Part shown: one piece after another, positions 1 through 64,000 of the stretch
Position numbering within the stretch: the stretch's first letter is position 1
How the letters are laid out: each line of letters opens with the position of its first letter
Source: a virus
Taxonomy: Duplodnaviria > Heunggongvirae > Uroviricota > Caudoviricetes
DNA length: 64,000 bases
IMG/VR virus record: IMGVR_UViG_2541047873_000001
Reading direction: 5' to 3' (one strand)
Translations under genes and position numbers: made by a program
The notes under the pieces: model-generated
The model's database searches: none
Seen by the model: the letters and a program-made list of their open reading frames with translations, nothing else
Told to the model about the DNA's origin: nothing

Positions 1-870
1 GGTAATCAGAGCACTACCGGCAATGCTGCAACCGCAACGAAACTTCAGACGGCAAGAACAATCGGCGGGGTGGCATTTGATGGCACTGCCAATATCAACC
101 TGCCGGGTGTGAACATTGCTGGTAACCAGAACACAACAGGTAATGCTGCAACCGCTACAAAACTGCAAACAGCCCGCACAATCAACGGTGTTAAGTTTGA
201 TGGTTCTGCGAACATTTCGATACCAACAATTACGTCCAGAGGGCGTGTTACTGCGCTCACCAGTACAACGCAAGGTGCTACTACTGGATTGCAGATGTAT
301 GAGGCGTACAACAACGGCTATCCTTCTGCTTACGGGAATGTGCTTCATCTTAAGGGCGCAGCTGCCGCTGGTGAAGGCGAGTTGTTCATAGGTTGGAGCG
401 GTACAAGTGGTGCTCATGCGCCTGTACATGTACGTTCGCGACGAGATGCTGATACAGCCAGTTGGTCTGAGTGGGCGCAGGTCTACACATCGAAAGATTC
501 CATCCCTGGTGTAAATACCACGGGCAACCAGAACACAACTGGGAACGCGGCGTCTGCAACGAAATTACAAACGGCAAGAACTATTGGTGGTGTTTCATTT
601 AATGGCACCGCAAATATCGACCTGCCGGGCGTGAATAAAACAGGTAATCAGAGCACTACCGGCAATGCTGCAACTGCAACGAAACTTCAGACGGCACGCA
701 CAATCGGCGGGGTTTCGTTTGATGGTACAGCAAACATCAATCTTCCGGGCGTTAATATTGCCGGAAATCAAAATACAAGTGGTAATGCAGCTACAGCGAC
801 AAAGTTAAAAACTGCCAGAAAAATAAGTGGAGTGGCTTTTGATGGTTCTGCAGACATCAGATTAACGGCA
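1..870 (+). repeat. In-frame tandem ~120-bp repeats inside the fibre gene
   Basis: Segments 1-110, 118-225, 523-640, 641-760 and 761-870 are near-identical at DNA level (ggtaa[ct]cag..actacc/acagg[ct]aatgc[tg]gcaac[ct]gc..aaactgcaaacggc). Confidence 0.8.
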
Positions 871-1464
871 AGTCATGTTGGTGCGTTACCAACAACAGGT
901 GGTACTGTTACCGGTGAAATTATATCCAGCAGCCAAAATGCTATACGCCTAACTTATAATAATAACTATGGATTCCTAATAACTAATACTGGATATAGTT
1001 TCCAGATATCAACCACTGGGCAAAATGTTAATGGTGATGTCGTTTACACTCCATTAAAGATAGATGGCGGTGATGGTCGCGTAGAATTAGGACGTGCTGA
1101 TGGTCATGTAAGGGTTATGGGGAATTTATCTGCCGCTGGTCAGATTACCCCTGGTAACTATAGTAATTTCAACACGAAATATCAGGCTAAAAACACAGCA
1201 TATGCCAACATTCATGGATGGCATAAGGATACATCAACTAAGGTGATGATGCAGTGGGGGTTTATAACAAATTTAACTCCAGGAAGCGTGGTTAAATTTC
1301 CGACTGCTTTTCCTGAGGCGTGTGCGGTAGTTGTGATTTCGCCTCACAGCGGGAATGCTGTCAATTCAATTCTTTATACATACAACCACTCAGCCACTGG
1401 TTTTACAGTGAAAAGTAGCTCCACTGATAAAATATATGCACAGTATGTTGCTTATGGGTATTAA
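1..1464 (+). CDS. Tail fibre protein, 5'-truncated by the window edge
   Basis: Frame is open from position 1 (the ORF-track start at 70 is an internal GTG). At least five ~40-aa repeats GNQxTTGNAATATKLQTARTIGGVxFDGxANI typical of phage tail-fibre repeats; a Tfa gene follows. Confidence 0.85.
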   Translation, partial: GNQSTTGNAATATKLQTARTIGGVAFDGTANINLPGVNIAGNQNTTGNAATATKLQTARTINGVKFDGSANISIPTITSRGRVTALTSTTQGATTGLQMYEAYNNGYPSAYGNVLHLKGAAAAGEGELFIGWSGTSGAHAPVHVRSRRDADTASWSEWAQVYTSKDSIPGVNTTGNQNTTGNAASATKLQTARTIGGVSFNGTANIDLPGVNKTGNQSTTGNAATATKLQTARTIGGVSFDGTANINLPGVNIAGNQNTSGNAATATKLKTARKISGVAFDGSADIRLTASHVGALPTTGGTVTGEIISSSQNAIRLTYNNNYGFLITNTGYSFQISTTGQNVNGDVVYTPLKIDGGDGRVELGRADGHVRVMGNLSAAGQITPGNYSNFNTKYQAKNTAYANIHGWHKDTSTKVMMQWGFITNLTPGSVVKFPTAFPEACAVVVISPHSGNAVNSILYTYNHSATGFTVKSSSTDKIYAQYVAYGY

Positions 1465-1495
1465 AAATATAGTTAATTAGAATGAAGGTGCTTAA

Positions 1496-1918
1496 ATGGC
1501 AAAGTATTACAGCAAAGAGACTGGTGGTTTCTACGACGACAGACTAAAAGAAGATTACGATAAAAACGGTTCATGGCCGTCCGATACTGTACATATACCT
1601 GATGACTTATATGATGAATTGTTATCAGGGTATGGCAATGGGAAAATAATAATTGCAAATGGCGATGGTTATCCAATGTTATCTGACCCACAACCTATGA
1701 GCTTAGAGGATAGAGTCAGCATTGCTGAAAACACCAAAAGTAGTCTTATGAATGATGTGAGCATAAAAATATCAACGCTTCAGGATGCTGTTGATATGGA
1801 TATTGCCACTGATGAGGAAATAGAAATGTTGACAAAGTTAAAGAGGTATAGAGTTCTTCTTAATAGAGTTGACACTTCTGTTGATGCAGATATCTCATGG
1901 CCTGAGATGCCTGTATAA
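1496..1918 (+). CDS. Tail fibre assembly protein (Tfa, P1 U-like)
   Basis: 140 aa, directly downstream of the fibre gene; N-terminus MAKYYSKETGGFYDD is characteristic of Tfa chaperones; good spacing for an RBS. Confidence 0.8.
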   Translation: MAKYYSKETGGFYDDRLKEDYDKNGSWPSDTVHIPDDLYDELLSGYGNGKIIIANGDGYPMLSDPQPMSLEDRVSIAENTKSSLMNDVSIKISTLQDAVDMDIATDEEIEMLTKLKRYRVLLNRVDTSVDADISWPEMPV

Positions 1919-1960
1919 ACAATCATAACAATCCAATCAGCACTGCTTTTTTGATATTTC

Positions 1961-1989
1961 AAGCCCTCTTTTGTTGAGGGCTTTATTAG
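1961..1989 (+). terminator. Hairpin after the fibre-Tfa operon
   Basis: aagccctc-ttttgtt-gagggctt stem-loop followed by a T-rich stretch. Confidence 0.4.
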
Positions 1990-2378
1990 TGAGTGCTTTT
2001 GTGACCTTTTTTAGTAATACAATCCTTTGGTACAAAAAAGCCGCCGTCCAGTCAATGACGGCGGGCAAAATGAACACTCAGTTAGTGGTATCTGAGAGGG
2101 GGGCATTATATTCACTGAATGACGCTTGTGAAGACTCACATGTCATCATTTTGTCCTCAAGAATCAGCTCACATCTTGCGCATTCAAGCGTATTTCTCTT
2201 TAAAGCCGTGTTTGGACCATTTTGTTGATACGCGAATTTGGCATCCTCCACGCTCTGAGTGACGAGGTTTACGGACCACCGGGCCATCATATGCATCCAT
2301 TTTGTGTGAATGGCATTTAGTCGGGAAATAACAAACTGGATAAGTTGAAGCCGCGTTAAACGTCATTTCTGGAGGGGT

Positions 2379-2705
2379 ATGTTTGCAGATTATGAAAATC
2401 TGGCTGTAGCAGTCATAACATCCCTGCTGAGTGGAACCGGCGTATTCCTTCTCGGAGTTAGAGACGGGCGCATTTCTGCGTCACTGCTCAACCTCGCGAG
2501 TGAATTGTTTACTGCAGTAACTGCCGGGCTTGCGGGGTTTTGGGTGGCTGATAGCTATGAATGGCCGGAAGGCATCATTTACTGCGTTGTTCTGATTGCC
2601 AGTAACAACGGAAGTGAAATTTTACAGGGCTTGAAGTCCAGAGCTAGTAACGTCTTGAATCTCTTAAGCGTAATAGCGAGTGGGGGAAAAGGTGGAGAGA
2701 AGTAA
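2379..2705 (+). CDS. Small membrane protein with three predicted TM segments; holin candidate (P1 LydA-like by size and position)
   Basis: 108 aa with three hydrophobic segments; GGAGGGG RBS; first gene of a block that ends in DarA/DdrB-like genes, as I recall for the P1 dar operon. Confidence 0.5.
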   Translation: MFADYENLAVAVITSLLSGTGVFLLGVRDGRISASLLNLASELFTAVTAGLAGFWVADSYEWPEGIIYCVVLIASNNGSEILQGLKSRASNVLNLLSVIASGGKGGEK

Positions 2706-3151
2706 TGGGTGACTTTGGAAATTATTTCATTTTTATCATGGCATTTGTTGCCGTTATTGACCGTTTCTTATTTCGTCGCAAGAGTGTTGATATTTTGAGC
2801 ATTGGCGAAGCTGTAGTGAAAGAGTCTGCTATAGCGTTTCCCGTGTCGCTTCGCGTTAAGCGAAGCTGGGTAAGCAATGCACAAATCGAATATTGGTTGC
2901 AGGACTTGAAAAATCCATCTGTGGTTATTTCGGGGAAAACAAGACCAGTTGACGCATCAAAACGCGGTGAGAGAGAAGAATATTTGCTCATCGACACGAA
3001 ATATCTTGAGCCAGCGAAGTGGGATCTAAAGGTCACATTGACTAACGGTAATTGCCGCCTGAATCCGCTTTATCGCATTTTCCCTATCAATGACTGCATA
3101 GAACGTCAGTTTATGATTGAAAAGTGTGAAGGAGACTGGAATGTCAAATAA
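2705..3151 (+). CDS. N-terminally membrane-anchored protein (P1 LydB-like by size and position)
   Basis: 148 aa; ATG overlaps the upstream stop (translational coupling); N-terminal hydrophobic helix. Confidence 0.4.
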   Translation: MGDFGNYFIFIMAFVAVIDRFLFRRKSVDILSIGEAVVKESAIAFPVSLRVKRSWVSNAQIEYWLQDLKNPSVVISGKTRPVDASKRGEREEYLLIDTKYLEPAKWDLKVTLTNGNCRLNPLYRIFPINDCIERQFMIEKCEGDWNVK

Positions 3152-3758
3152 ATCTAATTATGTTCTTCTTAATTATGATGAGTTAAACGAAAAGGGGCTG
3201 GCAAAACTCGTCAAAGAAATCGGTAAAGGAGGCTACAAGATAGCGAGGGTGATCCCCGCCAGTAATGGCAGGAAGAAAGACGGGATCATGACGCGCACGT
3301 TTACCCTTATCGGAATCGATGAGCAGACGATGGACGTTCAGGTTAATGATACTGGTGATATTTCTGGTGTAAAACTGAACGGAAAAATTGTTCCTTTCAA
3401 GCCAGTTAAAACGCTGATGGCTTTAGGGCAATCACTGGCTGCTTTATTTAATAAAGGCGCATCATCATTTCAGAAATCATTGGCGCGTAAGTTAGCTCGT
3501 GCGGCGAAAGATATTGATGATGGGAATAAGAAAATAAAAGGCGTTAAGTCCAATGCGCAGAAACTAGCAGAGGCAAAGGAATCTCGCGATGCGATCCGCG
3601 AGGATATTGAAAGGGCCAAAGAAAAATTAAATCAGGTGCAAGGTAATTCAGACCGCGCAACAAGAGAAACTGAAATCATTAGAACCGAGATGGCGCAGGA
3701 ACTGGCGAAAACTCGCGTATTGAAAGAAGAAATAGCGCGCCTGGAGGAAGATGCATGA
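3141..3758 (+). CDS. Coiled-coil protein, Hdf-like (homolog of DarA fragment)
   Basis: Start ATG at 3141 with an AGGAG RBS (the ORF-track start at 3117 is less likely); charged coiled-coil C-terminus resembles the central part of the next ORF. Confidence 0.4.
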   Translation: MSNKSNYVLLNYDELNEKGLAKLVKEIGKGGYKIARVIPASNGRKKDGIMTRTFTLIGIDEQTMDVQVNDTGDISGVKLNGKIVPFKPVKTLMALGQSLAALFNKGASSFQKSLARKLARAAKDIDDGNKKIKGVKSNAQKLAEAKESRDAIREDIERAKEKLNQVQGNSDRATRETEIIRTEMAQELAKTRVLKEEIARLEEDA

Positions 3759-5680
3759 TAAAGAAACCTATTCGAATAAATATCCAGTCCACTTTTGCAG
3801 ATACGCTCACTGGATATACGCCTAATCGTTGGGTGGCGGAAGATATCACCGAGGATGATTTACTTATCGAGCCTGCGACGCTGGAAGATATCGAGCTGGC
3901 CTATATGGGCAACGAAATTTTGGTAACTACCAATGAGGCAATGTTCGAAGCTTTAACCACAACAAAATTGCGGTTAGCGCAAACAATGCGAGCATTTGTC
4001 CGGGCGCTTAATCGCGGCCTGAATGGCACTGACATTGCTGCGGGTACGGATGAGGCAGGTGAATATGAAGACGGACGTAATAGTATCGGTGGGGCAATCA
4101 TTGGGCGCGTGCGCCGGGTTGCTAATATCCCTGTTGTAACAGCACAAATACCTCTAACCGATGGACAAACGACAAGCATAATTTTCCATTCTCCAACCGC
4201 AGACGGCACAAGAATTAAAGGGGATGACGAGCTGGTTGCGTTTCAGTTTCTTCTTAACAAAAGAAACGTTACGCATGTTGTTGCGCCAATCGGTGGGCGT
4301 GATGTATCTCTGAGCCAGGTGTGTCAGGCGCTTTCTAACCTCATTGAGCGTAACAGTGCAAAATTCAAAAAAGCAAAGGAGCGCCAGGACAAAATGAAGG
4401 CTGATATTGAGGGGTATCTCAATGAAGCCGACAAGCTGGCAGAAGAACGTTCTGTGCTGATTGAGCAGGTTGAAGACGCACAGCGGGGGCTGGCAGAGAA
4501 ACGCTCAACACTCAATGATATGCAGAATAAATTAGACGCACAAAAAGCCCTTAACGCGGAATTGCAGGCTAAGCGCGATAATTTATTGTCAGCTAAGAGC
4601 CAAGGAACTAAAGAGCGTGCCTTCAATGATCAACTGCGACACATAAAACATAATCTTGCTACAGAAGGCCAAACAACGCTGGATAATGGTGCTGTAGTTA
4701 AGTATGTCACGTCAGGCAGTGATAGCTTTGTCACGATTGAGGCACCAGAAGGCAATTTCAGTATTGATGTCAGTGCTGTTAAAGGTGGGAGTTCAGCGGA
4801 CGCTGCAACCAAATTACTTAAAGCCTATCGTGAACATAATGCTGATCAATACAAAGTGGATGTGTTGCCGGGCCAGCCTGAGCCAACTGATCAGCCGCAG
4901 CCTGAACAGGAGCCACAACCAGCATCACATCCTGATCCCCTGGAGGTTGGTAAATATCGCTATGCGCTACAATCTCGCCCGGCGGGTGTTGGTGCGGTTC
5001 CTGAAGGAAATAAAGCTGTACTTGACCGTCCTGATCAGGCTGATCCGTATTACGAATATGCTCGTCACGGAATCATTACGTATGACCGCAAACTGACAGA
5101 CGAAGAAGTCAGTCAGTACGAATTACGCTATCTGCCTGATGACGATGAACTGAGAGGGATGGCGAACGAGCTGGTTGCGTCCAGCATGGTAAAACATATT
5201 GATGGCTATGTAGATCTGTTTGGAAGTGACCTGAAAACATTCAAGGCGCAAGTTAAAATTCTTTTCCGCAAAGCGTTCCCGAACGTGGCATATCCACTTG
5301 GTGATGGGGAGAACCTTTTCATTATGGACGTGTATAACGCCCTTCAAAATCATTCAAGCGAAGTAAAAACAGATCCTGTAGTTGAGCCAGAATCGCAACC
5401 TGCACCAGCACCAGAACAGGAGCCGGAGCCAGAAGAAGCGGGTGAATCAGCAAGCGAAGCTGACCAGGAAGCAGATAAAGCGCTTGAGTACCTGAAATCC
5501 GTTCCGGAGCAGTTCACATCCCGCGATCTGACGGTCATAAGTGCTGAACTTGATCATGTGCAGGAAGCTGCAAACGCTCTTATCAGTGCTGGTCGATATG
5601 ACGAGAACGAAGCAACTGTAGGTGCAGCCGTTGACTACCTGATCAATATTCTGGCTGAAATTCAGCAGGGAGGTGCTTAA
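3755..5680 (+). CDS. darA: DarA-like internal head / antirestriction protein
   Basis: 641 aa, close to the ~639 aa I recall for P1 DarA; coiled-coil centre and PE/PQ-rich linkers; sits in a lydAB-hdf-darA-ddrA-ddrB-like order. Assignment is positional plus size, not motif-based. Confidence 0.5.
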   Translation: MIKKPIRINIQSTFADTLTGYTPNRWVAEDITEDDLLIEPATLEDIELAYMGNEILVTTNEAMFEALTTTKLRLAQTMRAFVRALNRGLNGTDIAAGTDEAGEYEDGRNSIGGAIIGRVRRVANIPVVTAQIPLTDGQTTSIIFHSPTADGTRIKGDDELVAFQFLLNKRNVTHVVAPIGGRDVSLSQVCQALSNLIERNSAKFKKAKERQDKMKADIEGYLNEADKLAEERSVLIEQVEDAQRGLAEKRSTLNDMQNKLDAQKALNAELQAKRDNLLSAKSQGTKERAFNDQLRHIKHNLATEGQTTLDNGAVVKYVTSGSDSFVTIEAPEGNFSIDVSAVKGGSSADAATKLLKAYREHNADQYKVDVLPGQPEPTDQPQPEQEPQPASHPDPLEVGKYRYALQSRPAGVGAVPEGNKAVLDRPDQADPYYEYARHGIITYDRKLTDEEVSQYELRYLPDDDELRGMANELVASSMVKHIDGYVDLFGSDLKTFKAQVKILFRKAFPNVAYPLGDGENLFIMDVYNALQNHSSEVKTDPVVEPESQPAPAPEQEPEPEEAGESASEADQEADKALEYLKSVPEQFTSRDLTVISAELDHVQEAANALISAGRYDENEATVGAAVDYLINILAEIQQGGA

Positions 5681-6048
5681 TGGCTATCTCTGTTTTAGAA
5701 CGCCTGAAATTAGGTAAAGAGCTATCAGATCTAATGCAGGCGCAGAAAACCGCGCCAGTATTGCAACGCGTCTCAATTGGTAAGCAGATTGTTGATGTGA
5801 TGCTTAAACTGGGGCTTGGGGCTGCGGCCCAATCAGTATCGGATCCGCAGGCGCAGCCAGATACTGTTGCAGGTGACATTCCTAAGATAGTGACAGACTT
5901 CCTTGGAGGTGCATTCACAAAGTCCACGCAAATGGAATTTATTGATGCGCTACGTGGGATCTCAAACTATGTAGGCGAGTTCCTTACGTTGGAACAGGCT
6001 AAAGAGCAGACCATAAGCTGGGTGAAAGCCAACGGTTATGCAGGGTAA
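5680..6048 (+). CDS. DdrA-like small protein
   Basis: 122 aa; start overlaps the darA-like stop; position matches ddrA in the dar operon. Confidence 0.4.
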   Translation: MAISVLERLKLGKELSDLMQAQKTAPVLQRVSIGKQIVDVMLKLGLGAAAQSVSDPQAQPDTVAGDIPKIVTDFLGGAFTKSTQMEFIDALRGISNYVGEFLTLEQAKEQTISWVKANGYAG

Positions 6049-6141
6049 TCAAAGGGGCTGAAATGCCCCTTTCACTTTCCTGTAAGTCCATAAATCACAC
6101 ACTTTTTACACTTCCTGCTTTCTATGTAAGGGGAGTGTATT

Positions 6142-9100
6142 TTGAACAAGTCAGTTACTTCCGCGCTATCCGAAGCAGCAGACATTAACAGTGTTATTGC
6201 GCTGGTTTCTTCATTAGAGAGGCGAGAAACACGCCAGGGGCGCAGTAGTTACGTAGTCACCAGTAAAGGGGCAGAGGTAAAGACGGCTTTTAAGGTCGTT
6301 GATGCCAGCAGTCTGATCATTTCGAACAACCTTGACGGTACGATTAATCCGGCCTTCCCGGAAGAACTCCAGCCACGTGACCGTACACGGCTATCCAGCA
6401 AACTCCAGGTTAACCGTATTGCCTCCAATTTACGCCCGGCACAATTAACGGATTCCGGCATGAGCAGCCACGGAGCGCCGATAGTTGGTCCGGACAACGT
6501 TGTTGAATCCGGCAACGGAAGGAGCATGGGTATCTGGCGTGCCTATGAGCAAGGGCAGGCGGATGAATATCGCCAGTACCTGATCGATCATGCAAAAGAG
6601 TTTGGTCTGAATCCTGACGACATTTCACAAATGTCTATGCCCGTATTGGTGCGCGAAAGACTCACTGATGTTGATCGTGCGCAGTTCGCCCGCGATTCAA
6701 ACATCAGCGATCTGCAAGAGATGGCTGCAAGTGAAAAAGCGTATGCGGATGCGCAATTTCTCACTGAGAGCGTCATGGCGCTATTTAATCCTTCAGATGA
6801 TGGGAATCTACTGGCGCGGTCCAATGATGCGTTTATTCGTGCGTTTTTGCGCGAAATAGGTGATACGGCGACGGCAGGTTTGCTTACAGCCGATGGGCGT
6901 CCAACGAAACAACTTATCGACCGCATCCAGAATGCAATTTTTGCCAAAGCGTACAAGGATGAAAGGCTTGTTCGGTTGGTGGCGGAAGAGCCAGATCCGG
7001 AAATGCGTAACATCCTTACCGCATTAAATACGGCAGCCAGCGATTTTGCGCAAATGCAGTCGCTTTCAGGTGATGTTCACCATGACACGGTAACCGGACT
7101 GGTAGACGGTATAGAGCAATTGAATGGTCTGGATAAACAGGCTATTGCCGCGCTACAGGAAGCAATTAACCTTGTTCGTGAAGCAAAAGATAACGGTCAG
7201 GCAGTAGAAGAGGTGATCGCACAGCGTGGATTGTTTGGAGATAGCACTCCGGAAGCAGAAGCGCTTGCTCTGTTTATTGTTGCCAACAACCGAAGCGCTA
7301 AGCGAATGGGGGCAGCTTTCAAGAAACTGGCGCAAAAAATTAACGATGAACTTATTCACCAGCAACAAGCGTTAGGCGATATGTTCGGCGGCGGAGATGT
7401 CGATCTGCGTAGCATTTTATCTGCCGTTTCTGATGAAATTGAGGCTGAGTATGGCGAAGGTAAAGGGCTTAATTTCGCCATGTTCGAATCGGTTTCGGGA
7501 GATGTCGAACCATACATTTCAAAGCTAATTGCTGATGCGACCAGCGTGGAGGACTTGATCCGAATCGTGAAGGCGTCAGAAAAAATTAAGGAGTCCGCAA
7601 AAAAAATAAAGCGCAATGTATTTTTGGAACTTGGTTTTTATATTCGCAATGTCACCGTTAATGAGATTAAGGCGTGGGCTAAACGTTATGGATACAGCAA
7701 CGCTGTGTTAACAACGATGTTATTGTCTTATCAACGCAGCAATTTTTATGCTAACGCACTGCGTGACGCGATTGAAAAAGGAGATGAAGCTCCTTCACTC
7801 GCAGATGAAAGAAATATTGATTGTGACATTGAAACGTTTTGCAATATGTCAGAAGAAGGCGTGCCCGCTGAACAATTTATACGTGTTTTACATAATGCAG
7901 CAAAACATATTCCTGATGACTTTAGCATTGATGAATTGCGCAATGGTTGTCTTGTTTGGTTAGGTAACTATTTAAAATCTCCAGCGTCTATTGCAGAGAA
8001 AACAGCTTTAAGATTTAGAAAGGAAATGAATAAAGCTGGAAGCGCAGAAGAGATGGTGCGCATAATCCAAAATACTTTGAAGTTATTCAAAAAGAGCTTG
8101 CATAATATCAACGATATTATGGCGGCTGGTAGGAAAATAACAGCCAGCGTCGGAGTTAGCTCCGAACTAACGGCAGAGGAGATCGCTGATGCGTATATTG
8201 AGACACTTGTCAGGCTTAAGGAGATAGTGGAATTAGCAGAGCATTCCTCATATTACGGAATCAAGGAGCGCGTTGACTTTACTATAGAACAAATCAATAA
8301 AGTTAGGTCAAATAAGGAAAAACTCACTGACTACCTTGCTGAGGTTTTGCACCAGAATGATCATGGGATTGGATATGATCTGAAAAAAATGCTTGTTTTT
8401 AATCTGGACATACCGGAAGACTTGCAAGCAGAATTATATGAAATAGCTTCATTAACACGTGGACAAAAAGCCTATCCTAATGCGCTTGAAAATGTAGTAC
8501 ATAAAAAAGTCAGAGCCGCATTTGACATGATTCTTGAATCGTCAAATGTGTCACATGACCAGTCTAAGGAATGGAGTCGTGGGATTGCTATTTCTGATGA
8601 AGCAGAGCAGTTAAGTGGTCACGATAATGAAACTTTCTCCCGTAAAGCATACAGTATTCGCGAGACAATTGAAAAAGCCTATATTATTTCAGGAGGGACT
8701 TTATCTACATTAAAAAATATTAACCACAAGAACAATGTTCGTGCTTTTGCAAGTCGAAATGGGAATATAACAATTGATGCTAATAGTGATCATGAGCGTG
8801 TATTATGGCATGAAATAGGTCACCATATAGAACATTCAAATCCCCATCTATTGGAGAGGGCCAAAGCCTTCATTAAATCAAAAACTAACGGTAAAGTTTC
8901 TTATCATAATATTGGTAGCCGTGGCAGTGCTGAGTATTTGGTGCGAACCGACCTAAGTCATGGATATATGTCTAAAATTTATATGGAAAATACGGTAAGT
9001 TCTGTCAGCGGCAGATTTATATCAAAGCCACCTGCATTAAGCAATTGCAGGGCGACTGAGATTTTTTCTATGGCCTTGCAGATGTATGCCGATCCTGAGC

Positions 9101-9183
9101 AGGCGACTAACTCTGTATTAAACAATGACGGCGTGCTGGAATTTTTCTTGGGATGTATGAAGGAGTTGCAAAATGAAGTATAG
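6142..9183 (+). CDS. Large DdrB-like protein
   Basis: 1013-aa ORF after a short hairpin (6051-6076); size and position fit P1 DdrB; no catalytic motif recognised. Confidence 0.45.
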   Translation: MNKSVTSALSEAADINSVIALVSSLERRETRQGRSSYVVTSKGAEVKTAFKVVDASSLIISNNLDGTINPAFPEELQPRDRTRLSSKLQVNRIASNLRPAQLTDSGMSSHGAPIVGPDNVVESGNGRSMGIWRAYEQGQADEYRQYLIDHAKEFGLNPDDISQMSMPVLVRERLTDVDRAQFARDSNISDLQEMAASEKAYADAQFLTESVMALFNPSDDGNLLARSNDAFIRAFLREIGDTATAGLLTADGRPTKQLIDRIQNAIFAKAYKDERLVRLVAEEPDPEMRNILTALNTAASDFAQMQSLSGDVHHDTVTGLVDGIEQLNGLDKQAIAALQEAINLVREAKDNGQAVEEVIAQRGLFGDSTPEAEALALFIVANNRSAKRMGAAFKKLAQKINDELIHQQQALGDMFGGGDVDLRSILSAVSDEIEAEYGEGKGLNFAMFESVSGDVEPYISKLIADATSVEDLIRIVKASEKIKESAKKIKRNVFLELGFYIRNVTVNEIKAWAKRYGYSNAVLTTMLLSYQRSNFYANALRDAIEKGDEAPSLADERNIDCDIETFCNMSEEGVPAEQFIRVLHNAAKHIPDDFSIDELRNGCLVWLGNYLKSPASIAEKTALRFRKEMNKAGSAEEMVRIIQNTLKLFKKSLHNINDIMAAGRKITASVGVSSELTAEEIADAYIETLVRLKEIVELAEHSSYYGIKERVDFTIEQINKVRSNKEKLTDYLAEVLHQNDHGIGYDLKKMLVFNLDIPEDLQAELYEIASLTRGQKAYPNALENVVHKKVRAAFDMILESSNVSHDQSKEWSRGIAISDEAEQLSGHDNETFSRKAYSIRETIEKAYIISGGTLSTLKNINHKNNVRAFASRNGNITIDANSDHERVLWHEIGHHIEHSNPHLLERAKAFIKSKTNGKVSYHNIGSRGSAEYLVRTDLSHGYMSKIYMENTVSSVSGRFISKPPALSNCRATEIFSMALQMYADPEQATNSVLNNDGVLEFFLGCMKELQNEV

Positions 9184-9466
9184 CATTGTGAGTCCCGCTG
9201 GGATTAGAGGGATTGTTGAATGCTCTGATGACGGCACATTGCGTATATTTGAAGGCGATATTTCGGAAGAAAATATTGCGCAAGATTTACGCTTTATCAA
9301 CACAAATTCCGCAATGGGGATCGTGAATACCATTCATGCCGATGGGGTGTTTGTTCTGCGGAGCCTGGAAACTGTTGGCTGGGAGGTTGAGTGGCCAGAG
9401 GTGGAAGGAGATCCTGACGACGAAGACGATACTGGCGAATCATATCAAGACATTGATGTGAATTGA
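9173..9466 (+). CDS. Hypothetical acidic protein
   Basis: 97 aa; AAGGAG RBS; overlaps the upstream stop; terminator follows. Confidence 0.4.
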   Translation: MKYSIVSPAGIRGIVECSDDGTLRIFEGDISEENIAQDLRFINTNSAMGIVNTIHADGVFVLRSLETVGWEVEWPEVEGDPDDEDDTGESYQDIDVN

Positions 9467-9479
9467 TATGATTGATAAT

Positions 9480-9502
9480 CCCGCCGTCAGGCGGGTTTTT
9501 TT
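9480..9502. terminator. Rho-independent terminator between convergent genes
   Basis: cccgccgtcaggcggg hairpin plus a T7 run. Confidence 0.65.
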
Positions 9503-9764
9503 AGCGTGGTGTAAGAATAAATTCAGGATGCTCTCCAGCAAGCAATAACAGGTACTCAAATTCACCAGCCATAAGGCGTCTCGGTTTATTTCTATCTTCT
9601 TTGAATTGCCAAGCCCGGAGTTGATACCCCATTTTGTGGGCTAACTCCGTTTGCGTTAGCCCCATTCGCTGGCGGATTTCAATTATGGTTTCCGGGGTGT
9701 TTGGTGGGAGTTGTTTCACAATATGCCCTTTGCCAATGCTGTGATTCGCAACGAAGTATATCAT
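9501..9764 (-). CDS. XRE-family HTH regulator (Hxr-like)
   Basis: 87 aa with MGLTQTELAHKMG helix-turn-helix signature. Confidence 0.55.
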   Translation of the reverse strand: MIYFVANHSIGKGHIVKQLPPNTPETIIEIRQRMGLTQTELAHKMGYQLRAWQFKEDRNKPRRLMAGEFEYLLLLAGEHPEFILTPR

Positions 9765-9776
9765 CGTTGAATCGAT

Positions 9777-10079
9777 TCACAGAGCTGCGCCGAACAGACC
9801 GCAGCATGGCATCCCTTCATCACAGTACCTGGCCCATTCTTTTTGGCATTCTTCTGTTTGCGCGTATTGGCTTAACGCGTCATCCAGCATATCCCAGGCC
9901 TTATAGGAATCCTCTGCAACGCTAAACAAAGTCCTGCCTTCCCGGCTTAGAATTTGCAGATTGTAAATGTTTTCATTGCTCAGACATGCGTGGCTGATAT
10001 GCATGTAAACCGACCATGCAGGAACTCGATTTTTGATAGCAAGTTGGTGTAATTTGGAGTTAATTAAAGAGCTTTTCAT
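9777..10079 (-). CDS. Hypothetical protein
   Basis: ATG at 10079 (MKSSLINSKL); the ORF-track start further upstream is less likely. Confidence 0.3.
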   Translation of the reverse strand: MKSSLINSKLHQLAIKNRVPAWSVYMHISHACLSNENIYNLQILSREGRTLFSVAEDSYKAWDMLDDALSQYAQTEECQKEWARYCDEGMPCCGLFGAAL

Positions 10080-10262
10080 GGAATTTCTCCGCAGCAAAGT
10101 GGTCAACTTTTTTAATCTTAATACGCACAATGTGCATATTCAAGTTTTATTCTTCACTTTGTTACGAGAGGGGCCAGCCAATATTTCTAGTTGAAAAGAT
10201 CCATCATCAAAAATCACATACTGACTATGCTGCCGCAAACTGAAAACATTTCGCGGTGACTC

Positions 10263-11948
10263 ATGGCAACGAAAGACAAAAACAAAGGCTTTCTGTCGGC
10301 ATTGAAGAAAGCCTTCAACAGTGGCGATGTCACGCCTGCTGATCCGGTCGTTTTTACAAGCGGTCATAGTGTCGTTGCGCGTTCTGGTCTGTCTGCTTTA
10401 CGTCCGGGTATCCTGGGTGGCAATAGCGATGGCATGACAAGCGCGGCAGATACAGTATCAATTTCGGCAGAACTGCCCGGCGACCGCCTGCAAAAATACA
10501 ACATACTGGAGACGATGGCGAAAAGTCCGACTATCTCCACAGCATTAAACATTCACATTGCGCATTCTCTGGCTCCATCAAAAAAAACAGGCCTCGCATT
10601 TATTCTCGCTCCGAAAAATGGGGCAGATAAGGAGGCTGTAAGTCGATGTGAGGAATTGACCGCTGATTTAAGCTCAATGATTAATGATGGCCTGCCATCG
10701 TGGGCCATGATCATGGCTATTTTCGGTGTGTCGTATATCCGTCCATATGCAGAGCAAGGGAAGGGGATAACTGGAATTGAGTCGAGCTATTACACGCTCC
10801 CTCATTTCGTTCAGGAGTTTTATCGCGGTAGCCAACTTGTCGGATTCAGCGGTGATTACATTCTGGATACGCATACTTTGCGCAGAGTTATAACCGAACC
10901 ATGGAATCTGGTTTCCATGAAAAACCCGTACTGGACGCCTCAGCATAATGTAATGCCAGTAACTTACGGCACTAAAGGCTATTCCTTGCTTAGTGAACAG
11001 CAGGACAAGCCGTTAATGGAGACGCAGAACTACGGTACGTCATTTCTTGAATACAGTTATGAACCCTACCTGAATTTATGTGCCGCGCTTGCTGCGCTGA
11101 AAGCAACGCGAAACAACGCTGCAAAAATTGATCGCCTGATTGCACTCACAACGAACACGATAGATCCGGTAAATGCGGCGAATTATACGCGCGGGGTCAG
11201 CCAGGCACTGAAGCGTCATAGCGACCTCGTAGCGCAACGGTCGATTAATTCTAATGCTCTCCCATCTGTACTTAACCATCTGATACCCGTCATGGGGGAT
11301 GGGAAGAACGGGATCACCATTGATACGCAATCTATACCCGCAGATATCAGTGGTATCGAAGACGTTATGTTTCATCTCCGACAGCTCGCGGCAAGCCTCG
11401 GTATTGACGCAACAATGCTTGGCTGGGCTGATCAGATGAGTGGTGGACTTGGAGAAGGCGGTTGGCAGCAAACAGCTATCCAGGCCGCCTTACGCGCGAA
11501 CTGGATCAGACAGGCCGCCCAGCGGACTATTTATCGGCTTCATGACATTCACCTCGCTTATAAATACGGGAAGGTTTACACCGAAAAAAACCGTCCTTAT
11601 GACGTGCAATTCAACTCAATGAACACAGCTATCCAGGAAGAGGAAAACCGAGAGCTGGATGCGCGCGCCAACTTCGTAGCTGTCATCTCGCAAATAATGG
11701 ACCAGATCCAGAACAACCCGAAACTGGCGGGTAGCGACGCGTTTATGCGTTATCTGTTCACCGAACAGCTTTGTATCGACGATGACACTCTCAACGTAAT
11801 GATCAAAGAGTTTAAAGCGAATGAATCAGAGCAAAACAACGAGCATGGTATGTACGAATCCGCGCCGTTGTCGTCCGGTGACGATCCGGAAAACTGGACG
11901 CAAGAACAATTAATCAACTTTGCAAAATTTGTGATGAGCAATAATTAA
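10263..11948 (+). CDS. Putative portal protein (Prt-like, positional)
   Basis: 561 aa, followed by a 332-aa gene, mirroring the P1 prt-pro pair; no Walker motifs, so not a terminase. Confidence 0.4.
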   Translation: MATKDKNKGFLSALKKAFNSGDVTPADPVVFTSGHSVVARSGLSALRPGILGGNSDGMTSAADTVSISAELPGDRLQKYNILETMAKSPTISTALNIHIAHSLAPSKKTGLAFILAPKNGADKEAVSRCEELTADLSSMINDGLPSWAMIMAIFGVSYIRPYAEQGKGITGIESSYYTLPHFVQEFYRGSQLVGFSGDYILDTHTLRRVITEPWNLVSMKNPYWTPQHNVMPVTYGTKGYSLLSEQQDKPLMETQNYGTSFLEYSYEPYLNLCAALAALKATRNNAAKIDRLIALTTNTIDPVNAANYTRGVSQALKRHSDLVAQRSINSNALPSVLNHLIPVMGDGKNGITIDTQSIPADISGIEDVMFHLRQLAASLGIDATMLGWADQMSGGLGEGGWQQTAIQAALRANWIRQAAQRTIYRLHDIHLAYKYGKVYTEKNRPYDVQFNSMNTAIQEEENRELDARANFVAVISQIMDQIQNNPKLAGSDAFMRYLFTEQLCIDDDTLNVMIKEFKANESEQNNEHGMYESAPLSSGDDPENWTQEQLINFAKFVMSNN

Positions 11949-11961
11949 CCGGAGGGAAATA

Positions 11962-12960
11962 ATGCAATCACTGAATACCGTTACGGATCGCTTCTCCCTG
12001 GTAGAGAAAATCCGCAAACACACACCTCAGAACAATCGCAATTACGTTATCCAGTCGGTACGAGACACATTCAACTCGCCAGAAACAAAAGAGCGTATCG
12101 CACTGGGTGAGATGTATGGTTATTACGGTCATGGTCGCCGGGCGATGCACTATAACAAAACGAAAAGCCTGGACTTGCCGGAAGTCTCTGTTGTGATGGT
12201 AGATGGGAAGCCTGTTGTATTGGAGAACGTGCCGTCAAACAGGACTATCGACATTTCAATTGACGACAACGGCATTGTTACCCATACACAGGAAATACTG
12301 GATACGGACACCGGACGTATTGTTCAGGGTATGATTAATTCTGGCGCAGGTGGTTGGTCATGGGCTACATCTGGTCCAGATTACTCTGTATCCCTGGTAA
12401 AGTCTTTTCACGGTTTTGATTACGTAACTGTGCCTAACTATATCAGCCTCGACAAGAAAAGCCTGATGCTTGAATCAGCAGAAGAACGCGACGCGGCGAT
12501 TCATGCGGCACTTATCGAACAAGGTTTTACCGATAATGCTGCTACGGATCTGGTTCACCACTTTTCAGCAATGAAGAGTCAGCAAGCCATATTCGAATCA
12601 GCACAACGTGAAGTTCTGGAGTCGGAACTGATACATCTTGAAGTGGAAAATATGCAGCTTCGCGACAAACTACGCGACCAGGCCGCGATGATGGAAAGCC
12701 AGGGGGAGAACGCGAAGAAATGCCGCCGTATTTTGCGTGATGCTATCCAGGAAATGCCTGTTTTTATCAGCGCAGAACAGCGCCGGGCGCTCTGCCGTAT
12801 GCAGTCAGAGGATGATGCACGCATTGTCGCAGCGATGCTTGAATCCCTGGGGGCTAATGCCACTTATGGTCTGCCAATATCAGCCAATAAACAACAAGAA
12901 ATACCGGTGAAAGAGAACAAGACGGTGACTCCGCTGATCTTTGTGTCTAAGAGGATGTGA
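11962..12960 (+). CDS. Putative head maturation protease or scaffold (Pro-like, positional)
   Basis: 332 aa directly after the portal-like gene; coiled-coil C-terminus. Confidence 0.35.
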   Translation: MQSLNTVTDRFSLVEKIRKHTPQNNRNYVIQSVRDTFNSPETKERIALGEMYGYYGHGRRAMHYNKTKSLDLPEVSVVMVDGKPVVLENVPSNRTIDISIDDNGIVTHTQEILDTDTGRIVQGMINSGAGGWSWATSGPDYSVSLVKSFHGFDYVTVPNYISLDKKSLMLESAEERDAAIHAALIEQGFTDNAATDLVHHFSAMKSQQAIFESAQREVLESELIHLEVENMQLRDKLRDQAAMMESQGENAKKCRRILRDAIQEMPVFISAEQRRALCRMQSEDDARIVAAMLESLGANATYGLPISANKQQEIPVKENKTVTPLIFVSKRM

Positions 12961-12973
12961 GCTAAAAGCTAGC

Positions 12974-12990
12974 TTAATTTTCTAACACAG
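12974..12990. promoter_or_regulatory. Operator-like site (TTAATTTTCTAACACAG)
   Basis: Copy of the dispersed AATTTTCTAACA motif, 14 bp after the stop of the upstream gene. Confidence 0.5.
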
Positions 12991-13159
12991 TGTGTTTTTA
13001 TACACTGTTGATCCGACGGCACGTGATCGAGTAGGATCGCGGTCACTGCTCCGGTAGCGACTGCCAAAAAAAGCAAAAGCCGCTGAGTAGCGGCTTTTGG
13101 GTGTATAAATCCACTGGCATAGATTTATACGGTAGATAGATTTTTCACGGAACTATCTG

Positions 13160-14122
13160 GTGAGTATTTTAAATTCAGTTTCAGTTACTTTCAACACTTC
13201 TGAGTATAAAAACAACACTGAATACCACAAAAAAATCAAAGGTCATCAGTTGAGTTTTTTTGCTCGTCATAGCGGTTTTCTTTCCCCTTCACATAGCGCC
13301 ATTATTGCCGAGTTCGCCAACCTGGCAGGAGCTACCGATGAATACATGATCCGTCGCTCATATGCGGATATGTCCGAGATTACAGGACGCAGTATTTCTA
13401 CTGTGCGCCGGGCATTTGCCGAAGCGACGAAGTGCGGAATGCTTGTTAAGCAGCATCAGGTAGCGAATAACAATGCTCAGGTGTGTAACGTGTACCGGTT
13501 TACAACACAATTTCTCCACTTCATTCATGTAGCAATGGAGATAGGGAGTAAGCAGGGCATCAAATTTGCCAACGCCACAAAACTGGTTAAGCAGTTGATT
13601 TCAAAGGTTCGTTATTTTTTTGAAACTGGGAACCCCCTGTTCAAATTGAACAAGTCCCCCCATGTTCAAAATGAACAGCCAATAGAAAATAAGAGTCACT
13701 CTATAGCCAAAAGAAGAGAAAGATCATGCGCGGTTCAGCCAAAGGCTTCACCAGCAGATAGTTCTCAAGCGGATAATGGGGGGCTGGATAAAAAACCAGT
13801 AATCAGGGAAGAACATACCAACCACTGCCTGGCGGCGGCAAAAGCGAGAGCTGCAAAGCGTCGTTCAGATGAGGGGCACGCAAAACGGCAGGCTCTGTAT
13901 CGTACCGCTGAAAAGCTGGCAAAAAAATTTGCATGGATACGTAGTGCCGCTACAGCAGTGAATAAGCCTAAACAATCCAGTGCCCTGGATTTCTCAATGG
14001 ATTATTCTGGCTCCCAGGGGTGTGCAAACATTGGTGAAGCCTTTGACCTGATGAAACAGCGTGGCTATCGGTCTGAATTTGACCGGGAAGACTGGTCAAT
14101 TCCGGAGGGCTTTCGGGGATGA
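13160..14122 (+). CDS. HTH DNA-binding protein, possibly from a replication or kil module
   Basis: 320 aa; winged-helix-like segment MSEITGRSISTVRRAFAEATKCGMLV; basic C-terminal half; operator sites on both sides. Confidence 0.4.
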   Translation: MSILNSVSVTFNTSEYKNNTEYHKKIKGHQLSFFARHSGFLSPSHSAIIAEFANLAGATDEYMIRRSYADMSEITGRSISTVRRAFAEATKCGMLVKQHQVANNNAQVCNVYRFTTQFLHFIHVAMEIGSKQGIKFANATKLVKQLISKVRYFFETGNPLFKLNKSPHVQNEQPIENKSHSIAKRRERSCAVQPKASPADSSQADNGGLDKKPVIREEHTNHCLAAAKARAAKRRSDEGHAKRQALYRTAEKLAKKFAWIRSAATAVNKPKQSSALDFSMDYSGSQGCANIGEAFDLMKQRGYRSEFDREDWSIPEGFRG

Positions 14123-14177
14123 TGTTGCGATTGACTGTACAATAACCGTGCGGCGGGAATTTCATCGCTCGAAAATG

Positions 14178-14210
14178 TATGTTAGAAAATTAAATTGATG
14201 TTTCTAATCA
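14178..14210. promoter_or_regulatory. Bipartite operator upstream of the icd-ant locus
   Basis: tatgttagaaaatt..N..tttctaatca inverted half-sites; a further weak half-site at 14269-14277. Confidence 0.55.
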
Positions 14211-14284
14211 AGAATGTATGATTTACATTGTCACTAAAAAACAGCATTTGATAAAAATTCTGTTGATCTTTCTAATGTTCAGGC

Positions 14285-14520
14285 TTATATTCATGCCGTC
14301 GTAGCAAATTCTGCGACCAGGTTTGACAGCCTGAATACTTACGCGGACAACCGCACATTTCCGATATTGCGGTATTTTTGTGTCCGTAAAACCACGTTAC
14401 GCCCGAATTATGGTGGGGCGTGATGGGGAGGCTTCGGCCTGCTGGTTTCGTAAGTGCCAGTCTGTCAACCCTGTCACGTCCTGCCACCTGTTTGACAGCG
14501 GGTCGCAGGTTGTTTATCAA
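14285..14520 (+). ncRNA. Candidate C4-like antisense RNA or immI leader (approximate bounds)
   Basis: ORF-free leader before icd with a UUCG-loop hairpin (gaggcttcggcctg) and repeated ttgacag / ctgtcaa complementary elements, resembling the P1 c4-icd-ant layout. Confidence 0.3.
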
Positions 14521-14537
14521 CTTACGAGGCCGTAACT

Positions 14538-14762
14538 ATGGTTAATGCCAATCATTGCTCACGTCCAGAATTCATCTGGCGTTTCCACTCCCTGCAAAAA
14601 CATTGTGATCACTTCGCAATTGCCGCAACTGAAAAAGAAGCCCGTTCTCTGATCCCTGATCAGTATGGCGTTCTCACTGGTCGTTTCTCTACTTCCCCAC
14701 AACCAAACACTAATCCCTGGTATCGCAATATTACCAATCCCGGCATTGCGGAGGCTCACTGA
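14538..14762 (+). CDS. icd: Icd-like cell division inhibitor
   Basis: 74 aa immediately upstream of and overlapping the Rha/Ant gene; paralog of 52369..52584 (EFIWRF..C..H..AATE.EAR motif). Confidence 0.55.
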   Translation: MVNANHCSRPEFIWRFHSLQKHCDHFAIAATEKEARSLIPDQYGVLTGRFSTSPQPNTNPWYRNITNPGIAEAH

Positions 14763-15469
14763 TGGATATCTGCATTCTCGAAAAACTATCAATGACCAGC
14801 ATTGAGATTGCGGAGCTGGTGGGAAGTCAACACTCTGACGTTAAACGTAGTATTGAGCGTATGGTTGCTCGAAGCATTATCCGAAAACCGCCAATGGCTG
14901 TTTTCGAAAAAATCAATAACTTAGGATTGCGTCGTGGCGTTGAGGCTTACGTCTTCGAAGGCGAGCAAGGCAAACGAGACAGCATTATTGTCGTTGCGCA
15001 GCTCTCTCCGGAATTCACCGCCCGGCTGGTGGACCGCTGGCGCGAACTGGAAGAACAAGTACGCCAGCCGTTGACCGAAATAGAGATGATCGCTGCAATG
15101 GCTGCGAATGCAGTTCAGCAGCAAAAGCGGCTTCATGCTGTTGAGTCAAAGGTTAGCCAGGTCGCTGAAACCGTCGAGCAGATCAAGAAAGGCAACATAC
15201 CAGAAGGCTACATTGGCTACCGCCAACTGGCGGCGAAATGCGGCCTGACTGAAGCCAAATGCCGTAACCTGGTCAACGCTTACCGGATCCCCACAGATAC
15301 GCATGAGTTTTTGACGCCAGAGGGGGTATTGTCGCGTCGTACTATTGTGGCCTTATCTCCCTTCATGAATGCCTTTACCCTGATGATGTCGGAGGCTGAA
15401 CACCGAGGAAAACGCTGGTATCACCCAAGGATGGGGCAATTCCAGGTAATCGGTTGGGGAGGCGAGTGA
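14762..15469 (+). CDS. ant: Antirepressor, Rha/Ant family
   Basis: N-terminal TSIEIAELVGSQHSDVKRSIER (Rha-type) and conserved central/C-terminal blocks shared with 52584..53525. Confidence 0.7.
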   Translation: MDICILEKLSMTSIEIAELVGSQHSDVKRSIERMVARSIIRKPPMAVFEKINNLGLRRGVEAYVFEGEQGKRDSIIVVAQLSPEFTARLVDRWRELEEQVRQPLTEIEMIAAMAANAVQQQKRLHAVESKVSQVAETVEQIKKGNIPEGYIGYRQLAAKCGLTEAKCRNLVNAYRIPTDTHEFLTPEGVLSRRTIVALSPFMNAFTLMMSEAEHRGKRWYHPRMGQFQVIGWGGE

Positions 15470-15666
15470 TGGACATCATGCAGGCGGTAAAAAAAATCAG
15501 GGAAGGACAGGCTGAAGTGTGCCGCCGTAAAGCATGGAGTGTTGGTGTATGGGTCTGGCCTGATAATAGCTCTACTACTGGATGGTTTTGTATTAATGGA
15601 TACCAGATCCGGGAAGTCGATTTATCGACGGCGGATGCAGTCGGTAATGATTGGATCGTAACTTGA
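15454..15666 (+). CDS. Small DUF2829-like (Tad2-like) protein
   Basis: 70 aa, AVKKIREGQAEVCRRKAW...DAVGNDWIVT; homologous to the C-terminal extension of the second Ant copy. Confidence 0.45.
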   Translation: MGRRVMDIMQAVKKIREGQAEVCRRKAWSVGVWVWPDNSSTTGWFCINGYQIREVDLSTADAVGNDWIVT

Positions 15667-15674
15667 AGTGTGAT

Positions 15675-15699
15675 GCCCCGGCTTGGCCGGGGCTTTTTT
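15675..15699 (+). terminator. Rho-independent terminator
   Basis: gccccggcttggccggggc hairpin plus a T6 run, between convergent genes. Confidence 0.65.
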
Positions 15700-16183
15700 A
15701 TGCCTCATTAGTTGAGGTTGCTGCGTCTCCGACTGGTAACAGAGCTGTATTGCGTGGTTCGCCAGCAGGCCAGCGATAGCCAGACACTCTTGATGTTGGG
15801 AATGCGCGAATATTAACAGCATCCCCCTGGTTCCCACCCAAGACAAGCAGATCGCCATTGGCGCGGTGTCCGACAACAAAGCCTACATGCCCACCGCCTG
15901 CGCGAGTAAATACAACGATACATCCGTATGCCGGTGTATCTAATTTCTCGCCCCAATCCAGATAGGATTTTGCCGACTCAAATCTTGTTGAGCGGATACC
16001 TACACGTTCCAGCATTGCACCAACAAATGCAGCGCACCACGGCGTTTCGTCGTCTTTAATTCCGCTGCGCTTAATATCCCGCCAGAACTGAACGATCTCA
16101 GGATTGTGTTTCGCTCCTTTTATTTCGGTGACTCCAATATTTTTACGGGCCTCAATAAGCCAGCGAGGTTCAATGTTTGCCAT
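15698..16183 (-). CDS. Cys/His cell-wall hydrolase candidate (NlpC/P60 or CHAP-like, TIGR02594-type)
   Basis: 161 aa with PWCAAFVGAMLE and GHVGFVVG motifs typical of papain-like peptidoglycan hydrolases. Confidence 0.45.
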   Translation of the reverse strand: MANIEPRWLIEARKNIGVTEIKGAKHNPEIVQFWRDIKRSGIKDDETPWCAAFVGAMLERVGIRSTRFESAKSYLDWGEKLDTPAYGCIVVFTRAGGGHVGFVVGHRANGDLLVLGGNQGDAVNIRAFPTSRVSGYRWPAGEPRNTALLPVGDAATSTNEA

Positions 16184-16320
16184 ATATTTCTCCCGCTCAT
16201 GGGTTAATAAGTAGGCAAACTATGGTGAGTATGTGATTTTGACGGTAGTGTCGTTCATCCCTGAAAATAACATTCTCCATACCCTCTCAAACCGAACCGC
16301 TTAAGGCGGATTTAACGGTT

Positions 16321-19300
16321 TTGAGGGGGCTTCCTTTGGACAAAATAATTGATTCAATTAGCCAGGCCACCAGCATTGGGGCGCTGATTGAAATTGTTAG
16401 TCGGTTGCATAAACCGCGAGCTGTAGTGACCTTTGGCGTTAAGAAAGTCGATGGCGTCAGTATTCAGAAAACACGCCGGACAGCAAACAACGCCGCAGTA
16501 GATCTTCTTAATTCCCTTCCGCCCGGCTTCGATGGAGCGAAATTAACTGACGAACAGCGTCAGATTCTTGCCGGGTATACCGGTGAAGGCGGCCTGACAG
16601 ATGGTGAGGGCAGCCAATACGAATACTATACGCCACAGTTTATGGCAGAAGGTATATGGGATCTCTTCGGCGACTACGGTATTGATAGCGGTCACGTACT
16701 GGAACCGTCAGCAGGCACAGGTATTTTCCAGGAGACAAAACGGCAGGGCATGATAATGACCAGCGCCGAACTGTCTCCGATCTCCGGTCGAATAAACCAG
16801 CTTTTGCACCCGGAAGATGATGTGAATATCGGGGCGTTTGAGGCGCTGGCGGCGAAAGATGCAATGTATGACCACGCAGTTGGTAACGTACCGTTTGGCG
16901 AAGGGCGTTCCGGCGTCGCCGGGCTTGATCCGGCATATGCAAACGAGAAGAACGTTGGCAATTATTTTGTGCTGCGCACGATCGACAAGGTTAAGCCTGG
17001 TGGGCTAATTGTATTGGTGGTGCCGAATGGCATGACCGATGGTACGAAATACAAAAAATTGCGCGATAAAGTCAGCCGTAAAGCGGAATTTTTGGGCGCG
17101 CATCGTATGCCTTCTGGTACGTTCAGCGAATCCGGTACAGATACCGTGGTGGACGTATGGGTATTGCGTAAACACCCGGAAACCTTCCTGGAGATGATCC
17201 CCGACACGGATGATGCAACGCTCAAATCGGCAAACGTCCTTTGGGATACCTTCCTCAAAGGGAAATGGTTTACAACCGAAGGGAAGCGATTTGTTTACGG
17301 CGACATGGAACGCACCAGCTTCCGCAATACCCTGGTGGTGAAAAAGGACGGTCGTGTATCCAATGAGTCGATGAAAACCGCGTTATCACGCCGCTTTGAA
17401 AGCCGTATTAATTGGGATTTGCTCGGAGTAACTACCCAGGCATGGCAGGGCGCAAAAGTAGGGGATAAGCGTCTTGTAGGCGGTATCTGGCATGAGTTTG
17501 ATGGCCTGAAATGGGTTAAGGACACGACAACCAAATCCTCCGCGCTTGATGTAAGTCGATATGGTGTTTCGACGTTTGGCGATCTGCAGATCGCGTTCCA
17601 GTCAACAAACGGGATTCTGGCTTTGTCATGGGACCAGATATCGGCGATCGCGTCCGACTATCCATCGGTTGTCAGTGATGAAGTGGCAGCAATGATTCGC
17701 TTTGCTGGCAAACAGCGAGAAAAAGACAGGGAGCGCGTTATGCGCGGTGCGTTGATAGGGCAGTTGATCAACAAGGCACTTGATTTGCGTAACCTGGGGG
17801 TGAACGTTGATGACAAACTGGCAGATGCATCCCGCCTGGCGGCAGCAGAAGTTGCGAAGTATGGACCACCGCACGCGATTAAGCTGAATGGGCTTGCTGA
17901 AGCTGGCGCTAAAAACTGGATGACGTTCACTGGCAATGTGAAACAGGATGGTTCCACTTCTGACCTTCTGGCAGGGCGACTTGATGTAACGGATGGTGCT
18001 GCCGGTATTGACTTTACACGTCCGGAACAAGTGATAGCACATCTTTTCAGTGATGTAGCCCTTAATCCTATAACGCTGGGCGACTTTCGTGAGGCGTTTG
18101 CTGGTGAACTGCCAGAGGACGACGACGCGGCCCTTGAATACCTGGCGAAATTTGATGATATCGCTATTGATGGGTATGGCTGCCTGCTGCCGATGGACCG
18201 CGCCACCAGCGGCGATATTGTAACCAAAACAGCATTGCTGGTGGGCTGGCGTGATGCATCAACAGGTGAGCAGAAAGCGAACTTTGAGCGTCAGTTGGCG
18301 AAAATCGAAGAGAAACGCATTTTCACGCCACTAAATAAAGTCACCGTTAATCTGAACGCCCGCTGGCTGGATCGCCGCTTGATAAAAGAGTTCCTGGCAG
18401 AGCAGGGCTATGACGAGTTTAAGTACACTGAACCTGATCTGAAGGTCGTCGATGGCATTCTGGTATCTCCGGACGATTACGAAGGTAAGGACGGGGTATT
18501 TACCGGCTATCAGCTACGAACCGTAAACGGCAAAAACGGGAATGAGTTCAAGAAGGCCAACAATAAAGACGGCTTCCTGAACCAGTTAGAAAACTACCTG
18601 AACGGTGTTAAACCGCGTGGGCAGAACGCTAACGAGTACCTGGATAAAATTGCTCAACTGGAAGTTAGCTTTAACGACTGGTTACGCACCCACCCGCAGG
18701 CGGATCAGATAGCCCGTGACTATAACGACGCATTCAATGGCTTCATTCCGTTCACGCACTCTAACGCACCGCTTGGCCTGGAAGGGATTAGTGGAAAGCG
18801 CATTCCTCTGACTTATCAGAATGAAGAAGTTCGTCGCTTATCAGAAGATGGGCGCGGCATCATGGGATTTGGCACCGGGCTGGGTAAAACCACGACCGCG
18901 CTTGCGCTTGAGGCGTATAACTTCGAAACAGGTCGTACTAAACGCACGTGTATTGTTGTTCCGAAGGCGGTTTATCAGAACTGGTATCACGAGGCACAGA
19001 GCTTCTACAGTGCTGATGCCTTCGCCAATATGATGTTTATCGGTCTGGATGAAGTTCGTGATGACAGCGGAAATATTCTGACCGCTCCGGTGCTTGATGA
19101 AAATGGCGAACCCCGCCTCGACAGTAACGGGCAGCCTCTTACCAGAAATGTTGTGAAAGAGTCCGCCAGCGCCGTTATCGTTCAGCGCATGAACATGATC
19201 CCGTCGTCAAATTGGCGAACGGTCATCATGACAAAAGAACAATTCGCGTCTATCCCGCTACGAGAAAAAACCATCGAGGAGAACTCACAGCAAGCTGTCT

Positions 19301-22300
19301 TTAATGCTGTGGAAATGGGGCGTCTTGACCTGGCGTCTGGTAAACACCGTGATGCGCAGAAGAAGAACAAGATTAAGGATCAGGCCGCGAATACCGGTAC
19401 AACGAAGAAGCAGAATATCCCGTACTTTGAGGATATGAACTTCGATAGCGTGATAGCCGACGAGGGGCATAACTACCGCAACTCCTTTAATGCCGGGCGT
19501 GAAGCGGGACAACTGGCATATTTGCCTAACCCGGCAGTATCCAAGATGGCCCGCGACATGGCTGTAAAAGCTGCGTACATGATGAAACGCAACAACGGGC
19601 GTGGTGTAGTCATGCTGACGGCAACACCGCTGGTGAACAGTCCGATTGATGCCTTCAACATGCTGTCTACTGTCATTCCGCAGGAAGAGTGGATGCGCAT
19701 GGGCATCATTACGCCTGATGATTTCGTTCGTGTGTTTGGTAAAACAGCCACAGTTCAGGTCCAGAAAATTTCCGGGGAAGTGGAAGAGAAGCAGGGGCTG
19801 GTTGGCTTCCAGAACCTTGATGGCCTGCGTGGCATTTTCCATCGCTGGACTACTCTGAAGACTGCTGCGGACGTCGGGGCGACGGTTAAAATCCCTGATA
19901 TTGTCGAGAATACCTTGCAGATCCCGATGACAGGGGAGCAGGAGGCTGCTTATGAAGAGCTTCGTAAGCGTGCACAGGAGTTAAGTAGTAAAGATGCGCT
20001 GACGGTTGATGAAAACGGGCATATCACAAACGAAAAACCGGATGATTTCATCTTCTCCATCATCCGCGACATGGATAAGGTTGCTATAGATCCGGATCTG
20101 TATGCCAGTGCGATTACATTCCAGTTCCCCGTTGAGCTTGCAGACAAGGTAAAAGCTATTGCTGATGCCCTGCCAAAAGTAGCTGGCGGTAAAGTGGCAG
20201 ATGATGCAGACGAGGCCGAAGAAGACGGCGCTGGTGGGCTGGTTAGTACGCGCACCAGTAAGGTAGTGAAGACCACCTTTAGTGAACATCCGGCGCATGT
20301 TGAAATACGTGCCAGCATTGAACTGGAAGCTGAAATACTGAAGGCCATTGCTGCCGCCGGGATTGATATGCAGCAGGTATCACACCCAATCCCGCCGAAG
20401 TATGCCGCGCTGATCGAAAACCTTCGTGAAGGTCTGAAGAACGGTAAACAAATTGTCTTCATTGATGAAAAAGCCCAGCACCAGAAGCTGCGCCGTATTA
20501 TCGCCAGTGCACTGCAAATGCCGGAGCAGGAGATAGGCATTATCAATGCGACGACCGTTAGCCAGGCTGGCGGCATCAAGCTGAAGAAGGTGAATAAGCC
20601 GACTGAACCTACTCCGAATAAAAACGGTGAATACAAAGAAGGGGCATGGGAAACCTACTACAGCAAACTTGCCCAATATGAGGATTATCTCTCAGCTAAA
20701 AATGATGCTGGCCTTGAGGGTATGGAAGGCATTGCCGCCGACTATAACGAAGGGCGCACGCGCATAATTATCTGTAACAAGAAGGCTGAAGTAGGTATTA
20801 ACCTGCATATCGGGACAACCGATATCCACCACCTGACACTACCCTGGACACCAGCCAGTATCGACCAACGAAATGGGCGCGGTGCGCGCGTAGGTTCACC
20901 GCAAGAGAAGGTCAATGTTCACTACTATTGTGGCAAAGGCACATTCGACGACTTCCGTCTGGATACGCTGAAACGTAAGAAAGACTGGATCAAGATGGTG
21001 ATGACCTCCGACATGTCAGAGATCGCCAATGGTGATGCGGATGATGCTGATGAACGCGCCATTATGCTGGCGGCAAACCCGGAAGAACGCCGCGCAATCA
21101 TGGCTCGCCAGGCGCAAGAGCGTGAAGAACGTCTGAAACTGAAAGCACAGCGCGAGGCCAACAATGCTCTCGATATCTACCTGAAAGCGGCAAACGCCGC
21201 TGGAAAAGATATCGGCATGATGGAGACAGAACTGAAAAGCGCGATGGAACAGATAGAGTATTACCAGCGAAATCTTGACGACCTGATAAAAGCGGGTACG
21301 AACAGGAATGGGCAAAAATTCGCGCTTGAGCAGTTGAGTAGCTACAGAAAACGTGCGCGGGTGCTGCGGTTTGCGATCACCAGGGCAAAAGACGCGGATA
21401 CCATAATGAAACGCTCTCGTGGTGATGTGGAGCGCGCTATTAAGTCTGGTGTGCTGGATATCAGTATCGATGTTATTCAGAACCCACAGGAATATATGCG
21501 CACTGACAAGAATATCCTGTTGCATAAAGGTAGTTATTACCGTGCAGTCATTGATGATCGCGAAACAACAGCGATTGTCCGGGTGGAAAAAATTGACGGT
21601 GAAAAAGCACAATACCTCTGCCGTATCGCCTGGCTGGATAGAGCAAGTCGTTACGCTCGATCACCGGGGTCAATCGTTACATTGCCGTTTGACTCTGTGA
21701 TTGAAGCGGTAACTTTTGAAGAGGGGGTAGCTGAATCGCGCGCAACGGCTGCGCGTGGTGTTCAGTGCCACCAGCTATCAACAATACTTACTCGCGATCA
21801 GTTCTATGATGCTATTCGCAATGGGGTAATGAATGTTATTGCTGGTAAACCTGGTAATGCATGGGGCGGTGGGTCAGCTATTAAATACTGGGCATATCGT
21901 ACAGATGATGGTCAGATCGCGCTGTCATCGGCCTATGATGGCGTGATAGGCCAAAAAATCGGGCGAGCATCGGATATAGCACCTGAACGATGGATATATC
22001 CAGATGGCAACGATGAGGCGCTGAAGCGTGAAGTGGCAAAAATACAAGCCAGTGATAACCCGCTGAATATCGTGGACGGCGAGGGATTCCTCCAGGCATT
22101 GTATGGGTATGATTACATCCAGGGAATGCAGGCATGGGGCGCACAGGCAACGATGGATGATGTTGTCCAGGAGTTCGAAAACTGGATGGCTGGGCGTGGT
22201 CTGTCAGGTCGTTCGCTTAATAAAGTCACTTCTGAAGATATTCTTAGCTTGTTCCGCAAACCGTCCGGAGAAGGTCTGGAATCATTCTGGAGGACCGTGC

Positions 22301-23172
22301 TGGCATACCGTTTATTCAAGGGCAGAATGAAAGCCTTTAGCAATATCGATGATATTGAACGGATGTTTAATCAGGTCAAGATCGCCAAAATTAAGACGAA
22401 GATCGAAAAAACACGTTCTGCGCTGGTGGCCTGGCGCGATGCATTGTTTGAGCAATATAAATCACTCAGTGATGCAGATGGATGGGCGGCATTGGAACAG
22501 TTGGCGAATAATGGGGTAGATGGAGCGAAACTCGCCATAGTCCAGGCTGATAACCCCCTGGAATCACCGGCAGCACAGTGGATTAAGGTGGGGGCTGTCA
22601 TCAATGCATTTGATGAAAAACACATTAGTAAGGACGATTTTGCTGATGCTGTTTCTGTTAATCGCCTGGTAGAAATGGCTACCCGCCGCGCCCGTGAGTT
22701 GAAAGACGGTGACTATGTGAATGAGTTGCCGGATGCGCTCAAATCAGCAACGTGGCAAGACTATGTATCGCTGAAAAACGGCGGGGCAACCGAATCAGAG
22801 ATCGCGGAAAGGCTTGAACAGGCTGAAAGCAAAAGAGAAGAGCAGGCGGCAGTGGCTGAAGCCAGAGCTGATGAAGCGGCGAATGATGACTATATCATTG
22901 TGGTTAATGATAAGCCGATTCGCGCTAAGGCGCGTGTTCGCGGGCGCTGGTGGAGTGTCAGCGAGGACGTCGGTGCGGTTTATCTCATTGCCGACCAACC
23001 TGGTTCCTCGACAATACGGAACGCCAAAGACGCGATTAAGAAGATTGGCGGGCGTTTCTGGAATTTTGAAGCAAACCCGGTTGCTGATGTGAACTTTGAC
23101 CGTCCTGCATGGATGGTATCTACGCGTTACTCGGTAGATGAACTGCGTAAAATAATCGCCGATGCGGCCTAA
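16321..23172 (+). CDS. darB: DarB-type antirestriction protein (N6-adenine methyltransferase plus DExH helicase)
   Basis: 2283 aa; SAM motif EPSAGTGIF and NPPF-like GNVPFG; Walker A GFGTGLGKTTTA and DEGHNYRN box. Start is uncertain (TTG at 16321 or 16336). Confidence 0.8.
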   Translation: MRGLPLDKIIDSISQATSIGALIEIVSRLHKPRAVVTFGVKKVDGVSIQKTRRTANNAAVDLLNSLPPGFDGAKLTDEQRQILAGYTGEGGLTDGEGSQYEYYTPQFMAEGIWDLFGDYGIDSGHVLEPSAGTGIFQETKRQGMIMTSAELSPISGRINQLLHPEDDVNIGAFEALAAKDAMYDHAVGNVPFGEGRSGVAGLDPAYANEKNVGNYFVLRTIDKVKPGGLIVLVVPNGMTDGTKYKKLRDKVSRKAEFLGAHRMPSGTFSESGTDTVVDVWVLRKHPETFLEMIPDTDDATLKSANVLWDTFLKGKWFTTEGKRFVYGDMERTSFRNTLVVKKDGRVSNESMKTALSRRFESRINWDLLGVTTQAWQGAKVGDKRLVGGIWHEFDGLKWVKDTTTKSSALDVSRYGVSTFGDLQIAFQSTNGILALSWDQISAIASDYPSVVSDEVAAMIRFAGKQREKDRERVMRGALIGQLINKALDLRNLGVNVDDKLADASRLAAAEVAKYGPPHAIKLNGLAEAGAKNWMTFTGNVKQDGSTSDLLAGRLDVTDGAAGIDFTRPEQVIAHLFSDVALNPITLGDFREAFAGELPEDDDAALEYLAKFDDIAIDGYGCLLPMDRATSGDIVTKTALLVGWRDASTGEQKANFERQLAKIEEKRIFTPLNKVTVNLNARWLDRRLIKEFLAEQGYDEFKYTEPDLKVVDGILVSPDDYEGKDGVFTGYQLRTVNGKNGNEFKKANNKDGFLNQLENYLNGVKPRGQNANEYLDKIAQLEVSFNDWLRTHPQADQIARDYNDAFNGFIPFTHSNAPLGLEGISGKRIPLTYQNEEVRRLSEDGRGIMGFGTGLGKTTTALALEAYNFETGRTKRTCIVVPKAVYQNWYHEAQSFYSADAFANMMFIGLDEVRDDSGNILTAPVLDENGEPRLDSNGQPLTRNVVKESASAVIVQRMNMIPSSNWRTVIMTKEQFASIPLREKTIEENSQQAVFNAVEMGRLDLASGKHRDAQKKNKIKDQAANTGTTKKQNIPYFEDMNFDSVIADEGHNYRNSFNAGREAGQLAYLPNPAVSKMARDMAVKAAYMMKRNNGRGVVMLTATPLVNSPIDAFNMLSTVIPQEEWMRMGIITPDDFVRVFGKTATVQVQKISGEVEEKQGLVGFQNLDGLRGIFHRWTTLKTAADVGATVKIPDIVENTLQIPMTGEQEAAYEELRKRAQELSSKDALTVDENGHITNEKPDDFIFSIIRDMDKVAIDPDLYASAITFQFPVELADKVKAIADALPKVAGGKVADDADEAEEDGAGGLVSTRTSKVVKTTFSEHPAHVEIRASIELEAEILKAIAAAGIDMQQVSHPIPPKYAALIENLREGLKNGKQIVFIDEKAQHQKLRRIIASALQMPEQEIGIINATTVSQAGGIKLKKVNKPTEPTPNKNGEYKEGAWETYYSKLAQYEDYLSAKNDAGLEGMEGIAADYNEGRTRIIICNKKAEVGINLHIGTTDIHHLTLPWTPASIDQRNGRGARVGSPQEKVNVHYYCGKGTFDDFRLDTLKRKKDWIKMVMTSDMSEIANGDADDADERAIMLAANPEERRAIMARQAQEREERLKLKAQREANNALDIYLKAANAAGKDIGMMETELKSAMEQIEYYQRNLDDLIKAGTNRNGQKFALEQLSSYRKRARVLRFAITRAKDADTIMKRSRGDVERAIKSGVLDISIDVIQNPQEYMRTDKNILLHKGSYYRAVIDDRETTAIVRVEKIDGEKAQYLCRIAWLDRASRYARSPGSIVTLPFDSVIEAVTFEEGVAESRATAARGVQCHQLSTILTRDQFYDAIRNGVMNVIAGKPGNAWGGGSAIKYWAYRTDDGQIALSSAYDGVIGQKIGRASDIAPERWIYPDGNDEALKREVAKIQASDNPLNIVDGEGFLQALYGYDYIQGMQAWGAQATMDDVVQEFENWMAGRGLSGRSLNKVTSEDILSLFRKPSGEGLESFWRTVLAYRLFKGRMKAFSNIDDIERMFNQVKIAKIKTKIEKTRSALVAWRDALFEQYKSLSDADGWAALEQLANNGVDGAKLAIVQADNPLESPAAQWIKVGAVINAFDEKHISKDDFADAVSVNRLVEMATRRARELKDGDYVNELPDALKSATWQDYVSLKNGGATESEIAERLEQAESKREEQAAVAEARADEAANDDYIIVVNDKPIRAKARVRGRWWSVSEDVGAVYLIADQPGSSTIRNAKDAIKKIGGRFWNFEANPVADVNFDRPAWMVSTRYSVDELRKIIADAA

Positions 23173-23208
23173 CAGATAAGGAGCGGCCCCAACCGGGGCC
23201 GAATTTGA

Positions 23209-23643
23209 ATGACGACATTAATTGACACTGTAAAACCGACGGAATCCTACCTTGAGGACATTTTGCCGCAGGCGCTCAATGGCAGGAGTGAAGAGGCGTT
23301 TCTGGATGCATATCTGGATGGCATGGCGGAAAGGCTGAAAAGAGATCCACAGCTTTATCATCTTTATGGGCCGTGGTGGCCTGCGCTTAAAACGTTATTG
23401 CTGGAGCGTGGCGACATATCATTTGGACAAGTTGTAGATAGTGATGTGGCAGAAATCTACAAAATGAGTCGCCCGGCGCTTACGGTTTTAGCCGGGCATC
23501 TGTATTCGAGCGATCGCCTGGAAAATGACGCGGTATACAATCCCGTTCATGCTCTGGAAGTCGCGCCTTATGCTGATGATACAGAGCCATACGTATACAC
23601 AAGTTACGACGAGTCTATAGAGAAATATCGAATCGTGGGGTAG
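23209..23643 (+). CDS. Hypothetical protein
   Basis: 144 aa with RBS, directly after darB. Confidence 0.4.
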   Translation: MTTLIDTVKPTESYLEDILPQALNGRSEEAFLDAYLDGMAERLKRDPQLYHLYGPWWPALKTLLLERGDISFGQVVDSDVAEIYKMSRPALTVLAGHLYSSDRLENDAVYNPVHALEVAPYADDTEPYVYTSYDESIEKYRIVG

Positions 23644-23645
23644 CC

Positions 23646-23906
23646 ATGCGGAAGAATCGTAGGTTTACGATCGACGACTTAAAAGCGTACTCACAAGGGA
23701 AGGGATACGCCCTTGAATACCACCGTTATAAGCGGGTATTTACCCTGCGGCATATAGAAAACCCTTCGAAATGGGGATGGATTTATTTTCCGCACACTGA
23801 CGATAAGCTGGTGGGACTTGTTGATGATTTATCCTATGAAGGATGGATGATTGCTATCGACAAGGCGGTTACGGAAATTAACGAACCTGATAAAATAAAC
23901 CATTAA
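23646..23906 (+). CDS. Hypothetical protein
   Basis: 86 aa, tightly coupled to the upstream ORF. Confidence 0.4.
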   Translation: MRKNRRFTIDDLKAYSQGKGYALEYHRYKRVFTLRHIENPSKWGWIYFPHTDDKLVGLVDDLSYEGWMIAIDKAVTEINEPDKINH

Positions 23907-24080
23907 AAATAACAAGTTGGGTAAATGACATACAATTTACCCGGCTTGTTGACCCGCATCACCATTTACTCTAAAAACAAGTCCGACCTGTTGCATCCGC
24001 CTATCTCTTCAGTAGTATTCCCCTCGGTTTTGATAAAACTAACGCTCTTGTTATTATCGTGTTCATGATTTCAGGAAGTT

Positions 24081-24094
24081 TGTGTTAGAAATTT
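24081..24094. promoter_or_regulatory. Operator-like site (TGTGTTAGAAATTT)
   Basis: Reverse-orientation copy of the dispersed motif, overlapping the start region of the VRR-NUC gene. Confidence 0.5.
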
Positions 24095-24095
24095 G

Positions 24096-24539
24096 ATGCG
24101 AAGACGCAGGCATCATAGTGCGTATTCTGAAATATCCCCGCACGCTGCTGCACTGAGAGAGTTAGAAAGAAATCCTGACTTATTAAAACGGAATTACGAA
24201 CATTACGAACAGGTTCGCGTTCTGGATTGGCTGTATCGCAACATGCGATACGTGTATGAGCACACACACTCAACACCGAACGGCGGCCTGAGAGGCAAAA
24301 GGACAGCCATTAAGATGGTGGCAGAAGGTCAGAAGAAGGGCTATCCGGACCTTTCTATTGACCTTGCTCGTGGTGGGTATCACGGAATGCGCATTGAGAT
24401 GAAGCACGGGAGAAACCGTCTGACTCCCGAACAGCTCGTCTGGATGACTCGCCTCACGGAAGCAGGCTATTACTGCTTTGAGGCGCGCAGTGCCGATGAA
24501 GCCATAAAAGCTATCACGGAATATGTAAATCTTGATTAA
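24096..24539 (+). CDS. VRR-NUC domain nuclease
   Basis: GYPDLSI...GMRIEMKHGRNRLTPEQLVWM matches the VRR-NUC PD-(D/E)xK signature. Confidence 0.6.
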   Translation: MRRRRHHSAYSEISPHAAALRELERNPDLLKRNYEHYEQVRVLDWLYRNMRYVYEHTHSTPNGGLRGKRTAIKMVAEGQKKGYPDLSIDLARGGYHGMRIEMKHGRNRLTPEQLVWMTRLTEAGYYCFEARSADEAIKAITEYVNLD

Positions 24540-24553
24540 ACGGAGAAATCGTT

Positions 24554-24754
24554 TTGCGTTTACTTAACGTGGCTGAACTTATCCCTGCCGGTGCTAACGT
24601 TGTTGCTCGTCGCTGCTCATGGCCTCATTCTTTCTGTATAGAGCTTAAAAAGATGGATGATGGGGCATTAGAAGCCCGAAACATAGTTACCGGCGACAAG
24701 GTATGCATTACCCCGGAAAGCGCGAAAGCCAATGATTGGGAGTTTGTTCATTGA
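24554..24754 (+). CDS. Small DUF2829-like (Tad2-like) protein
   Basis: 66 aa, AELIPAGANVVARRCSW...AKANDWEFV; TTG start with GGAG RBS (GTG at 24569 is an alternative). Confidence 0.4.
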   Translation: MRLLNVAELIPAGANVVARRCSWPHSFCIELKKMDDGALEARNIVTGDKVCITPESAKANDWEFVH

Positions 24755-25062
24755 GCAGAAAACACCACGTAAATCTGACGTTTGCTGATGACGCCGGAAG
24801 AACCAGAAGCATAACCATGAAAGTTGCTTCCAGGAAAGTAACCGCGCCACTTATACGAGAGGCCGTAAGTGAACTTGATATGAGTGAGAATGCAGCTCTG
24901 TTATCGGTAAGCTGGCTGGGGAAAATGACGGATCAGGAATACTCGGATGGTATACCCCACGGTGAGCGGCAGATAGTAAAGCGCGCGTTTAGAATTTCAG
25001 AGGTAGTTGTCGTACTGATAGCTTTGATTTATATGGCATACATGCTACTCCAACACGTCTAA
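24736..25062 (+). CDS. Hypothetical protein with C-terminal TM anchor
   Basis: 108 aa; C-terminal VVVLIALIYMAYMLL hydrophobic helix. Confidence 0.35.
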   Translation: MGVCSLSRKHHVNLTFADDAGRTRSITMKVASRKVTAPLIREAVSELDMSENAALLSVSWLGKMTDQEYSDGIPHGERQIVKRAFRISEVVVVLIALIYMAYMLLQHV

Positions 25063-25073
25063 ACGGTCATAAA

Positions 25074-25097
25074 CCCGCCAGTTGGCGGGTTTTTTTG
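25074..25097 (+). terminator. Rho-independent terminator
   Basis: cccgccagttggcggg hairpin plus a T8 run. Confidence 0.7.
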
Positions 25098-25135
25098 TTG
25101 CCTGAGTCTTTTTATTGAAATTGCATACTAATAAA

Positions 25136-25153
25136 ATATGTTAGAAAACTAAT
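25136..25153. promoter_or_regulatory. Operator-like site (ATGTTAGAAAACT)
   Basis: Motif copy ~20 bp upstream of the 402-aa gene. Confidence 0.45.
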
Positions 25154-25172
25154 TTCAAGAAAGGGAACAAAC

Positions 25173-26381
25173 ATGAGTCAGCAAGTAGAATCATCAAGCC
25201 TGGAGATCATCTCAACCGCAATTGAAACGCTGCGGACACAAATCGCGCTTATACAGAAACGAAATCCGGGCGATGACCTGTCAAAGCGACTGCATGAGAG
25301 CGTCATTGCCACTACAGATAACCTGGTGGCGGAAATCAACCAGCTCCTTGATGATGGGGCAGTTGATTACAATAAGCTGGTGGATCAGTTTGAGGAATAT
25401 CAGCAAGCCGTTAATGATGGCTTGATCCGTTTTTCTCAAGTCACTGGTGTATCAGCGACAGTTGAAAGCCTGGGGGATGCAGTTAATCAATTTGCCGCGA
25501 ATATGCGTAATGAGATCGGCAATCTGGAGGCGCGTCTTGAGCAGGCAAATACACTGCGCAAATCTGCTGAAGTCGATTTGAGTCGTTACAAAAAAGACTA
25601 TCCGCCAAGCCTGACAAAACGACTGGATGTTGCGGAGAAAGATAACCGCACGCTGAAAAGAGAGCGTCGGGAACTAAAAGAGCGTTTAACCAAGCTAAAT
25701 CAGCAATGCGTTGAGTATCAAGGCGAACTCGTCACACTGCGTAAAAAGTTAGCAGCGGCGCAGAGCATTATTGAAACATTGAAACGAGAGTGCTCAGAGC
25801 TTGGTCATGATCTGAATCGCGCCTGTGGCATGGGGCAAAGGCCAGAGACATTCCCGCTAATGTATGACGGAAGAGAAGCTATTGCCTATATCCATGAGTT
25901 TCCGCATGGTCTGGTCGCGGAGACTGGGCAACGTGGCGAAGCGTTGCTGACGGCAAATTACCATCAGCAAATCAGAACCAGCCGCCTGCTGACGATGGAT
26001 GTGATCCCGTCAGTATGGGGAACGCCGCTTTACTACCGAATTCCTGGCTTCGAAACTGACTGGAATACCGACATAGACGAATGTCTGGCAGATAAAATTA
26101 TGGCGTACCTTGAAACGGATTTTCCACGCTTGCATCGCCGGATTATGGACTCTAAGGATGCACCGATCGACGAATTGAAAATGCGTCCAGAGACGTTGGA
26201 GGCAATCAAGCAGACTGAGTTTGATACAGTGTTCAGTGTGGCCTGCATTCCAAGCAGCTTTCATGAAAGCATTCCGTTCATGCAGGGCGATCGCCGTCAG
26301 GAAATAATTGATGCTTGCCGGGTATGGGCGAACGAGTGGGATAAGAAGAACGGTGGAGTTGAAAATCTTTACGGGAAATAA
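25173..26381 (+). CDS. Coiled-coil protein of unknown function, bracketed by operator sites
   Basis: 402 aa; long coiled coil (residues ~100-210) and a globular C-terminus; good RBS. Confidence 0.5.
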   Translation: MSQQVESSSLEIISTAIETLRTQIALIQKRNPGDDLSKRLHESVIATTDNLVAEINQLLDDGAVDYNKLVDQFEEYQQAVNDGLIRFSQVTGVSATVESLGDAVNQFAANMRNEIGNLEARLEQANTLRKSAEVDLSRYKKDYPPSLTKRLDVAEKDNRTLKRERRELKERLTKLNQQCVEYQGELVTLRKKLAAAQSIIETLKRECSELGHDLNRACGMGQRPETFPLMYDGREAIAYIHEFPHGLVAETGQRGEALLTANYHQQIRTSRLLTMDVIPSVWGTPLYYRIPGFETDWNTDIDECLADKIMAYLETDFPRLHRRIMDSKDAPIDELKMRPETLEAIKQTEFDTVFSVACIPSSFHESIPFMQGDRRQEIIDACRVWANEWDKKNGGVENLYGK

Positions 26382-26415
26382 TGTGTTAGAAAATTAAAAT
26401 TGTTTTTCTAACATA
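26382..26415. promoter_or_regulatory. Palindromic operator pair
   Basis: tgtgttagaaaattaaaattgtttttctaacata: perfect inverted half-sites gttagaaaa / ttttctaac. Confidence 0.6.
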
Positions 26416-26532
26416 TTGATTATGTAGTTAACTTAACATAGAATTTTTCGTGCTGGTGGGGAGCTTCCCATGTCGCTTGCGGGTTTGATAGTCACTTCAT
26501 TGTCTTTCCCCACCAGCATCAAACAATTTTAA

Positions 26533-26546
26533 GTGTTAGAAAGTAA
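26533..26546. promoter_or_regulatory. Operator-like half-site (GTGTTAGAAAGT)
   Basis: Motif copy 120 bp downstream of the palindromic pair. Confidence 0.4.
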
Positions 26547-27726
26547 ATTTTAAGGTAAGGGAAAGCTCCGGCACCGTGCAAATACATGCCCGGCAGGTTT
26601 AGTGCGTAAAGTGGTTTCAGCGAGAGCATTTTACGGAGTAAACGACAGTGACTTGAGCCACGGAAGGTCTTTTTATGGTGTTCATTGATGATGATCTGGC
26701 AGTGAGTATGTTAAGTGGGCCAGGCTGCATCGGGTCATCATCAGTGCACATCCTCAACGTTAAGGAGGCGCAGAGTTGGGTTTTCCTCTTATTTTGCTGA
26801 CTCTGAGTCTCCTTAACGTTGCGGTAATGCACCTATGCGGATGTGGCCTTGCATTGTGTCTTGAAAGAATGGGGTAAGGCCGGGGATATTCCCAGGGGGA
26901 GGCACCCCCGCTGCAACGAACAGCCATAGACGGCAGTCGAGTGATGAAAACGTGAAAAGACTTTAAACCTCGTTACGGCTGGCGTGGCAAACGCGACAAC
27001 CGGGATAGGACGGTGACGGGCGGAGAGAGAGCCGCTTCAAGATAAAAGCCGACTATGGATTCCTTTCTGCGGGCCTTTGAAAGTGAATCTTGCTCAGGCA
27101 GTCGGCTTTTATGTTGATACGTAGCGATAACCGCGACAGGCGCGGCGGTAAGTATGGCGGGGTTATTCCTTCCCCGTTGAGGACACCGAGTTGCCAGGTT
27201 GACCATACGCCTAAGTGGCAATACCGCGAGTGGGATATTTGCCCACCTTCGGGTGGGTGTTTTTTCAGTGTTTTCGTCATGGTTAGCGACTTTGCGGCGG
27301 TTTAGAACCCGACCATTAAAGTAAATGCAAACGATGATCTGATGATGGTAGCGGCCTAAGAAGCCTGACGCCACGGGGTATGAGTCGTCCCCCGTCAAAA
27401 AATCGACCGCAGAGTGTCCCCGTCTGTGTATTAGGGAACGGGGAGGCATAACAGGCAAGGGCGCTGGTGTGATTAACCAGATGAATGAGAAGGGTCAGGT
27501 CTTTCTGGTCAGCGCCCTTACCTGTTACGTCCCTCCCGCGTAACAGCCATTGGTTAATGGCTTTCTGGGATAATGTCTTGTAACGGGTATATCCCGTCAT
27601 GCTGAAGGCGCTAATCACGCTGGAAGCCAGGGTTATGCATCCCCTGTTACCGAATTGCAGCCAGGGCGCGGTGCGCCGAAAAGCATACGGAGGTGGAAGC
27701 CCTCGCCGGAGACGTACCCGGCAAGT

Positions 27727-27803
27727 GATGGTGTAGCTCAGTAGGATAGAGCAGCAGCCTTCTAAGCTGTCGGTCGGTGGTTCGAATCCACCCACCATCG
27801 CCA
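27727..27803 (+). tRNA. tRNA-Arg (anticodon UCU)
   Basis: Hand-folded cloverleaf: acceptor gatggtg/caccatc, D arm gctc/gagc, anticodon loop cuUCUaa, T loop ggtgg-ttcgaat-ccacc, encoded CCA. Confidence 0.8.
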
Positions 27804-27808
27804 ATTTA

Positions 27809-27895
27809 GGGGAGTTAGTCCGTAGGGGTAGCGGGGTAGACTGTAAATCTACTGTCATTGCGACTCGGATGGTTCGACTCCATCACTCCCCACCA
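27809..27895 (+). tRNA. tRNA-Tyr (anticodon GUA), long variable arm
   Basis: Acceptor ggggagt/actcccc, anticodon arm gtaga-cuGUAaa-tctac, long variable arm, T arm gatgg-ttcgact-ccatc, CCA; resembles E. coli tRNA-Tyr. Confidence 0.7.
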
Positions 27896-27899
27896 AATT

Positions 27900-27975
27900 G
27901 CCGGTTTAGCTCAGTTGGTAGAGCGCCTGCCTTGTAAGCAGGATGTCAGCGGTTCGAGTCCGTTAACCGGCACCA
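27900..27975 (+). tRNA. tRNA-Thr (anticodon UGU)
   Basis: Acceptor gccggtt/aaccggc, D loop agctcagttggtagagc, anticodon arm cctgc-cuUGUaa-gcagg, T loop ttcgagt, CCA. Confidence 0.85.
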
Positions 27976-27983
27976 ACACAACA

Positions 27984-28056
27984 GGTAAGGGTATTTTGCG
28001 ACGTCGGAGATCGCCGAGCTTGGCAGAGGGTTCGAATCCCTACGAAGTACCCTTAC
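27984..28056 (+). other. tRNA-like element or pseudo-tRNA (T arm plus 10-bp terminal stem; no anticodon arm, no CCA)
   Basis: ggtaagggta...tacccttacc terminal helix encloses a gggttcgaatccc T-arm-like hairpin; too short for a complete tRNA. Confidence 0.25.
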
Positions 28057-28163
28057 CGTTGTGATGAATGCACAGGCTGATGTGCCGCAACTACAGTAGT
28101 GCGCGCTTTGCGGGGCTTGCTACAACCCTGTGTCGGAGTTCAGCACCGACCATCACAATCACT

Positions 28164-28250
28164 GGAGAGTAGGGAGCATGGTGCTCAAGCGGTCTTGAAA
28201 ACCGTCCCATTGCGCAAGCGATGATGGTTCGATTCCATTACTCTCCGCCA
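28164..28250 (+). tRNA. tRNA-Ser (anticodon UGA), type II
   Basis: Acceptor ggagagt/actctcc, anticodon arm gcggt-cuUGAaa-accgt as in E. coli tRNA-Ser(UGA), long variable arm, T loop ttcgatt, CCA. Confidence 0.7.
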
Positions 28251-28679
28251 GCGCAACGTTAAGAGTATTTGGCTAATTAAGCGAATGCCGGAAGCAGAAC
28301 CGGATCACCAAATGCGTACAGGCGTCATCGCCGCCCAGTCAGCCAAATGCTCTTACCATTGCGGTGAATGCGGCTAAGCGCACGCGGAACAGTTAAAACA
28401 GTAAAGGTGGTCTTTTTACTGGCGTAACGAGAATCCATAAGTGATCCGGCGTTAATTGTTAACTGGTTAACGTCACCGGGAGGCACCCGGCACCGCAACC
28501 TAACAGCAATGGCGTTTTGTCTTAAAAGGTGGCTGCAAGTGATGGATTTTTGGGCGTTTGCCGATAAAAACCCGGAGTGGACATTATTGTTTCTGCTGGT
28601 GGTTGCATACGGGGTAGAGCAAGCGGCAAAAGCCTTACGCGGTTCTGGCAAAAAGCGTAAGCGTAATTAACAGTAATCT

Positions 28680-28755
28680 GGCCCTTTAGCTCAGTGGTTA
28701 GAGCGGGCGACTCATAATCGCACGGTCACCGGTTCAAGTCCGGTAGGGGCCACCA
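28680..28755 (+). tRNA. tRNA with CAU anticodon, most like tRNA-Ile2 (AUA-decoding); elongator Met not excluded
   Basis: Near-complete resemblance to E. coli ileX-type tRNA as I recall it (GGCCCUUUAGCUCAGUGGUUAGAGC...CUCAUAAUCGC...GGUUCAAGUCC...GGGGCCACCA). Confidence 0.8.
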
Positions 28756-29207
28756 CATTTGGTTGTAACACGGCGTATGGCACATGCGTCGTTAGCGGTC
28801 TGGTGTAGCTGTTAGGTACCTTTTACTAACACTGCATGGGCACACCAGGTAGCCGGAATGTGCAAGCCCCGTTCATAGCGTCGGACTGCGGATTCACCAT
28901 CCTGGCGATTCGGTGTGACAGCCGGAAGAGCACGGCGTACAACAGGAAAAGGCGTTTAATTAGCGTGAGCGCCGTTTCCGTTGTGGTAATTGCGGCTATG
29001 CGCTCGTGACGAAGCCATTTTCATTCACTACGTTCTGATAAGTGTCGTCGCCGGGCGTGGCTAACCTGGCAGGTGGAGGCACCACCGCCACAACTCCTTT
29101 CAATTCATCATATAGCCGCTCAGGCTGTAACCCTTAATTAATACGAAGTTACGACGTCACTACCGGTTCAGCCGGGGGATAGTCGCGCGTGTAAAAAAGG
29201 AGACGTT

Positions 29208-29783
29208 ATGTTAACGGCGAACGATAACGCGTATTTAGAAGATGATCTCGTTTTGAGTGACTTTATAGGGCGACGAGAATGCTGGACGCAAAAGCGCGAG
29301 GAGCTTTATGCAGCGTTAGTTCGTAAAGGCGTCAACATCGAAACCGCACAGAACGGTGATATGACAGTGGTAAGTGTTGGACTGCACGGCGTAAGTGTGT
29401 CAGCAATCAATCATGAGCCGTACATTGCGTTATCCGAGTCGATGGTAAGGTTAGTTAAGTTCCTGAAGTACACAGAAGCGAATAACGTGCTCATCGCCAA
29501 AAAGAACATCCCGTTCTCATCGGCCTTTTACTGGATGATGAAGGGGCTTGATGCCCGGCGAACATCATGGCCTAAAGGGAGCTATATATCGATGCTCCGT
29601 GGCAGTGTTGGTAGCAAAGAAAAGCTCGTCGAATTCCTGCCGGAAGAGGCATTCGATATTGTTGAAGGTTGTGATGTGATGGTTATGCCTCGCCTGGTAA
29701 TGATGAATGGGGATTTACAGGCGCAGACAGACTGGTTTGCAACTGGAGTTGATATTATCGCTACTGACTGGGAGGTTTTTTGA
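29208..29783 (+). CDS. Hypothetical protein with C-terminal DUF2829-like module
   Basis: 191 aa; AAGGAG RBS; C-terminus FYWMMKGLDARRTSW...DIIATDWEVF. Confidence 0.45.
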   Translation: MLTANDNAYLEDDLVLSDFIGRRECWTQKREELYAALVRKGVNIETAQNGDMTVVSVGLHGVSVSAINHEPYIALSESMVRLVKFLKYTEANNVLIAKKNIPFSSAFYWMMKGLDARRTSWPKGSYISMLRGSVGSKEKLVEFLPEEAFDIVEGCDVMVMPRLVMMNGDLQAQTDWFATGVDIIATDWEVF

Positions 29784-30163
29784 TGTACGAGGCTACTAAA
29801 TTACGCACTGAGGATGCGATGCACATTGGTTGGGACATCATCACCTGCAAGATAACATCATGCAAGGCTACACGCACAGACGCCGGACACAAGAGCACAA
29901 TATCAGGTTATGTCGTGATGTCAGTCAGGAGTGTGCGCATACGCTTCAGATGGAAAGCCAGCCAGGTTACATCATCAATGCCGCTTACCGTCGAGCAGGA
30001 TTATTTATGCTTACCCGAAATAGACGGAGCGTTGCTGGTGGGCAATAGTGGTCGAAAAGCCGATTTTGAAGCCAGTCTGAAGATGGCGCAGGCGGTGATC
30101 AACAAACATAAAGGGAAGTGGGAGGCAAAAGTTAAGCATGTTGTTCGTTTATCCCGCTGGTAG
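29780..30163 (+). CDS. Hypothetical protein
   Basis: 127 aa, start overlaps the upstream stop. Confidence 0.35.
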   Translation: MMYEATKLRTEDAMHIGWDIITCKITSCKATRTDAGHKSTISGYVVMSVRSVRIRFRWKASQVTSSMPLTVEQDYLCLPEIDGALLVGNSGRKADFEASLKMAQAVINKHKGKWEAKVKHVVRLSRW

Positions 30164-30194
30164 TGTTAGCAAATTGATATTAATTTTCTAATAC
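30163..30194. promoter_or_regulatory. Bipartite operator upstream of the lpa-like/pac operon
   Basis: gtgttagcaaattgatattaattttctaata inverted half-sites. Confidence 0.5.
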
Positions 30195-30270
30195 ATCATG
30201 TTTTTGACAGTCTTCTCAGTATTAACAAGCTGATTATCATCCCCTCGGTCTTTTTCTATCCGGGGGATAA

Positions 30271-30663
30271 ATGGAGCAAATCAGTAGCGCCGAAATAGCG
30301 GATATCATGATCAGGGCTAACTGCTATCTGACGGTCACCGAAATCACCAGCCGTGCAAAAGCACAATATCCTCACCTTCATGTGTCGCGCGTAAACGTAA
30401 ATAACATCATACGTTTTTTTGTTCGTTCCAGTCGTGCCATTTGCGAAATAGACGACCGCGTATACCCCCGGAAATATTGGTTACATGGCCTGAATGGATA
30501 CCAGTTCAAGGTGCGCGGGCGCACTCCTGAATTCGGTCGGCTGTTGGTGAAAAACACCAACCGAAAGATAGAAGCTCAATTACGAAAGGAGCAGCGTCAG
30601 TTGGTGGCGATGACTAACCAGCTATGGAACGCCGCTGTGAAAAAACGTGAGGCTTCCCTATGA
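30271..30663 (+). CDS. Putative late-gene activator (Lpa-like, positional)
   Basis: 130-aa gene between an operator and pacA, as lpa sits in P1 (from memory); no motif support. Confidence 0.35.
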   Translation: MEQISSAEIADIMIRANCYLTVTEITSRAKAQYPHLHVSRVNVNNIIRFFVRSSRAICEIDDRVYPRKYWLHGLNGYQFKVRGRTPEFGRLLVKNTNRKIEAQLRKEQRQLVAMTNQLWNAAVKKREASL

Positions 30664-32024
30664 CGTTAATTAACTGGGAAGCGCATCGAGCTAAGTTCCT
30701 GGAGTTAAGAGAAGAAACCGGGATCACCATAAAAGAATATTGCGAGCAGCATGACCTCAGCTTTAACACCGCCAGAAAGCATCTCAATATGAAAAAAAAT
30801 GAGGTTAAGGCGAAAGCTAAGGCTGCCGGGAAAAGTACAAAACAGCGCGCAAAAAGCAGCGCCACCGGCTCAAAAAAAGAGCAAAAAAAGGCTGATAAAA
30901 GCACAGAATTTACAAAAACTGACAAATCGTTAGCTGGTGGACGGTTCCGCGCCATGCCGCAAAAACAAAATGCGGATCACAAAGAAAAGCCAAGTAATAA
31001 CAACAAGATACACAAGGATGTGAAGGGATCATTTTGTGATGAAATGGGAGAAATGATCCCTAAAAGCAGCGAAAAAGCCCAACGAAACAAGGGATCATTG
31101 CAAATGATCCCTGACTCATCAGCTCAAAGCGCCACTTTGCCTGCCACCAACGTCGCCCGTGAGATGATGAAGAACGGCGCGACTGAACATTTACGACTTG
31201 CGATACAGATGGCGCAGGAACGAGCAATTCAGTATCAGGCCATCGTTGACCAGGAAGCGGAGCGACTACAGGAAGAGATTGACGCCCTCGGCGATACACA
31301 GCCAGAGGGGATGCACCCAGGGCAGCGTCTTCTCGGCCTAATAAGCGATGCGGCCTACTACATGAATGACTTTATCAGTAGGTTGGCAGCCATCTACCAG
31401 ACCGAGCAGAAGCTACGCCAGGGGGATGAAAAACTTGCGCAGGGCGCGCGTCAGCAGGCATTCAGGGAGGCTGAGGCCAGAGAAAAACTGGCGATTGCCC
31501 GCCTGCAAGCCGAGCAGCGTGGCAAAGAGATTGAGTATCGCATTGGCGCTGACGCACGCGCCGCCAGGGTTATCGCCGCCGCTATACGTATGCGTGAGCG
31601 CGAGGAGCTGGACGATATAGGCGTAGCTGAATATATCGAGCGGCAGGGCGTCAGTGTCCCGGCTATCCTGGCGGCACGAGCGGCAAAAGCGATCTCACTT
31701 CTGGAGCCTCCGGTTTCTGACGTTAACGATGTTGATGATGAGCAACTGGATAAAGAGGCGAAGCAGTTTGCCGAGCAACAAGCTGGACTCCCACAATGGC
31801 TTGCACAACGCCGGGCTGAAGTAGCGAAAATCGTTGATAGGCTTGGGATGGGGGATTACGACCGGAACGGAGAACGTAAAGCCGGTGAATTTGAGGCCAA
31901 TGATGAAGACCTGAATATAGACCCTTCCGCCACGGCTGATATCTACGGTGATTATGACGCGGGGGATACCGGTTTTGATGCTGTAGATGACGAGATTGCG
32001 ATAGACCAGCCGGAGGATGACTAA
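30660..32024 (+). CDS. pacA: Pacase small subunit PacA
   Basis: 454 aa with N-terminal HTH-like region, lysine-rich linker, acidic C-terminus; directly upstream of the large terminase; contains the GATC-hexamer cluster. Confidence 0.6.
   Translation: MTLINWEAHRAKFLELREETGITIKEYCEQHDLSFNTARKHLNMKKNEVKAKAKAAGKSTKQRAKSSATGSKKEQKKADKSTEFTKTDKSLAGGRFRAMPQKQNADHKEKPSNNNKIHKDVKGSFCDEMGEMIPKSSEKAQRNKGSLQMIPDSSAQSATLPATNVAREMMKNGATEHLRLAIQMAQERAIQYQAIVDQEAERLQEEIDALGDTQPEGMHPGQRLLGLISDAAYYMNDFISRLAAIYQTEQKLRQGDEKLAQGARQQAFREAEAREKLAIARLQAEQRGKEIEYRIGADARAARVIAAAIRMREREELDDIGVAEYIERQGVSVPAILAARAAKAISLLEPPVSDVNDVDDEQLDKEAKQFAEQQAGLPQWLAQRRAEVAKIVDRLGMGDYDRNGERKAGEFEANDEDLNIDPSATADIYGDYDAGDTGFDAVDDEIAIDQPEDD
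30970..31112. other. Candidate pac site: cluster of five Dam (GATC) hexamers inside pacA
   Basis: GATC at 30975, 31027, 31055, 31093 and 31106, arranged as GGGATCATT / AATGATCCC inverted units; P1 pac is a hexamer cluster of this kind inside pacA. Confidence 0.5.
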
Positions 32025-33532
32025 TGGCTGGTGGTCGTAAGATTAAGTGCGTCACCAGTGATCCACGTTGGCGCGATATGGTTATCAGGTATCGATACAA
32101 CTTTACCCAGGCGGTTGTCGATATTTTTGGGATGTTACCCTCCCACCAGCAGCAGCAGATCATTCAGTCAGTGCAGGAGACGGGGAGCAGGACGACCGTT
32201 ACGTCCGGACACGGAACGGGTAAGTCGTCCCTTACCGCGATGTTGCTACTAATTTTCATGATCCTGTTCCCCGACGCCCGCGTCATTATTGTTGCGAACA
32301 AAATAGGCCAGGTAAAAACAGGCGTATTCAAATACGTGAAACAGTTTTGGGCGAATGCTGTTAAGCGTCACGGCTGGTTACAGACCTATTTTGTCCTGTC
32401 TGACACCATGTTTTATGAGCGTTCCCGTAAAGGGATATGGGAAGTGCTCTGTAAAGGTTATCGACTCGGTAACGAAGAGGCACTGGCGGGGGAGCACGCT
32501 GAGCATTTACTGCTAATCCTTGATGAAGCATCGGGCATATCCGATAAGGCGATTAACGTCATGACGGGGGCGTTAACGCAGAAAGATAACCGTATGCTCA
32601 TGCTTTCCCAGCCTACGCGTCCAAGCGGTTACTTTTATGAATCTCACCATTCAAGGGCAAAGGCAGAAGGCAATCCGGAAGGTGTCTGGACGGCAATAGT
32701 CCTTAACTCTGAAGAATCACCATTCGTTGAACCGAGCTTTATTCGTGAGAAATTGCTGGAGTACGGCGGCAGGGATTCGCTGGAGTACATGGTTAAGGTG
32801 CTGGGCCAGTTCCCGCGTGCAATTAACGGGTATTTGCTTGGTCGTGATGAGTGCGACCGCGCCGCACGGCGTAAAGTGTTGCTGGAGAAAGATTGGGGCT
32901 GGGTAGCGACCGCTGACGTCGGTAATGGTCGCGACAAATCGGTGCTCAATATATGCAAAGTATCCGGTTATCGTGAGAAACGACGCGTTGTGAACTTTAA
33001 GATACTGGAGATGCCAGGCACTATGGACCCGTTGGCTTTTGCCGACTTTATCTATAACGAATGCACTCCTGATAAATACCCGAACATCACCATTGCTGTG
33101 GATGCTGATGGCTTTGGTTCAGATACGTGTGCGCAGCTTGTCCGCCGTGGTGCTAATCCCGTTCGCATCCGTTGGGGTAAGCCTATGTTTGCGCTAAGAG
33201 ACAGAGAACGCTTTGTCAATCAGCGTGCTTACGCCAATATTATGGCAGGGGATGCCATTAAATCAGGGCGTATGCGTATCGATAGTGACCCCAAAACCGC
33301 AGATCAGGCATCAAAAATCCCGTATATGCTTAACGAAGAAGGGAAGGTAGCGATGATGCGCAAGGAGCACATGCGGCAGAAGTTAAACATCAAGTCGCCG
33401 GACAGATGGGATACCTACTGCTTCACTATGCTGGTGGATTACGTGCCTGCTAATGAAGACATTGGCGCAGAACTCGCAACATTCCGCGATCAGGTGTTGG
33501 CAGAAGTGGATATTCCTGATATTGACATTTAA
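32024..33532 (+). CDS. pacB: Terminase large subunit PacB
   Basis: Walker A GHGTGKS and Walker B LLILDEASG; 502 aa; start overlaps the pacA stop. Confidence 0.85.
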   Translation: MAGGRKIKCVTSDPRWRDMVIRYRYNFTQAVVDIFGMLPSHQQQQIIQSVQETGSRTTVTSGHGTGKSSLTAMLLLIFMILFPDARVIIVANKIGQVKTGVFKYVKQFWANAVKRHGWLQTYFVLSDTMFYERSRKGIWEVLCKGYRLGNEEALAGEHAEHLLLILDEASGISDKAINVMTGALTQKDNRMLMLSQPTRPSGYFYESHHSRAKAEGNPEGVWTAIVLNSEESPFVEPSFIREKLLEYGGRDSLEYMVKVLGQFPRAINGYLLGRDECDRAARRKVLLEKDWGWVATADVGNGRDKSVLNICKVSGYREKRRVVNFKILEMPGTMDPLAFADFIYNECTPDKYPNITIAVDADGFGSDTCAQLVRRGANPVRIRWGKPMFALRDRERFVNQRAYANIMAGDAIKSGRMRIDSDPKTADQASKIPYMLNEEGKVAMMRKEHMRQKLNIKSPDRWDTYCFTMLVDYVPANEDIGAELATFRDQVLAEVDIPDIDI

Positions 33533-33556
33533 AAGCCCCGGCGATTCGGGGCTTGT
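33532..33556 (-). terminator. Hairpin terminator for the leftward gene
   Basis: agccccggcgattcggggct hairpin; the T-run is on the minus strand. Confidence 0.45.
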
Positions 33557-33569
33557 GGGTGGCTTGCGA

Positions 33570-34607
33570 TTACCAGAGTTTTGCCGCGTACATCGTTTGT
33601 GTGAATGTGTACCCATAGCGTTCTTCAACGCTTTTACCGTATTTTTTCCTGGCTTCAGTAAGGCGGATGCCTGTCAGGTCATCGCCGGAGGCAATCATAA
33701 CTTCCAGTAGTTCCAGGTCCATTTTATCCAGCCTTGCCATTGCATCTTTAGCCTCTTGAATTTTCCGGCTAACGATCTGGTGTATGGCTGGATCGGCTTC
33801 GGCCAGCATTTTATCTGATTTGTTTTTTAAACTCTGATTGCGGATATCAATGTTTCTCAGGATATATGACTTCACGACATAGCTTGGCTGCTGCTTTTCC
33901 AGATCACGAACCCGATAAAGGTCAAATTCGCCGAGAAGTCCGCACGGAAGCGGTTTAATGCCAGTGTAAATGGTAAGGGTGCGGCGCTCACCAACGTTGT
34001 TAACAACGGGAATCTCTGTGTTTGCTTTTTTTGCAAAGATCAGCGCACCGTGCGTACCCACTCTGAAGCGTGAAAGTCCATTGTTGCCCTCGATATTGGT
34101 GGTAATCACCACATCGGTATAACCTTCTTTTCTTGCGCGGTATACCTCGCCCTCACGTTCAGCGGCGAAGAATCTGCGTTCTTCTTCAAGCGCACCGACA
34201 ACCTGTGAAAATATCCTGTTTTTCATGCTTTTCTTTATAGTTTTATCGTATTTTTTCAACAGGTCTTCGCGCGTAAATGTTCTCGTTGTGGTTGCGCTTT
34301 GCATAACGATATGCGTACTCTGATTAGTATCCTCAACAATGAATGGGATCGGTAAATAAACCGACTCAACAATGTTTGAGGCTTTGTCATCATCCTTGCG
34401 ACACAGATCAACAAAGGCTTTCCATTCGGCTACGCATTTTTCAGCTTCTTCTAATACAGCCGGATCATGTGTTAATGCAACATGGCGAAATTCCTCGCCA
34501 ACATAACTGGTATCATGGAAAACAGAGTTTGCGACCACCAGCTCTTTCCACCGTTCAGCGGTTTGCAGGAACCGTTTGTACTCATTCTCGATCGACTTCT
34601 TACTCAT
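33570..34607 (-). CDS. Candidate C1-type immunity repressor (positional inference only)
   Basis: 345 aa (ATG at 34607, MSKKSIENEY; the ORF-track N-terminal extension crosses operator sites). Divergent from the recombinase gene, with operator copies in its 5' region; sits between pacB and the lox-like site where c1 lies in P1. Confidence 0.35.
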   Translation of the reverse strand: MSKKSIENEYKRFLQTAERWKELVVANSVFHDTSYVGEEFRHVALTHDPAVLEEAEKCVAEWKAFVDLCRKDDDKASNIVESVYLPIPFIVEDTNQSTHIVMQSATTTRTFTREDLLKKYDKTIKKSMKNRIFSQVVGALEEERRFFAAEREGEVYRARKEGYTDVVITTNIEGNNGLSRFRVGTHGALIFAKKANTEIPVVNNVGERRTLTIYTGIKPLPCGLLGEFDLYRVRDLEKQQPSYVVKSYILRNIDIRNQSLKNKSDKMLAEADPAIHQIVSRKIQEAKDAMARLDKMDLELLEVMIASGDDLTGIRLTEARKKYGKSVEERYGYTFTQTMYAAKLW

Positions 34608-34623
34608 TATTCCTACTCGATTT

Positions 34624-34637
34624 AGTTTTCTAACATA
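34624..34637. promoter_or_regulatory. Operator-like site (AGTTTTCTAACATA)
   Basis: Motif copy 17 bp upstream of the candidate repressor start. Confidence 0.5.
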
Positions 34638-34710
34638 AAAGTCCTGTGACAAATTTATGCCGAATAACAAGGTGAGTAAAGGATAAAACCGCTTTTTTTT
34701 GATTGTTCCT

Positions 34711-34722
34711 ATTAGAAAATGT
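34711..34722. promoter_or_regulatory. Weak operator-like half-site (ATTAGAAAATGT)
   Basis: One-mismatch variant of the motif in the repressor/recombinase intergenic region. Confidence 0.3.
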
Positions 34723-34802
34723 AACCAGGAGCGGCTACCGCATGGCTGACGGATTTGCGAAGTGATCTGGTCGGTGTTTTTTTGGGAAAAAGTCCCGATT
34801 TC

Positions 34803-34834
34803 TAACTTTAAATAATTGGCATTATTTAAAGTTA
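34803..34834. other. rox-type recombination site (14-bp inverted arms, 4-bp spacer)
   Basis: taactttaaataat-tggc-attatttaaagtta is the reverse complement of the rox sequence TAACTTTAAATAATGCCAATTATTTAAAGTTA as I recall it; 150 bp upstream of the Cre-like gene. Confidence 0.85.
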
Positions 34835-34986
34835 GGCTATAATCTCCAGTAAACAGGCAGTATTGACAAGGATGAAAAATCATGCCTCGAATCAAAGGCT
34901 TGAATTTTGAAAATTAACTTATAACTACCCTGTCAGTTTTCTATTTTTCACGTAGCGTTATCTGTATATAGAGGTTTAATAGTTTC

Positions 34987-36015
34987 ATGGGTGAACTAGT
35001 TATCTCCGGCGGTTCTGGTGGTTTTCTGCGCGATATTGGCACCGAATACCAGGAAGCTGCAAAAAACTTTATGCAGTTCATGAACGACCAGGGAGCTTAT
35101 GCCCCAAATACACTTCGTGATCTCCGTCTGGTGTTTCATTCCTGGGCGCGGTGGTGTAACTCGCGCCAGCGCCCCTGGTTCCCGATTACGCCGGAAATGG
35201 CCCGCGAGTATCTTCTCCAGTTGCATGAGGCCGATCTGGCTTCGACCACCATTGATAAGCACTATGCCATGCTTAACATGCTGCTTTCGCAATGTGGCCT
35301 CCCGCCGCTGTCGGACGATAAAAGTGTGTCTCTGGCCATGCGGCGCATCCGGCGCGAAGCGGCAACGGAAAAAGGCGAGCGAACAGGCCAGGCTATACCG
35401 TTGCGGTGGGATGATCTGAAATTGCTCGACGTGTTGCTGTCCCGTTCCGAGCGGCTGGTGGACCTGCGCAATCGGGCGTTTCTCTTCGTGGCATACAATA
35501 CCCTGATGCGTATGTCAGAAATCTCGCGCATCCGCGTCGGAGATCTGGACCAAACAGGTGACACTGTAACGCTGCATATTTCACACACGAAGACCATCAC
35601 GACCGCCGCAGGACTTGATAAGGTGCTTTCTCGTTACACTACCGCCGTACTGAACGACTGGCTGGAGGTGTCCGGACTTCGAGAACATCCGGACGCGGTG
35701 CTATTCCCGCCAATACACCGCAGTAATAAGGCCAGAATCACGACAACGCCCCTTACTGCACCTGCAATGGAGAAAATATTCAGCGATGCCTGGGGGTTGC
35801 TGAACAAACGAGATGCCACGCCGAACAAGGGAAGATACCGGACGTGGACAGGCCATAGTGCGCGTGTTGGTGCGGCAATTGATATGGCTGAGAAACAGGT
35901 GTCAATGGTCGAGATCATGCAGGAAGGCACATGGAAAAAGCCCGAAACACTTATGCGATATTTGCGCCGTAGCGGGGCATCCGTTGGTGCAAATAGTCGC
36001 CTGATGGATTCATAA
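34987..36015 (+). CDS. dre: Dre-type tyrosine recombinase (Cre homolog)
   Basis: 342 aa, colinear with P1 Cre from memory (HSWARWC, SVSLAMRRIRRE, AYNTLMRMSEISRIRVGD, WTGHSARVGAAIDMA); cognate rox site upstream. Confidence 0.9.
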   Translation: MGELVISGGSGGFLRDIGTEYQEAAKNFMQFMNDQGAYAPNTLRDLRLVFHSWARWCNSRQRPWFPITPEMAREYLLQLHEADLASTTIDKHYAMLNMLLSQCGLPPLSDDKSVSLAMRRIRREAATEKGERTGQAIPLRWDDLKLLDVLLSRSERLVDLRNRAFLFVAYNTLMRMSEISRIRVGDLDQTGDTVTLHISHTKTITTAAGLDKVLSRYTTAVLNDWLEVSGLREHPDAVLFPPIHRSNKARITTTPLTAPAMEKIFSDAWGLLNKRDATPNKGRYRTWTGHSARVGAAIDMAEKQVSMVEIMQEGTWKKPETLMRYLRRSGASVGANSRLMDS

Positions 36016-36016
36016 A

Positions 36017-36030
36017 TTAATTTTCTAACA
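36017..36030. promoter_or_regulatory. Operator-like site (AATTAATTTTCTAACA)
   Basis: Motif copy immediately after the recombinase stop. Confidence 0.45.
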
Positions 36031-36087
36031 ATCTTTTTAGACAGTGCATTTTAATGTAAAGTACCCTCGCCTATTGCGGAGGGTACT

Positions 36088-36432
36088 TTGCACAATCGTA
36101 TTACGGAATCAAAACGCTTCACTGTTGACGGTTACACCATAACCTTCACTGCGGGCGTTAAGCGCGACCAGGCGGTCGTGGTGTTCGGTGTTATGACCGG
36201 GCTTGATGCCGTTCCCGTGTTTAACCTCGAAAAAAACTGGCGAAATCTGGAGGAAGCTGAACGCTACGTCCGGAAAGTAACCGTCATTGCTGCTGAAAAA
36301 CTCCTGGCCCACTATCAGGAAAATTATCGCGCTATGACCGAGAAAATTAACCATGTTTTCACTCGCCCCACCAGCGGCTTCATTGCCCCTGATGCAAATG
36401 CCGGGCGCTATCCGGCAAGGGGGCGCAAATGA
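36088..36432 (+). CDS. Hypothetical protein
   Basis: 114 aa; TTG start with GGAGGG RBS embedded in a hairpin. Confidence 0.35.
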   Translation: MHNRITESKRFTVDGYTITFTAGVKRDQAVVVFGVMTGLDAVPVFNLEKNWRNLEEAERYVRKVTVIAAEKLLAHYQENYRAMTEKINHVFTRPTSGFIAPDANAGRYPARGRK

Positions 36433-36917
36433 AAACTTACTACCCATCCCTGAACTGCTATCCAACCACTAATCCTGAGCTGTCAGGGAAACTTCTGTCC
36501 CTCCTGGCTGATAGTCCTGATGAATGGCATAAGCCTGGTGATATCAACACACAGTTCCCTGAGTACGGGTGTATCCGCACCAGAAATGAGCTGAAGAACC
36601 TCATTGCTCACGGTTTTGTCCGTCACCGTAGCGGGAAAGGCTATCAGTTGGCCATCCCACAAGGAGAGGCAAGAGAACTCTTTGGCTATCGAGAAAGCCA
36701 GACGCAAGCGCGGGTGATCGCAGAAATTATCCGTAATGGCAGCGTCTATGCCCGCAAATTCTGGCTGTCTGGCGGTGGTGATGCATCACAGTTCTTGCGT
36801 GCTGTGCGATCGCTGGAGGAACAAGGTGTTATCGAGAATACCTGCGTCTCCGTTCCGACCGCTCCGCATATCAAACGCCGGATTTATACATTTACCCGGA
36901 GAGCTAAAAAGCAATGA
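36429..36917 (+). CDS. Hypothetical protein
   Basis: 162 aa, overlapping start/stop with neighbours. Confidence 0.4.
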   Translation: MKTYYPSLNCYPTTNPELSGKLLSLLADSPDEWHKPGDINTQFPEYGCIRTRNELKNLIAHGFVRHRSGKGYQLAIPQGEARELFGYRESQTQARVIAEIIRNGSVYARKFWLSGGGDASQFLRAVRSLEEQGVIENTCVSVPTAPHIKRRIYTFTRRAKKQ

Positions 36918-37408
36918 TTAACGTGAAAGTGAAACGCCTTCATCCGGCGGCAAAACTCCCCGTTTACGCCACCGCCGGATCGGCGGCGATGGATTTTGTT
37001 GCTGTTGAAATAACGCCGGGTATCGATAGCAACGGCGCTATTTCCTCAAGCTGGTGGGTGCATACCGGCCTCGCTATGGCGATCCCTCCTGGCTGGTGTC
37101 TGAAACTTTATCCTCGTTCCGGATTGGGCTGCAAAAAGCATACGCGCCTGGCTAACTGCGTAGGAATTATCGACTCCGATTATCGCGGTGAAATCAAAGC
37201 AAAACTGATTACAGATCCCGGTGGTGAAGGCGTTTGCCTCAAGCCAGGAATGGCGGTCATGCAAGGCATTTTTGAGCGTGTTGAACCGGTATCGCTGGTA
37301 GAAGTTGATGAACTCGATGAAACAGAGCGAGGTGCTGGTGGCTTTGGTAGCACATCGGAAGACCGCATTGAAATCAAGCGTACACCGCTTCAGTACGCAA
37401 AGTTTTAA
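36914..37408 (+). CDS. dut: dUTP diphosphatase
   Basis: Conserved dUTPase motifs ATAGSAAMDF, GIIDSDYRGEI and RGAGGFGSTS. Confidence 0.9.
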   Translation: MINVKVKRLHPAAKLPVYATAGSAAMDFVAVEITPGIDSNGAISSSWWVHTGLAMAIPPGWCLKLYPRSGLGCKKHTRLANCVGIIDSDYRGEIKAKLITDPGGEGVCLKPGMAVMQGIFERVEPVSLVEVDELDETERGAGGFGSTSEDRIEIKRTPLQYAKF

Positions 37409-37422
37409 GTAGAGGAAAGGCT

Positions 37423-38073
37423 ATGAATAACATGCCAACGAAAGAGCTTTTTAAGTTCCTTCCCAAATACAAAGCTCACAAAAACGTTAGTGCATCGAAA
37501 ATCAAAAATGTTGTTATTTTCGGCGTAACTGATGCCCCACTTTGGGGCTGCATCGAACTCGTTGAACCAAAAGGGGCAACAGTTTGTGTTGACGCAATGT
37601 TTTTACAAAAACACCGACCAAAAACTGGCGGGTATCTGATCGTTTATGAAAACGGTTATCTGTTCTATGCCCCGGAGAAACCATTTGAGGAATGCTATGG
37701 CCTGGTTAACGACGCCTCCAAAAATGGAACCACGGTCATCATTACGGATGACAACGGCGTGATGATTAATCTTACTGGGAGCGTAACTATTTCTGCTGGT
37801 GGCATCACCACCCAGCAAGAAGAAATCGACCTTGAAGCAGCCGACTTCTCTGATGCGCTAATGTGGTTGAAGGAAGGCAAGAAAGTTGCCCGACGCGAGT
37901 GGAAAGGCGAAAAGCAATTCTGCTGGTTAGTTCTCGCTGGAAGCGTCAATTTACACGGCATTCACGTTCCTTATGGTGACCATTTTGTATTGAAAGATGC
38001 ACAAAATATGGACAGCGTTTGGTTGCCGTCTGTGGATGATTTACTGGCCTGTGACTGGTTTGTTGTGGAGTGA
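37423..38073 (+). CDS. Two-domain protein with C-terminal DUF2829-like (Tad2-like) module
   Basis: C-terminus FSDALMWLKEGKKVARREWKG...DDLLACDWFVVE. Confidence 0.5.
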   Translation: MNNMPTKELFKFLPKYKAHKNVSASKIKNVVIFGVTDAPLWGCIELVEPKGATVCVDAMFLQKHRPKTGGYLIVYENGYLFYAPEKPFEECYGLVNDASKNGTTVIITDDNGVMINLTGSVTISAGGITTQQEEIDLEAADFSDALMWLKEGKKVARREWKGEKQFCWLVLAGSVNLHGIHVPYGDHFVLKDAQNMDSVWLPSVDDLLACDWFVVE

Positions 38074-38079
38074 TTTAAC

Positions 38080-38877
38080 GTGGAAAATACCAAGAACATT
38101 CAATATCGCCTGCGTAACGGCCTGCTGGTGGATGTAAACGATGATATGTCCCTGCCCTTTGCCACCATTGAGCGAACCATCCTTACATACCTGGGTTTAG
38201 ACGAAGAGTTAGATAGTGAGAATGGCATTGCTATCTGGCGTGACGGAAAAACGGGAGTCAGACGTTTTATTACGGCAAGAGGCATTCAGTGCACACAGGA
38301 AGAATTGTTTGAACTGGCGCAGTCTTATGGATGCATCGCGTTAGATCCCCTGCATGACCCAGCCATAGCGCAACAACTCATTCGAGAGCTGTCGCTTTCG
38401 GTCACGCCAATAATCTTCCGCCAGGGAACCTTAACCGGCACATGGCGTGTAGAACGCATCTCTAAATATCAGCCATATAATATCCATTTGAACGGCACTA
38501 TTACTGGTGTGGATCAACCAGTAGCAGGTGAAAACAAAGACCTGGAACTTGCAGTAATGATGGCTGCTTGTCGCGTGCTTGGCCTGGGCAAGCAGATGTT
38601 TATCCATTTCCCAAACGGCGCGGAAGGCGAAGTAGAGCTGATTTCCTGCGACTTTTCCTTAACCTGGATGCTTGATGAATTCCTGGACAAAACAGTATTC
38701 CGTGCTGAAGAACTGGATATGTATGTCACCTCAAGTATTCCTAATGACGTGAAAGTTGAGGCCATCGCTACAGCCAGGGCGAAATGCCGTGCGGCGATTG
38801 CAGAACAGGCCAAAGAAGAACAGTCCGATGAAGTCGCGGCAGATGTGGAAGCAGAGGATGCTGATGCTGACGCCTAA
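38080..38877 (+). CDS. Hypothetical protein with acidic C-terminal tail
   Basis: 265 aa; GTG start; terminator downstream. Confidence 0.4.
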   Translation: MENTKNIQYRLRNGLLVDVNDDMSLPFATIERTILTYLGLDEELDSENGIAIWRDGKTGVRRFITARGIQCTQEELFELAQSYGCIALDPLHDPAIAQQLIRELSLSVTPIIFRQGTLTGTWRVERISKYQPYNIHLNGTITGVDQPVAGENKDLELAVMMAACRVLGLGKQMFIHFPNGAEGEVELISCDFSLTWMLDEFLDKTVFRAEELDMYVTSSIPNDVKVEAIATARAKCRAAIAEQAKEEQSDEVAADVEAEDADADA

Positions 38878-38928
38878 AAGCAAGAAATTAGCTGGCTGAC
38901 AGCAGAAAAAATCATTGAGTGATAGTAG

Positions 38929-38958
38929 GAAGCCCGCTTGGTTGAGCGGGCTTCTTTT
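38929..38958 (+). terminator. Rho-independent terminator
   Basis: gaagcccgcttggttgagcgggcttc hairpin plus a T run. Confidence 0.55.
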
Positions 38959-39338
38959 CAAATATTGGAACCATATAGTTCACGTAGTTTTTCCGCTACT
39001 GAAGATACGGGGATTTCACCAGTTGCAGCCCCCACCGCAAGTTCCACCAGCACGGGAGAATCATATACCTGTATACCGTTACGGCGTAGAAATAGCAGCG
39101 CACTGTTTAGCGCGGTACGCTTATTGGCATCATTGAATATATGCCCTCTCGCTGTAGCCACCAGGTAGGTGGCGGAGACTTCGAAAAGGTCGGTGATCTC
39201 TTCGTAGGCAACTCTGGCCTGAACTCTCCCGATAATGGCCTCTGCCCTACCCGGATCTGACATTCCCGGCAGGCCGCCGTAGCGGTTTATATTCGCATCA
39301 TGAAGCGCAATAAGTTCTTCCGGTGATATATGCCTCAT
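38958..39338 (-). CDS. doc: Doc toxin (Fic/Doc family)
   Basis: 126 aa, near-identical to P1 Doc as remembered ([17 protein letters not shown]...[15 protein letters not shown]). Confidence 0.9.
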
Positions 39339-39559
39339 TATCGGTTAACCAGTTCCTTGTTGGTGGAGTCCAGGGTGTCAAACAGGGATGCAAATTCAGC
39401 ATCCAGCGCCGCTTTTTTGTAGGCTTCGAAAGTAGCCTTGCTGACAATTACTGCTGGCTCACGGCCTCTGCGGGTGATTTCAACCTCTTCCCCTGCTTCA
39501 ACATTATTGAGCACTTCGCTAAGGTTGCCGCGTGCGGTACGGAAGTTAATGGATTGCAT
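39338..39559 (-). CDS. phd: Phd antitoxin
   Basis: [39 protein letters not shown]; ATG at 39559 (the ORF-track start is an upstream GTG); stop overlaps the doc start. Confidence 0.9.
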
Positions 39560-39565
39560 AAACAC

Positions 39566-39592
39566 CTCGTGTACTCGTTATGTGTACGCAAT
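39566..39592. promoter_or_regulatory. Putative Phd/Doc operator (repeated GTGTAC half-sites)
   Basis: cgtgtactcgttatgtgtacgca directly upstream of phd. Confidence 0.4.
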
Positions 39593-39667
39593 TATAGGTT
39601 TTAATGATGCTGAATACCACTTCTTGGTGCCTTAAATCCTCGAGATGCAGTCTTGCAATTGCTGGGA

Positions 39668-40090
39668 TTAAGCAGAATAAGTGGTTGGAATTCTGAGCAG
39701 TAATCCAATCTTGGCTATGTGCTCATATGGCAGCTCTCCGGTTTTACCATCATGTATCGAGGCTATCAGATTCAATTCATGCGCCGCTTTACGAATTTCA
39801 GTTTCTGATGGAACAAGGCGAAAACCGATGGGTAACATTTTGATATAGAAAGGTAATAGTTCGTACTTCACCCGTAACTGTGCTGCCGCATCTTTCAAAT
39901 CATGGATGATTTCTTGTTTTAAGTCAGAGCGGGGATTCGATAGCTTTGCTTGGTTAGACAATAACAGATGCGATATTTCCCCCAACTGTTCCTTGAATGA
40001 AATGTAAGACTCAACCCCCTTGATGATGAGTCGACCTAGGACAAAAACGCTTACTCCAGTGACAACAGTGACAAAAGCAGACGAACTCAT
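39668..40090 (-). CDS. Small membrane-anchored protein of unknown function
   Basis: 140 aa, N-terminal TM helix, somewhat AT-rich; inserted between phd-doc and humD. Confidence 0.4.
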   Translation of the reverse strand: MSSSAFVTVVTGVSVFVLGRLIIKGVESYISFKEQLGEISHLLLSNQAKLSNPRSDLKQEIIHDLKDAAAQLRVKYELLPFYIKMLPIGFRLVPSETEIRKAAHELNLIASIHDGKTGELPYEHIAKIGLLLRIPTTYSA

Positions 40091-40224
40091 TCGCGTACCT
40101 AAAAAGAGAATTATAACCTCATCTTATCTTCAAGTGAGTAACCGCGTCTAATGGGAGGAATCATTTAAATGGCCAGGGCGATATAGGTCCAGTCATGCCT
40201 CTCTATGGTTTCTCTGAAAACAAA

Positions 40225-40614
40225 TCATATAGCAGGACTATCATCAAATTCACCGCCCCTGGCGTCATTGATAATGTGGGTGATCACACCAAAAACAGCA
40301 TTACTGCCCGTGTATCCATCGTCATCCACTGGTAACGCCTCTTTCTTCCCGGTGCTTAAATCCTCCAGGTGCTGGCGCGGATACTTCCTGTATCTCTTTA
40401 TGCGATATTCACCCTCCATAGCGCATATAAGCAGTGAACCATCAACCGGAGTAAGTGAGGAATCAACCACCAGCAAAGCACCTTGCAATATTCCCTCACG
40501 GTGATGGCTGTCTGCCGCCCGCATGAAGTAGGTCGCAGAAGGATGTCTGATTAGTTGCTGATCAAGAGAAATTCGGCTTTCAACATAATCCGCCGCAGGA
40601 GAAGGGAAGCCCAT
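40225..40614 (-). CDS. humD: HumD (UmuD homolog, S24 peptidase-like)
   Basis: 129 aa as in P1 HumD; UmuD-type C-terminal core; LexA box in its promoter. Confidence 0.75.
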   Translation of the reverse strand: MGFPSPAADYVESRISLDQQLIRHPSATYFMRAADSHHREGILQGALLVVDSSLTPVDGSLLICAMEGEYRIKRYRKYPRQHLEDLSTGKKEALPVDDDGYTGSNAVFGVITHIINDARGGEFDDSPAI

Positions 40615-40633
40615 AGCGTTTTACCTCAATAAT

Positions 40634-40653
40634 ACTGTTTATTCATACAGTAT
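40634..40653. promoter_or_regulatory. LexA (SOS) box
   Basis: TACTGTTTATTCATACAGTA fits CTGT-N8-ACAG, 20 bp upstream of the humD start. Confidence 0.65.
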
Positions 40654-40737
40654 ACATTGAAAAGGCATAGTTTGTGAAAGCGGGGTTTGTAGGCGCGCCA
40701 CGCTGGGGGCTAATCACATTTCTCCCCCAGCTTGCCG

Positions 40738-40989
40738 TTATTTTTTTGGTGCATCCTCGTTCTGATACACCGGATCGCTCCCTTTTGGCAACTGGAGGCT
40801 TAACTGCCGGTAGTGCCGTAGCCGTTCCATGAAATAGGCGCGCAGGTTTTCCGGTTGCTCACGGGCCACCTGCTCTGCAATCACAGGTATATTCAGCCGT
40901 TCTTTGTAAGCAACGCCGCTGGCGGCAAGGTCTACGTTCACCTTGTCTCGCTCTTCCTGGCTTTTAGCTGCTATATTTCGATCTGACAC
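40738..40989 (-). CDS. Hypothetical protein
   Basis: 83 aa, upstream of humD on the same strand. Confidence 0.4.
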
Positions 40990-41021
40990 AAGAAACCTCC
41001 AGGAGTTAGTGGATCAGGCAC

Positions 41022-41372
41022 ATGCACAATAACGTTCTCAATGTTAGCCGTTCAATTCAGACAATCAGGGACTGCACCAGTGTGGTGGCATCAATCCCAT
41101 TGCGAAACAGCATAGACGAACTGCAAATTCGTGTATTGAATCCGAATCAGGCTAATAAGCAATTGCGCTTTATTTTGACGCTGAAAAGTGAAACAGAGGG
41201 GATAAAGCACAGCGTAAAAGTGTTTTCTGAGGCCATTCTGCTTAATGGGAAGCTCCGGCATCTGATAAGGCCAGAACGTCAATATCCTGACGTCCTGGCG
41301 CGAGAAAAAGACCTTCTTTCTGAAGTTCAGGATAGGGTGATCGATTTCGTCAAATGCTATCCCCTGCATTGA
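41022..41372 (+). CDS. Hypothetical protein
   Basis: 116 aa; lone rightward ORF with a competing antisense ORF. Confidence 0.3.
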   Translation: MHNNVLNVSRSIQTIRDCTSVVASIPLRNSIDELQIRVLNPNQANKQLRFILTLKSETEGIKHSVKVFSEAILLNGKLRHLIRPERQYPDVLAREKDLLSEVQDRVIDFVKCYPLH

Positions 41373-41624
41373 GGGCAGATGTTCCCTTCCGCAAAGTAGG
41401 GAAAACTGCTATCAAGTTCATCACACCATCTGCGATGGTCGTAGCACCAAAACGCCTCCCACGGTGCACGGAAATACTTCATCCATCAGGACACGCGATC
41501 AGGTATATCTGCTGGTGGCAGTTCTTCTGGCAATAATTTGCCTGATAATTCCCTTTCCGCCCGCGACAGCATTTTTTTGAGGCTCGCGTTCTCTTTTTCA
41601 AGCTCATCTACGCGCACCTGTAAT

Positions 41625-42077
41625 TCAGCTTTCGTTGGCATGGTCCGCCTCATGCTTTTCAGCCACCAGCGGCAATAAAGCCCTGGCCATCTTATGAACC
41701 AACAGAGCATCGATAATGCCAAGCGTATGCCCCGGCTTAATGTTTAATGCCGCCTCAAGGTGACACCTTTCCAGGTCACTTTTCTCGGCTTGTTTATGAT
41801 GATCTGGCGTAATAACGTCGCCCAAAACACGGCTAATTCTTTCTCGTAATTGCTGGGTGCCAGCACACTTGATCGCTGTATCGTGGAGACGGTTAACCAG
41901 TTCGCGATAAACATGCGGCTTAATTCGGATACGTTCACCGGTGACGCCCTTTCCTGGTGCTGGCACCGAACTATCCGGAATATCCGGATAGTTGCCAGCC
42001 AGTCTGCGCAAAACAGCCTTAACACCCTCAATACGGTCATCATCGCAATTTTCCAGCGTATCTATGCGGTCGTGCAT
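41625..42077 (-). CDS. Hypothetical protein sharing a domain with the C-terminus of the DUF4406 protein
   Basis: HVYRELVNRLHDTAIKCAGTQQLRERISRVL parallels HIYRELVNALRDIAAVYHGTEQLRERLAHTI in 50097..50708. Confidence 0.4.
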   Translation of the reverse strand: MHDRIDTLENCDDDRIEGVKAVLRRLAGNYPDIPDSSVPAPGKGVTGERIRIKPHVYRELVNRLHDTAIKCAGTQQLRERISRVLGDVITPDHHKQAEKSDLERCHLEAALNIKPGHTLGIIDALLVHKMARALLPLVAEKHEADHANES

Positions 42078-42131
42078 GATGATTGCGTTATCAATATCAG
42101 GATTGCCGGTCCACTCATTACCGCGATTGGA

Positions 42132-42707
42132 TTAGGCAGCCTGGTTGCCGCGTACTGGTTGATTCTCGGCTTTACCCTGTCTGTCGTCGCTGCATGAATG
42201 CCCTTCCAGCCAGACCAGTGCTTGTCGCATGAAATACGCAATATGCTTGCCGTGGTAATCGTCTTCATCGATGTGAAAAGCGATACTGCGGATATATTCA
42301 ATTGCGTTTTCAATGGCCTCCGGCGTTACCGGTGCTGACATATTTTGATTTTGGAGTGCCAAGACGCGGCTGGCATCCTCTACGCCTTTAACTGCATCTG
42401 CGCAGTAGTTATAGCGATTGCATTCCACTAACTTCTGCTTGAGATTTTCAATTGCTTGTGCGACATCAGCCTGCAATTCCGGAACTGGCGGAGTGGCATA
42501 TAACGGCACCCACTTTGGTGCTTTATCCCCGACCGAACGCTGATACCAGTCACCCGGTTTGTATTCATAAAACTCACCAACAGGCTCTGCTTCCAGCGAT
42601 GCCAGCGCAATTTCATAAGCACGGCGCTCAATATTGTCTCGCACGTCCAGACTGCCTATGCGCTCTTTGATTTCTTTAATCAGTTCTTTGTCGGTTAAAG
42701 TGGTCAT
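42132..42707 (-). CDS. Hypothetical protein
   Basis: 191 aa within the long leftward operon. Confidence 0.4.
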   Translation of the reverse strand: MTTLTDKELIKEIKERIGSLDVRDNIERRAYEIALASLEAEPVGEFYEYKPGDWYQRSVGDKAPKWVPLYATPPVPELQADVAQAIENLKQKLVECNRYNYCADAVKGVEDASRVLALQNQNMSAPVTPEAIENAIEYIRSIAFHIDEDDYHGKHIAYFMRQALVWLEGHSCSDDRQGKAENQPVRGNQAA

Positions 42708-42717
42708 AAATTATGCC

Positions 42718-43251
42718 TCAGTTGTATCCGATTGGATTAACCGCAACAATAACGCCATCCGCGAACAAATCTTTAATGAGGTGTTCGCTCGGCTCGCCTT
42801 TTTCGTACTCTTCAATAAGGTAAGTGTCTCCATCCTCATTGATATAAACTGGAAGAATGGAACCGTTGATGAAGTAGGTTCCGTTGTTATCGAGGATTTT
42901 TGCCTCGGCGATTTGTTTTTTGGTAAAAAGATCTTCTTTTTTCAAAGTTGCCATATCTGTTTCCTTATGTGGGTTAATTTTATTGTGTAGCTTCCTGAAT
43001 GGGGTCCACACTATATCGATATACAGTTCAACTAACGGTTCAAATACTTTCCCCATTAGAACAGTCACTAATATTGAGGCTATTGGTATCAGCAACACGA
43101 AAAACAGAATGATAAACAGCAATTCTATTGCTCTACTCTTTCGCGGATATTCTTTTCTGAATAAAGTGGGCATTTCCTCCCCATTAAATGCCTCAATGAT
43201 TTCTCCAGTGTTTTGCGCTGCACCTGAATTATCTTTAAATCCTTCTTTCAT
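42718..43251 (-). CDS. Membrane protein, AT-rich gene
   Basis: 177 aa with a central TM helix; an internal ATG at 42954 with RBS could give a separate 78-aa product. Confidence 0.35.
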   Translation of the reverse strand: MKEGFKDNSGAAQNTGEIIEAFNGEEMPTLFRKEYPRKSRAIELLFIILFFVLLIPIASILVTVLMGKVFEPLVELYIDIVWTPFRKLHNKINPHKETDMATLKKEDLFTKKQIAEAKILDNNGTYFINGSILPVYINEDGDTYLIEEYEKGEPSEHLIKDLFADGVIVAVNPIGYN

Positions 43252-43979
43252 CGTTTGCTATCTTCCTCACACCCAAGATATGAAAGAGATGTAATTGCTT
43301 TTGCACGGAAACCACCAACCTTGCTAAGTGCGCTTTTAAGTGCGTCAAGGTCAGATTGTGATTTGATCATGAAAGTTAACCGCGCAATTCCAGACATAGA
43401 GTCAGAACCATTCACTGCGTTGTAGTGATATATGTATCGGGTGACTGATTGAGTCACGCCCTCCTGCTGGTGGTTTATATTGGCGTCCTGTCTTGTGTTG
43501 GCCTGCTCCAACTCTTCGATACGTTCAGCCATCGCAGCACACTCTTCAAAGTTGCTTAATGCTTTTCGCTCCGATTCAGCGCATTGTTTTTCCAGTTCTG
43601 CTATGCGCTTACCTCCATCCGCGATTACTCCCTCGTAATGCTCGCGCTGCTCGTTGAGTTTTGATTTTGCCGACTCCAGTTGTTTTGTTAGTTCCGCAAT
43701 ACGGCAAACATCGTTGATACGCGTTTCCTCTAATGCGTTGATCTCATCCAGTAGTGCCAGCGCAACTTTTGGTGGGATAGCCGCGATATAACGGGCATTA
43801 GCACCAGCATTCCTTTGCCCATCAATGCCAGGCCAGTCAATAAAGTATCCGCAATGCCTACCCTCAGACGTGCGCGAAGGATAAATGCCGTTATGACCCG
43901 GCAAAATATATGCTACCCATTCATCTTGCGTTGCCTGTTCCGCCGCCTCGCGCAGTTCTTGATAGTTAATTTTGCTCAC
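43248..43979 (-). CDS. Ea22-like coiled-coil protein
   Basis: N-terminus MSKINYQELREAAEQATQDEW, shared with 48436..49122; typical of ead/Ea22-like prophage proteins. Confidence 0.5.
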   Translation of the reverse strand: MSKINYQELREAAEQATQDEWVAYILPGHNGIYPSRTSEGRHCGYFIDWPGIDGQRNAGANARYIAAIPPKVALALLDEINALEETRINDVCRIAELTKQLESAKSKLNEQREHYEGVIADGGKRIAELEKQCAESERKALSNFEECAAMAERIEELEQANTRQDANINHQQEGVTQSVTRYIYHYNAVNGSDSMSGIARLTFMIKSQSDLDALKSALSKVGGFRAKAITSLSYLGCEEDSKR

Positions 43980-44232
43980 TGGTTGCCTCCGCTTCCCACG
44001 TTTTCAGACTTTCACCACAGAACGGGCAAAATGAAATTCGAATCGGCGATTTAGAAAACTCGCCTGACCGCAGCATGATCAGGTCTTGTGAATGAATTAA
44101 TGCATGGTTATAGATTTTGTATTTCAGCAGACCTTTTCGCGTCGTGTATTCAGCGTCATGTTCCAGGGATTGCGTCAACGCCGCGCACGGTTCTATCTTG
44201 TTGCCATTAATTTGGCATTTTGACTCACTCAC
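43966..44232 (-). CDS. Hypothetical Cys-containing small protein
   Basis: 88 aa, in-operon. Confidence 0.3.
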   Translation of the reverse strand: MSESKCQINGNKIEPCAALTQSLEHDAEYTTRKGLLKYKIYNHALIHSQDLIMLRSGEFSKSPIRISFCPFCGESLKTWEAEATSEQN

Positions 44233-44815
44233 TGGTTGCCCCCTGAATACGCTTAAACTCGATTACCCATACCCACGGGTTAGATAGCCAGTTATCCTGC
44301 CCGTAAATACTGCGCCAGATATCACCAAAACCAACGCGATAAACAGCTTCAGGTGGCGTAATCTTGTACGTCGCCGGAGTTGCGCCTTCTGCTTTAGCAT
44401 CTGCCTCGCTCATGTCATGCAGCCGTTCCACACGCACGTCGGTAATTTCCAGAAGAATGCGCGATGCCCAGCGCGGCATGTGAATTGATGGCGTCCACTT
44501 TTCTGATACTGGTTTATTACAAACATCGACCGGAACCCGGTGCGTTTGTTCTGTCCAGGAGTTACGCACGCTTGCGCGATAAACCAGCGTTGCGACGTCC
44601 GTCGCTTTGCCATGTACCCGGTAGGTTTCGCGAACCCAAATACGATCGCCCGGTTGACCATATGGACAATGCTTGGCAAGCAACTCTGCGGCAACTGCTC
44701 GTCCATAGAATTTTTCTTCAACAATCCTGCGAGTCTGTGTTTTATTCCCGCCAAGAATTGCCCGGACCATCTCATCGTTAAAAATCATCCCGCGTTCTTT
44801 CATTTTTTGATCCAC
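44225..44815 (-). CDS. Conserved phage protein of unknown function
   Basis: 196 aa; N-terminus MIFNDEMVRAILGGNKTQTRR recurs in prophage proteins. Confidence 0.4.
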   Translation of the reverse strand: MDQKMKERGMIFNDEMVRAILGGNKTQTRRIVEEKFYGRAVAAELLAKHCPYGQPGDRIWVRETYRVHGKATDVATLVYRASVRNSWTEQTHRVPVDVCNKPVSEKWTPSIHMPRWASRILLEITDVRVERLHDMSEADAKAEGATPATYKITPPEAVYRVGFGDIWRSIYGQDNWLSNPWVWVIEFKRIQGATSE

Positions 44816-44819
44816 TCCA

Positions 44820-45815
44820 TCAGTTATTGAACGTGATCACTCCGCGCTCGATGGCGAAGTCGAAAAGCTGGTTGGCGGCTACGTAAAGGCGTATGCCATG
44901 TGCTTTTTCCCATGCCCGGACATCGTTTTCTGCGCTTCTGGCGCATTCATCGCAAAGAGGAACGGCCCAGCGATCGTGTTCGTTTAACGAGCGGGCGCGG
45001 TACATGAACGGGTGATTAACTTTGCCTCCGCATCCGATGCACGGACGAGAAATCACAAACCGGAGATAAGCCGGGCTTTTACCGAGAACCGCTTTTGGTC
45101 GGCGCATATACAGCAGGCCGGAATCCTCATCTACAGACAGGTTGACGATCTGCTCTGCGGTTATGTCCACCAGCTCACGGGTGCTGTGCTCCCAGGTGAT
45201 ATCCGATTCTTTCAGTGTGCCGGTAGGGATTTCCTGTTTTGGCTGACAAAATGCAATGCGACCGGCTTCATCTGGCAGCTCGTCTTTCAGATTCCGGCGA
45301 ATGGCCCAAAAAGTGAGTTCAACCATGCTCAGATCGCGTTCTGGCGGTAGTTTTAACTCGCTCGCAGCCCAGTTCATAACCCAGTTGGCACGATTCAGGG
45401 ATAACTGGTCATCCAGCTTGCCGTACCCCTTCATCATGTATTCCGCATCATGCTTCCAGCACAGGCGAACGGCAGAGCCGTTATAGAAATGAGTGGTTAG
45501 CTGGTGGCTGCAATCGCGCTTATCGTGCGCCTGGCAATCGTGGATATTGGAACTTACCCAATGAACAAGCGAATCTTCACCGCCTAATGCGTTAAATACG
45601 CGCTCGCTTTGAAAAAATGCTTTCAGAGACTGGTTGGCAACCAGCGAATAGTTCAGATCCACTACGCCATCTGGCGTGTTTTCAGCCTGTTCGCGCGGAA
45701 GTGGAGAGATAATGAAACGGCGACCTGCGCCAATGTAGTTGCTGGTGGGCTTGTCTACCGGAAAGACAGCCACACCAGCTCCGTTTACGAAATGAGGTGT
45801 GATTATTGCACTCAT
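44820..45815 (-). CDS. DUF968-like protein with C-terminal Cys cluster
   Basis: 331 aa; CIGCGG...PLCDEC motif. Confidence 0.35.
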   Translation of the reverse strand: MSAIITPHFVNGAGVAVFPVDKPTSNYIGAGRRFIISPLPREQAENTPDGVVDLNYSLVANQSLKAFFQSERVFNALGGEDSLVHWVSSNIHDCQAHDKRDCSHQLTTHFYNGSAVRLCWKHDAEYMMKGYGKLDDQLSLNRANWVMNWAASELKLPPERDLSMVELTFWAIRRNLKDELPDEAGRIAFCQPKQEIPTGTLKESDITWEHSTRELVDITAEQIVNLSVDEDSGLLYMRRPKAVLGKSPAYLRFVISRPCIGCGGKVNHPFMYRARSLNEHDRWAVPLCDECARSAENDVRAWEKAHGIRLYVAANQLFDFAIERGVITFNN

Positions 45816-45856
45816 AATGTATACCGACTCTGTTTTGTTCCGAGCGGTAAAATAAT

Positions 45857-45888
45857 ATGTTAGAAAATTAAAATCAATATTCTAACAC
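45857..45888. promoter_or_regulatory. Bipartite operator
   Basis: atgttagaaaattaaaatcaatattctaaca inverted half-sites, intergenic. Confidence 0.55.
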
Positions 45889-45919
45889 GGTTATGAGTGC
45901 ATAAACGATGTGTTCAGGA

Positions 45920-46606
45920 TTACGGCTGTCCTCCCTTCACCTGCTTTAGCGTCAGATTTCCGCAAAAAACCGCGCCAGTGTCTATGTAGTGCTGGTTCCA
46001 GAAAGATTTCGGGCTGTTTACTGGCGTATGCCCGAAAATAAAGCTATCTGCACCAGTGATCATTCCACCAACACCATCAACCGCGTCATAAAATCGCTCA
46101 CGCCGCCAGGTAACATTGAGATCGCTAACAGGTTTACCAAACTGGTATTCGTTATCAGGATAGTCGGCATGGGCTATAACGATAGTTTTATGCCCGGTGT
46201 TCAACTCAATGATATAGGGTAAACGTCTTACCAGCTCCACCAGCGCCCTGGCTAATATTTCCCGATCAGCGTCCAGCATGAAGAACCATTGGCCGCCATT
46301 CATTAGCCAGTTATTCACGTTGCCTGCGGGGCTTAACGCATCGATCATTAATCGCTCGTGGTTTCCCATAACCGACCGAAACCAGGGCATCTGCAATAGC
46401 TCCAGGCATTCAACATTTTCGGTGCCGCGATCGATAAGGTCGCCAACCGATATCAGTAAATCCTGTGTCGGGTCAAAGTCCACACGATGAAGTTCAGACA
46501 TCAATCTGGTGTAGCAACCATGCAGATCACCAACAACCCATATGTTTCTGTAGCCTGAACCATCAATACGGCTATATAAATTCACTTCATGCAGCGCCTG
46601 GGTCAT
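45920..46606 (-). CDS. ppp: Ser/Thr protein phosphatase (lambda PPase / P1 Ppp-like)
   Basis: GDLHGC, GDLIDRG and GNHE metallophosphatase motifs; ATG at 46606 overlaps the upstream stop. Confidence 0.8.
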
Positions 46607-46914
46607 GCGGCAACCTTCTCCCGCAGCCAGATACAAACCGGGCCATCTTCAGTGTCATGAATAGAGCCAACAAACCATCCTTCGCCCTCTGGTCGCTCTG
46701 GTTCCCAGGCGGCAATATCGGGACCATCTGCGTCCAGATTAAAATGATCTTCATCCATACTGCGAATAGTCCACTGAAGATTATTTTCCTTCATCCAGGC
46801 GTCAAATTCCTCAGTGGATATATATTCACGATCTGCGCAAAACTTTTCATACTCCGGATGTGTCCAGCAGCCATATTCATCACGTTCTACCGGCATTTCT
46901 TTAATGATGCTCAC
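46603..46914 (-). CDS. Hypothetical protein
   Basis: 103 aa, coupled to ppp. Confidence 0.4.
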
Positions 46915-47135
46915 TCTTCATCCTCCAAGTCGGCAACGGCCTCCATCACATCAGAACCGCGAATAACCTCAAAAGCACGGCAGGCCATTTCAAACACCTG
47001 TTGTTCTTGCGGATGCGGTGACTCCCAATACTTAAAACCAGGTCGATGCTCGTAACCCAACATGGAATAAAAATCGCCAGCAAGTTCAATCGCGGCATCA
47101 ACAAGTTCGCGATTTGTCATCGTCTGTTCTGTCAT
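46911..47135 (-). CDS. Hypothetical protein
   Basis: 74 aa, coupled. Confidence 0.35.
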   Translation of the reverse strand: MTEQTMTNRELVDAAIELAGDFYSMLGYEHRPGFKYWESPHPQEQQVFEMACRAFEVIRGSDVMEAVADLEDEE

Positions 47136-47407
47136 TTTGTTTTCTCCTGTCTGAACATCACTATCATCAGGTCGCCTTTTGTCGCTATCCTGGCTGTTGT
47201 ACCTGGTTCAATGCGGCTAAGCTCAAATGCGTCATAGAACGCTTCTAATGCCTTCTGGCGTAGTTCCTGTTTGCGCCGTTTTTTCCACTGTTTTAGGAAA
47301 ATGGAACCCAGCCATCGCCATGTACGGGACATGATGTAAAGCCAACCGAGAAGTGCCAGACCGGTATTTAGGAGCGTATCGATCGTTATTGTCGTGTCGA
47401 TATTCAC
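47132..47407 (-). CDS. Small membrane protein
   Basis: 91 aa with TM helix LLNTGLALLGWLYIM. Confidence 0.35.
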   Translation of the reverse strand: MNIDTTITIDTLLNTGLALLGWLYIMSRTWRWLGSIFLKQWKKRRKQELRQKALEAFYDAFELSRIEPGTTARIATKGDLMIVMFRQEKTK

Positions 47408-48114
47408 TGGCTGCCTCCTTTGCGAAGCTGTTCAGCAATACTTACGCATATCTCTGCGCCTCTAATCAGCCCCGGAACGTTCTTGTTTGGCCCAACTTCA
47501 CCATCGACAAAATCAATCATCGCGTTACGAGCCATATCCACGCCCTGCGCACGTACTTCAGCCAGGAAAGCATCGGTGGCTGGGGTGTCAACACGGATAC
47601 TGTCGCGCAAGATGAAAAATGCATTGAGCATTCCAGTCTCTGGCACTTCATCCTGATGCTTCTCATACGCATCAAGAGCCTTCATCATCTCAGCTCCGAA
47701 TGGTTGAGGGTGCACAGACTTCAGCTCCGCATTCTCCGCCGCCAGCACCACGCGTTCGCTCTCCAGTTCTGTAATGCGCCGTCTTGCAGCATCCAGTTCA
47801 ATCGACAATTTTCCCAACTGCTCTTTATGCTTCTTGTATTCCTGATATGCGTGCCAAGACTGACCTTTGCGCACACTATCCGTGATATCAGTAATCTGTT
47901 CTGGTGTTAGCGTGGTCAGTGGCTGTGCTGGGAAAATCAGCACTTTCCCGGCATCCCAATCAAAACCCACCTGAATTGACTGAACCTCAACTGATGGTGT
48001 TGAACCGATGCGACCAGGCGAATGAACAACGATCGTTACATTCATATCGCGACGATGGCTGTGGTTGTTGGACAAAATACGATTCACCAACTCCGAGAAT
48101 TTGGAAAATTTCAT
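47404..48114 (-). CDS. Ea22-like family protein
   Basis: ATG at 48114 ([10 protein letters not shown]) overlapping the upstream stop; C-terminus related to 49119..49793. Confidence 0.4.
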
Positions 48115-48434
48115 GCTGATTCCCTTTGCTCTTCCTGGATAATGTTGTTGCAATCTTTCACGCACTCGTTGCAGATGAAAACGTTGTCCCCGGCAATTAA
48201 CTTTTTAACGGTGTGCTGGGATTTGTTGCAGAAGCTGCAATAAAGCGTTGGACTGGCTGATACGGATGGTGCGCCAGATGTCAGCCGCGCGATGTCGTTC
48301 TTGCGACGCAATATCACACGGCTGCACTCGACCAGCATCTCCGGGGATATATCCTCCTCCGTGGCGAGCGCCTCCAGACGTTCGAGCAAGCGAAATACTT
48401 TTTCCTGGGTGATTGCAGAATGCGATGTGGTCAT
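48111..48434 (-). CDS. Stand-alone ClpX-type C4 zinc-finger (ZBD-like) protein
   Basis: [39 protein letters not shown] closely parallels the ClpX N-terminal zinc-binding domain; AAGGAGAG RBS; no AAA+ module. Confidence 0.55.
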
Positions 48435-48435
48435 C

Positions 48436-49122
48436 TCACTCTCCTTTGAGGCGAATGCCAGCGGCACGGGAATCATTCCATCGCTTTACTTCTTCACGAA
48501 TTACGTCAATGCATTCTTTCGAATCCATTAGGTAATCTTCATCAAAAAGCCTTTCCTGTTCGTTTTCTATCGCAACAATGATTGCTTCAACTAACTTTTG
48601 TGCCTGAGAACCACTTTCTAACTCTGCAATGCGCTTCTCTGCGGCTTCCAGCTTCTCGCGCATATCGTCAACGTACTCGACCAGAGATCCGCCAGCAGGA
48701 ATTTCGCACTCCTCGACCAGTTGGAAGTAGATATCAGCTGCGGCCCGTGTGTTGCTATGCCTAGCGTCGCCCATCTCACCTTCACGAAGAGCATCGCGTT
48801 CGGCGGTAAGATTGGCTATTTTGCTGTCTTTGCCTTCAAGCTCAACGCGCAGCTTCCCTACCGTTAGCGCAATATCCTCGTTCTCCTGGTCGCGGCGTTT
48901 GATGTATTGCTGGTTTCTTTCCCGTTCACCCAGTAGTGCCAGCACGGTTTCTGGTCCGGCCAGAAATTTGAAGGCGTTGAGCGCATCAATATCCACACCG
49001 TAATCTTTAAGTTCCTGTTCACTTAACAAATCATCATCAGCTGGCAACATTAACAGGCGTTCCATTGCTGGAATTGCACGTTCCGCCGCCTCACGCAGTG
49101 CCTGGTAATTAATTTCGCTCAT
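48436..49122 (-). CDS. Ea22-like coiled-coil protein
   Basis: N-terminus [16 protein letters not shown], paralogous to 43248..43979. Confidence 0.5.
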
Positions 49123-49793
49123 TGGTTGCCTCCTTTGCGAAGCTGGGCAGCGAACCTATCAGCTGCATCCGCGCAAGCAGAAGCAACGGAATCAAAAAAT
49201 GGATCATCTCCTGTATCGCGCATCGTCAAAGCGAATGCCTCCACCCCTTGTGCCTGTATTTCTACAAGGGATGCCTTAGATGTACTGCTTTTCGCCTCGC
49301 CTAATTCGTTATGAGCGATGTTCGCTATACATGCGATGTCTATATCTGGATGATTAATTGGGCAATGGCTAAGAATTGCCTCAAGTGCTGCTTTTTTGCT
49401 TTGGCATTCCGCCACCAGCGCCCCGCAATTGCTTTCCAGCTCTGCAATACACTTTTTAGCGGCCTCCAGCTCAACACGCAGATTCTCAAGCGTTAGAGCC
49501 TTCTCCACGTTCTCGTCCAGCAGTTCAATCACATCAGGATCGCTACCATCAACTACTGATATGCGCGAATTTTTGTAATGCTCGTCAGCATAAGTTCGTC
49601 CAGTTTTGAAGCATCCGTCATCCTCCATGCCGGAACAGGCATAAACAACATGTGATCCAGATATGCGCTGCATTGACATTTCCTCGCCACAAACAGGGCA
49701 TTTAGGCGCTGGTTTCGGTGAATAACGTTCACGTAACGGATAGTAAAGCTCGATCTCCGCCAGTTGCTCTGGCGTTAAACCTTCAGACTTCAT
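49119..49793 (-). CDS. Ea22-like protein with Cys-rich N-terminal region
   Basis: C-terminus matches 47404..48114; CPVCGEE...C..C motif. Confidence 0.45.
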   Translation of the reverse strand: MKSEGLTPEQLAEIELYYPLRERYSPKPAPKCPVCGEEMSMQRISGSHVVYACSGMEDDGCFKTGRTYADEHYKNSRISVVDGSDPDVIELLDENVEKALTLENLRVELEAAKKCIAELESNCGALVAECQSKKAALEAILSHCPINHPDIDIACIANIAHNELGEAKSSTSKASLVEIQAQGVEAFALTMRDTGDDPFFDSVASACADAADRFAAQLRKGGNQ

Positions 49794-50100
49794 GTACTCT
49801 CCTTTCGAAATAAACGTACTGATTAATCATTCCCAGGGGCATTTCGAGTTTTTCTGCGATCTCACGGCGGGGAACACCACACTGATGAAGCTGCCGCGCC
49901 AGTTCTATATCGCTCTGCCGGTATTTGGCTGACTGGTGAAAGTCTCCTTTCAGAATCATGCTGATCCGCAGTTGCCGCGCTTTAGTCCTGACAGCACCAC
50001 CGGTACGCCCGATCAGTCTCCCAATACCCTCGACTGTCATAGTCCCGGCGCACTGGCGGAGTATCATGATTTCTGCCCTTCCCCATCCCCGCCAGCTCAC
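49783..50100 (-). CDS. Hypothetical protein, possible HTH
   Basis: 105 aa; ARQLHQCGVPRREIAEKLEMP resembles a helix-turn-helix. Confidence 0.35.
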   Translation of the reverse strand: MSWRGWGRAEIMILRQCAGTMTVEGIGRLIGRTGGAVRTKARQLRISMILKGDFHQSAKYRQSDIELARQLHQCGVPRREIAEKLEMPLGMINQYVYFERRVHEV

Positions 50101-50708
50101 GCAGAACTCCTTCTAACCAAAAGAACGCCATCTTCAGAAACAACGTTGCAGGACTTCAGGTAATTCATTGCCTCTTTCGGTAATGGATTCTTTGGATCGG
50201 CGCTTGCCAGGGATTTCGATAACCTCATGATAAATTTGATCATTACCTTCTGACGGAGCTTGTGCTCATGAGATGCAGACAGGTAATAGGAAATGGTATG
50301 GGCTAAACGCTCACGAAGCTGTTCTGTGCCGTGATATACAGCAGCGATATCACGCAGTGCATTGACCAGTTCCCGGTAAATATGCGGAGCAACCTGGCAT
50401 TCAATGTTGGTTGGTGACTCATAAATTACATTCAGCCCCAGCTTTTGAGCCAGCTCGTGCTCTGCACGAGCGCCAACTGATTCCTCCCACCCCTTGAGCA
50501 AATAGACCGCATTAGCCGAACGCACCATTGCAAGGCAAATATCCATGTATTCGCTCTGGCAGAGGCCAGCAGGTAACAGCGCCGGATTCAGAACAATATG
50601 CCCTACCTCCATCAGCTCTTTTGCTTTCGAAAAAAACGCTGTGCGGTTGTAGTCGGGATAACCAGTCATCGGACCCGCGATGTAAATTTTCATAATGCGT
50701 TTTGACAT
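50097..50708 (-). CDS. DUF4406 (nucleoside 2-deoxyribosyltransferase-like) protein with extra C-terminal domain
   Basis: MKIYIAGPMTGYPDYNRTAFF...GHIVLNPA signature; ATG at 50706-50708 overlaps the stop of the small ORF upstream (TGATG). Confidence 0.5.
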   Translation of the reverse strand: MSKRIMKIYIAGPMTGYPDYNRTAFFSKAKELMEVGHIVLNPALLPAGLCQSEYMDICLAMVRSANAVYLLKGWEESVGARAEHELAQKLGLNVIYESPTNIECQVAPHIYRELVNALRDIAAVYHGTEQLRERLAHTISYYLSASHEHKLRQKVMIKFIMRLSKSLASADPKNPLPKEAMNYLKSCNVVSEDGVLLVRRSSA

Positions 50709-50860
50709 CAAAGTTTCCCCAGGAACGTTACGCAAAAGTTGATGAGAGCAAAGAGTTCAATGCCCAGCTCAAACAACGCCAGGACAGTGAAAAACAGGGC
50801 ATATAGCAACCCAATTTCTGTACCGGATTGCTGGTGGATTGCACTTATTGCGACAAGCAT
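50708..50860 (-). CDS. Small hydrophobic peptide (~50 aa), first gene of the leftward operon
   Basis: GGAGG RBS, then MLVAISAIHQQSGTEIGLLYALFFTVLALFELGIELFALINFCVTFLGKL; not in the ORF track (under 60 aa). Confidence 0.3.
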   Translation of the reverse strand: MLVAISAIHQQSGTEIGLLYALFFTVLALFELGIELFALINFCVTFLGKL

Positions 50861-50904
50861 CATGACCTCCTGATATAGCGTCTGAAAAAAAGTATCTTCA
50901 TTTT

Positions 50905-50938
50905 GTGTTAGAAAATCAATTTTGATTTTCTAACACAT
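50905..50938. promoter_or_regulatory. 34-bp palindromic operator between divergent operons
   Basis: tgtgttagaaaatcaa-tt-ttgattttctaacaca: perfect 16-bp inverted repeat. Confidence 0.65.
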
Positions 50939-50980
50939 TTGATCAACCATAGCGGCGATGTAGACAAACCGGGTATTTCT

Positions 50981-51556
50981 ATGAAGCAAAGCTATTGGGA
51001 GAAACAGACACAAAAAGCCCTGCAAAAACTGGCTGATCCGAAATGGCGGGAGGAACAAAGGGCAAAGCGTCTTCAGCAAGCTCAACGCCAGCAGCAGCGT
51101 GCGCGAGAAAAAGCCGCATCGCCTGAATATCGGCAAAAGAAAATTGAAAAAGCGAAGCAATATGAACAGCGAAGAAAAGAGAAGGCCGCTTCTGCTCCTG
51201 TCAAAAAAACTCGCGCGTCACGCGGCCTGAAAGGCAGAACACTCACAGCAGATGAGCGCCGGATACAAACTGCCATCGGTGCTCTCCCCTGCATTGCCTG
51301 CCATATGCACGGACAGCATAGCCCTGTGGTATCCCTGCACCACATCTTCGGAAGAACAGCAGAGAACGCGCATAAATACGTCCTCCCTTTGTGTAAATGG
51401 CACCATCAACACGCAGCGCCAGCAGAGATCCGCGAGCAATACCCCTGGTTGGTTCCTGTTCATGCTGATGGAAAAATAGGCGGCAAAGCAGATTTCAGGC
51501 GGCACAATGCTGATGAAATGACGTTGTATCAGATGGTGACTGAATTAATAAATTAA
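50981..51556 (+). CDS. Ref-like HNH-type nuclease (recombination enhancement function-like)
   Basis: Basic N-terminus, then His/Cys cluster CIACHMHGQHSPVVSLHHIFG...PLCKWHH; sits next to an operator as ref does in P1. Start is uncertain (50939 or 50981). Confidence 0.45.
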   Translation: MKQSYWEKQTQKALQKLADPKWREEQRAKRLQQAQRQQQRAREKAASPEYRQKKIEKAKQYEQRRKEKAASAPVKKTRASRGLKGRTLTADERRIQTAIGALPCIACHMHGQHSPVVSLHHIFGRTAENAHKYVLPLCKWHHQHAAPAEIREQYPWLVPVHADGKIGGKADFRRHNADEMTLYQMVTELIN

Positions 51557-51568
51557 TTTTCTAACATT
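51551..51568. promoter_or_regulatory. Operator-like site (AATTAATTTTCTAACATT)
   Basis: Motif copy immediately after the ref-like stop. Confidence 0.45.
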
Positions 51569-51887
51569 TTAAGTTGAATTATGAGATCCACCGTTGTACA
51601 TTCACAACCGATTGGTACACCGGTCAACTTTTTGAGACAAACCGTTTGGTTTTTCGTATGATTGCCGCCGCCATACCAATGGCGGTGCAATATAGGTGGC
51701 TGAAAAGCCCCCGTTGACTCACGGTGTTCCAGCCTTTATTGCGCCGCCACCAGACCGTGGAACAGTCGATGGCGGCTCCGAAAGCAAGGAGTCACTACAC
51801 TATGAACAGCTACTGTCTTTTCCCATCACTCGTTGTCCGCCACTCACGCGATAATCTGCATTCTTTACTCGCGCTGGGGGTGTCAAA

Positions 51888-52055
51888 ATGACCGTTCGCT
51901 ACCTCAACTTTCAAATCCAGAACATCACTGGCGGTTGCTATGACTGGTTTGTCACTCTCGGAAAAGAAGTGATCACCGGGAAGCTGGATGAAGTGAAAGC
52001 TAAAGCAATGGCCTACGCCTGCAAGCAAGCCCAAAAGAAGAAAAGAAAAGCATAA
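51888..52055 (+). CDS. Small basic protein (55 aa), tentative
   Basis: GGGGG RBS then MTVRYLNFQIQNITGGCYDWFVTLGKEV...KKKRKA; terminator follows. Confidence 0.25.
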   Translation: MTVRYLNFQIQNITGGCYDWFVTLGKEVITGKLDEVKAKAMAYACKQAQKKKRKA

Positions 52056-52160
52056 GAAAACACACAGTTGCGCCCTGGCATTATCGTGGGGTATATTTCT
52101 ACGGCACCTTAGAAAAACGGGTGCCGGGATTGGAACCCCGGATAATGCAAAAGGCGACAC

Positions 52161-52184
52161 AGACGCCGAAAGCGTCTTTTTTTG
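52161..52184 (+). terminator. Rho-independent terminator
   Basis: agacgccgaaagcgtct hairpin plus a T7 run. Confidence 0.6.
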
Positions 52185-52199
52185 TGTCATGCCATCGCA

Positions 52200-52345
52200 C
52201 AGCCATGCGTAGCGTTTAGCTCAGAGATCAATGGTAGTGCTGGCTGGGCTGCCGAAAGGCAGGCCGGTTCCCTTTTGCGCCGGTAGTTCCAACCCAGTCA
52301 GTGCTACCGCCATTGAGATTGGAACCTCACGCGGTAGCTCCTTAA
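52200..52345 (+). ncRNA. Candidate C4-like antisense RNA or immI leader, second copy (approximate bounds)
   Basis: GAAA-loop hairpin ggctgccgaaaggcagcc-like and elements complementary to the icd RBS region (ggaggctgcc); same architecture as 14285..14520. Confidence 0.3.
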
Positions 52346-52368
52346 ATTAGCAAAAGGAGGCTGCCAAT

Positions 52369-52584
52369 ATGGCTACTATCCCTACCCCAACTCATTCTGA
52401 ATTTATCTGGCGTTTCTATTCCTGCCAAAAACACCTCTATATCTGCGTAATGGCTGCTACCGAAGCAGAGGCGCGCTCATACCTTCCCGAAGAACCCTGT
52501 ATTTTTGCTGCTCGCTTCACTCTTGATGCGATGGAGATCCTCAATTACTGGAATCTGCCGATGAACTGCGTGGAGGTGCACTGA
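52369..52584 (+). CDS. icd: Icd-like cell division inhibitor, second copy
   Basis: 71 aa, paralog of 14538..14762; overlaps the start of the second Ant gene. Confidence 0.55.
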   Translation: MATIPTPTHSEFIWRFYSCQKHLYICVMAATEAEARSYLPEEPCIFAARFTLDAMEILNYWNLPMNCVEVH

Positions 52585-53525
52585 TGAATCTGTCCATCTC
52601 TCAAAAAGCGACAATGACCAGCATTGAGATCGCGGAACTGGTGGGAAGTCGTCACTCTGATGTTAAACGCAGCATCGAAAGACTTGTTGCTAAAGGAGTT
52701 ATCCAACATACGCCATTGGCTACAGTTGAGAATAATCAATCACTTAGCCCTAATAAATACACAAAAGCCTATTTCTTCGAAGGCGAACAAGGCAAGCGCG
52801 ATAGTATTATCGTCGTCGCGCAGCTCTCTCCGGAATTCACCGCCCGGCTGGTGGACCGCTGGCGCGAACTGGAGAATGTCAGGGGACCGTTAAAATCAAA
52901 AGCCGAAATCCTGGCTGAAATGGCGCAAATGCATCTTGAGCATGAACGCAGGATCAACGCCGTAAATGCCCAGGTAGCCGAGGTATCGGCACAAGTGTCC
53001 AGGGTCACCGAAACACTTGAGCAGATCAAGAAAGGCAATATTCCAGAAGGCTACATTGGCTATCGCCAGTTGGCGGCAAAATGCGGCCTGACTGAAGCCA
53101 AATGCCGCAACCTGGTCAACGCTTACCGGATACCCACTGATACGCATGAGTTTTTAACTCCCGACGGTTTGCTTGCGCGACGCTCCATTGTGGCCCTGGC
53201 CCCCTTCCGGAAAGCCTTTAAGCAGGTTATGTCGGAGGCAGAACCACGTAACAAACGCTGGTATCATCCCAGGATGGGGCTATTTCAGGCCATTCACCAT
53301 CCTGTGCCTGAAAGTCCAAAGGCAAACCTGTCGTTGCATACCGCCAGAGAGAAGATTAAAACAGGGTATGCAACCGTATGCCGTCGAGCATCCTGGCCTG
53401 AAAGTGTCTGGGTATGGCCCGAAAGAGGCTCACGGAAAAACTGGCGCACCATTCGCGACGGCAAGATCTGTGCGATTGATTTACAGCCAGAAGATGTAGC
53501 AGCGACCGACTGGATTGTTAGTTAA
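52584..53525 (+). CDS. ant: Antirepressor (Rha/Ant family) fused to a C-terminal DUF2829-like module
   Basis: Rha-type N-terminus; 56-bp block identical to the first ant; C-terminus TVCRRASWPESVWVWP...AATDWIVS. Confidence 0.7.
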   Translation: MNLSISQKATMTSIEIAELVGSRHSDVKRSIERLVAKGVIQHTPLATVENNQSLSPNKYTKAYFFEGEQGKRDSIIVVAQLSPEFTARLVDRWRELENVRGPLKSKAEILAEMAQMHLEHERRINAVNAQVAEVSAQVSRVTETLEQIKKGNIPEGYIGYRQLAAKCGLTEAKCRNLVNAYRIPTDTHEFLTPDGLLARRSIVALAPFRKAFKQVMSEAEPRNKRWYHPRMGLFQAIHHPVPESPKANLSLHTAREKIKTGYATVCRRASWPESVWVWPERGSRKNWRTIRDGKICAIDLQPEDVAATDWIVS

Positions 53526-53532
53526 TAGATTT

Positions 53533-53555
53533 GCCCCGGTCATGCCGGGGCTTTA
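53533..53555 (+). terminator. Hairpin terminator
   Basis: gccccggtcatgccggggc hairpin plus a short T run. Confidence 0.5.
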
Positions 53556-53563
53556 ACTACTAA

Positions 53564-53902
53564 GTGACCGGACACAGCAAAATGTATGCCACGAAAAAAA
53601 TTGATTTCACTTATTCTTCCGCCACAATTGAGCGGCGCTTCACCCTCATTAGAGAGTTGGAACTGTCAAAAGTCTGGTATCAAATTCTACTGGATGAAGA
53701 GTTCTCACTGATGATAATGGCTAAAAAAGAAGCAATGCCGAATGACCGGCATAAAGTCATTGCCAGCCTTGACCTGGTGACAAACAGATACTGGGAGACA
53801 GAGGAACTGCGTGAAGCGGGAGTAATTCGTGACCTGATGGAGAGTTCCGTTCCCCGCCGCTATCGTGCGGGAAACGAAATCTCCGTGATTAAAGGGGCTT
53901 AA
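53564..53902 (+). CDS. Hypothetical protein
   Basis: 112 aa; start ambiguous (53564 or 53582). Confidence 0.35.
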   Translation: MTGHSKMYATKKIDFTYSSATIERRFTLIRELELSKVWYQILLDEEFSLMIMAKKEAMPNDRHKVIASLDLVTNRYWETEELREAGVIRDLMESSVPRRYRAGNEISVIKGA

Positions 53903-54342
53903 AGCTCACCAGCACGCTGTTTTTCAAGCGTAGATTTAACATTGGGCGCTTTCCCTTTAAAAGAATGGAAAGTGCCACATTTTTCTGTTTTAACCTCGCG
54001 CAGAGCTTCGCCATCGGCGTTCTGCCATTGATGAGATAACGTCATATCACCGCGAGAAGGAACATCCAGCGAGTACAACGTGTAAGTTCCCCCCATCTCG
54101 GCATACTCCTGGAACACATAGCTCATTACGTCAGATTCAGTTTTCCGGTGCGCGTTATCAACCTTATTCCCATTCAGAAATATGGCGTTCGGATAGATTT
54201 TTATATCAAACCTACCGCACTTTACCTGCAAATTCCCAGCATTAGCAATCAAAGGAAAAAACATTAATGCCGCTATAGCCAGCTTATTCAAGTTTGATGT
54301 CTTTGTTGAAGAAAATGGTTTCTCTTTTTTTATGCGTATCAT
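53899..54342 (-). CDS. Exported protein with signal peptide
   Basis: ATG at 54342 with GGAG RBS; N-terminus MIRIKKEK...LAIAALMFFPLIANA is signal-peptide-like. Confidence 0.4.
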   Translation of the reverse strand: MIRIKKEKPFSSTKTSNLNKLAIAALMFFPLIANAGNLQVKCGRFDIKIYPNAIFLNGNKVDNAHRKTESDVMSYVFQEYAEMGGTYTLYSLDVPSRGDMTLSHQWQNADGEALREVKTEKCGTFHSFKGKAPNVKSTLEKQRAGEL

Positions 54343-54385
54343 TTCATTAACTCCAGACATTGTTGTCTTTTCATCCAATTTGAGG

Positions 54386-55015
54386 TTAATTAGTACAATT
54401 CATTTTTGCAGCGACTTCGGCTACCCCACGATCAATGTAAGGCTGCTCACTTAATATCTTTTGGATCTCACTACGAATGCATTCCGCTGTAGGTTGCTTA
54501 GGTGCTTGTTTTTGCTTCGCGGATCGTTCAAGTTCCATCATGTTATTGAATCCTGCCACATCACTTTGCCGAAGCATCCCTTTCCGGATAAGAAACTGCT
54601 GCCCTTCAGGCACCCAAGCCAGCATATACAAAGGCTGCAATAGATCTCCCATTCCTTGCTGACGATAAAGCTCAAACTGCAACACGCCGTTACTTAACAC
54701 CGACATTGTGTCTTTGGTGGAATACCCTGTCTTTTGTATGGCTTTGCCTGTTTCATCTGCTGCATATGCAAATACACAGAACTCAATGTTGCTTTTAAAG
54801 AATGGCTCTACAGGTTTCAGCGGGATATTTTCTTTCTGGCAATAGTTTGAAACTTCATCAGGCGTATAGTTTGTTTTGGCGTTTCGCAACACCTTCAGCC
54901 CAGCCTCATACTTTGCAGGTAACGCGCCTGCATAGGCAGCATTAAGAGAAACTCCCCCCAATATAACCGCGAGCACTGCTCCCAAAACCCTTAACTTCAC
55001 AAAACCATCCTTCAT
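54386..55015 (-). CDS. Exported protein with signal peptide
   Basis: ATG at 55015; N-terminus MKDGFVKLRVLGAVLAVILGGVSLNAAYA is signal-peptide-like. Confidence 0.4.
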   Translation of the reverse strand: MKDGFVKLRVLGAVLAVILGGVSLNAAYAGALPAKYEAGLKVLRNAKTNYTPDEVSNYCQKENIPLKPVEPFFKSNIEFCVFAYAADETGKAIQKTGYSTKDTMSVLSNGVLQFELYRQQGMGDLLQPLYMLAWVPEGQQFLIRKGMLRQSDVAGFNNMMELERSAKQKQAPKQPTAECIRSEIQKILSEQPYIDRGVAEVAAKMNCTN

Positions 55016-55280
55016 GTAAACAAACTGAAGTTTTATGTTACAAAAACAAACATCTACGCCAAAATGACTTAGGCCAAATTCAGCGCGAATAAAAAAATCA
55101 AAAAAATTGTTGACACTATTCTGGAAATCACAATCTGGACAAAATCCATTGCGCAAACGGCTCCCGTTGAAGGTTCTTTTGACGACTAACTTTCAGCCGA
55201 TGCGCGGTAGGGAGTCATAACGCCAAAGCAGGCCGCCATGTGCGGCCTTTTTTTGTGCCTGCTATCGTGGAGTAAAAGCC

Positions 55281-55934
55281 ATGCAAAAGATCGCAATATT
55301 CAGTCTTTCTACTAACAAGCCGCTGATGGCTACGGCAGTCCTGAAAGACGGCGCGCTTGTAATTGACAAAGTAAAGCCGCTCCCTGCATCTGCTATTGAA
55401 CAAAAACGAAAAATTCCACCAGCAATTGCCGAGCTGCGTAAAAGTGAATTTAAGGTGCTGGTTGACGAAATCACGCCAACCATTTCAGCCGGTACAGGTG
55501 CCAGCCAGGTAACATTAAAAACACGGCACGCCGACGGCAGAGCAGCGATCATTGTCGGCATGGAGAGATACCGGGAGCTGAAACTACAAAGGCTGCTATC
55601 CCTGCCTGACAAGAACAAAGGGGCATTTGAGATCCCCGACTCTATCGTCGATACCGAATACAACGGCAACGGTGAAGAGGTTTATCGAGTTAACTGGCAA
55701 GATATCCGACCAGAGCACATCCTGATGATTCTGTGCTGCTATGCAACGGTATACCACAATGTTGCCAGCGCGGATTACCTGAAACAAATGACAGGAGCGG
55801 TAGAGAAAGAAAACAAAGCAGGGATAATGGCCTCGTTCCTGTCCATTATCAGCGATCAAAAAGCTAAAGCAGGAAATACCCAACCAAAATCGCTGGCCGG
55901 GCAAGTAATTGATGAAGATACGGTGATACTTTAA
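55281..55934 (+). CDS. Hypothetical protein
   Basis: 217 aa; preceded by a hairpin plus T-run at 55230-55255. Confidence 0.4.
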   Translation: MQKIAIFSLSTNKPLMATAVLKDGALVIDKVKPLPASAIEQKRKIPPAIAELRKSEFKVLVDEITPTISAGTGASQVTLKTRHADGRAAIIVGMERYRELKLQRLLSLPDKNKGAFEIPDSIVDTEYNGNGEEVYRVNWQDIRPEHILMILCCYATVYHNVASADYLKQMTGAVEKENKAGIMASFLSIISDQKAKAGNTQPKSLAGQVIDEDTVIL

Positions 55935-56265
55935 TCAACTCAGTAGCTTTGTTAACTCCCTTAATACCAGGTAGAAGAGTAACAAAAATACTAACGCCAG
56001 TATTTGCGTGGTCAACGAGGCGTTCATAAACAGAACAATTAGCTTTAACAATTCGAGAATAACGTCCATGTCATTCACACTATTTAATTTTTAATCTACA
56101 GCCAGCAAACAATGAAGCTGGCCCCCGCATAAAGATTAATGAAAGTCACTTGTCACCAGTGAGGGGATTTATGAACCACATCCCCCTGAACTGGTGGACT
56201 GTCTATTTCTCGCATTTCACACCCTGCATACAGTTCCCCCCAGGTTATGACTGTGAGGAACTGTT

Positions 56266-56595
56266 ATGAGTTACAGCAGGCTCGACGATCGATGCATTGA
56301 AGACGATGTGCTGCGCGCACTATTCCATCAGGAGATGATCAAGCGGGTATCGGAGTACCACTCCGATAATTTCCAGTACACGATAAAAATTGATGAGGTT
56401 TATCGCTCAGACCTGGCGGCCTATCGCGCCTATGGCAACGCTGATTTGCGCTGGGTATTTCGCGTGCTGGTGGGCCATGAGTCAGAAATGGAAGAAATGC
56501 CGGTAGGGACAACGTTAACTCTTCCTGACGCAGCATGGCTAAGAAACAAGATTCGCGATTACGCTGGCTCGGCACCGGAGATAGAAAATGCCTGA
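56266..56595 (+). CDS. Hypothetical protein
   Basis: 109 aa, coupled to the next gene. Confidence 0.4.
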   Translation: MSYSRLDDRCIEDDVLRALFHQEMIKRVSEYHSDNFQYTIKIDEVYRSDLAAYRAYGNADLRWVFRVLVGHESEMEEMPVGTTLTLPDAAWLRNKIRDYAGSAPEIENA

Positions 56596-57784
56596 CTTCC
56601 TGAAAAATCAGGACGGGCGATATATCACTGACGGCCTGTCCTCTAAGGATTTCACACGCGTATTTGAACTCATCAGGAAAGAGCAAAACCGCAAACGCCG
56701 CCAGGCGCACAGGACACTCACGCCGGGCAGGCTTAGGAATAAATCAGCCGAAGACATTCTTAAGCTGGGGAAAAAGAAAGGCGGCACGTTCTTTACGCGT
56801 GACGATCTGAAAGGCTTCGAAAAGCTGCGAAGCAAAGCACGCGAAAAATACGACAGCAAGACGGCTGGCATTACATACGCACAACTGGTAGCGTCCAGCC
56901 AGGCTATCGATATTAAGCGAGCAAATAACGCCGTAGACGACGGTTCTGGTATCAAAAGAGCTACGCCCGTATCTCTTCGTCACAATGTGATTAATATCCG
57001 CGTGGAAGCGTCCGATATATCCGTTCACCAGCACCACATTGTCCGGGTACGTTTTGAAGAATGGGATCAGATGGTCGATGACATCGCAGAAGACGATAAA
57101 TCAGCCCTGAAAGTCACAAAATCACTGTGTGCCGGGCGAGTGTCTTTCGATTGTGACTGCGGTCGCCATCAATACTGGTATCGCTACATCGCCACTGCGG
57201 GTAACTTTGCCCTGGCCCCGCCAAAAGAATACGCCTATCCAAAAGTTCGCAACCCTAAGCTGCAAGGCGTCGCCTGTAAACATGTGATCCACTCAATGAC
57301 ACGACTACAGTCTGCCAGTTGGCAGATGAGTATTGCTCGCGCCCTGCAAAAAGCTGCAACGCAAGTTGCCTTTGGTGACGATCGCCGCCGCACGACAAAA
57401 CACTTCACAAAAGAAGACGAGAAGGCGTTCAATCGAAACCGTAGCAGCAAAACGAATGTTGAGGCAGCTAAACGTGAATGGAAGCTCTATCAGAAACGCC
57501 AGGCCGCTTTAAGCACAAAACTGGCAAAGGACAACGGCAAGATTGACAAGCTACGTGACCAGCTGACCAGGGCCAGAAAGTTGTCCGATGCACAGAAAAA
57601 ACGGGCAGCAGCAAAAGAAGCAGCCTTGCAACGTGAGAAACAGAAAAACAAGGAGCTTCAGCAACGCCTTGCCGATCAATTCGCACTGAAGAAGCAAGCG
57701 TTCATTGATGCGCTGGTCATGACAGGAACGTCACCTGAGCAAGCTGAAAAAATGTTTATGGAGTATGTGAAGAAAGGTTCTTAA
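56588..57784 (+). CDS. Hypothetical protein with SWIM-type zinc finger and basic coiled-coil C-terminus
   Basis: CDCGRHQYWYRY...CKH fits CxCxnCxH. Confidence 0.4.
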   Translation: MPDFLKNQDGRYITDGLSSKDFTRVFELIRKEQNRKRRQAHRTLTPGRLRNKSAEDILKLGKKKGGTFFTRDDLKGFEKLRSKAREKYDSKTAGITYAQLVASSQAIDIKRANNAVDDGSGIKRATPVSLRHNVINIRVEASDISVHQHHIVRVRFEEWDQMVDDIAEDDKSALKVTKSLCAGRVSFDCDCGRHQYWYRYIATAGNFALAPPKEYAYPKVRNPKLQGVACKHVIHSMTRLQSASWQMSIARALQKAATQVAFGDDRRRTTKHFTKEDEKAFNRNRSSKTNVEAAKREWKLYQKRQAALSTKLAKDNGKIDKLRDQLTRARKLSDAQKKRAAAKEAALQREKQKNKELQQRLADQFALKKQAFIDALVMTGTSPEQAEKMFMEYVKKGS

Positions 57785-57792
57785 TTTACAAC

Positions 57793-57816
57793 AAAGGCGG
57801 TTATCCCGCCTTTTAT
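57793..57816. terminator. Bidirectional terminator
   Basis: aaaggcggttatcccgcctttt hairpin between convergent genes. Confidence 0.6.
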
Positions 57817-57817
57817 A

Positions 57818-58555
57818 TTACTTGTCCTTTGATGTCGATTGAGACTCATATATTGTCTCTACGTCATCTATTAGTTTATTAATACCCCACAATCCAGTGT
57901 CTTTATAAAAATCGCTTTCTTCAATTGCTTTTAATAAATCGGCAAAATCTTCTTGGGTGGAAATTCTTTTCTTTTTTGCTTTATATACATCGACAATTAC
58001 TTTTATGCCGTGATACAGAGCCAATCTGGCACTCTCAGTCTCTCTCTTCTTCTCTTCAATTGCAGACAATAATTTATATTGATCTTCTGTTTGCTTTTCT
58101 AGACTTAAAAGCTTGCTCTCTTTTTGCTTCAAGTTGATCTGCAACTCTTTTATTCTTGCCCTCTCTTCTAAATCAAACTCATAGTCAATGTATCTAATTC
58201 TTGCATAGTTCCTGCCTGTTGCTTTTGATATATACATTGTTATATAAGGCATTACCACTGACGCAGTGGTTCCATATATAAATGGCATAACAAAATGAGC
58301 CACAAACGGAGATACAATGATGGGGCCAACATAAGGAAAGTGATATTTCTCACCAACCCATACTATAGACAATGTTGTATATATATCGTACTTTGATTTA
58401 AATAATATAATAATATCCTGCCAGTTAACGACAAAGAAAGAAACCACAACATATGCAAACAACTTATTGAATAACTTGTCTCTTATGGCTTCTTCTATTG
58501 TGTTCCTGACTGTGACATTTTCATCTTTATTTTCTAATGATGAATCTTTGCTCAT
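57818..58555 (-). CDS. AT-rich gene for a multi-TM membrane protein with cytoplasmic coiled coil; exclusion or abortive-infection candidate
   Basis: ATG at 58555 (MSKDSSLENK); ~33% GC by eye against ~50% in flanks; three hydrophobic helices then a KE-rich coiled coil; downstream of higA on the same strand. Confidence 0.45.
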   Translation of the reverse strand: MSKDSSLENKDENVTVRNTIEEAIRDKLFNKLFAYVVVSFFVVNWQDIIILFKSKYDIYTTLSIVWVGEKYHFPYVGPIIVSPFVAHFVMPFIYGTTASVVMPYITMYISKATGRNYARIRYIDYEFDLEERARIKELQINLKQKESKLLSLEKQTEDQYKLLSAIEEKKRETESARLALYHGIKVIVDVYKAKKKRISTQEDFADLLKAIEESDFYKDTGLWGINKLIDDVETIYESQSTSKDK

Positions 58556-58616
58556 ATAAAAATTCAAACCTTCTTATCTTTATTTTTGGTGAAGGCGGTC
58601 TTCCAGACCGCCAAAC

Positions 58617-58976
58617 TCAAACACCAACCAGGCTTTCAAGAGGAATGCCAAACTGGGAATGTAAACGACGAATCATAGGTAACGTCAAATTTCGCGTGCC
58701 ATTAAGCACTTCGTAAACACGGTTTGACTTACCAATTGCCGGTTCCAGATCCTTCACTGTCAGCCCTTGCTGTTCCATACGAAACTTAATGGCTTCAATA
58801 GGTGATGGTGGCTCAATTGGGTAATGCTTTTTCTCGTACTCTTCGATGAGCAGGCACATTACTTCAAAGAAATCGCCTTCCGGTGTGTTCATTTCCGGTT
58901 CGTTATCGAACATCGGTTCGACCGCACGCAGTGCGGCCTCATAATCTTGTTCTGTACGGATAGGTTTAATGTTCAT
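58617..58976 (-). CDS. higA: HigA antitoxin (HTH)
   Basis: MNIKPIRTEQDYEAALRAVEPMFDNEPEMNTPEGD...MIRRLHSQFGIP matches the HigA family. Confidence 0.85.
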   Translation of the reverse strand: MNIKPIRTEQDYEAALRAVEPMFDNEPEMNTPEGDFFEVMCLLIEEYEKKHYPIEPPSPIEAIKFRMEQQGLTVKDLEPAIGKSNRVYEVLNGTRNLTLPMIRRLHSQFGIPLESLVGV

Positions 58977-58979
58977 GAT

Positions 58980-59282
58980 TTACTCCAGTTCTATTGTATC
59001 CGCTTCAATGGCATCATATTCCTTATGTGTTCCAATAAACTTAACGAACATCCATCCTCGCTGATAAGCAATTGCGACAATTAACCTGTAATCATTTCCC
59101 TTAATATTAAACACCACGCGCCTGTTTTTAAGGATGCTGGCTGTCCGGTACTGTTCTTTGATCTCAGCCGGATTTTTCCAGTCAGCCTTTGTTGCTTCAT
59201 CAACCCATGCCTTTAATGGCTGTTCTGCATCGGGATTCTTCGCCCAGAAATCCCTTAGTGTTTTTACCGAAATTATTTTCAT
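58980..59282 (-). CDS. higB: HigB toxin (RelE/ParE superfamily mRNA interferase)
   Basis: ATG at 59282 (MKIISVKTLRDFW...GNDYRL...THKEYD); toxin-first order. Confidence 0.85.
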   Translation of the reverse strand: MKIISVKTLRDFWAKNPDAEQPLKAWVDEATKADWKNPAEIKEQYRTASILKNRRVVFNIKGNDYRLIVAIAYQRGWMFVKFIGTHKEYDAIEADTIELE

Positions 59283-59312
59283 CACAGATTCCTTCTCTCT
59301 GAAAGTATAGTA

Positions 59313-59357
59313 GTCCCAATATGGGACAATGTAAAGCACTTTAGTCCCATGCTGGGA
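59313..59357. promoter_or_regulatory. higBA operator palindromes
   Basis: gtcccaatatgggac and tcccatgctggga palindromes overlapping the higB promoter. Confidence 0.5.
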
Positions 59358-59426
59358 TATGAATTGAAATCACAATCTCCAGACAATGCCCCTCGATACC
59401 AGATAAATCGACCTTTGAGGACGCTT

Positions 59427-60218
59427 ATGGGCCGTTTTGATGAATGGCTTGCTGATGATGCAAGCCTGATGAGAAAGGGAACAGAACATGACAGCACGCA
59501 GAGAGAAGAGACAACGACGGTTGAAGCGAATGAAGGAAGCACAACGGAAAATGGGAATGTCAGTGCAGGGCCATTCAGTATTCTGGAAGAGCACGCCGCC
59601 ACCCAATCTAATAGCCATGATAATTGGCCTGATAATGCTGGTGACTCTGTTACGGAAGTGATTGAACCTGACATCGCTCCCCTACCGGCATCGCTCGCTA
59701 ACAGAGAACCAAACCAGCAGCTTAAAACCCGATATAACGGACACAAAGCGTTCAACGACCAGATCCGCGCCGATTGGATGCTCATTATTGAATCAAGCCC
59801 TGACGCATTCGAGGCGCTTTTATATCGCCCGGCTGATGGCACCTATGGCGTCGTAAACGATGAAACAGGTGAAGAGTCATTCACGCAACTGGACAACAAC
59901 CAGCGTGAGCTTACCTATCTGGAACCGGAAATCGTATACGTCCTGGACAACCCGGACGGAAGGGATTCGTTTCATGCCATTGATGCCGATGGAGAACAGG
60001 ATGGTCTTGCTGATGAAGTGCTAATCCTGCGTATTGCTGCAAACAACGTACCTGTTGGTTCAATCCTGGAATGGAACGAAGAAATGGCGAATGGCCTCGC
60101 CCGCCGCTGGTGGTACGTGCACCGAATCTTCAGCTACGGAACACAACACGTCGGCTCCCTTTATTACTGCATCCCGGCTAGGAACTTTGATACCACTCAA
60201 AACGGAGTGATCGAATGA
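59427..60218 (+). CDS. Hypothetical acidic protein (start uncertain)
   Basis: ORF 59349..60218; an internal ATG at 59427 avoids overlap with the higB promoter. Confidence 0.35.
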   Translation: MGRFDEWLADDASLMRKGTEHDSTQREETTTVEANEGSTTENGNVSAGPFSILEEHAATQSNSHDNWPDNAGDSVTEVIEPDIAPLPASLANREPNQQLKTRYNGHKAFNDQIRADWMLIIESSPDAFEALLYRPADGTYGVVNDETGEESFTQLDNNQRELTYLEPEIVYVLDNPDGRDSFHAIDADGEQDGLADEVLILRIAANNVPVGSILEWNEEMANGLARRWWYVHRIFSYGTQHVGSLYYCIPARNFDTTQNGVIE

Positions 60219-60982
60219 CATCCAACAAAACTCTCCTGTCCCGCATTGGCGAGTGGCAGACAACGCGTACTGGAAAATTCCAGACAACTGGTCTGGAAAG
60301 AGTGGATAACGCTTTTGCTACGCTAATCAGCGACATTTTTTCTGACGTAACGCTGGTGGAACCAGCAAAAGAAGAAAGGCGCTTTGCATCATTCCTGAGT
60401 CGCCCACCAGCGGAGCGTGTTTATGTTGCCCGTTTTGATAACGCGGTCGAGTTCCTTAAAGCGGTTCGCCGTGCTAATGCCGGGCAAGGGAGAAAGCCAG
60501 AGAATCCGAACATTAATCGCGATGCGCTCCCTCTGATTAATATCTCGCGCTCAATGGATATCAGCTATATCAACAATGACCAGCAGATAGACCGCAAAAG
60601 CTGTGATCACTTCTGCGAACCTGACAGCGGTATGCCTTTAGTAGCCCTGGAATACACCCAGGCAAATCTGACGTATGACGTTACGTTAATGGCGACGGAT
60701 AAGGCGACCATGAGTCTGATGTGTAATTCGCTAGGAGCACGTCTTCGCTTGATGGCAGGAACGCAGTTTGAAGCAACAACCCCGCTGGTACGAGTACCCG
60801 TCCCGCTAATTTGCGCGGTTCAGGATGCTAAAGACATCAGTTTTACTGATGTTTCAGCCCCAATTGGGGAAGAGCGTATTTATGCTGCACAAACGGCAAT
60901 TAGTGTTATAGCAGACGTGATCACCGCCTGGGAGCTGGACGCGAAACGAATTATTACTGAAACCTCTCTGAGAATGGGGTAA
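60215..60982 (+). CDS. Hypothetical protein, possibly part of a baseplate module
   Basis: 255 aa, coupled to neighbours. Confidence 0.35.
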   Translation: MTSNKTLLSRIGEWQTTRTGKFQTTGLERVDNAFATLISDIFSDVTLVEPAKEERRFASFLSRPPAERVYVARFDNAVEFLKAVRRANAGQGRKPENPNINRDALPLINISRSMDISYINNDQQIDRKSCDHFCEPDSGMPLVALEYTQANLTYDVTLMATDKATMSLMCNSLGARLRLMAGTQFEATTPLVRVPVPLICAVQDAKDISFTDVSAPIGEERIYAAQTAISVIADVITAWELDAKRIITETSLRMG

Positions 60983-60985
60983 GCC

Positions 60986-61966
60986 ATGTCCCAGGAGCTA
61001 CAGCAATACTTTCTACAGTCCATTACCATCAACGGAAACAAAGTGCCCAGGGAGTGGATATTCACTGCCGTATATGTGGAAAAGGCAAACCTGCGAGCAC
61101 CATTGCTGAAACTGGAAATTCACGACATTACCGGCACCATAATTGATGACTGGAAAACAAAATACGGCGCAGCACTGGTTGCAGAGATGGGAGATCCACA
61201 AGGCAATTCAGGCACGTTTAAAACAACTTTTTTCGTAACATCTGCGGTGCTGGCTGGTGATGTCATCACGGTCATTGCAGTCAGTGAAGACGTTCGGATA
61301 TTTAAGATCCCCGCTATACGGGCTAACCTGCATACAAATAAAACGCCTGATACCATTTTCAAGACGTATACCGGTACACTGAAAATCGCCTCCAGCGCAT
61401 TGAAACGAAGCTGTACGTACCATCTTTCCGCCGGGGAAAAACCCTCCAAAATGCTATCTGAAATGGCCCGCGATAAAGGCGCTTTATGCTGGGCCTGCCG
61501 TGGTCAGTTTAACTTTTATACATTAGCTGACCTTATGAAAGCCAAACCATCATTCACCTATGAAGGGAACAACCCCAGGGCGGAATACACGATTTCAAAA
61601 ATGAGGCTTATACAGCAAGAGTATGCCGTTACGGCAAATACTCAGTATCGATTTACCGGCTATTCAATGACTGAAGGCTATGTCGAATATGGCGATAGCT
61701 CACTTCCAATACGCTATATATCCGATCCGGATATGGAAACTCTGCGCAATATGCAATTGTCGCTCGTACCCAAAATGGATATTGAGGTCGCGGGTAATCC
61801 CGACATCACGCCGGGAATGGTTATTGAGATCCTCGTGTATCGTTACGACCAGGAAAATAAGCTGGACGAATCGTTGCCTCGTAAGCTGTTGGTGAAAAAC
61901 GTAGCCCATTTTGAGGACCGGATCGGCTATACAACACGAATGATATTAGGAGTACCCAACCAGTGA
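60986..61966 (+). CDS. Putative baseplate or tail protein
   Basis: 326 aa directly upstream of the gpV-like spike gene. Confidence 0.35.
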   Translation: MSQELQQYFLQSITINGNKVPREWIFTAVYVEKANLRAPLLKLEIHDITGTIIDDWKTKYGAALVAEMGDPQGNSGTFKTTFFVTSAVLAGDVITVIAVSEDVRIFKIPAIRANLHTNKTPDTIFKTYTGTLKIASSALKRSCTYHLSAGEKPSKMLSEMARDKGALCWACRGQFNFYTLADLMKAKPSFTYEGNNPRAEYTISKMRLIQQEYAVTANTQYRFTGYSMTEGYVEYGDSSLPIRYISDPDMETLRNMQLSLVPKMDIEVAGNPDITPGMVIEILVYRYDQENKLDESLPRKLLVKNVAHFEDRIGYTTRMILGVPNQ

Positions 61967-62640
61967 AACGCAGAGCGCAAATCGTAGGGACCAAACACCC
62001 TGCCGGACTTATGCGAGCGCAGGTCCGCATACTGCCTGACTGGAACGGTGTACCGGATGAAGACCTCCCATGGGCAGAGTATCAAATGCCTATCGGTAAC
62101 GCCTTTACACCTACAGTCAGCGGCGATTTAGTCTGGGTCGAATTTCCTTATCTGGATGCTAAAGGCAGGATAGACACGCGCCGACCTTTAATCGTTGGTG
62201 CGGCGCAGGATGCCCCAGGAGGCGTACCAAATGTGCCTCCGGAAGCCTCCGGACAAGGAAGTGGATGGTCGCCAGAAGAAGTTGATGGTGCCCCTGCCCG
62301 CCCCCAGTTTTCGGCGACTGAAGATTTTGTTATTCACCGAAACAATATCCTTGAGGTCAGAACGGCTGGCGGTGGCTATGAAATAGCAAACACCGCCGCA
62401 GGATCAAGGATAGGGATGAACGAATCCGGCCAGATTTACATAATCGGCCCGGCGAATATAGTGCTTAATGCTGGAGGTGAGGTTAACGTCAAATCAAGCA
62501 GCAAAACCAATGTATCCTCAGATGGAGACGTTAATGTAAAAGGCAGCAATGTAACCGTCGCAGCTGATGGTGATATAGCCCTGAAAGCTGGTGGCGCGCT
62601 AAAAGCAACAGCGAGCAATTTCTCCTTTGTGAAGGGATAG
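61963..62640 (+). CDS. Baseplate hub/spike protein (gpV / gp5-like)
   Basis: N-terminal OB-fold-like RILPDWNGVP...GDLVWVEF...RPLIVG and Gly-rich beta-helical C-terminus. Confidence 0.5.
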   Translation: MKRRAQIVGTKHPAGLMRAQVRILPDWNGVPDEDLPWAEYQMPIGNAFTPTVSGDLVWVEFPYLDAKGRIDTRRPLIVGAAQDAPGGVPNVPPEASGQGSGWSPEEVDGAPARPQFSATEDFVIHRNNILEVRTAGGGYEIANTAAGSRIGMNESGQIYIIGPANIVLNAGGEVNVKSSSKTNVSSDGDVNVKGSNVTVAADGDIALKAGGALKATASNFSFVKG

Positions 62641-62654
62641 CAAAATGCAAAACT

Positions 62655-62688
62655 GTATTAGATAATTGAGTTTTATTTTCTAACACAG
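62655..62688. promoter_or_regulatory. Bipartite operator upstream of rdgC
   Basis: gtattagataattgagttttattttctaacacag, with a degenerate left half-site. Confidence 0.5.
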
Positions 62689-62690
62689 TT

Positions 62691-63605
62691 TTGCTAAACA
62701 TGAGATTAGTCGCCTTTAAAAACATATACGTCTATCGCCTTGCCCGCGAAATAAAACTGGACTCAACCACCGTTAGTGATGCCTTAAGCCAATTCACATT
62801 CACTCCATGCGCATCACAAGAAATGGCAAAAGTCGGATGGGTGCCGGTTCTGGCTGACAACCTGATCCATGAATACCACGGTTTTCTACTTCTCCAGCAA
62901 CAGCGAGAAATTAAGCTCCTGCCCTCTCATGTCATTAAGGAGGAAGTGCAGAAAAAAGTGGAAAAGCTCGAAAATGAGCAATCTCGTAAGCTGAAGAAGT
63001 CGGAAAAAAACACCCTGAAGGATGAAGTTCTCCACTCTTTGTTGCCTCGTGCATTCACTCGCAAATCATTGTCGCGAATCCTTATTGATCGCGACAACTA
63101 TCTGGTCTTCGTAGAAGCTTCCAGCGCCAGAAAAGCTGAAGAAATGCTGGCGCTCTTACGTAAATCACTTGGCAGCCTGCCAGTGATTCCATTCACGCCG
63201 ATAGAACCGCTCGAAATGACTATGACCGAATGGTTCAAGTCAACATTTCCTCAAGGCTTTAAAGCAGGCGAAGAAGCCATATTGAAATCTCTGTTCGATG
63301 ACGGCGGCGCAGTTCGTTGCAAGAAAGTAGACCTACAGTCAGAGGAAATAATGACTCATATTGAAGCCGGAAAAGTTGCAACAACAGTTGCAATCAACTG
63401 GCAGGACCGCGCGACCTTCAGGTTAAACGATGACATGAGCATCAAAGCACTGACGTTTTGCGATGATCTCTATGACCAGAACGATGACATCGACCGTGAA
63501 GATGTTGCCCAGCGATTTGATGCTGACTTCATTCTGTTCACAAGCGAATTATCCGCGATGTTTAGCTCGCTGGTGGAGGCCATTGGCGGTGAAGCAGAGC
63601 ATTAA
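62691..63605 (+). CDS. rdgC: Recombination-associated protein RdgC
   Basis: Colinear with E. coli RdgC from memory (FTPC.SQ.MAK.GWVP, LKDEVLHSLLPRAF, ALLRKSLGSLPV, EDIDREDVAQRFDADFIL). Confidence 0.9.
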   Translation: MLNMRLVAFKNIYVYRLAREIKLDSTTVSDALSQFTFTPCASQEMAKVGWVPVLADNLIHEYHGFLLLQQQREIKLLPSHVIKEEVQKKVEKLENEQSRKLKKSEKNTLKDEVLHSLLPRAFTRKSLSRILIDRDNYLVFVEASSARKAEEMLALLRKSLGSLPVIPFTPIEPLEMTMTEWFKSTFPQGFKAGEEAILKSLFDDGGAVRCKKVDLQSEEIMTHIEAGKVATTVAINWQDRATFRLNDDMSIKALTFCDDLYDQNDDIDREDVAQRFDADFILFTSELSAMFSSLVEAIGGEAEH

Positions 63606-63621
63606 TAACCGACCGCTGGCG

Positions 63622-64000
63622 GTGAGTCTTTGTGATTATACAGGGAATATGGTTTCCCCCTGGCTGGAACACGGCATTGATGCAGTCATTGTCGATCCGC
63701 AACACCAGGAGTCCGGCAGCCAATTGATGGAGTCAGGTGCTGTACTCACACGTATCAGCGCAATTATTGACAGTGATGAGGTCTACAATTTCCTTCGGAA
63801 AAATTTGCACAGAGTTGTATTTTTAGCCGGTTTCCCTCCGTGTACTGACCTGGCTGTATCTGGCGCACGCTGGTTCGCAGATAAAGCGAAAAAAGATCCG
63901 GTTTTCCAGTTCAAAGCAATGCAGGTTGTCTGGCAGTGTTACGACATTGCAAAGATGATTGGTTGCCCGTACATGATTGAAAACCCGGTCAGCCAAATAT
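63622..64000 (+). CDS. Partial ORF (3'-truncated by window edge), possible Cys-dependent pyrimidine-modifying or C5-methyltransferase-like enzyme
   Basis: VVFLAGFPPCTDLAVSG resembles motif IV (GFPCQ.FS) of C5-cytosine methyltransferases, but no clear motif I; GTG 63622 or ATG 63649 start. Confidence 0.3.
   Translation, partial: MSLCDYTGNMVSPWLEHGIDAVIVDPQHQESGSQLMESGAVLTRISAIIDSDEVYNFLRKNLHRVVFLAGFPPCTDLAVSGARWFADKAKKDPVFQFKAMQVVWQCYDIAKMIGCPYMIENPVSQI

What the first reader, a model, noticed from the sequence alone, without database searches (positions are those of the whole stretch)
26420..29200. ORF-poor structured RNA island around the tRNA cluster
About 2.8 kb between operator-bracketed genes and the next operon has no convincing protein gene but is dense in RNA-like structure: five tRNAs, a tRNA-like mini-element (27984..28056), a ~28-bp imperfect long stem (27441..27540), strong hairpin terminators (for example cccaccttcgggtggg plus T-run at ~27240-27266), and a 450-bp GC-rich tail (28760..29200) with further tRNA-like fragments (ggtctggtgtagctgttagg). 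The long minus-strand ORFs predicted here (26973..27458, 27316..27858) overlap these structures and are probably artefacts. The island may encode unannotated small RNAs.
Basis: seen in the sequence. Interest (0 to 1): 0.55.

Follow-up and report, generated by a model that had tools for sequence, protein, structure and literature searches.

The report
Phage RNA island targeting host tmRNA
This almost gene-free stretch of a P1/D6-like phage-plasmid is a repressor-controlled string of RNA genes: five tRNAs plus an unannotated RNA, found in many unrelated phages, that looks like the message half of the bacterial ribosome-rescue RNA (tmRNA) joined to an antisense arm against the host's own tmRNA.

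Summary
Window 26420-29200 is the D6-type counterpart of the phage P1 "ban operon leader". It starts at a repressor-operator-flanked promoter and holds five tRNAs, three related long-stem cassettes, a terminator hairpin and several other strong hairpins. The two long minus-strand ORFs are artefacts. The only plausible protein gene is a 42-codon tciC homologue.

The new result is a 176-nt module at 27269-27444. It has a tmRNA-like frame-setting UA, a GCA resume codon, a 10-codon tag ORF (ANDDLMMVAA*) whose stop lies in a helix-5-like stem, and two covariation-supported pseudoknots. It has no tRNA-like domain.

Its 5' arm is complementary to host tmRNA nt ~68-106. That segment covers the 3' strand of pseudoknot 1, the resume codon and tag codons 1-6. 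A variant arm matches the Pasteurellaceae-type tag codons instead.

The family occurs in at least six phage lineages and in 656 of 5426 complete E. coli genomes, and nothing is annotated at any match. I found no Rfam family and no paper describing it.

Best reading (inferred): the RNA docks on host tmRNA, masks its tag template and presents its own. A pure inhibitor role is the main rival. Expression, pairing and tagging are untested.

The parts
26383..26414 (.). Divalent operator-like inverted repeat (GTGTTAGAAAA / TTTTCTAACAT, 21-nt spacing). A further single copy lies at 26533-26543.
   Evidence: Inverted repeat I7. The motif occurs 20 times in the window against 2.2 expected, including four such 21-nt-spaced pairs. 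It sits in the same position as the C1 operator Oban of P1.
26416..26444 (+). Sigma-70-like promoter TTGATT-17-TAGAAT directly after the operator. Likely start of the island transcript (inferred).
   Evidence: 9/12 match. Positional analogy with P1ban/P2ban in the P1 annotation.
26446..27117 (+). D6-type-specific leader with three long hairpins (26446-26523, 26735-26840, 27037-27117). Function unknown.
   Evidence: Folds with z -4.1, -7.4 and -4.7. Homologous DNA found only in phage D6, at 83% identity. No protein-family hits for the ORFs here.
27131..27227 (+). 'Block A': sequence that lies just upstream of the DicF sRNA in lambdoid phages.
   Evidence: 92% identical to phage Tritos DNA directly 5' of the annotated DicF. 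Lies beside the P1 'dicF-like region'.
27228..27266 (+). Variable stretch plus hairpin terminator occupying the DicF slot. Candidate short sRNA 3' end.
   Evidence: Terminator-like site 27240-27259 plus T-run. Fold -13.3 kcal/mol, z -2.2. P1 has a different sequence 5' of the same hairpin.
27269..27326 (+). 5' arm of the tmRNA-like module. Blocks GUUUUCGUC (27270-27278), GCGAC (27286-27290) and UUUGCGGC (27291-27298) are complementary to host tmRNA nt ~74-104. An A-rich linker follows, with U at -5 (27322) and A at -4 (27323) from the resume-like codon.
   Evidence: Local alignment to the reverse complement of E. coli ssrA gives z 4.9 here and 5-10 in relatives, always at tmRNA nt 68-106 and never to the sense strand. 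In 63 of 67 distinct arms the longest exact complement maps to nt 96-106. These blocks are the conserved columns of the arm. The arm has no conserved internal structure. U85/A86 are the frame-setting bases of tmRNA (PMC2481249).
27327..27359 (+). Tag-like reading frame GCA AAC GAT GAT CTG ATG ATG GTA GCG GCC TAA = ANDDLMMVAA*.
   Evidence: The frame is 10 codons in 18 of 19 distinct family tag sequences of the first scan, and 13 in one distant relative. Codons 9-10 are GCN/GCN with all four third bases, and codon 6 has an invariant middle U. Weak Rfam tmRNA_permuted match, 24.1 bits, E 0.037.
27346..27444 (+). Helix-5-like stem around the last codons and stop (27346-27349 / 27370-27373), followed by two H-type pseudoknots. 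PKa: S1 27374-27378 / 27390-27394, S2 27384-27387 / 27404-27407. PKb: S1 27408-27413 / 27423-27428, S2 27417-27422 / 27439-27444.
   Evidence: On 15 non-P1 relatives, 93.2% of cells are paired against 30-43% for slid partners, 14 pairs change on both sides against 1-5, and 0/500 shuffles reach the observed value. A covariance model built without P1-type sequences finds window 27317-27442 at 69.6 bits, E about 1e-11.
27440..27536 (+).
   Evidence: z -6.0. One compensatory U-A to C-G change between the window and P1, read from the alignment.
27537..27726 (+). Conserved hairpin-rich leader in front of the tRNA cluster. Function unknown.
   Evidence: Nearly invariant in 18 distinct P1-like sequences, with a variable hairpin that keeps its pairing (RNAalifold). 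The fold alone gives only z -1.9.
27727..27975 (+). tRNA-Arg(TCT), tRNA-Tyr(GTA), tRNA-Thr(TGT).
   Evidence: The Arg gene lies where P1, P7 and D6 have tRNA-Asn(GTT).
27976..28060 (+). A 17-bp stem encloses UUUUGCGAC, a small hairpin and a T-arm-like GGGUUCGAAUCCC. The layout resembles a tmRNA tRNA-like domain, but without a G3:U70 acceptor or a CCA end.
   Evidence: z -3.6. The core is conserved and the stem shows compensatory changes in contigs L037 and L254. It lies near the tag module in only 23 of 127 loci. Rfam gives at most tRNA-Sec 14.6 and mascRNA 14.9 bits.
28164..28250 (+). tRNA-Ser(TGA).
   Evidence: Rfam tRNA-Sec model 44.6 bits. Also present in D6 and P7.
28252..28363 (+). Long-stem cassette 3 (CGCAACGUUAAGAGUAUUUGG ... 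CCAAAUGCUCUUACCAUUGCG).
   Evidence: Fold -43.6 kcal/mol, z -4.6.
28360..28497 (+). 'Block B': STnc100-like element that follows DicF in lambdoid phages.
   Evidence: Rfam STnc100 40.8 bits, below the gathering score of 47. 78% identical to Tritos DNA between DicF and dicB. Fold z -2.6.
28542..28670 (+). tciC-like small membrane-protein ORF (42 codons, counted from Met12 of the 53-codon ORF 28509-28670). The only plausible protein gene in the island.
   Evidence: Aligns with P1 TciC, P7 Upf69.6 and an unannotated D6 frame. Weak phrog_23152 hit.
28680..28755 (+). tRNA with CAT anticodon. The homologous P1 gene is annotated tRNA-Ile2 (ileX-like).
28757..29207 (+). Non-coding tail, 5' UTR of the next gene. 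28757-28938 is conserved in P1-like, Stx/lambdoid and phiV10-like phages. A terminator-like hairpin lies at 28951-28973.
   Evidence: Not unusually structured (z -0.9). No tRNA or Rfam hits.

Best explanation
The island is the mostly non-coding leader of a prophage-repressor-controlled operon, the D6-type counterpart of the P1 ban leader. It is a string of RNA cassettes: a DicF-slot terminator hairpin, a tmRNA-derived module, three long-stem cassettes, five tRNAs and an STnc100-like element.

The key cassette (27269-27444) is an RNA derived from tmRNA. It keeps the mRNA-like half: the frame-setting UA, the GCA resume codon, a 10-codon tag ORF ending Ala-Ala with its stop in a helix-5-like stem, and two pseudoknots. 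It has lost the tRNA-like domain and pseudoknot 1. In their place it carries a ~50-nt 5' arm complementary to host tmRNA nt ~68-106 (the 3' strand of PK1, the upstream frame-setting stretch, the resume codon and tag codons 1-6).

Proposed mechanism:
1. On derepression or lytic growth the RNA is made and released from the polycistronic transcript. The flanking long stems and tRNAs serve as processing signals.
2. Its 5' arm pairs with the single-stranded tag template of host tmRNA and invades PK1. This masks the host resume codon.
3. The phage linker and resume codon emerge about 12 nt from the end of that duplex, where the host linker (11 nt) would be. A host tmRNA-SmpB particle that enters a stalled ribosome therefore resumes on the phage template and adds ANDDLMMVAA instead of ANDENYALAA.

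Shown: the family, its structure, the coding-type constraint on the tag, the complementarity and its host-matched variant, and the genomic contexts. Inferred: transcription and processing, pairing in vivo, translation of the phage tag, and the benefit to the phage. The benefit may be that ribosome rescue continues while rescued proteins get a different fate; the neighbours are tRNAs and a Tad2-like anti-defence gene.
For: Homology frame:
- The region maps onto the P1 stretch Oban operator, dicF-like region, tRNAs, tci genes, tRNA-Ile2, ban.
- An operator-like motif is 9-fold enriched in the window and forms a divalent site at the island's start.

tmRNA-like features:
- UAAAU-GCA is invariant in all relatives. 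U85/A86 at -5/-4 set the frame in E. coli tmRNA.
- The tag is 10 codons in every family tag sequence recovered by the scans except one 13-codon relative. It shows third-position-only variation in the two terminal Ala codons and NUN codons in the middle.
- The helix-5-like stem and two pseudoknots carry strong covariation.
- The covariance model recovers the window copy at E about 1e-11, while real tmRNAs score 18-35 bits.

No tRNA-like domain:
- ARAGORN finds no tmRNA in any member, yet calls the real tmRNAs in control loci from the same scan.
- Six lineages have no T-loop within -400..+900 nt.

Antisense arm:
- z 5-10 against the reverse complement of ssrA, always at nt 68-106.
- 63 of 67 distinct arms have their longest exact complement (8-11 nt) at nt 96-106.
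- The complementary blocks are the conserved columns, and the variable part is the predicted bulge.
- The arm is unstructured in the RNAalifold consensus.
- Near-consensus promoters place the transcript start 0-4 nt before the motif in two lineages.
- Members L029/L059 carry UUGUUCGUC. This matches GAC GAA CAA, the tag codons of Pasteurellaceae/Photorhabdus tmRNAs. These arms score 33 against those tmRNAs and 25 against E. coli, whereas 15 of 16 enterobacterial-phage arms score higher against E. coli and one ties.

Spread:
- Punavirus, Ackermannviridae, Schitoviridae, Drexlerviridae, Chaseviridae, Akiravirus, contigs with many tRNA genes, and lambdoid prophages (between Q/tR' and the holin gene).
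Against: - No expression, processing or interaction data exist for this RNA.
- Thermodynamic modelling does not single out the pairing. RNAduplex gives -43.7 against -32.7 +/- 3.2 for shuffles, and some random 47-mers of the window do as well. RNAcofold gives a net gain of only -4.1 kcal/mol against -5.5 +/- 2.3 for shuffled arms, although the MFE dimer does contain the 25 predicted pairs.
- The window's own arm has only a 9-nt perfect block and z about 5.
- The hosts of L029/L059 are unknown, so the host-matched change is an inference.
- The arms of Aeromonas phage pAh6-C and the L081 group fit E. coli tmRNA less well, and their hosts' tmRNAs could not be fetched.
- Whether a ribosome can resume on a template held to tmRNA only by base pairs is unproven.
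- The tag still ends in Ala-Ala, so the advantage of swapping is unclear.
- Part of the tag conservation could come from the helix-5-like stem.
- My literature access is partial, so prior description cannot be excluded.
Confidence: 0.5

Rival explanations
1. Pure anti-tmRNA inhibitor or decoy. The arm pairs with host tmRNA and simply blocks its resume codon. The tmRNA-like remainder only stabilises the RNA or titrates tmRNA-binding factors (S1, RNase R, SmpB). The phage tag is never translated. The neighbouring tRNA-like-domain-like element, where present, would titrate SmpB in the way reported for the TLD-only RNA of mycobacteriophage DS6A.
For: The same complementarity evidence applies. A TLD-only phage RNA that inhibits tmRNA is on record. 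A TLD-like element accompanies the module in 23 of 127 loci. This reading needs no unprecedented template hand-over.
Against: It does not explain the invariant U-5/A-4 and GCA, the fixed 10-codon length, the stop placed in the helix-5-like stem, or the synonymous-only variation of the terminal Ala codons. All of these matter only if the frame is decoded.
Confidence: 0.25
2. Self-sufficient phage tmRNA in two pieces. The module is the coding piece, and a phage tRNA-like element (here 27976-28060) is the acceptor piece. On this reading the 5' arm is a homologue of the tmRNA 5' half (UUCGAC region plus helix 2), not an antisense.
For: The mini-element has the order stem, U-rich GCGAC, hairpin, T-arm, stem. 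In L254 it directly follows the module. The Rfam beta_tmRNA model loosely aligns GUUUUCGUCAUGG with the UUUCGACAGGG region (11 bits).
Against: No G3:U70 acceptor and no free CCA end. ARAGORN and Rfam do not recognise either a tRNA-like domain or a permuted tmRNA. The element is absent near the module in 104 of 127 loci, and no T-loop is present in six lineages. Predicted transcript starts leave no room for an acceptor strand. The arm is not similar to the sense strand of tmRNA: scores of 12-17 equal the shuffle background.
Confidence: 0.07
3. Ordinary leader. The hairpins, long stems and conserved blocks are only transcription terminators, RNase processing sites and pre-tRNA leaders or spacers of a tRNA operon, and the tmRNA-like stretch is a decaying captured fragment of ssrA without function.
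For: The island is an operon leader with tRNAs. Long stems flank cassettes like processing stems. Counts of simple promoter and terminator motifs are at chance level.
Against: A decaying fragment would not keep its frame length, pseudoknot covariation and arm complementarity across phage families that share no other DNA. It would also not have its own near-consensus promoter in lytic phages.
Confidence: 0.1
4. Small-peptide gene. The invariant AUG inside UAAAUGCAA starts a short ORF (MQTMI* in the window), and the RNA is an mRNA for a micro-peptide.
For: The AUG is invariant.
Against: The AUG-frame product varies from 5 to 9 residues and in sequence between members, and no Shine-Dalgarno-like sequence precedes it. 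The GCA frame, in contrast, is constant in length and chemistry. The same UAAAUGCAAACGA is found in bona fide tmRNAs.
Confidence: 0.03

Closest known systems
tmRNA (SsrA), one-piece bacterial form
   Same: Frame-setting U-5/A-4, GCA resume codon, short tag ORF beginning ANDx and ending Ala-Ala, stop codon in a helix-5-like stem, and H-type pseudoknots after the tag.
   Different: No tRNA-like domain, no helix 2 and no PK1. Two pseudoknots after the tag instead of three. About 180 nt instead of 363. The 5' end is an antisense arm to tmRNA itself.
Two-piece (permuted) tmRNAs of alpha- and beta-proteobacteria and cyanobacteria
   Same: The template-bearing RNA is a separate molecule that must be held to the acceptor-bearing RNA by base pairing. 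The best, still weak, Rfam matches are to tmRNA_permuted and beta_tmRNA.
   Different: In those RNAs both pieces come from one gene and pair through the acceptor stem and helix 2. Here the partner would be the host's complete tmRNA, and the pairing would cover its PK1 and tag template.
Phage-encoded tmRNAs (mycobacteriophage Bxz1 group, Bacillus phage G) and the TLD-only RNA of mycobacteriophage DS6A
   Same: Phages carry tmRNA-derived genes. The DS6A RNA is a partial tmRNA, and a similar TLD-only molecule has been shown to inhibit host tmRNA (PMC4131195, PMC11915505).
   Different: Those are complete tmRNAs or the tRNA-like half only. This family is the complementary case: the message half only, plus an antisense arm. 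The 2014 census of RefSeq viruses reported ssrA only in mycobacteriophages.
Prophage-encoded anti-sRNAs such as AgvB of EHEC (from my own knowledge: Tree et al. 2014, Mol Cell)
   Same: A phage-borne RNA that base-pairs with an abundant host regulatory RNA to neutralise or redirect it.
   Different: AgvB mimics an mRNA target of GcvB and is a plain sponge. Here the target is tmRNA, and the phage RNA also carries a replacement template.
P1 ban-operon leader, the lambdoid dicF locus and STnc100
   Same: The island is collinear with the P1 stretch Oban, dicF-like region, tRNAs, tci genes, tRNA-Ile2. Its blocks A and B are the sequences that flank DicF in lambdoid phages, and block B resembles STnc100.
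   Different: DicF itself is absent. tciA, tciB, plp and upl are missing. tRNA-Asn is replaced by Arg(TCT) plus Tyr. The 700 nt at the left end exist only in D6.

Membership tests
tmRNA (SsrA) | tRNA-like domain: 7-bp acceptor stem with G3:U70, T-arm and a 3' CCA end | tested here: not met
   ARAGORN finds no tmRNA in the window or in 20+ family loci, but calls the real ones in control loci. No T-loop within -400..+900 nt in six lineages.
tmRNA (SsrA) | Resume codon preceded by the conserved U/A at -5/-4 | tested here: met
   UAAAU-GCA is invariant in 22 aligned members. Role of U85/A86: PMC2481249.
tmRNA (SsrA) | Short tag ORF ending in hydrophobic-Ala-Ala, with the stop codon in helix 5 | tested here: met
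   10 codons, ending AA or VA, with coding-type variation. The stem around the stop covaries.
tmRNA (SsrA) | Pseudoknot PK1 upstream of the tag and PK2-4 downstream | tested here: not met
   No PK1: the 5' arm is unstructured in the consensus. Only two downstream pseudoknots, both well supported.
tmRNA (SsrA) | Reaches the Rfam gathering score of a tmRNA model | tested here: not met
   tmRNA_permuted 24.1 and 19.2 bits (GA 47); beta_tmRNA 11.2 bits (GA 84).
tmRNA (SsrA) | Alanylation, and binding of SmpB and EF-Tu | not testable with these tools
   Needs biochemistry.
Trans-acting antisense RNA against a host RNA | Extended, conserved complementarity to one defined target segment | tested here: met
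   z 5-10 against the reverse complement of ssrA, always nt 68-106. 63 of 67 arms have their longest complement at nt 96-106.
Trans-acting antisense RNA against a host RNA | Complementarity follows target variation between hosts | tested here: inconclusive
   One variant (L029/L059) fits Pasteurellaceae-type tmRNA better (33 against 25), while 15 of 16 other arms fit E. coli better and one ties. The hosts of those contigs are unknown.
Trans-acting antisense RNA against a host RNA | Predicted duplex clearly more stable than controls | tested here: inconclusive
   RNAduplex and RNAcofold do not separate the real arm from shuffled arms.
tRNA (for the mini-element 27976-28060) | Cloverleaf with anticodon arm, recognised by ARAGORN or Rfam RF00005 | tested here: not met
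   Not called. Best lax Rfam hits are tRNA-Sec 14.6 and mascRNA 14.9 bits.
DicF sRNA | Match to the DicF sequence or model | tested here: not met
   No Rfam DicF hit. Only the DicF-flanking blocks are shared with phage Tritos.
STnc100 | Rfam gathering score of 47 bits | tested here: not met
   40.8 bits covering model positions 31-147 of 206.

The most novel reading that the evidence does not exclude
Phages of many families, lambdoid prophages and P1-like phage-plasmids carry a 'template-swap' RNA. It is a tmRNA message domain without a tRNA-like domain. It docks by an antisense arm onto the host's own tmRNA, silences the host tag template, and makes the host tmRNA-SmpB particle add a phage-specified peptide (ANDD-hydrophobic4-AA) to proteins from stalled ribosomes. 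This would be a hybrid host-phage two-piece tmRNA, and the first known case of a virus reprogramming trans-translation.
Probability: 0.35. Interest if true: 0.95.

Novelty: new variant of a known kind. Interest (0 to 1): 0.85.

Why it matters
Trans-translation is the main ribosome-rescue and protein quality-control pathway of bacteria. It is an antibiotic target, and some phages are known to need it. I found no description of a virus that targets or reprograms tmRNA with an RNA.

This family is common. It is in 12% of complete E. coli genomes, with nothing annotated at any match, and in lytic phages considered for therapy.

If the docking model is right, it would give:
- a natural example of a template presented in trans to tmRNA-SmpB;
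- a tool for re-tagging rescued proteins;
- a new class of phage counter-measure, sitting next to phage tRNAs and a Tad2-like anti-defence gene.

Even if the RNA is only an inhibitor, it would be a new anti-host RNA. At minimum the family deserves an Rfam entry, and P1, one of the best-studied phages, gains an overlooked RNA gene.

Tried and rejected
- RNAduplex energies looked striking at first (-58 kcal/mol). They proved uninformative once shuffles and random window 47-mers were run.
- RNAcofold net binding energy does not beat shuffled arms. I therefore rest the antisense claim on alignment statistics, positional consistency and conservation, not on energies.
- A first script for these controls timed out.
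- ARAGORN and Rfam (gathering and lax thresholds) do not recognise the module or the mini-element.
- I tried to identify the host of the variant contigs L029/L059 by BLAST against phage records. The hits were uninformative.
- The single genome-collection scan went to Pasteurellaceae-type tmRNAs. The Aeromonas tmRNA needed for the pAh6-C test could therefore not be fetched.
- MAFFT misaligned PKb between P1-type and other members. I therefore tested covariation on the non-P1 set and used the covariance model to bring in the window copy.
- Literature searches for phage tmRNA-like, antisense or mimic RNAs found nothing matching. One search failed because a term was too short.
- The P1 genome paper (PMC523184) is not held. 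A P1vir RNA-seq preprint does not mention this RNA.
- Reading the mini-element as an alanine-accepting tRNA-like domain is rejected: no G3:U70 and no CCA.
- Reading the invariant AUG as a micro-ORF start is rejected.
- The PHROG hit of the minus-strand ORF (phrog_27020) is rejected as evidence of coding, because P1 and P7 have stops and frameshifts there.
- My first coordinates for the tag were off by one and were corrected with the translate tool.

Full report
**1. What the window is**

The window comes from a P1/D6-like phage-plasmid. It contains C4 antisense RNA genes. The part of the finding used as a query (27228-27726) is 100% identical to E. coli plasmid NZ_CP104667.1. The whole finding region is 90% identical over 85% of its length to phage D6.

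**2. Homology frame of the island**

- Region 27128-28937 is collinear with the P1 stretch that runs from the C1 operator Oban through the 'dicF-like region', the tRNA genes, plp/upl, tciA-C and tRNA-Ile2 to ban.
- In the window the island lies between pmgS (25173-26381) and a D6 orf6 homologue (29208-29783).
- tciA, tciB, plp and upl are missing here.
- P1's tRNA-Asn position holds tRNA-Arg(TCT) followed by an extra tRNA-Tyr.

**3. Check of the observation**

- ARAGORN finds exactly the five tRNAs. Rfam confirms four at gathering score and the Ser gene just below the tRNA-Sec threshold.
- The long stem is real: arms 27440-27466 / 27510-27536, z -6.0 against shuffles.
- The mini-element 27976-28060 is real (z -3.6), as is the terminator-like hairpin 27240-27259.
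- Further strong hairpins lie at 26446-26523, 26735-26840 and 27037-27117, z -4.1 to -7.4.
- The two long minus-strand ORFs are interrupted by stops or frameshifts in the homologous DNA of P1, P7 and/or D6, and have no Pfam match. The one strong PHROG hit only reflects the same DNA in P1-like genomes.
- ORF 28509-28670 contains, from Met12, a homologue of the 35-residue P1 protein TciC. The island is therefore not entirely free of genes.
- The tail is only slightly GC-richer than the window (53% against 47.8%). It has no tRNA-like hits and no unusual folding energy. Its first 180 nt are nevertheless conserved in P1-like, Stx/lambdoid and phiV10-like phages.

**4. Regulation (inferred)**

- The motif GTGTTAGAAA occurs 20 times in the window against 2.2 expected.
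- It forms 21-nt-spaced inverted pairs at four places, one at 26383-26414.
- That pair lies directly before a sigma-70-like promoter at 26416-26444.
- This mirrors the divalent C1 operator and the P1ban/P2ban promoters of P1.
- The island is therefore probably silent in the lysogen and transcribed on induction.

**5. Cassette structure**

- Block A (27131-27227) and block B (28360-28497, STnc100-like at 40.8 bits) are the sequences that flank the DicF sRNA in lambdoid phage Tritos.
- In the window the DicF slot holds a different short stretch with a terminator hairpin, followed by a 1.1-kb insert.
- Three related long-stem cassettes share the motif AACAGGYAAGRG: 27440-27536, 27976-28060 and 28252-28363.
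- In other phages the same stems flank the module described below. I read them as processing stems; this is inference.

**6. The tmRNA-like module (27269-27444)**

- A weak Rfam hit to tmRNA_permuted (24 bits) pointed to GCA AAC GAT GAT CTG ATG ATG GTA GCG GCC TAA, which translates to ANDDLMMVAA* at 27327-27359.
- The surrounding ~180 nt have DNA homologues in 99 phage records from unrelated groups. These include P1, P7 and D6, Ackermannviridae (phiEa2809, Magnus), the N4-like ECBP1, Drexlerviridae (CS01), Akiravirus and Chaseviridae (pAh6-C). The match lies in unannotated DNA in most of them, and in the rest only a 'hypothetical protein' is annotated.
They added contigs with many tRNA genes and many ~40-55-kb proviruses.
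- The tag frame is 10 codons in 18 of 19 distinct family tag sequences of the first scan, and in all tag variants of the second. One distant relative has 13 codons.
- Tags seen include ANDDVVLMAA, ANDDLMLMAA, ANDEQFLAVA, ANEEMYLAVA and ANDNEFKVAA.
- Codons 9 and 10 vary only at the third base, with all four bases seen. Codon 6 keeps its middle U. The overlapping AUG frame varies in length.
- UAAAU precedes the GCA in every member. U and A at -5/-4 are the frame-setting U85/A86 of E. coli tmRNA.
- Downstream lie a stem enclosing the last codons and the stop, and then two H-type pseudoknots.
- On 15 non-P1 members, 93% of cells pair against 30-43% for slid partners. Fourteen pairs change on both sides against 1-5. 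No shuffle out of 500 reaches the observed values.
- A covariance model built without any P1-type sequence finds the window copy at 69.6 bits (E about 1e-11). Real tmRNAs, E. coli ssrA included, reach only 18-35 bits.

**7. What is missing**

- ARAGORN calls no tmRNA in any member, although it calls the genuine (also permuted) tmRNAs that the same scan picked up.
- In pAh6-C the whole intergenic space is 277 nt, and six lineages have no T-loop within -400..+900 nt.
- The module therefore has the message half of a tmRNA, but no tRNA-like domain and no PK1.

**8. The 5' arm**

- The most conserved part of the arm, (UA)GUUUUCGUC, is the exact complement of the host tag codons GAC GAA AAC UA.
- Aligned to the reverse complement of real E. 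coli ssrA, the arms score z = 5-10 above shuffles. They always map to tmRNA nt 68-106. Scores against the sense strand equal the background.
- In 63 of 67 distinct arms the longest exact complement (8-11 nt) lies at nt 96-106. Shuffled arms give 6-7 nt at scattered places.
- The further blocks GCGAC and UUUGCGG(C) are collinear complements of the resume-codon region (nt 88-92) and of the 3' strand of PK1 (nt 74-81).
- These blocks are the conserved columns of the arm. The stretch between them, a bulge in the predicted duplex, varies in length and sequence.
- RNAalifold predicts no conserved structure within the arm.
- In two lytic lineages a near-consensus sigma-70 promoter ends 6-10 nt before the motif: TTGACA-17-TATAGT (11/12) and TTGACA-17-TAGATT. 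The arm would therefore be the very 5' end of the RNA.
- After the arm, a 12-nt A-rich linker leads to the phage GCA. This compares with 11 nt between PK1 and G90 in E. coli tmRNA.
- A natural test case exists. Contigs L029/L059 (13-codon tag) have UUGUUCGUC, the complement of GAC GAA CAA.
- A genome scan shows that GCAAACGACGAACAATACGC is the tmRNA tag sequence of Pasteurellaceae and also of Photorhabdus.
- The L029/L059 arms score 33 against those tmRNAs and 25 against E. coli. Of 16 arms from enterobacterial phages, 15 score higher against E. coli and one ties. The hosts of L029/L059 are not known.

**9. Caveats**

- Energy calculations do not discriminate the real arm from controls.
- The window's own arm is among the weaker ones (9-nt block, z about 5).
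- There is no expression or interaction evidence.
- The pAh6-C and L081 arms fit E. coli tmRNA less well, and their hosts' tmRNAs were not available.

**10. Context**

- In E. coli RefSeq genomes the family is present in 656 of 5426 genomes: 554 places on plasmids and 150 on chromosomes. Nothing is annotated under any listed match apart from the occasional 'hypothetical protein'.
- In a lambdoid prophage it lies just downstream of the Q antiterminator gene and of sequences I read as pR' and tR', before the holin gene. This is the slot that carries tRNAs and stx in Stx phages (own knowledge). The same long stems flank it there.
- In L029 it directly follows a tRNA-Arg(UCU) that I read by eye in the sequence (anticodon loop CUUCUAA, 3' GCCA).
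- In the window it is followed by tRNA-Arg(TCT), Tyr and Thr, and the first protein gene after the island has a Tad2-like anti-Thoeris domain.
- The mini-element 27976-28060 has the layout of a tRNA-like domain closed on itself, and it shows compensatory changes in its stem. It accompanies the module in only 23 of 127 loci, and it lacks G3:U70 and CCA. Its role is open: a processing signal or an SmpB decoy.

**11. Interpretation**

- The features kept by selection are the frame-setting bases, the resume codon, the frame length, the Ala-Ala end and the stop in helix 5. These make sense only if the frame is decoded by trans-translation.
- The RNA has no means of its own to enter a ribosome. What it has is an arm fitted to the host tmRNA's template region.
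- I therefore favour docking on host tmRNA with replacement of the template (confidence about 0.5 for the tmRNA-targeting model as stated, about 0.35 for actual tag replacement).
- A pure inhibitor or decoy role is the main rival (0.25).
- A self-sufficient two-piece phage tmRNA, an inert relic within an ordinary tRNA-operon leader, or a micro-ORF are less likely.

**12. Novelty**

- The tmRNA census papers list only complete phage tmRNAs and one TLD-only phage RNA.
- Rfam 15 has no model that reaches threshold.
- RefSeq annotates nothing at these sites.
- Six full-text searches found no description.
- Within the limits of that access, this is an undescribed, widespread variant of tmRNA-derived RNA with a new architecture.

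Noticed in passing
window 29208-29783 (+): The first gene after the island has a Pfam Tad2-like (Thoeris anti-defence 2) domain, E 4.4e-10, and matches phrog_7362. It is the homologue of D6 orf6. An anti-defence gene thus sits right next to the tRNA/tmRNA-like island.
   Followed up: no
window, 20 sites, e.g. 26383/26404, 30163/30184, 45857/45878, 50905/50926: The motif GTGTTAGAAA(R) occurs 20 times against 2.2 expected. Four of these are inverted pairs spaced 21 nt apart. It is probably the dispersed operator of this phage-plasmid's C1-type repressor, and it differs from the P1 operator sequence.
   Followed up: partly
window 14285-14491 and 52104-52314: Two C4 antisense RNA genes (76.7 and 69.6 bits), one with a c4-a1b1 target element and one next to an isrK match (62.5 bits). 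There are therefore two immunity-type antisense loci in one window.
   Followed up: no
window 27727-27895 compared with P1 L001:3620-3695: The position of tRNA-Asn(GTT) in P1, P7 and D6 is taken by tRNA-Arg(TCT) plus an added tRNA-Tyr(GTA). A tRNA-Arg(UCU) or an Arg(UCU)-like sequence, read by eye, also lies next to the tmRNA-like module in contigs L029 and L081, and ARAGORN calls one in L102.
   Followed up: partly
window 27440-27536, 27976-28060, 28252-28363; also L364:3420-3490 and 3668-3780: A recurrent long-stem cassette (5' ..CAACAGGUAAGRGC.., 3' ..GCYCUUWCCGUUGUG.., with a conserved internal mismatch) brackets different inserts and flanks the tmRNA-like module in unrelated phages. It looks like a shared processing or cassette-boundary element.
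   Followed up: partly
window 28757-28938: The first 180 nt after the CAT tRNA are 74-86% identical to unannotated DNA in P1-like, Stx2/lambdoid (mEp460) and phiV10/TL-2011b-like phages. This may be another conserved non-coding module, though its folding energy is unremarkable.
   Followed up: partly
L069 (IMGVR_UViG_3300045988_169992) around 2358-2493: A P1-type copy whose antisense arm is replaced by unrelated sequence, while the tag and pseudoknots remain (58 bits). It is a natural arm-deletion variant that could serve as a control.
   Followed up: no
L364 (E. coli NZ_CP074756.1) 3140-4210: In a lambdoid prophage the 1.07-kb gap between the Q antiterminator gene and the holin gene has nothing annotated in RefSeq. 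It holds the tmRNA-like module flanked by two long-stem cassettes.
   Followed up: partly
L141, L192 (Photorhabdus temperata, P. khanii): Photorhabdus tmRNAs carry the GAC GAA CAA (ANDEQY) tag codons otherwise typical of Pasteurellaceae, on an otherwise enterobacterial tmRNA backbone.
   Followed up: no
window 27291-27298 compared with 27406-27413: In the P1 type, the arm block UUUGCGG can also pair with CCGCAGA between the two pseudoknots (7 bp). In all members UGCG can pair with the resume-codon UGCA (4 invariant bp, RNAalifold). This could be a closed form of the RNA before docking.
   Followed up: no

Follow-up and report, generated by a model that had tools for sequence, protein, structure and literature searches.

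A large family of tmRNA-like phage RNAs with predicted complementarity to host tmRNA

Comparative analysis of a 64,000-nt stretch of tailed-phage DNA (Caudoviricetes; IMG/VR record IMGVR_UViG_2541047873_000001; the whole stretch is hereafter "the window") shows a predicted compact (~180 nt), structured, non-protein-coding RNA that represents a large, undescribed family in Enterobacterales phages and phage-plasmids. The alignments show three parts: a 30–50 nt 5' arm, a tmRNA-type mRNA-like domain, and a pseudoknot with a terminal hairpin. The mRNA-like domain is laid out as an A-rich linker, GCA, a 10-codon tag of the form AN(D/E)x...(A/V)A, and a stop codon placed in the loop of a hairpin. The 5' part, which escaped an earlier sequence-only reading of the window, is predicted to be antisense to host tmRNA, suggesting that the piece missing from the module is the host's own tmRNA.

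Bacteria rescue ribosomes and maintain protein quality mainly through trans-translation. To our knowledge, no virus reprograms this pathway, and we know of no tmRNA-type template that lacks its tRNA-like domain. If the phage RNA docks on host tmRNA, as we tentatively propose below, it would represent a new class of virus–host RNA interaction, provide a natural test of how the ribosome chooses a resume codon when the template is given in trans, and point to ways of programming tags or of inhibiting trans-translation. Even on the minimal reading, the module would be new, as a conserved phage antisense RNA directed at tmRNA. A large tmRNA-related family also escapes current tmRNA finders, because these are keyed on the tRNA-like domain.

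The features of the module in the window are as follows.

~27268–27444, + strand: whole module, ~180 nt (comparative evidence)
27268–27315, + strand: 5' arm, GUGUUUUCGUCAUGGUUAGCGACUUUGCGGCGGUUUAGAACCCGACCA, collinear with the reverse complement of E. coli ssrA
27316–27326, + strand: single-stranded linker and resume context, UUAAAGUAAAU
27327–27359, + strand: tag frame and TAA stop, GCA AAC GAT GAT CTG ATG ATG GTA GCG GCC TAA
27345–27374, + strand: stop-codon hairpin, holding the last tag codons with the stop in its loop; analogous to tmRNA helix 5
27373–27407, + strand: H-type pseudoknot (covariation)
27373–27378 with 27390–27395, + strand: pseudoknot stem S1, ACGGGG with CCCCGT, 97.3% paired
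27384–27387 with 27404–27407, + strand: pseudoknot stem S2, loop GTCG with CGAC, 99.7% paired
27417–27444, + strand: terminal hairpin hp2, TCCCCGT/ACGGGGA, with a conserved loop (covariation and alignment A1)

Distribution and annotation of the family

Copies of the element occur in 753 GenBank phage records, 618 plasmids and 652 of 5426 complete E. coli genomes (~12%). Its carriers are P1-like and SSU5-like phage-plasmids, virulent Enterobacterales phages of at least six families, and lambdoid prophages, in which it lies in the late leader between Q and the lysis genes. Annotation of the module is absent from nearly all records, including those of the textbook phages P1, P7 and D6 and of Felix O1-like and Vi1-like phages. 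A search of the full-text literature, whose coverage stopped short of the P1 genome paper, returned no published description of the element.

For the comparative analyses we used an alignment of 73 non-redundant members (A1) and a survey of 221 family loci with ARAGORN and a T-arm scan, 153 of which had full flanks. Sequence, structure and reading frame are kept across unrelated phage families whose flanks cannot be aligned.

Tag frame and resume context

The sequence-only reading had translated 27327–27359 as ANDDLMMVAA-stop; the letters bear this out, and our comparisons show that the frame did not arise by chance. It has neither a Shine-Dalgarno sequence nor an in-frame AUG and begins at a GCN resume codon (GCA). 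Directly 5' of it (27318–27326) is AAAGTAAAT, which contains an upstream determinant of the tmRNA type: A-rich, with U at −5 and A at −4 of the resume codon (UAAAU-GCA in the window), corresponding to U85/A86 of E. coli tmRNA. The linker is near-invariant in alignment A1, and bona fide permuted tmRNAs also carry the AAAGUAAAU-GCAAACGA context. When the 17-mer AAAGTAAATGCAAACGA was searched in IMG/VR, the matches were almost exclusively genuine permuted tmRNAs or copies of the element.

Each of the 39 distinct nucleotide versions of the tag runs for exactly 10 codons and then stops (TAA in 35, TAG in 2 and TGA in 2). Entropy by codon position across these versions was 0.68/0.53/1.11, third positions being the most variable, and changes in codons 1–3 and in codon 10 were confined to the third position. 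Tags end family-wide in hydrophobic-(A/V)-A before the stop, and the 10-codon frame with its stop is kept across hundreds of unrelated phages. By these measures the frame evolves as a translated tmRNA tag does, under apparent coding-type selection. A small ORF overlapping the resume codon (AUG-CAA-ACG...) was considered and rejected, being unconserved in length and sequence and missing its AUG in phage Marshall.

Structure downstream of the resume codon

RNAalifold on a MAFFT alignment gave a poor consensus, owing to the pseudoknot and to alignment shifts, and an explicit structure test was used. Over the 73 members, the 22 proposed pairs were 90.4% paired, compared with 25–50% for slid controls; compensatory cells numbered 188, against 68 ± 10 after shuffling, and none of 500 shuffles reached as high a count. 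Helices 1 and 2, which form the stop-codon hairpin, were 97.5% and 75.9% paired, with compensatory changes. Stem S2 of the pseudoknot covaries at all four of its pairs (GUCG:CGAC, CCGA:UCGG, CCAG:CUGG, CCAA:UUGG). The terminal hairpin hp2 (helix 5 of the tested structure) was 83.9% paired, with double changes at three pairs; its loop is CUGUGUAUUAGGGA in the window and GUGUGAUUAAUAAU in most relatives.

The suspicion in the sequence-only reading that hairpins in the flanks might be pseudoknots thus holds just 3' of the stop, where compensatory changes point to an H-type pseudoknot. No PK1-like pseudoknot was found upstream of the frame, a part of the module taken up by the antisense arm. Two further contacts were rejected. 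A long-range closing helix between 5' ACUUUGCGG and 3' CCGCAGAGU is good in P1, elsewhere amounts to only three or four invariant pairs, and is broken without compensation in loci L086, L030 and L041. A kissing contact between the hp2 loop and UUAAUCA of ssrA is a 7-nt match seen by inspection only, compatible with chance and lost in P1-type loops.

The earlier note had hesitated between coincidence and a divergent, fragmentary or two-piece tmRNA-like gene. The conserved frame, context, hairpin and pseudoknot rule out coincidence; its other proposals are taken up below.

Complementarity of the 5' arm to host tmRNA

The arm is complementary to nt ~57–107 of E. coli ssrA, a target comprising the 3' side of PK1, the A-rich upstream determinant, GCA and tag codons 2–6. 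RNAduplex paired window positions 27268–27314 with ssrA 57–107 through 39 bp (1 G-U) at −48.4 kcal/mol. In Smith-Waterman comparisons of the 73 representatives with the reverse complement of ssrA, every alignment fell inside ssrA 68–106; the median score was 28, compared with 14 for forward, 13 for reversed and 15 for shuffled sequences, and 55 of the 73 members outscored all 300 shuffles. The 14 arm architectures, from more than eight phage groups, all paired with ssrA 56/79–107/108 at −24 to −49 kcal/mol, and their own mRNA-like domains scored only −12 to −23 kcal/mol. The arm motifs GCGAC and GUUUUCGUC fit host GUC-GC and GAC-GAA-AAC; they do not fit UAAAU-GCA or the codons of the phage itself. 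Short-arm types (EC6, Mangalitsa, L220 and L255) pair with host AAAAUAGUCGC, a stretch left out of the long-arm pairing, so the family retains complementarity in more than one way. In silico, then, the complementarity to host tmRNA is extended, position-specific and conserved across members.

Several results temper these values. RNAduplex z-scores were modest (−0.1 to −5), since U/A-rich shuffles pair well too, and the type-B arms of L207 and L255 paired no better than shuffles. Whole-molecule cofolding gained only −4.9 kcal/mol over separate folds, a figure that ignores the cost of opening PK1. No arm–host covariation was found. Enterobacterial ssrA is nearly invariant across the target, and one difference between hosts was compared. 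An ACC-type ssrA (ANDETYALAA), presumably that of Salmonella and recovered from viral contigs with no organism label, mismatches the arm at one base; the arms of Felixounavirus do not track this AAC versus ACC difference, being the same in phages of Salmonella and of E. coli. A BLAST search of one arm against the 5426 complete E. coli genomes returned only copies of the element and did not recover ssrA; complementarity in such segments is too weak to emerge from 28 Gb. From the Mangalitsa arm a variant host tag, ANDSENY, was predicted, and no such tmRNA was found; the host of this phage being E. coli, the extra arm bases are read as a bulge.

Proposed docking on host tmRNA

The account of these features that we favour, though tentatively, is that the phage RNA docks on host tmRNA, masks the host tag and supplies a replacement. 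The 5' arm would pair with host tmRNA over the resume codon and first tag codons, extending into PK1 in long-arm versions. The duplex would hide the host tag template and tether the phage RNA to the alanine-charged host tmRNA–SmpB complex. The phage resume codon would lie 12–17 nt from the duplex end, near the host spacing between resume codon and PK1, so that the rescued ribosome might resume on the phage template and add a phage-specified tag instead of ANDENYALAA. Ribosome rescue would go on, and rescued proteins would receive a tag of the phage's choosing and with it a changed fate. Phage tags keep the N-terminal AND/ANE and end in L-x-(A/V)-A, not L-A-A, an ending that may, speculatively, alter the proteolytic fate of tagged proteins. 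The complex could then be described, with the same reserve, as a cross-genome two-piece tmRNA, in which a headless phage template hybridised to host tmRNA uses the charged host tmRNA–SmpB as its acceptor piece. Natural two-piece tmRNAs offer a parallel, their template and acceptor being separate RNAs joined by pairing (PMC11915505). The template would be tied to tmRNA through the proposed duplex alone, and this would also disrupt PK1, which may count against ribosome loading in this model.

The main rival to docking, in our estimation rather unlikely, is pure antisense inhibition: the arm would block the host tmRNA template or trigger RNase III cleavage, so that trans-translation is shut down or titrated, and the tag-like part would go undecoded as a structural or stabilising mimic. 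The complementarity of the arm to ssrA 57–107, resume codon included, is as expected under this reading. Antisense oligonucleotides specific to one tmRNA variant abolish >95% of that variant's trans-translation in vitro (PMC7038980), and phage DS6A reportedly encodes a CDS-less tmRNA that inhibits host tmRNA (PMC11915505), a precedent for phage RNAs that inhibit trans-translation. Pure inhibition nevertheless leaves unexplained the constant 10 codons followed by one of three stops, the third-position variation and the retained canonical resume context.

Absence of a tRNA-like domain

In the earlier note, neither a tRNA-like 5'/3' pairing nor a T-arm could be found, and ARAGORN and Rfam confirm this. 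The searches it proposed, with ARAGORN for standard and permuted tmRNAs and with the Rfam tmRNA models, returned no tmRNA at gathering thresholds. ARAGORN called five tRNAs and no tmRNA in the window, and made no tmRNA call in the 221 family loci. RF00023 had no match in 27000–27750 at E ≤ 10. The sole match, to RF04321 (tmRNA_permuted), came from the resume context and the end of the tag and reached 24.1 bits, where the gathering score is 47. Relatives L004, L005, L046 and L067 scored 39, 33.3, 24.9 and 23.7 bits with the permuted-tmRNA model (gathering score 47), compared with 120–122 bits for its true members. Sigma-70-like promoters end ~4–14 nt 5' of the arm in SSU5-like, lambdoid, Felix O1-like and Kolesnikvirus versions, and in lineages with their own promoter the predicted RNA start lies 0–6 nt before the conserved 5' motif, leaving no space for an acceptor strand.

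On this comparative evidence the module carries no tRNA-like domain. Given that, the sub-threshold Rfam scores and the lack of space for an acceptor strand, we conclude that it is not a tmRNA; a standard or permuted tmRNA was rejected in the window and at all 221 loci. The tmRNA-like features proposed from the window alone hold up, and a tmRNA gene of any known form does not, there being no acceptor stem or T-arm that belongs to the module at any of these loci; among the first guesses, "two-piece-like" came closest.

These data also bear on an improbable alternative, that the phage encodes a genuine two-piece tmRNA, with the module as its coding piece and the acceptor elsewhere on the phage, for example in the T-arm module at 27983–28060. 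Its best Rfam similarity is indeed to permuted tmRNA, and orphan T-arm modules stand beside the unit at 89 of the 153 full-flank loci (73 of them of the GAGGGTTCGAATCCCTA type), immediately adjoining it in L204, L207 and L217. They were rejected as obligatory partners, however, because 40 of the 153 loci have neither a T-arm nor a tRNA within −700/+1200, and none occurs in 8 kb of L046 or of L127. Across the whole window, a scan for T-arms returned only the five tRNAs and one unrelated orphan at 28026. Nearby T-arm modules have, on inspection, self-contained stems with no G3:U70, and the unit has no acceptor 5' strand with which to pair. Neither an upstream acceptor piece (T-arm, 3' strand and CCA) nor a GGGG acceptor 5' strand at the start of the unit was found; upstream of the unit lies, depending on the locus, a terminator, a promoter or an unrelated hairpin. 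A phage-encoded acceptor would also leave the host-directed arm unexplained.

Two apparent remnants were likewise rejected. Hairpins of the dicF-like sRNA that lies upstream (CGGGG-9 nt-CCCCG with ACC; terminator stem) were considered as the remains of an acceptor piece. They have a 9-nt loop, their spacing is not the same in P1 as in the window, and a promoter takes their place in SSU5-like and lambdoid copies. The likeness of GUUUUCGAC to the tmRNA D-loop analogue GGUUUCGAC covers only 6–7 nt, whereas its antisense match to host codons 3–6 is longer and collinear over 30–50 nt.

Genomic context and transcription

Modules of the family are located in tRNA-rich RNA islands. In the window, two features bound the module.

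27240–27266, + strand: intrinsic terminator of an upstream dicF-like sRNA, GCCCACC-TTCG-GGTGGGT plus T-run (terminator scan and sequence)
27440–27536, + strand: long hairpin with 27-bp arms, base (A)ACAGGCAAGGG...CCCTTACCTGTT (inverted repeat I2)

The 5' boundary lies ~2–4 nt past the T-run of the terminator, and a dicF-like region is annotated at the homologous place in P1. The long hairpin, one of the "punctuation" hairpins that separate RNA modules of the island, forms the 3' boundary, and the CACAACAGGTAAGRG motif likewise lies 3' of the module in most relatives. Transcription of the window module would start with that of the island, at a promoter-like site (26416–26444), and its output would need read-through of the terminator or processing there. 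A strong terminator directly 5' of the module counts against docking.

The island setting has been weighed for a further, quite improbable reading, that of a molecular decoy in which a mimic of the tmRNA template absorbs a factor acting on tmRNA (a nuclease or toxin, S1 or RNase R). Neighbouring phage tRNAs may replace cleaved host tRNAs, and the module does resemble the mRNA-like domain of tmRNA, with its helix 5 and a pseudoknot. The likeness to the host expected of a mimic is missing from the −5 to −1 context and from the codons, and neither the antisense arm nor selection at the codon level would be explained. The least probable reading, in which the module is what remains, without function, of a captured tmRNA fragment, the frame is due to chance, or the stretch belongs to an ordinary protein gene, draws on minus-strand ORFs that overlap the module (26973–27458 and 27316–27858) and on opposite-strand CDSs annotated further along the island in P1 (plp/upl style), but is already contradicted by the comparative data, namely the conservation between unalignable flanks in unrelated phages, the near-universal lack of annotation and the course of ORF 27316–27858 across two tRNA genes.

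Comparison with known systems

We take the late-leader site of the module in lambdoid prophages to be that of AgvB/AsxR-type anti-sRNAs. AgvB and AsxR are simple sponges for Hfq-dependent sRNAs, and we know of no anti-sRNA of this type with a translatable tmRNA-type template or with tmRNA as its target. These EHEC prophage RNAs reportedly base-pair with an abundant host small RNA, in work attributed to Tree et al. 2014.

One-piece tmRNA (ssrA, RF00023) shares with the module codons 1–3 (GCA AAC GAY), U at −5 and A at −4, a 10-codon tag, and the layout of a helix-5-like hairpin followed by a PK2-like pseudoknot. It differs in having a tRNA-like domain, PK1, PK3/PK4 and P2. Same-sense similarity between the module and ssrA is restricted to the resume region and the tag end, and the strongest relation between the two is antisense.

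The coding piece of two-piece tmRNA (RF04321/RF01850) shares AAAGUAAAU-GCA-AAC-GAU, a short alanine-terminated tag, a stop in a hairpin, downstream hairpins or a pseudoknot, and a template on an RNA apart from the 3' acceptor strand. Unlike it, the module has no 5' acceptor strand, P2 strands or upstream acceptor piece (T-arm, CCA), falls below the gathering score of 47, at 24 bits, and has a 5' end antisense to another tmRNA.

Synthetic antisense oligonucleotides, a parallel to the proposed arm, pair with tmRNA in a variant-specific manner and block trans-translation (PMC7038980), but are artificial and short and bring no replacement template. The CDS-less tmRNA of mycobacteriophage DS6A is, like the module, a phage-borne partial tmRNA, and reportedly hinders host trans-translation (PMC11915505). 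In DS6A the tRNA-like domain is retained and the tag is missing, and the module is its mirror image: a tag template with no tRNA-like domain and with an antisense arm.

A recurrent tag-bearing module in a phage RNA island

The window belongs to a D6/P1-like phage-plasmid: E. coli plasmid NZ_CP104667.1 is 100% identical over 467 bases around the ANDDLMMVAA-stop tag frame, and D6, P1 and P7 are ~90% identical to a larger 2-kb stretch around it. The frame lies in an "RNA island" without convincing protein genes, whose P1 counterpart serves as leader to the ban operon controlled by C1. The bases cited in the sequence-only reading (AAAGTAAAT, then GCA...TAA at 27327-27359) were exact.

Layout of the RNA island (module on the plus strand)
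26416-26444: promoter-like site, start of the island in this layout
Between that site and the "dicF-like" sRNA: several long hairpins
27240-27266: strong terminator ending the "dicF-like" sRNA (terminator scan and P1 annotation)
27327-27359: tag frame, GCA AAC GAT GAT CTG ATG ATG GTA GCG GCC TAA, directly after AAAGTAAAT
27345-27374: stop-codon hairpin (alignment mapped onto the window)
27373-27407: H-type pseudoknot (alignment mapped onto the window)
27417-27444: terminal hairpin (alignment mapped onto the window)
From 27727 onward: five tRNA genes (ARAGORN)

Since the module (about 27268-27444) sits directly behind a strong terminator, its expression in the window depends on read-through or processing.

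A 17-mer (AAAGTAAATGCAAACGA) served as the search pattern in IMG/VR. Among its 125 matches (loci retrieved), a minority were long coding ORFs and the rest were permuted tmRNAs ("tmRNA*" by ARAGORN; Rfam 120-122 bits on loci L012 and L015) or module copies, indicating that the context of the resume codon is a genuine signature of tmRNAs. A second pattern, from the module's 3' part, matched more than 120 further viral contigs. Coincidence, one option in the sequence-only reading, is untenable given that BLAST places the module in 753 GenBank phage records and 618 plasmids; among complete E. coli genomes, 652 of 5426 carry it, with 150 copies on chromosomes and 550 on plasmids. Carriers include phage-plasmids (P1/P7/D6-like and SSU5-like) and virulent phages (Felixounavirus, Kolesnikvirus, Ackermannviridae, Chaseviridae, Schitoviridae, Drexlerviridae), and the site is unannotated in almost every carrier record. 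The SSU5-like Klebsiella phage-plasmids, otherwise unlike P1 in this region, have the tags ANDDVVLMAA and ANDNVVLMAA. Lambdoid prophages carry the module between the Q antiterminator gene and holin (L326, E. coli E2865 chromosome, 3145-4218; also L205, L218 and L297), a few bases 3' of a TTGACA-17-TAGATT promoter and at the place of lambda's PR' leader/6S RNA; given this position, its transcription may be constitutive in lysogens and strong at the late stage of infection.

Several other features of the island were observed. An sRNA-like unit 5' of the module (about 27120-27266) ends in a UUCG-tetraloop terminator and corresponds to P1's annotated "dicF-like region"; Rfam DicF did not match it, and a hairpin inside it covaries (CTGGG/CCCAG in P1 versus CGGGG/CCCCG in the window). 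Long imperfect hairpins punctuate the island (26446-26523, 26672-26757, 26739-26837, 27037-27117, 27440-27536, 27978-28066 and about 28258-28365), several sharing the base (CA)CAACAGGTAAGRG...CYCTTACCGTTGTG with variable inserts. Such hairpins also border tag modules and tRNAs in many unrelated phages, and in one locus (L030) recombination between two of them has removed the tRNAs that lay between. The hairpins may act as RNase III-type processing sites or as boundaries of cassettes. Between tRNA-Ser and tRNA-Met(CAT), a sub-threshold STnc100 match (28360-28497; 40.8 bits against an Rfam gathering score of 47) may mark another sRNA module. Long minus-strand ORFs (27316-27858 and 26973-27458) cross the tag module, hairpins and tRNA genes; in P1, plp and upl (L001 3244-3813) cover hairpin modules, with plp overlapping tRNA-Thr, and these CDS calls are probably spurious. 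Elsewhere in the window, two separate C4 antisense-RNA loci, C4 with its a1/b1 target (14285-14491) and isrK with C4 (52104-52314), suggest two immunity (c4/ant-type) regions on one phage-plasmid.

Tag template and RNA structure

Tags were located independently of the stop codon, giving 39 distinct nucleotide versions. All 39 have exactly ten codons with a stop as the eleventh triplet (TAA in 35, TAG in 2, TGA in 2). Codon 1 is GCA or GCT, codon 2 AAC or AAT (AAA once), codon 3 GAT, GAC or GAA, and codon 10 GCC, GCT, GCG or GCA (CCC once); mean entropy at codon positions 1, 2 and 3 is 0.68, 0.53 and 1.11. The peptides (ANDDLMMVAA, ANDDVVLMAA, ANEEMYLAVA, ANDEQFLAVA, ANDNVFLAVA, ANDSEMRVAA and relatives) resemble tmRNA tags in their acidic N-terminal AND/ANE motif and hydrophobic (A/V)-A end. 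Neither a Shine-Dalgarno sequence nor a conserved AUG was found at the frame, and phage Marshall lacks the out-of-frame AUG.

In an alignment of 73 representatives (<94% identical to one another), the module opens with an almost invariant (UA)GUUUUCG and closes with a terminal hairpin that lies about 85 nt past the stop. The structure tested comprised a two-part hairpin holding the last codons with the stop in its loop, an H-type pseudoknot (5-bp stem, its loop paired with a tetranucleotide further 3') and the terminal hairpin. Standard pairs formed in 90.4% of cells, compared with 25-50% when partners were slid, and 16 of 22 pairs showed compensatory changes; doubly changed cells numbered 188 versus 68 +/- 10 in shuffles, a count equalled by none of 500 shuffles. 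The earlier suggestion that hairpins flanking the frame could be pseudoknots was borne out 3' of the stop, where pseudoknot helix S2 is 99.7% paired with compensatory changes (GUCG:CGAC in the P1 type, CCGA:UCGG, CCAG:CUGG and CCAA:UUGG). The module is thus a structured RNA conserved across the family, and its tmRNA-type template is under coding-type selection.

Absence of a tRNA-like domain

ARAGORN called no tmRNA, permuted genes included, in the window, and Rfam found none there at curated thresholds. The sole relevant match in a permissive Rfam search was RF04321 (tmRNA_permuted; 24.1 bits against a gathering score of 47), with 119 model positions of the tRNA-like domain deleted and the score derived, in the alignment, from UAAAUGCAAACGAU and GUAGC.GCCUAA alone. 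A T-arm scan of the whole window returned nothing beyond the five tRNAs and a single orphan at 28026. ARAGORN likewise called no tmRNA in 221 family loci; neither a tRNA nor any T-arm lies between -700 and +1200 in 40 of the 153 loci with full flanks, or in 8 kb at L046 and L127. Four lineages have a sigma-70-like promoter directly 5' of the module:

Promoters directly 5' of the module
SSU5-like: TTTACT-17-TAAGAT, 6 nt 5' of GUUUUCG
Lambdoid: TTGACA-17-TAGATT, about 14 nt 5' of the conserved 5' motif
Felix O1-like: TTGACA-17-TATAGT, 4 nt 5' of UUAGUUUUCG
Kolesnikvirus: TTGACA-17-TAATCT, 5 nt 5' of the conserved 5' motif

Since an acceptor 5' strand and spacer need about 15 nt, there is no room for them between promoter and motif. 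In Felixounaviruses of Salmonella and E. coli, homology starts exactly at UAGUUUUCG. Together with the absence of a tRNA-like domain across the family, these data indicate a "headless" module. Lacking the domain that defines tmRNAs, it is not a tmRNA gene, and the divergent, fragmentary or two-piece tmRNA-like gene offered as an option in the sequence-only reading is not borne out as a tmRNA proper.

Separate tRNA-like modules occur nearby. One at 27983-28060 (P1 counterpart at L001 about 3290-3360), uncalled by ARAGORN, combines a canonical T-arm (GAGGGTTCGAATCCCTA at 28026) with a long acceptor-like stem and a single additional hairpin (GGCGACGUCGGAGAUCGCC in relatives), and lacks both CCA and G3:U70; modules of this type occur 73 times near tag modules of other phages, sometimes adjoining (L204, L207, L217). 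In Klebsiella plasmid NZ_CP027864.1 (L004), a 150-nt insertion with tmRNA-like ends (1754-1905; GGGUGAU...GCGGGUUCGAUUCCCGC-GUCACUC-UCCCA, 7-bp acceptor pairing), missing in L005, has no tag frame and matches RF00023 at its T-arm (17 bits); it may be a template-less tRNA-like RNA. A tRNA-like gene at L004 2309-2392 and L005 2160-2245 has a perfect acceptor stem, CCA, an enlarged anticodon loop and a compensatory acceptor change (GCAAACA/TGTTTGC versus GCGAACA/TGTTCGC). ARAGORN did not call it in either locus and called tRNA-Phe(GAA) at an apparently corresponding, unaligned position in related locus L063.

Complementarity of the 5' arm to host tmRNA

Seeking a tether between the template and a charged tRNA-like domain, we compared the arm with E. 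coli ssrA. Same-sense similarity was confined to the resume region, and the reverse complement of ssrA aligned collinearly with the 5' arm. The arm's (UA)GUUUUCGUC is complementary to GACGAAAAC(UA) (host codons 3-6), GUUnGCGAC to GUCGCAAAC (host positions -3 to +6), UUUGCGG to CCGCAAA, UUUUUA to UAAAAA, and CUGACC to GGUUGG in PK1, the pseudoknot 5' of the host tag. In the window, RNAduplex pairs 27268-27314 with ssrA 57-107 (resume codon at G90) through 39 bp, one G-U, at -48.4 kcal/mol.

Across the 73 representatives, the median local-alignment score to the ssrA reverse complement was 28 (forward strand 14, reversed sequence 13, shuffles 15); 55 beat all 300 shuffles, and all alignments fell within ssrA 68-106. 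Fourteen arm architectures pair with ssrA 56/79-107/108 at -24 to -49 kcal/mol, and much more weakly with their own template region (-12 to -23 kcal/mol). The common long arm passes over host AAAUA and invades PK1; arms of Felix O1-type phages, Mangalitsa, L220 and L255 pair with AAAAUAGUCGC instead. Different architectures, as judged from predicted pairing, keep complementarity by different means. Arm GCGAC and GUUUUCGUC fit the host-specific GUC-GCA and GAC-GAA-AAC, and not the phage's own UAAAU-GCA or codons, which argues that the arm is host-directed.

RNAduplex z-scores were modest (-0.1 to -5), and the net cofold gain with tmRNA was only -4.9 kcal/mol, PK1 not counted. BLAST with an arm as query recovered no ssrA from the 5426 complete E. 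coli genomes. No arm-host covariation was found, and the enterobacterial target is nearly invariant; the one ACC-type ssrA difference (ANDETYALAA form, unlabelled contigs), which we take to be that of Salmonella, is not tracked by Felixounavirus arms.

In Klebsiella plasmid pSCKLB684-mcr (L003, 286-1500) and in L028, a TnpB (IS200/IS605-type) element lies exactly inside the 5' arm. Only ...AAACUGACCAUU and the tag are left, with a further deletion in the pseudoknot region; these copies are natural arm-less variants.

A possible tag swap on host tmRNA

The module has no tRNA-like domain, and its conserved 5' arm is, by computed pairing, complementary to the host tmRNA template. We tentatively propose that it swaps the tag on host tmRNA. 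The arm would dock on the accessible single-stranded template (nt 87-107), and the duplex would zip toward PK1, masking the resume codon of the host. With a phage linker of 12 nt in long-arm and 15-17 nt in short-arm versions, UAAAU-GCA would lie at roughly the distance from PK1 that host UAGUC-GCA has (11 nt). Alanyl-tmRNA-SmpB could then rescue the ribosome as usual, with translation resuming on the phage template. Parts of this mechanism are plausible given two precedents: only pairing joins the pieces of natural two-piece tmRNAs (PMC11915505), and variant-specific antisense oligonucleotides abolish tmRNA template use (PMC7038980).

The chief rival, in which the arm would act by antisense inhibition alone, we consider unlikely; coding-type selection on the tag frame would imply that it is decoded through a resume-type mechanism. 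The remaining probability is shared by a hidden acceptor piece of the phage, a role as decoy and other functions.

Relation to known systems

The tmRNA forms in the tmRNA database paper are standard, permuted, intron-containing and CDS-less, with no template-only form among them, and the CDS-less tmRNA of phage DS6A is reported to inhibit host tmRNA (PMC11915505). A full-text literature search, tag peptide string included, found no description of the module; together with the absence of a template-only form from that paper, this leads us to rate the architecture as new. The module partly resembles the coding piece of a two-piece tmRNA and partly a phage anti-sRNA, and differs from every tmRNA form in lacking the defining tRNA-like domain. 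We rate its parts as familiar, and their combination, with the implied parasitism of host tmRNA, as new.

Follow-up and report, generated by a model that had tools for sequence, protein, structure and literature searches.

The closest described counterpart of the tRNA locus studied here is the ban operon of phage P1. In the P1 annotation, trnA (tRNA-Asn, anticodon GUU), trnT (tRNA-Thr, UGU) and trnI (tRNA-Ile2, CAU) lie between the promoter Pban, which is under a bivalent C1 operator, and ban. Other coliphages carry different sets: T4 carries a tRNA-Ser(UGA), and the temperate Stx phages carry ileZ-argN-argO downstream of Q, whose tRNAs for AUA and AGA/AGG are classically regarded as rare-codon supply. 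D6, P7 and D6-like plasmid prophages carry the array Asn-Thr-Ser-CAU; the D6 record leaves its CAU tRNA unannotated, and the P7 record its Ser gene. For D6-like plasmids, four tRNAs and glnS have been reported (PMC6799933). The virulent phages T5 and T6 have larger clusters (7 to >20 tRNAs), which have become experimental models of codon supplementation and defence evasion (PMC11555353, PMC12409363, PMC13096335).

We analysed a stretch of 64,000 nucleotides from a virus of the Caudoviricetes (IMG/VR record IMGVR_UViG_2541047873_000001), here called the window. Five tRNA genes had been predicted from its letters alone, and ARAGORN called the same five, with the same anticodons and at exactly the same positions:

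27727-27803, + strand: tRNA-Arg(tct)
27809-27895, + strand: tRNA-Tyr(gta)
27900-27975, + strand: tRNA-Thr(tgt)
28164-28250, + strand: tRNA-Ser(tga)
28680-28755, + strand: tRNA with anticodon CAT (Ile2-like)

The 3′ CCA is encoded in all five genes. Four of them form a cloverleaf and pass the gathering threshold of the Rfam model RF00005 (29 bits): Thr with 74.9, Arg with 72.1, CAU with 66.7 and Tyr with 43.8 bits. Their E-values, from 1e-15 to 5e-7, place these calls far beyond chance. On plasmid NZ_LR890273.1, which is 100% identical, PGAP calls the same five (Arg, Tyr, Thr, Ser, Ile). The five-tRNA set is thus already annotated in RefSeq, on identical E. coli plasmids of ~90 kb, and more than 1,100 plasmid records match the tRNA region. 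The element that hosts the array is a P1/D6-type plasmid prophage of E. coli. The tRNA block of such phage-plasmids is an already known feature, of which the five-tRNA set is an informative variant.

A modular array in P1/D6-type phage-plasmids

The locus follows the plan of the P1 ban operon: a repressor-controlled promoter (putative here), a dicF-like leader, tRNAs, a tci ORF and a CAU tRNA nearly identical to that of P1. A homologous leader, the slot order, the tciC-CAU unit and a P1/D6-like genome, which together mark a P1/D6-type tRNA operon, were all found. The array is larger than the P1 set of Asn, Thr and Ile2 and differs from it in content, as the original prediction had said. In the window, Arg(UCU) takes the place of Asn in the first slot, Tyr and Ser are added, and tciA, tciB, plp and upl are missing. 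The operator-like sequence differs from the P1 operator, and the genomic position is different too. The P1 unit lies between dmt and ban, whereas the unit in the window lies between pmgS and the Tad2-like gene, lpa and pacAB, as in D6.

D6 is the best phage match (92% over 79% of the region), and the D6/P7-like elements match the window in backbone and genome position. Unlike their arrays, that of the window has Arg for Asn and an inserted Tyr. The gene glnS was not among the six large ORFs checked in the window. The T6 cluster likewise holds Arg(UCU), Tyr(GUA), Thr(UGU) and a CAU tRNA, but the Arg, Thr and CAU genes of the window are merely 60-82% identical to their T6 counterparts. The clusters of T6 and T5 also differ in their size, in belonging to virulent phages and in having no repressor control.

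Among 89 related loci, all eight combinations of Asn or Arg in the first slot, with or without Tyr and with or without Ser, were present. The tRNA locus is a combinatorial, modular array. The CAU tRNA is found in 85 of these loci and Thr(UGU) in 80, whereas the Ser and Tyr cassettes are optional (26 and 21 loci). The array type of the window occurs in 7 of the 89 IMG/VR loci, in addition to the RefSeq plasmids. The commonest type, Asn-Thr-CAU (43 loci), manages without Arg and Ser, so the benefit of these two may be small. Three loci have no tRNA after the leader. Natural Asn/Thr hybrid genes also occur (in locus L132, plus one further allele).

Identity and relatives of the five tRNAs

Read by standard identity rules, the sequences carry the identity elements A20, C35, U36 and G73 in Arg(UCU), G1-C72, C2-G71 and A73 in Thr(UGU), A73 and a long variable arm in Tyr(GUA), and G73, a long variable arm and a serT-type anticodon arm in Ser(UGA).

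tRNA-Arg(UCU) is a chimera built on the acceptor/T-arm chassis of the P1-family tRNA-Asn. When it was compared with one allele (Asn-b) of that tRNA-Asn(GUU), nucleotides 1-15 and the last 32 nucleotides were identical, and all differences were confined to positions 16-45. The replaced portions are the D-loop (A20 in GGAUA) and the anticodon arm; the discriminator is G73. Identity to the host argU is 69%. No donor of the replaced centre was found at >95% among phage records. At 95% or more, the centre was found only in ~90-kb plasmids in E. coli genomes, and the tRNA-Arg genes of E. coli chromosomes and prophages reached 82-88% identity at best. The genomic context of those prophage genes, downstream of Q, also differs from that of the Arg gene in the window.

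The CAU tRNA had been described as nearly identical in framework to host tRNA-Ile2, and the alignments bear this out: it matches K-12 ileX at 68 of 76 positions (89%) and metT at only 55 of 77 (71%). Its loop, CUCAUAA, is identical to that of ileX. The pair G1-C72 rules out an initiator tRNA. The acceptor stem (GGCCCUU/AGGGGCC) keeps C4:G69 and C5:G68, which, in work by Ikeuchi and colleagues from 2005, are said to be positive determinants for TilS. At the top of the anticodon stem, 27:43 is a G.A mismatch where ileX has G.U. PGAP calls this gene tRNA-Ile, and P1 trnI is annotated as tRNA-Ile2. Judged by its anticodon, its closeness to ileX and the pairs of the TilS determinants, the CAU tRNA is Ile2-like.

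tRNA-Tyr(GUA), by its sequence, is a member of the tRNA-Tyr family of coliphages T5 and T6, with identities of 89% to T6, 82% to T5 and 70% to host tyrU. It has a 4-nt connector between acceptor and D stems, and its variable arm (GUCAUUGCGAC) has the same sequence as in T5 and T6. Host tRNA-Tyr is a target of PtuAB in retron-Eco7 and Septu (PMC11555353, PMC13096335). A T5-type tRNA-Tyr saves phages from retron-Eco7 in a dosage-dependent manner (PMC11555353). The T6 tRNA-Tyr counters Septu when amplified and is also cleaved by it, and the T5 tRNA-Tyr is reported to be resistant owing to its variable loop (PMC13096335). The gene in the window is therefore, at 82-89% identity, a homologue of a proven rescuer.

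tRNA-Thr(UGU) belongs to allele class A (Thr-A). It differs from the commonest P1-type allele by one base and is 80% identical to host thrU. Its anticodon arm, CCUGC-CUUGUAA-GCAGG, carries G39 where thrU carries U39. Host tRNA-Thr(UGU) is a prime target of AriB of the PARIS system (PMC12409363) and likewise of P2 Old (PMC12445682). In the window, G39 replaces U39 of the AriB motif U36AAUC|A41 (U39G within UAAU). In tRNA-Lys, the change U39A alone was enough to abolish AriB cleavage (PMC12409363). Thr-A retains a CUG/CAG motif and a full 5-bp stem, so that sensitivity to P2 Old is predicted by published rules (PMC12445682). Relatives carry a second class, Thr-B, which differs from Thr-A at 12 sites, 10 of them at positions 26-45. 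Thr-B has a G27.A43 mismatch and no CNG motif, which is the two-factor pattern of P2-Old resistance (PMC12445682).

tRNA-Ser(UGA) is a genuine, structured tRNA of non-canonical shape. Its score stays under the RF00005 gathering threshold (29 bits), although both ARAGORN and PGAP annotate a tRNA-Ser here. The D-arm is compact, with a stem of 4 bp and a loop of 5 nt; the variable arm is long, with GCAA as its loop, and the discriminator is G73. The six phage homologues share one cloverleaf with no broken pair, and the D, anticodon, T and acceptor stems all show double-sided covariation. Among the relatives, 29 Ser genes fall into 12 alleles, two of which have A73; the gene is unusually polymorphic, and 99% of the pairs are kept. 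It is 100% identical in P7 and ~90% identical in rV5-like phages. Several phage records overlook the gene or do not call it, because of its unusual shape. The GenBank record of D6 notes for its Ser gene "AA not called by tRNAscan-SE".

The best Rfam match of the Ser gene was the tRNA-Sec model RF01852, with 44.6 bits against a threshold of 47. A tRNA-Sec identity was rejected: the score lies below the threshold, and the anticodon UGA reads UCA (Ser). A tRNA-Sec would have a UCA anticodon and an 8/5 branch; the Ser gene has a T stem of 4-5 bp and a 12-bp branch. The normal Ser anticodon also means that no recoding is implied.

Two drawings of the Ser gene are possible: 8/4, which has an acceptor stem of 8 bp and a T stem of 4 bp, and 7/5, which has a connector of 3 nt. 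Every pair of the 8/4 drawing holds in the six homologues. The eighth acceptor pair (A8-U) is invariant across them and 7/5 with G49.U65 is equally allowed, so the two folds are indistinguishable. From its sequence, tRNA-Ser(UGA) would fit the 8/4 "allo-tRNA-like" class, and the 7/5 drawing would fit equally. tRNA-Ser of the (8/4) type is known from bacteriophages (Mukai et al. 2017, PMC5389517). Like that (8/4) tRNA-Ser/allo-tRNA group (PMC5389517), the Ser gene and its five homologues have a compact, Sec-like D-arm, a long variable arm and G73 or U73. Unlike typical allo-tRNAs, which have a "long stem and tetraloop", it has a D stem of 4-5 bp.

Putative promoter, leader and spacers of the tRNA block

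Around and between the tRNA genes, we found the following features:

26383..26547, + strand: putative repressor-controlled promoter region (promoter scan, 15-mer count)
27122..27726, + strand: leader common to P1, P7, D6 and Ro157 (blast blocks, alignment, P1 annotation, terminator scan)
27977..28063, + strand: spacer module 1, long hairpin (ACAACAGG...CCGUUGU) (fold, repeat families D3 and D8)
28255..28365, + strand: spacer module 2, long hairpin (CGCAACGUUAAGAGUAUUUGGC...GCCAAAUGCUCUUACCAUUGCG) (repeat families D3 and D4)
28360..28497, + strand: STnc100-like structured stretch (Rfam RF02076, 40.8 bits against a gathering score of 47)
28539..28670, + strand: 43-aa small ORF, TciC homologue (translation and alignment with P1 and D6; PGAP CDS)
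28939..29006, + strand: spacer module 3 (terminator scan, repeat families; weak fold, z -1.7)

A sigma-70-like promoter (26416-26444, TTGATT-17-TAGAAT) is abutted or overlapped by two inverted copies of the 15-mer GTGTTAGAAAATTAA (26383-26397 on the + strand, 26400-26414 on the - strand), and a third copy lies at 26533-26547. With up to 3 mismatches allowed, 18 copies of this 15-mer were counted in the window where 2.0 would be expected; they are often arranged as inverted pairs, one of which lies before lpa. The pair is operator-like, and we infer that the promoter of the tRNA operon is controlled by the immunity repressor. The consensus of the P1 C1 operator had no match in the window within 3 mismatches, which suggests that this lineage uses a different operator. 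In the promoter scan, no promoter-like site lay nearer to the tRNAs than 26416-26444.

The leader is homologous to that of P1 from just past the promoter (86%), and its counterpart of the "dicF-like region" annotated in P1 lies at about 27185-27290. A search of 25000-32000 gave no Rfam match to DicF at E<=1. A conserved hairpin lies immediately 5′ of the first tRNA. The leader also contains a terminator-like hairpin (27240-27259); it stands between the promoter-like site and the tRNAs and speaks against the operon model.

Spacer module 1 folds with a dG of -41.4 kcal/mol (z -4.8; 0 of 200 shuffles were as stable). A T-arm-like hairpin, AGGG-UUCGAAU-CCCU, lies inside it. The module, which P1 and D6 also have in conserved form, looks like a tRNA-like remnant or mimic. 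For spacer module 2, the dG is -43.4 kcal/mol (z -2.75). The STnc100-like stretch ends in a CCGGG-AGGCA-CCCGG hairpin, and similar stretches are found in lambdoid phages. The TciC homologue lies directly 5′ of the CAU tRNA, as in P1. Spacer module 3, with a terminator-like hairpin at 28951-28973, is likely the end of the tRNA block before the gene for a Tad2-like domain protein, 450 bp downstream of the array. The flanking genes encode PmgS, Lpa, PacA/B and Dar proteins, and the anti-defence genes near the array are those for DarA, DdrB-like, DarB-like and Ulx-like proteins upstream and the Tad2-like gene downstream.

Proposed roles of codon demand, tRNA-targeting defences and exchange within the array

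In the reading that we prefer, to which we give a probability of roughly 0.55, the array adds to the tRNAs of the host early and under repressor control, in response to codon demand and probably to tRNA-targeting defences as well. The five genes would be the tRNA block of an early operon under the immunity repressor, the counterpart of trnA-trnT-trnI in the P1 ban operon. On infection or induction, the primary transcript would be cut into tRNAs. These would be charged by the host ArgRS, TyrRS, ThrRS and SerRS and, once TilS has placed lysidine at C34, by IleRS, and would supplement the host pool during phage protein synthesis. The analysis establishes the presence, structure and identity elements of the genes, the codon statistics, and the polymorphism and chimerism of the array; expression timing, charging, lysidine modification and defence evasion are what we infer for these tRNAs.

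Two pressures would act on such a supplement. The first is codon demand: with Arg(UCU), Ile2(CAU), Thr(UGU) and Ser(UGA), the array would supply readers of AGA(/AGG), AUA, ACA and UCA. These codons are 2.4-5x commoner in the element than in E. coli, which reads them by minor tRNAs. The second is the replacement of host tRNAs destroyed by tRNA-targeting defences, which accounts better for Tyr(GUA) and for the Asn(GUU) of relatives that Arg displaces, and may also cover the Thr(UGU) variants. The conserved D-box and T-box sequences of tRNA genes would be the sites of the recombination by which the array diversifies. Whole cassettes (Tyr, Ser) could be gained or lost in this way, and anticodon arms could be exchanged while the acceptor/T-arm chassis stays the same (Asn to Arg, Thr-A to Thr-B).

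For codon usage, crudely called ORFs of the element were compared with a sample of E. coli K-12 genes that included highly expressed ones. The ratios of window to host were 5.1 for ATA (CI 3.8-7.1), about 3.8-3.9 for AGA (2.3-6.9), 2.85 for ACA (2.3-3.6) and about 2.4 for TCA (1.9-3.0). By over-use, these codons rank 2, 3, 5 and 6 of 61. Four chosen codons would all rank among the first six with a probability of 2.9e-5, the cut-off being post hoc; a rank-sum test of the cognate codons, Tyr included, gave P=0.003. The match is partly a general effect, because GC3 is lower in the element (0.485) than in the host (0.571). AGA and AUA are indeed rare, as originally claimed, being the second and fourth rarest sense codons in the K-12 sample (1.8 and 2.8 per 1000). 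The view that the whole set is aimed at rare codons holds only in part: it stands for Arg, Ile2, Thr and Ser, whose codons are over-used 2.4-5.1x, and not for Tyr, whose codons are neither rare nor over-used (TAT 1.33x, TAC 0.95x). The usual first slot of the relatives, Asn(GUU), is likewise no rare-codon tRNA; its codons are only mildly over-used (AAT 1.8x, AAC 1.0x).

When the flanking genes of 77 loci were compared by array type, no clear difference was seen in AGA, AGG, ATA, ACA or TCA. Codon usage is similar with or without the Arg or Ser tRNA, so codon demand fails to explain which tRNAs are carried. A tuning of every array to the genome that carries it was rejected on this flat usage. 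A concentration of rare codons in particular genes, such as late ones, was also rejected; the per-gene table shows a broad spread.

These results bear on a simpler account, pure rare-codon compensation with Tyr (and Asn in relatives) as neutral passengers or a small general boost, which we regard as unlikely. It explains the strong codon match of four of the five tRNAs, and the anticodons UCU, CAU, UGU and UGA recur in T-even phages, T6 having UCU, CAU, UGU and GUA. However, Tyr codons are not over-used and host tRNA-Tyr is multi-copy, while Asn codons are over-used only mildly. Array content is independent of codon usage among relatives, and a block replacement confined to anticodon arms is not something that this account predicts. 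The anti-defence role demonstrated for the Tyr family (PMC11555353, PMC13096335) also argues against it.

The opposite account, that the array primarily replaces tRNAs cut by PARIS AriB, P2 Old, PtuAB, colicin-type tRNases and others, seems doubtful to a similar degree. It would absorb the codon match if defences hit the minor tRNAs that phages need. Published work names Thr(UGU), Asn(GUU) and Tyr(GUA) as targets in E. coli, the U39G change of Thr lies at an AriB determinant, and the Tyr variable arm is that of T5 and T6. The resistance pattern of Thr-B in relatives, the concentration of variation in anticodon arms and a neighbourhood rich in anti-defence genes point the same way. On the other hand, tRNA-Lys(UUU), which PARIS mainly targets, is missing from the array, and no defence or nuclease known to target Arg(UCU), Ser(UGA) or Ile2(CAU) was found in the literature. 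The anticodon loop of the CAU tRNA remains host-like and its pairs 31-39 and 30-40 are intact, and Thr-A retains the P2-Old motif. Resistance of the tRNAs in the window is extrapolated from other tRNAs, Septu cuts the T6 tRNA-Tyr too, and the retron-Eco7 rescue depends on dosage.

A benefit to the lysogen (through AT-rich acquired genes), or no present function beyond punctuating RNA processing or marking past recombination in a mosaic operon, is very improbable: the highly mosaic region with its tRNA-like remnants and hybrid genes, the three tRNA-free relatives and the polymorphic Ser gene would suit it, but the operator-like promoter sites argue for repression in the lysogen (by analogy with P1), cloverleafs, CCA ends and identity elements are intact, stem changes preserve pairing, and CAU and Thr are kept in most loci.

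Beyond a supplement driven by both pressures, the P1/D6 tRNA locus could, as a tentative and rather improbable extension, be a site of cassette exchange in an arms race. The chassis and the processing context would stay fixed while the anticodon arm, the part cut by nucleases, is swapped and whole foreign tRNAs that evade nucleases are plugged in. The cutters might include AriB, Old and PrrC-type and colicin-type nucleases, with the swaps occurring at D- and T-box sequences. Asn(GUU) might have become Arg(UCU) in place with the gain of A20, and the T5/T6-type Tyr and the 8/4-type Ser might have come from virulent phages. If this were true, the tRNA-targeting defences that a phage-plasmid lineage can beat could be predicted from its array type.

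The in-place chimera of Asn and Arg indicates that the identity of a tRNA can be changed by swapping the D-loop and anticodon arm alone. Phage tRNAs are now being re-read as counter-defence elements, beyond codon adaptors, mostly in virulent phages (T5, T4/T6). Among clinical E. coli, Klebsiella and Salmonella, phage-plasmids of the P1/D6 type are common. Their natural polymorphism is small, with two alternatives for the first slot, two optional cassettes and two types of Thr anticodon arm, so that codon supply and defence evasion could conveniently be told apart in these temperate elements.

Five tRNA genes and their identities

In the 64-kb window, ARAGORN detected five tRNA genes and no more. 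They all lie on the plus strand, encode CCA, and match the original prediction in position and anticodon (UCU, GUA, UGU, UGA and CAU). The prediction had called the set aimed at rare codons; the set itself is real and that interpretation is half right.

tRNA genes of the window (ARAGORN)
27727-27803, +, tRNA-Arg(tct)
27809-27895, +, tRNA-Tyr(gta)
27900-27975, +, tRNA-Thr(tgt)
28164-28250, +, tRNA-Ser(tga)
28680-28755, +, CAT-anticodon tRNA

Gaps between successive genes are 5, 4, 188 and 429 nt. Only Thr, Arg, CAU and Tyr (74.9, 72.1, 66.7 and 43.8 bits with the general tRNA model) passed the curated Rfam thresholds; the top Rfam match of the structurally unusual Ser gene was the tRNA-Sec model (44.6 bits, threshold 47). 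Two mechanically called ORFs, 27316-27858 (-, 180 aa) and 27858-28064 (+, 68 aa), overlap the leader and tRNA genes; PGAP calls no gene there and they are almost certainly not genes.

Compared with the K-12 genes of NC_000913.3, the CAU tRNA was closer to ileX (89%, 68/76) than to metT (71%), and PGAP, which annotated the same five tRNAs on the identical plasmid NZ_LR890273.1, named it tRNA-Ile, in agreement with the predicted Ile2 identity. It retains C4:G69, C5:G68 and the ileX anticodon loop, has a G.A mismatch at 27:43 (G.U in ileX), and is not an initiator because it has G1-C72. Identity was 80% for Thr with thrU, 70% for Tyr with tyrU, 69% for Arg with argU and 64% for Ser with serT. The Arg tRNA has the D-loop AGUAGGAUA (A20), C35, U36 and G73; Thr has G1-C72, C2-G71 and A73; Tyr combines a long variable arm with A73. 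In Ser, G73 accompanies a serT-type anticodon arm and a variable arm of 6 bp capped by a GCAA loop. These elements fit the standard identity sets of the E. coli synthetases.

P7 has a 100% identical copy of the Ser gene, which its record leaves unannotated (AF503408.1 72257-72343); homologues at about 90% occur in rV5-like coliphages and more distant ones in Klebsiella and Acinetobacter phages. One cloverleaf accommodates six homologues with no broken pairs, and pairs are changed on both sides in the D, anticodon, T and acceptor stems: an 8-bp acceptor stem and 2-nt connector, a D arm with a 4-bp stem and 4-6-nt loop, a 5-bp anticodon stem, a long variable-arm hairpin and a 4-bp T stem. Across 12 Ser alleles in P1/D6 relatives, 99% of pairs are kept. 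Drawn in this way, the structure matches the (8/4) tRNA-Ser reported in phages within the allo-tRNA group (Mukai et al., PMC5389517), but a 7/5 drawing (3-nt connector, G.U pair) fits equally well because the eighth pair is invariant. In the D6 record (NC_050154.1; in our extracted locus L002, 3490-3643, 4109-4195 and 5181-5256), the CAU tRNA is left unannotated and the three annotated tRNAs lie on the strand opposite to ARAGORN's.

A P1-family operon in a D6-type element

The P1-family tRNA operon is already known, and the present set, a variant of it, is annotated in RefSeq; no published analysis of this five-tRNA set was found in the literature searched. With a 2.5-kb query of the region, the top phage match was D6 (92% identity across 79% of the query), followed by P7, Ro157c2YLVW, RCS47 and P1, and no phage record covered 80%. 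The match was 100% for the 92.8-kb plasmid NZ_LR890273.1, which comes from a human blood isolate. Identical copies were present in the plasmid and E. coli collections, where 1,133 plasmid records gave at least a partial match and coverage of the region was 80% or more in 91 complete E. coli genomes.

The flanking gene set is that of a D6-type phage-plasmid. On the 5′ side are homologues of DarA (3755-5680), DdrB (6460-9183), DarB (16321-23172; 2283 aa, SNF2 and N6-methylase) and Ulx (23209-23643; anti-restriction type), a VRR-NUC protein and PmgS; the Dar, Ddr and Ulx homologues make the 25 kb before the tRNA block largely anti-defence cargo. Tad2 is a Thoeris anti-defence protein, and 450 bp 3′ of the CAU tRNA a gene (29208-29783) encodes a protein of 191 aa whose C-terminal part is a Tad2-like domain (PF11195, E=4e-10; Tad2-family protein in PGAP), followed by Lpa and PacA/PacB.

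In the P1 annotation, the tRNAs sit in the ban operon, whose promoter Pban carries a bivalent C1 operator, in the order Pban, dicF-like region, trnA (Asn), trnT (Thr), plp/upl/tciABC, trnI (Ile2, CAU), ban. The window shares sequence with P1 (86% identity) from 27122 on, starting about 30 nt 3′ of the P1 promoter, whereas 5′ of this point it has its own sequence, common to D6. This upstream sequence has a sigma-70-like site (26416-26444) adjoined by an inverted pair of the 15-mer GTGTTAGAAAATTAA. With up to 3 mismatches, the 15-mer has 18 copies in the window against 2.0 expected (26383-26414, 26533-26547, 30163-30194, 45857-45888, 50905-50936 and 62655-62686, among others), often as intergenic inverted pairs 2 nt apart, one of them directly 5′ of lpa. 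The P1 C1 operator consensus had no match in the window. GTGTTAGAAAATTAA is probably the immunity operator of this lineage, for a D6-type C1 repressor, and by analogy with P1 the tRNA block would be an early, repressor-controlled unit. A terminator-like hairpin (27240-27259) lies between the promoter-like site and the tRNAs.

Other structured elements surround the genes. Hairpins with a constant AGGCA loop recur at 26895-26909, 28476-28490 and 29072-29086 (partial copy near 27438-27450), with covarying 5-bp stems (GGGGG/CCCCC, CCGGG/CCCGG, GGUGG/CCACC) and a GC(N)CAAC-like sequence after each; individually they showed no unusual stability on folding. The regions ~27131-27450 (labelled 'dicF-like region' in P1) and 28360-28497 are similar to parts of lambdoid prophages that carry DicF/dicB annotations. 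Neither gave an Rfam DicF match, and the latter matched only STnc100, below threshold (40.8 against 47 bits); one AGGCA hairpin is the 3′ end of this match. A long hairpin at 27977-28063 (dG -41.4 kcal/mol, z -4.8), kept in P1 and D6 and annotated in P1 as plp on the opposite strand, encloses an arm, AGGG-UUCGAAU-CCCU, mimicking a tRNA T-arm; possible interpretations are a remnant of a tRNA and a mimic involved in processing or enzyme binding. Three similar spacer modules, each with ACAACAGG, a long hairpin and CCGUUGUGRURAAUGC, may be RNase sites or mark the boundaries of cassettes.

Spacer modules
27978-28071, 3′ of the Thr gene
28255-28371, 3′ of the Ser gene
28939-28993, 3′ of the CAU gene

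Codon demand and array variation

ORFs were called in the same way for window (64 ORFs, 16,961 codons) and host (three 50-kb K-12 regions, 122 ORFs, 41,733 codons): ATG start, at least 100 aa, greedy, non-overlapping. The ratios below come from this crude calling, with a host sample that includes highly expressed genes and a lower GC3 in the element (0.485 vs 0.571).

Window/host codon ratios (rank among 61)
AGG, 5.9 (1)
ATA, 5.1 (2)
AGA, 3.8 (3)
CGA, 3.0 (4)
ACA, 2.85 (5)
TCA, 2.4 (6)
AAG, 2.1 (7)
AAT, 1.8 (8)
TAT, 1.33 (18)
TAC, 0.95 (39)

As predicted, AGA and ATA were rare in the host, being the second and fourth rarest sense codons of the K-12 sample (1.8 and 2.8 per 1000). Gene-bootstrap intervals excluded 1 for AGA, ATA, ACA and TCA, and included or nearly included it for TAC and TAT. 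The chance of all four cognate codons falling in the top six, a post hoc cut-off, is 2.9e-5, and a rank-sum test with Tyr included gave P=0.003. The rare-codon idea is therefore consistent with Arg, Ile2, Thr and Ser, with Tyr as the exception.

IMG/VR was scanned with two exact patterns (leader plus acceptor 5′ half; leader alone), which together gave 127 related loci, 89 of them complete, in which all eight combinations of Asn or Arg, with or without Tyr and Ser, exist. Degenerate arrays made up 9 of the 89.

Array types (of 89 complete loci)
Asn-Thr-CAU, 43
Asn-Tyr-Thr-CAU, 11
Asn-Thr-Ser-CAU, 11
Arg-Tyr-Thr-Ser-CAU (the window's type), 7
Arg-Thr-Ser-CAU, 4
Asn-Tyr-Thr-Ser-CAU, 2
Arg-Tyr-Thr-CAU, 1
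Arg-Thr-CAU, 1
no tRNA after leader, 3
Asn-CAU, 2
Asn-Ser-CAU, 2
CAU only, 1
tRNA-Ile(UAU) in place of array, 1

The unrelated tRNA-Ile(UAU) follows the conserved leader in L127 (IMGVR_UViG_3300045988_040485, 435-511 of the extracted segment) and would decode AUA without lysidine. Flanking-gene codon usage was alike across array classes (per 1000: AGA 5-9, ATA 9-15, ACA 13-17, TCA 12-16), so codon demand does not explain the tRNA content of each element.

Arg(UCU) sits in the slot of the P1/D6 tRNA-Asn. Compared with one Asn allele, nucleotides 1-15 and the last 32 are identical and all differences fall within 16-45: two insertions and one substitution in the D-loop, giving the GGAUA/A20 motif, four altered anticodon-stem pairs (three on both strands), the anticodon and one variable-loop base. 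The replaced block is exactly the part read by ArgRS, with the anticodon read by AsnRS removed and a G73 compatible with both enzymes. No phage record matched this Arg centre at 95% as a donor (the best full-length match was a tRNA-Asn, 83%), and chromosomal E. coli tRNA-Arg genes reached 82-88%; at 95% or more it occurred in 68 of 20,395 E. coli records, essentially only ~90-kb plasmids. Two deep Thr allele classes show a similar pattern, with 10 of their 12 differing positions in 26-45. Asn-5′/Thr-3′ hybrid genes, in L132 (IMGVR_UViG_2778261301_000006) and one further allele, are deletions that arose by recombination between adjacent tRNA genes, and show that neighbouring tRNA genes do recombine here at conserved D and T boxes.

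Defence nucleases and the role of the array

[quoted passage not shown] P2 Old cleaves thrU at CNG motifs of the anticodon stem. Phage variants of tRNA-Thr(UGU) rescue from it, and a tRNA is resistant only when its CNG motif is altered and its stem is shortened as well (PMC12445682). PtuAB of retron-Eco7 and Septu degrades tRNA-Tyr at the variable arm; rescue by T5-type tRNA-Tyr is dosage-dependent, and amplified T6 tRNA-Tyr defeats Septu (PMC11555353, PMC13096335).

The window's Tyr is closer to the T6 (89%) and T5 (82%) tRNA-Tyr than to the host gene (70%) and has exactly their variable arm, GUCAUUGCGAC; its Thr has G39 for U39 but retains CUG/CAG and the full 5-bp stem. Thr-B, the alternative class seen in relatives, lacks a CNG motif and has G27.A43. 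It is nevertheless unlikely that the array serves purely to replace host tRNAs cut by such nucleases: tRNA-Lys is absent from the array, and no nuclease known to target Arg(UCU), Ser(UGA) or Ile2 was found. A more novel reading, which we consider less likely than the one below, is that anticodon arms are exchanged on a constant chassis in an arms race, with a switch from Asn to Arg identity in place as one case.

The best explanation, to which we give a probability of about 0.55, is an early boost of the host tRNA pool shaped by two selective pressures and recombination. The array would add its tRNAs to the pool early; codon demand may select Arg, Ile2, Thr and Ser, and replacement of defence-depleted tRNAs may select Tyr, perhaps Thr, and Asn in relatives, while recombination between tRNA genes would diversify the array.
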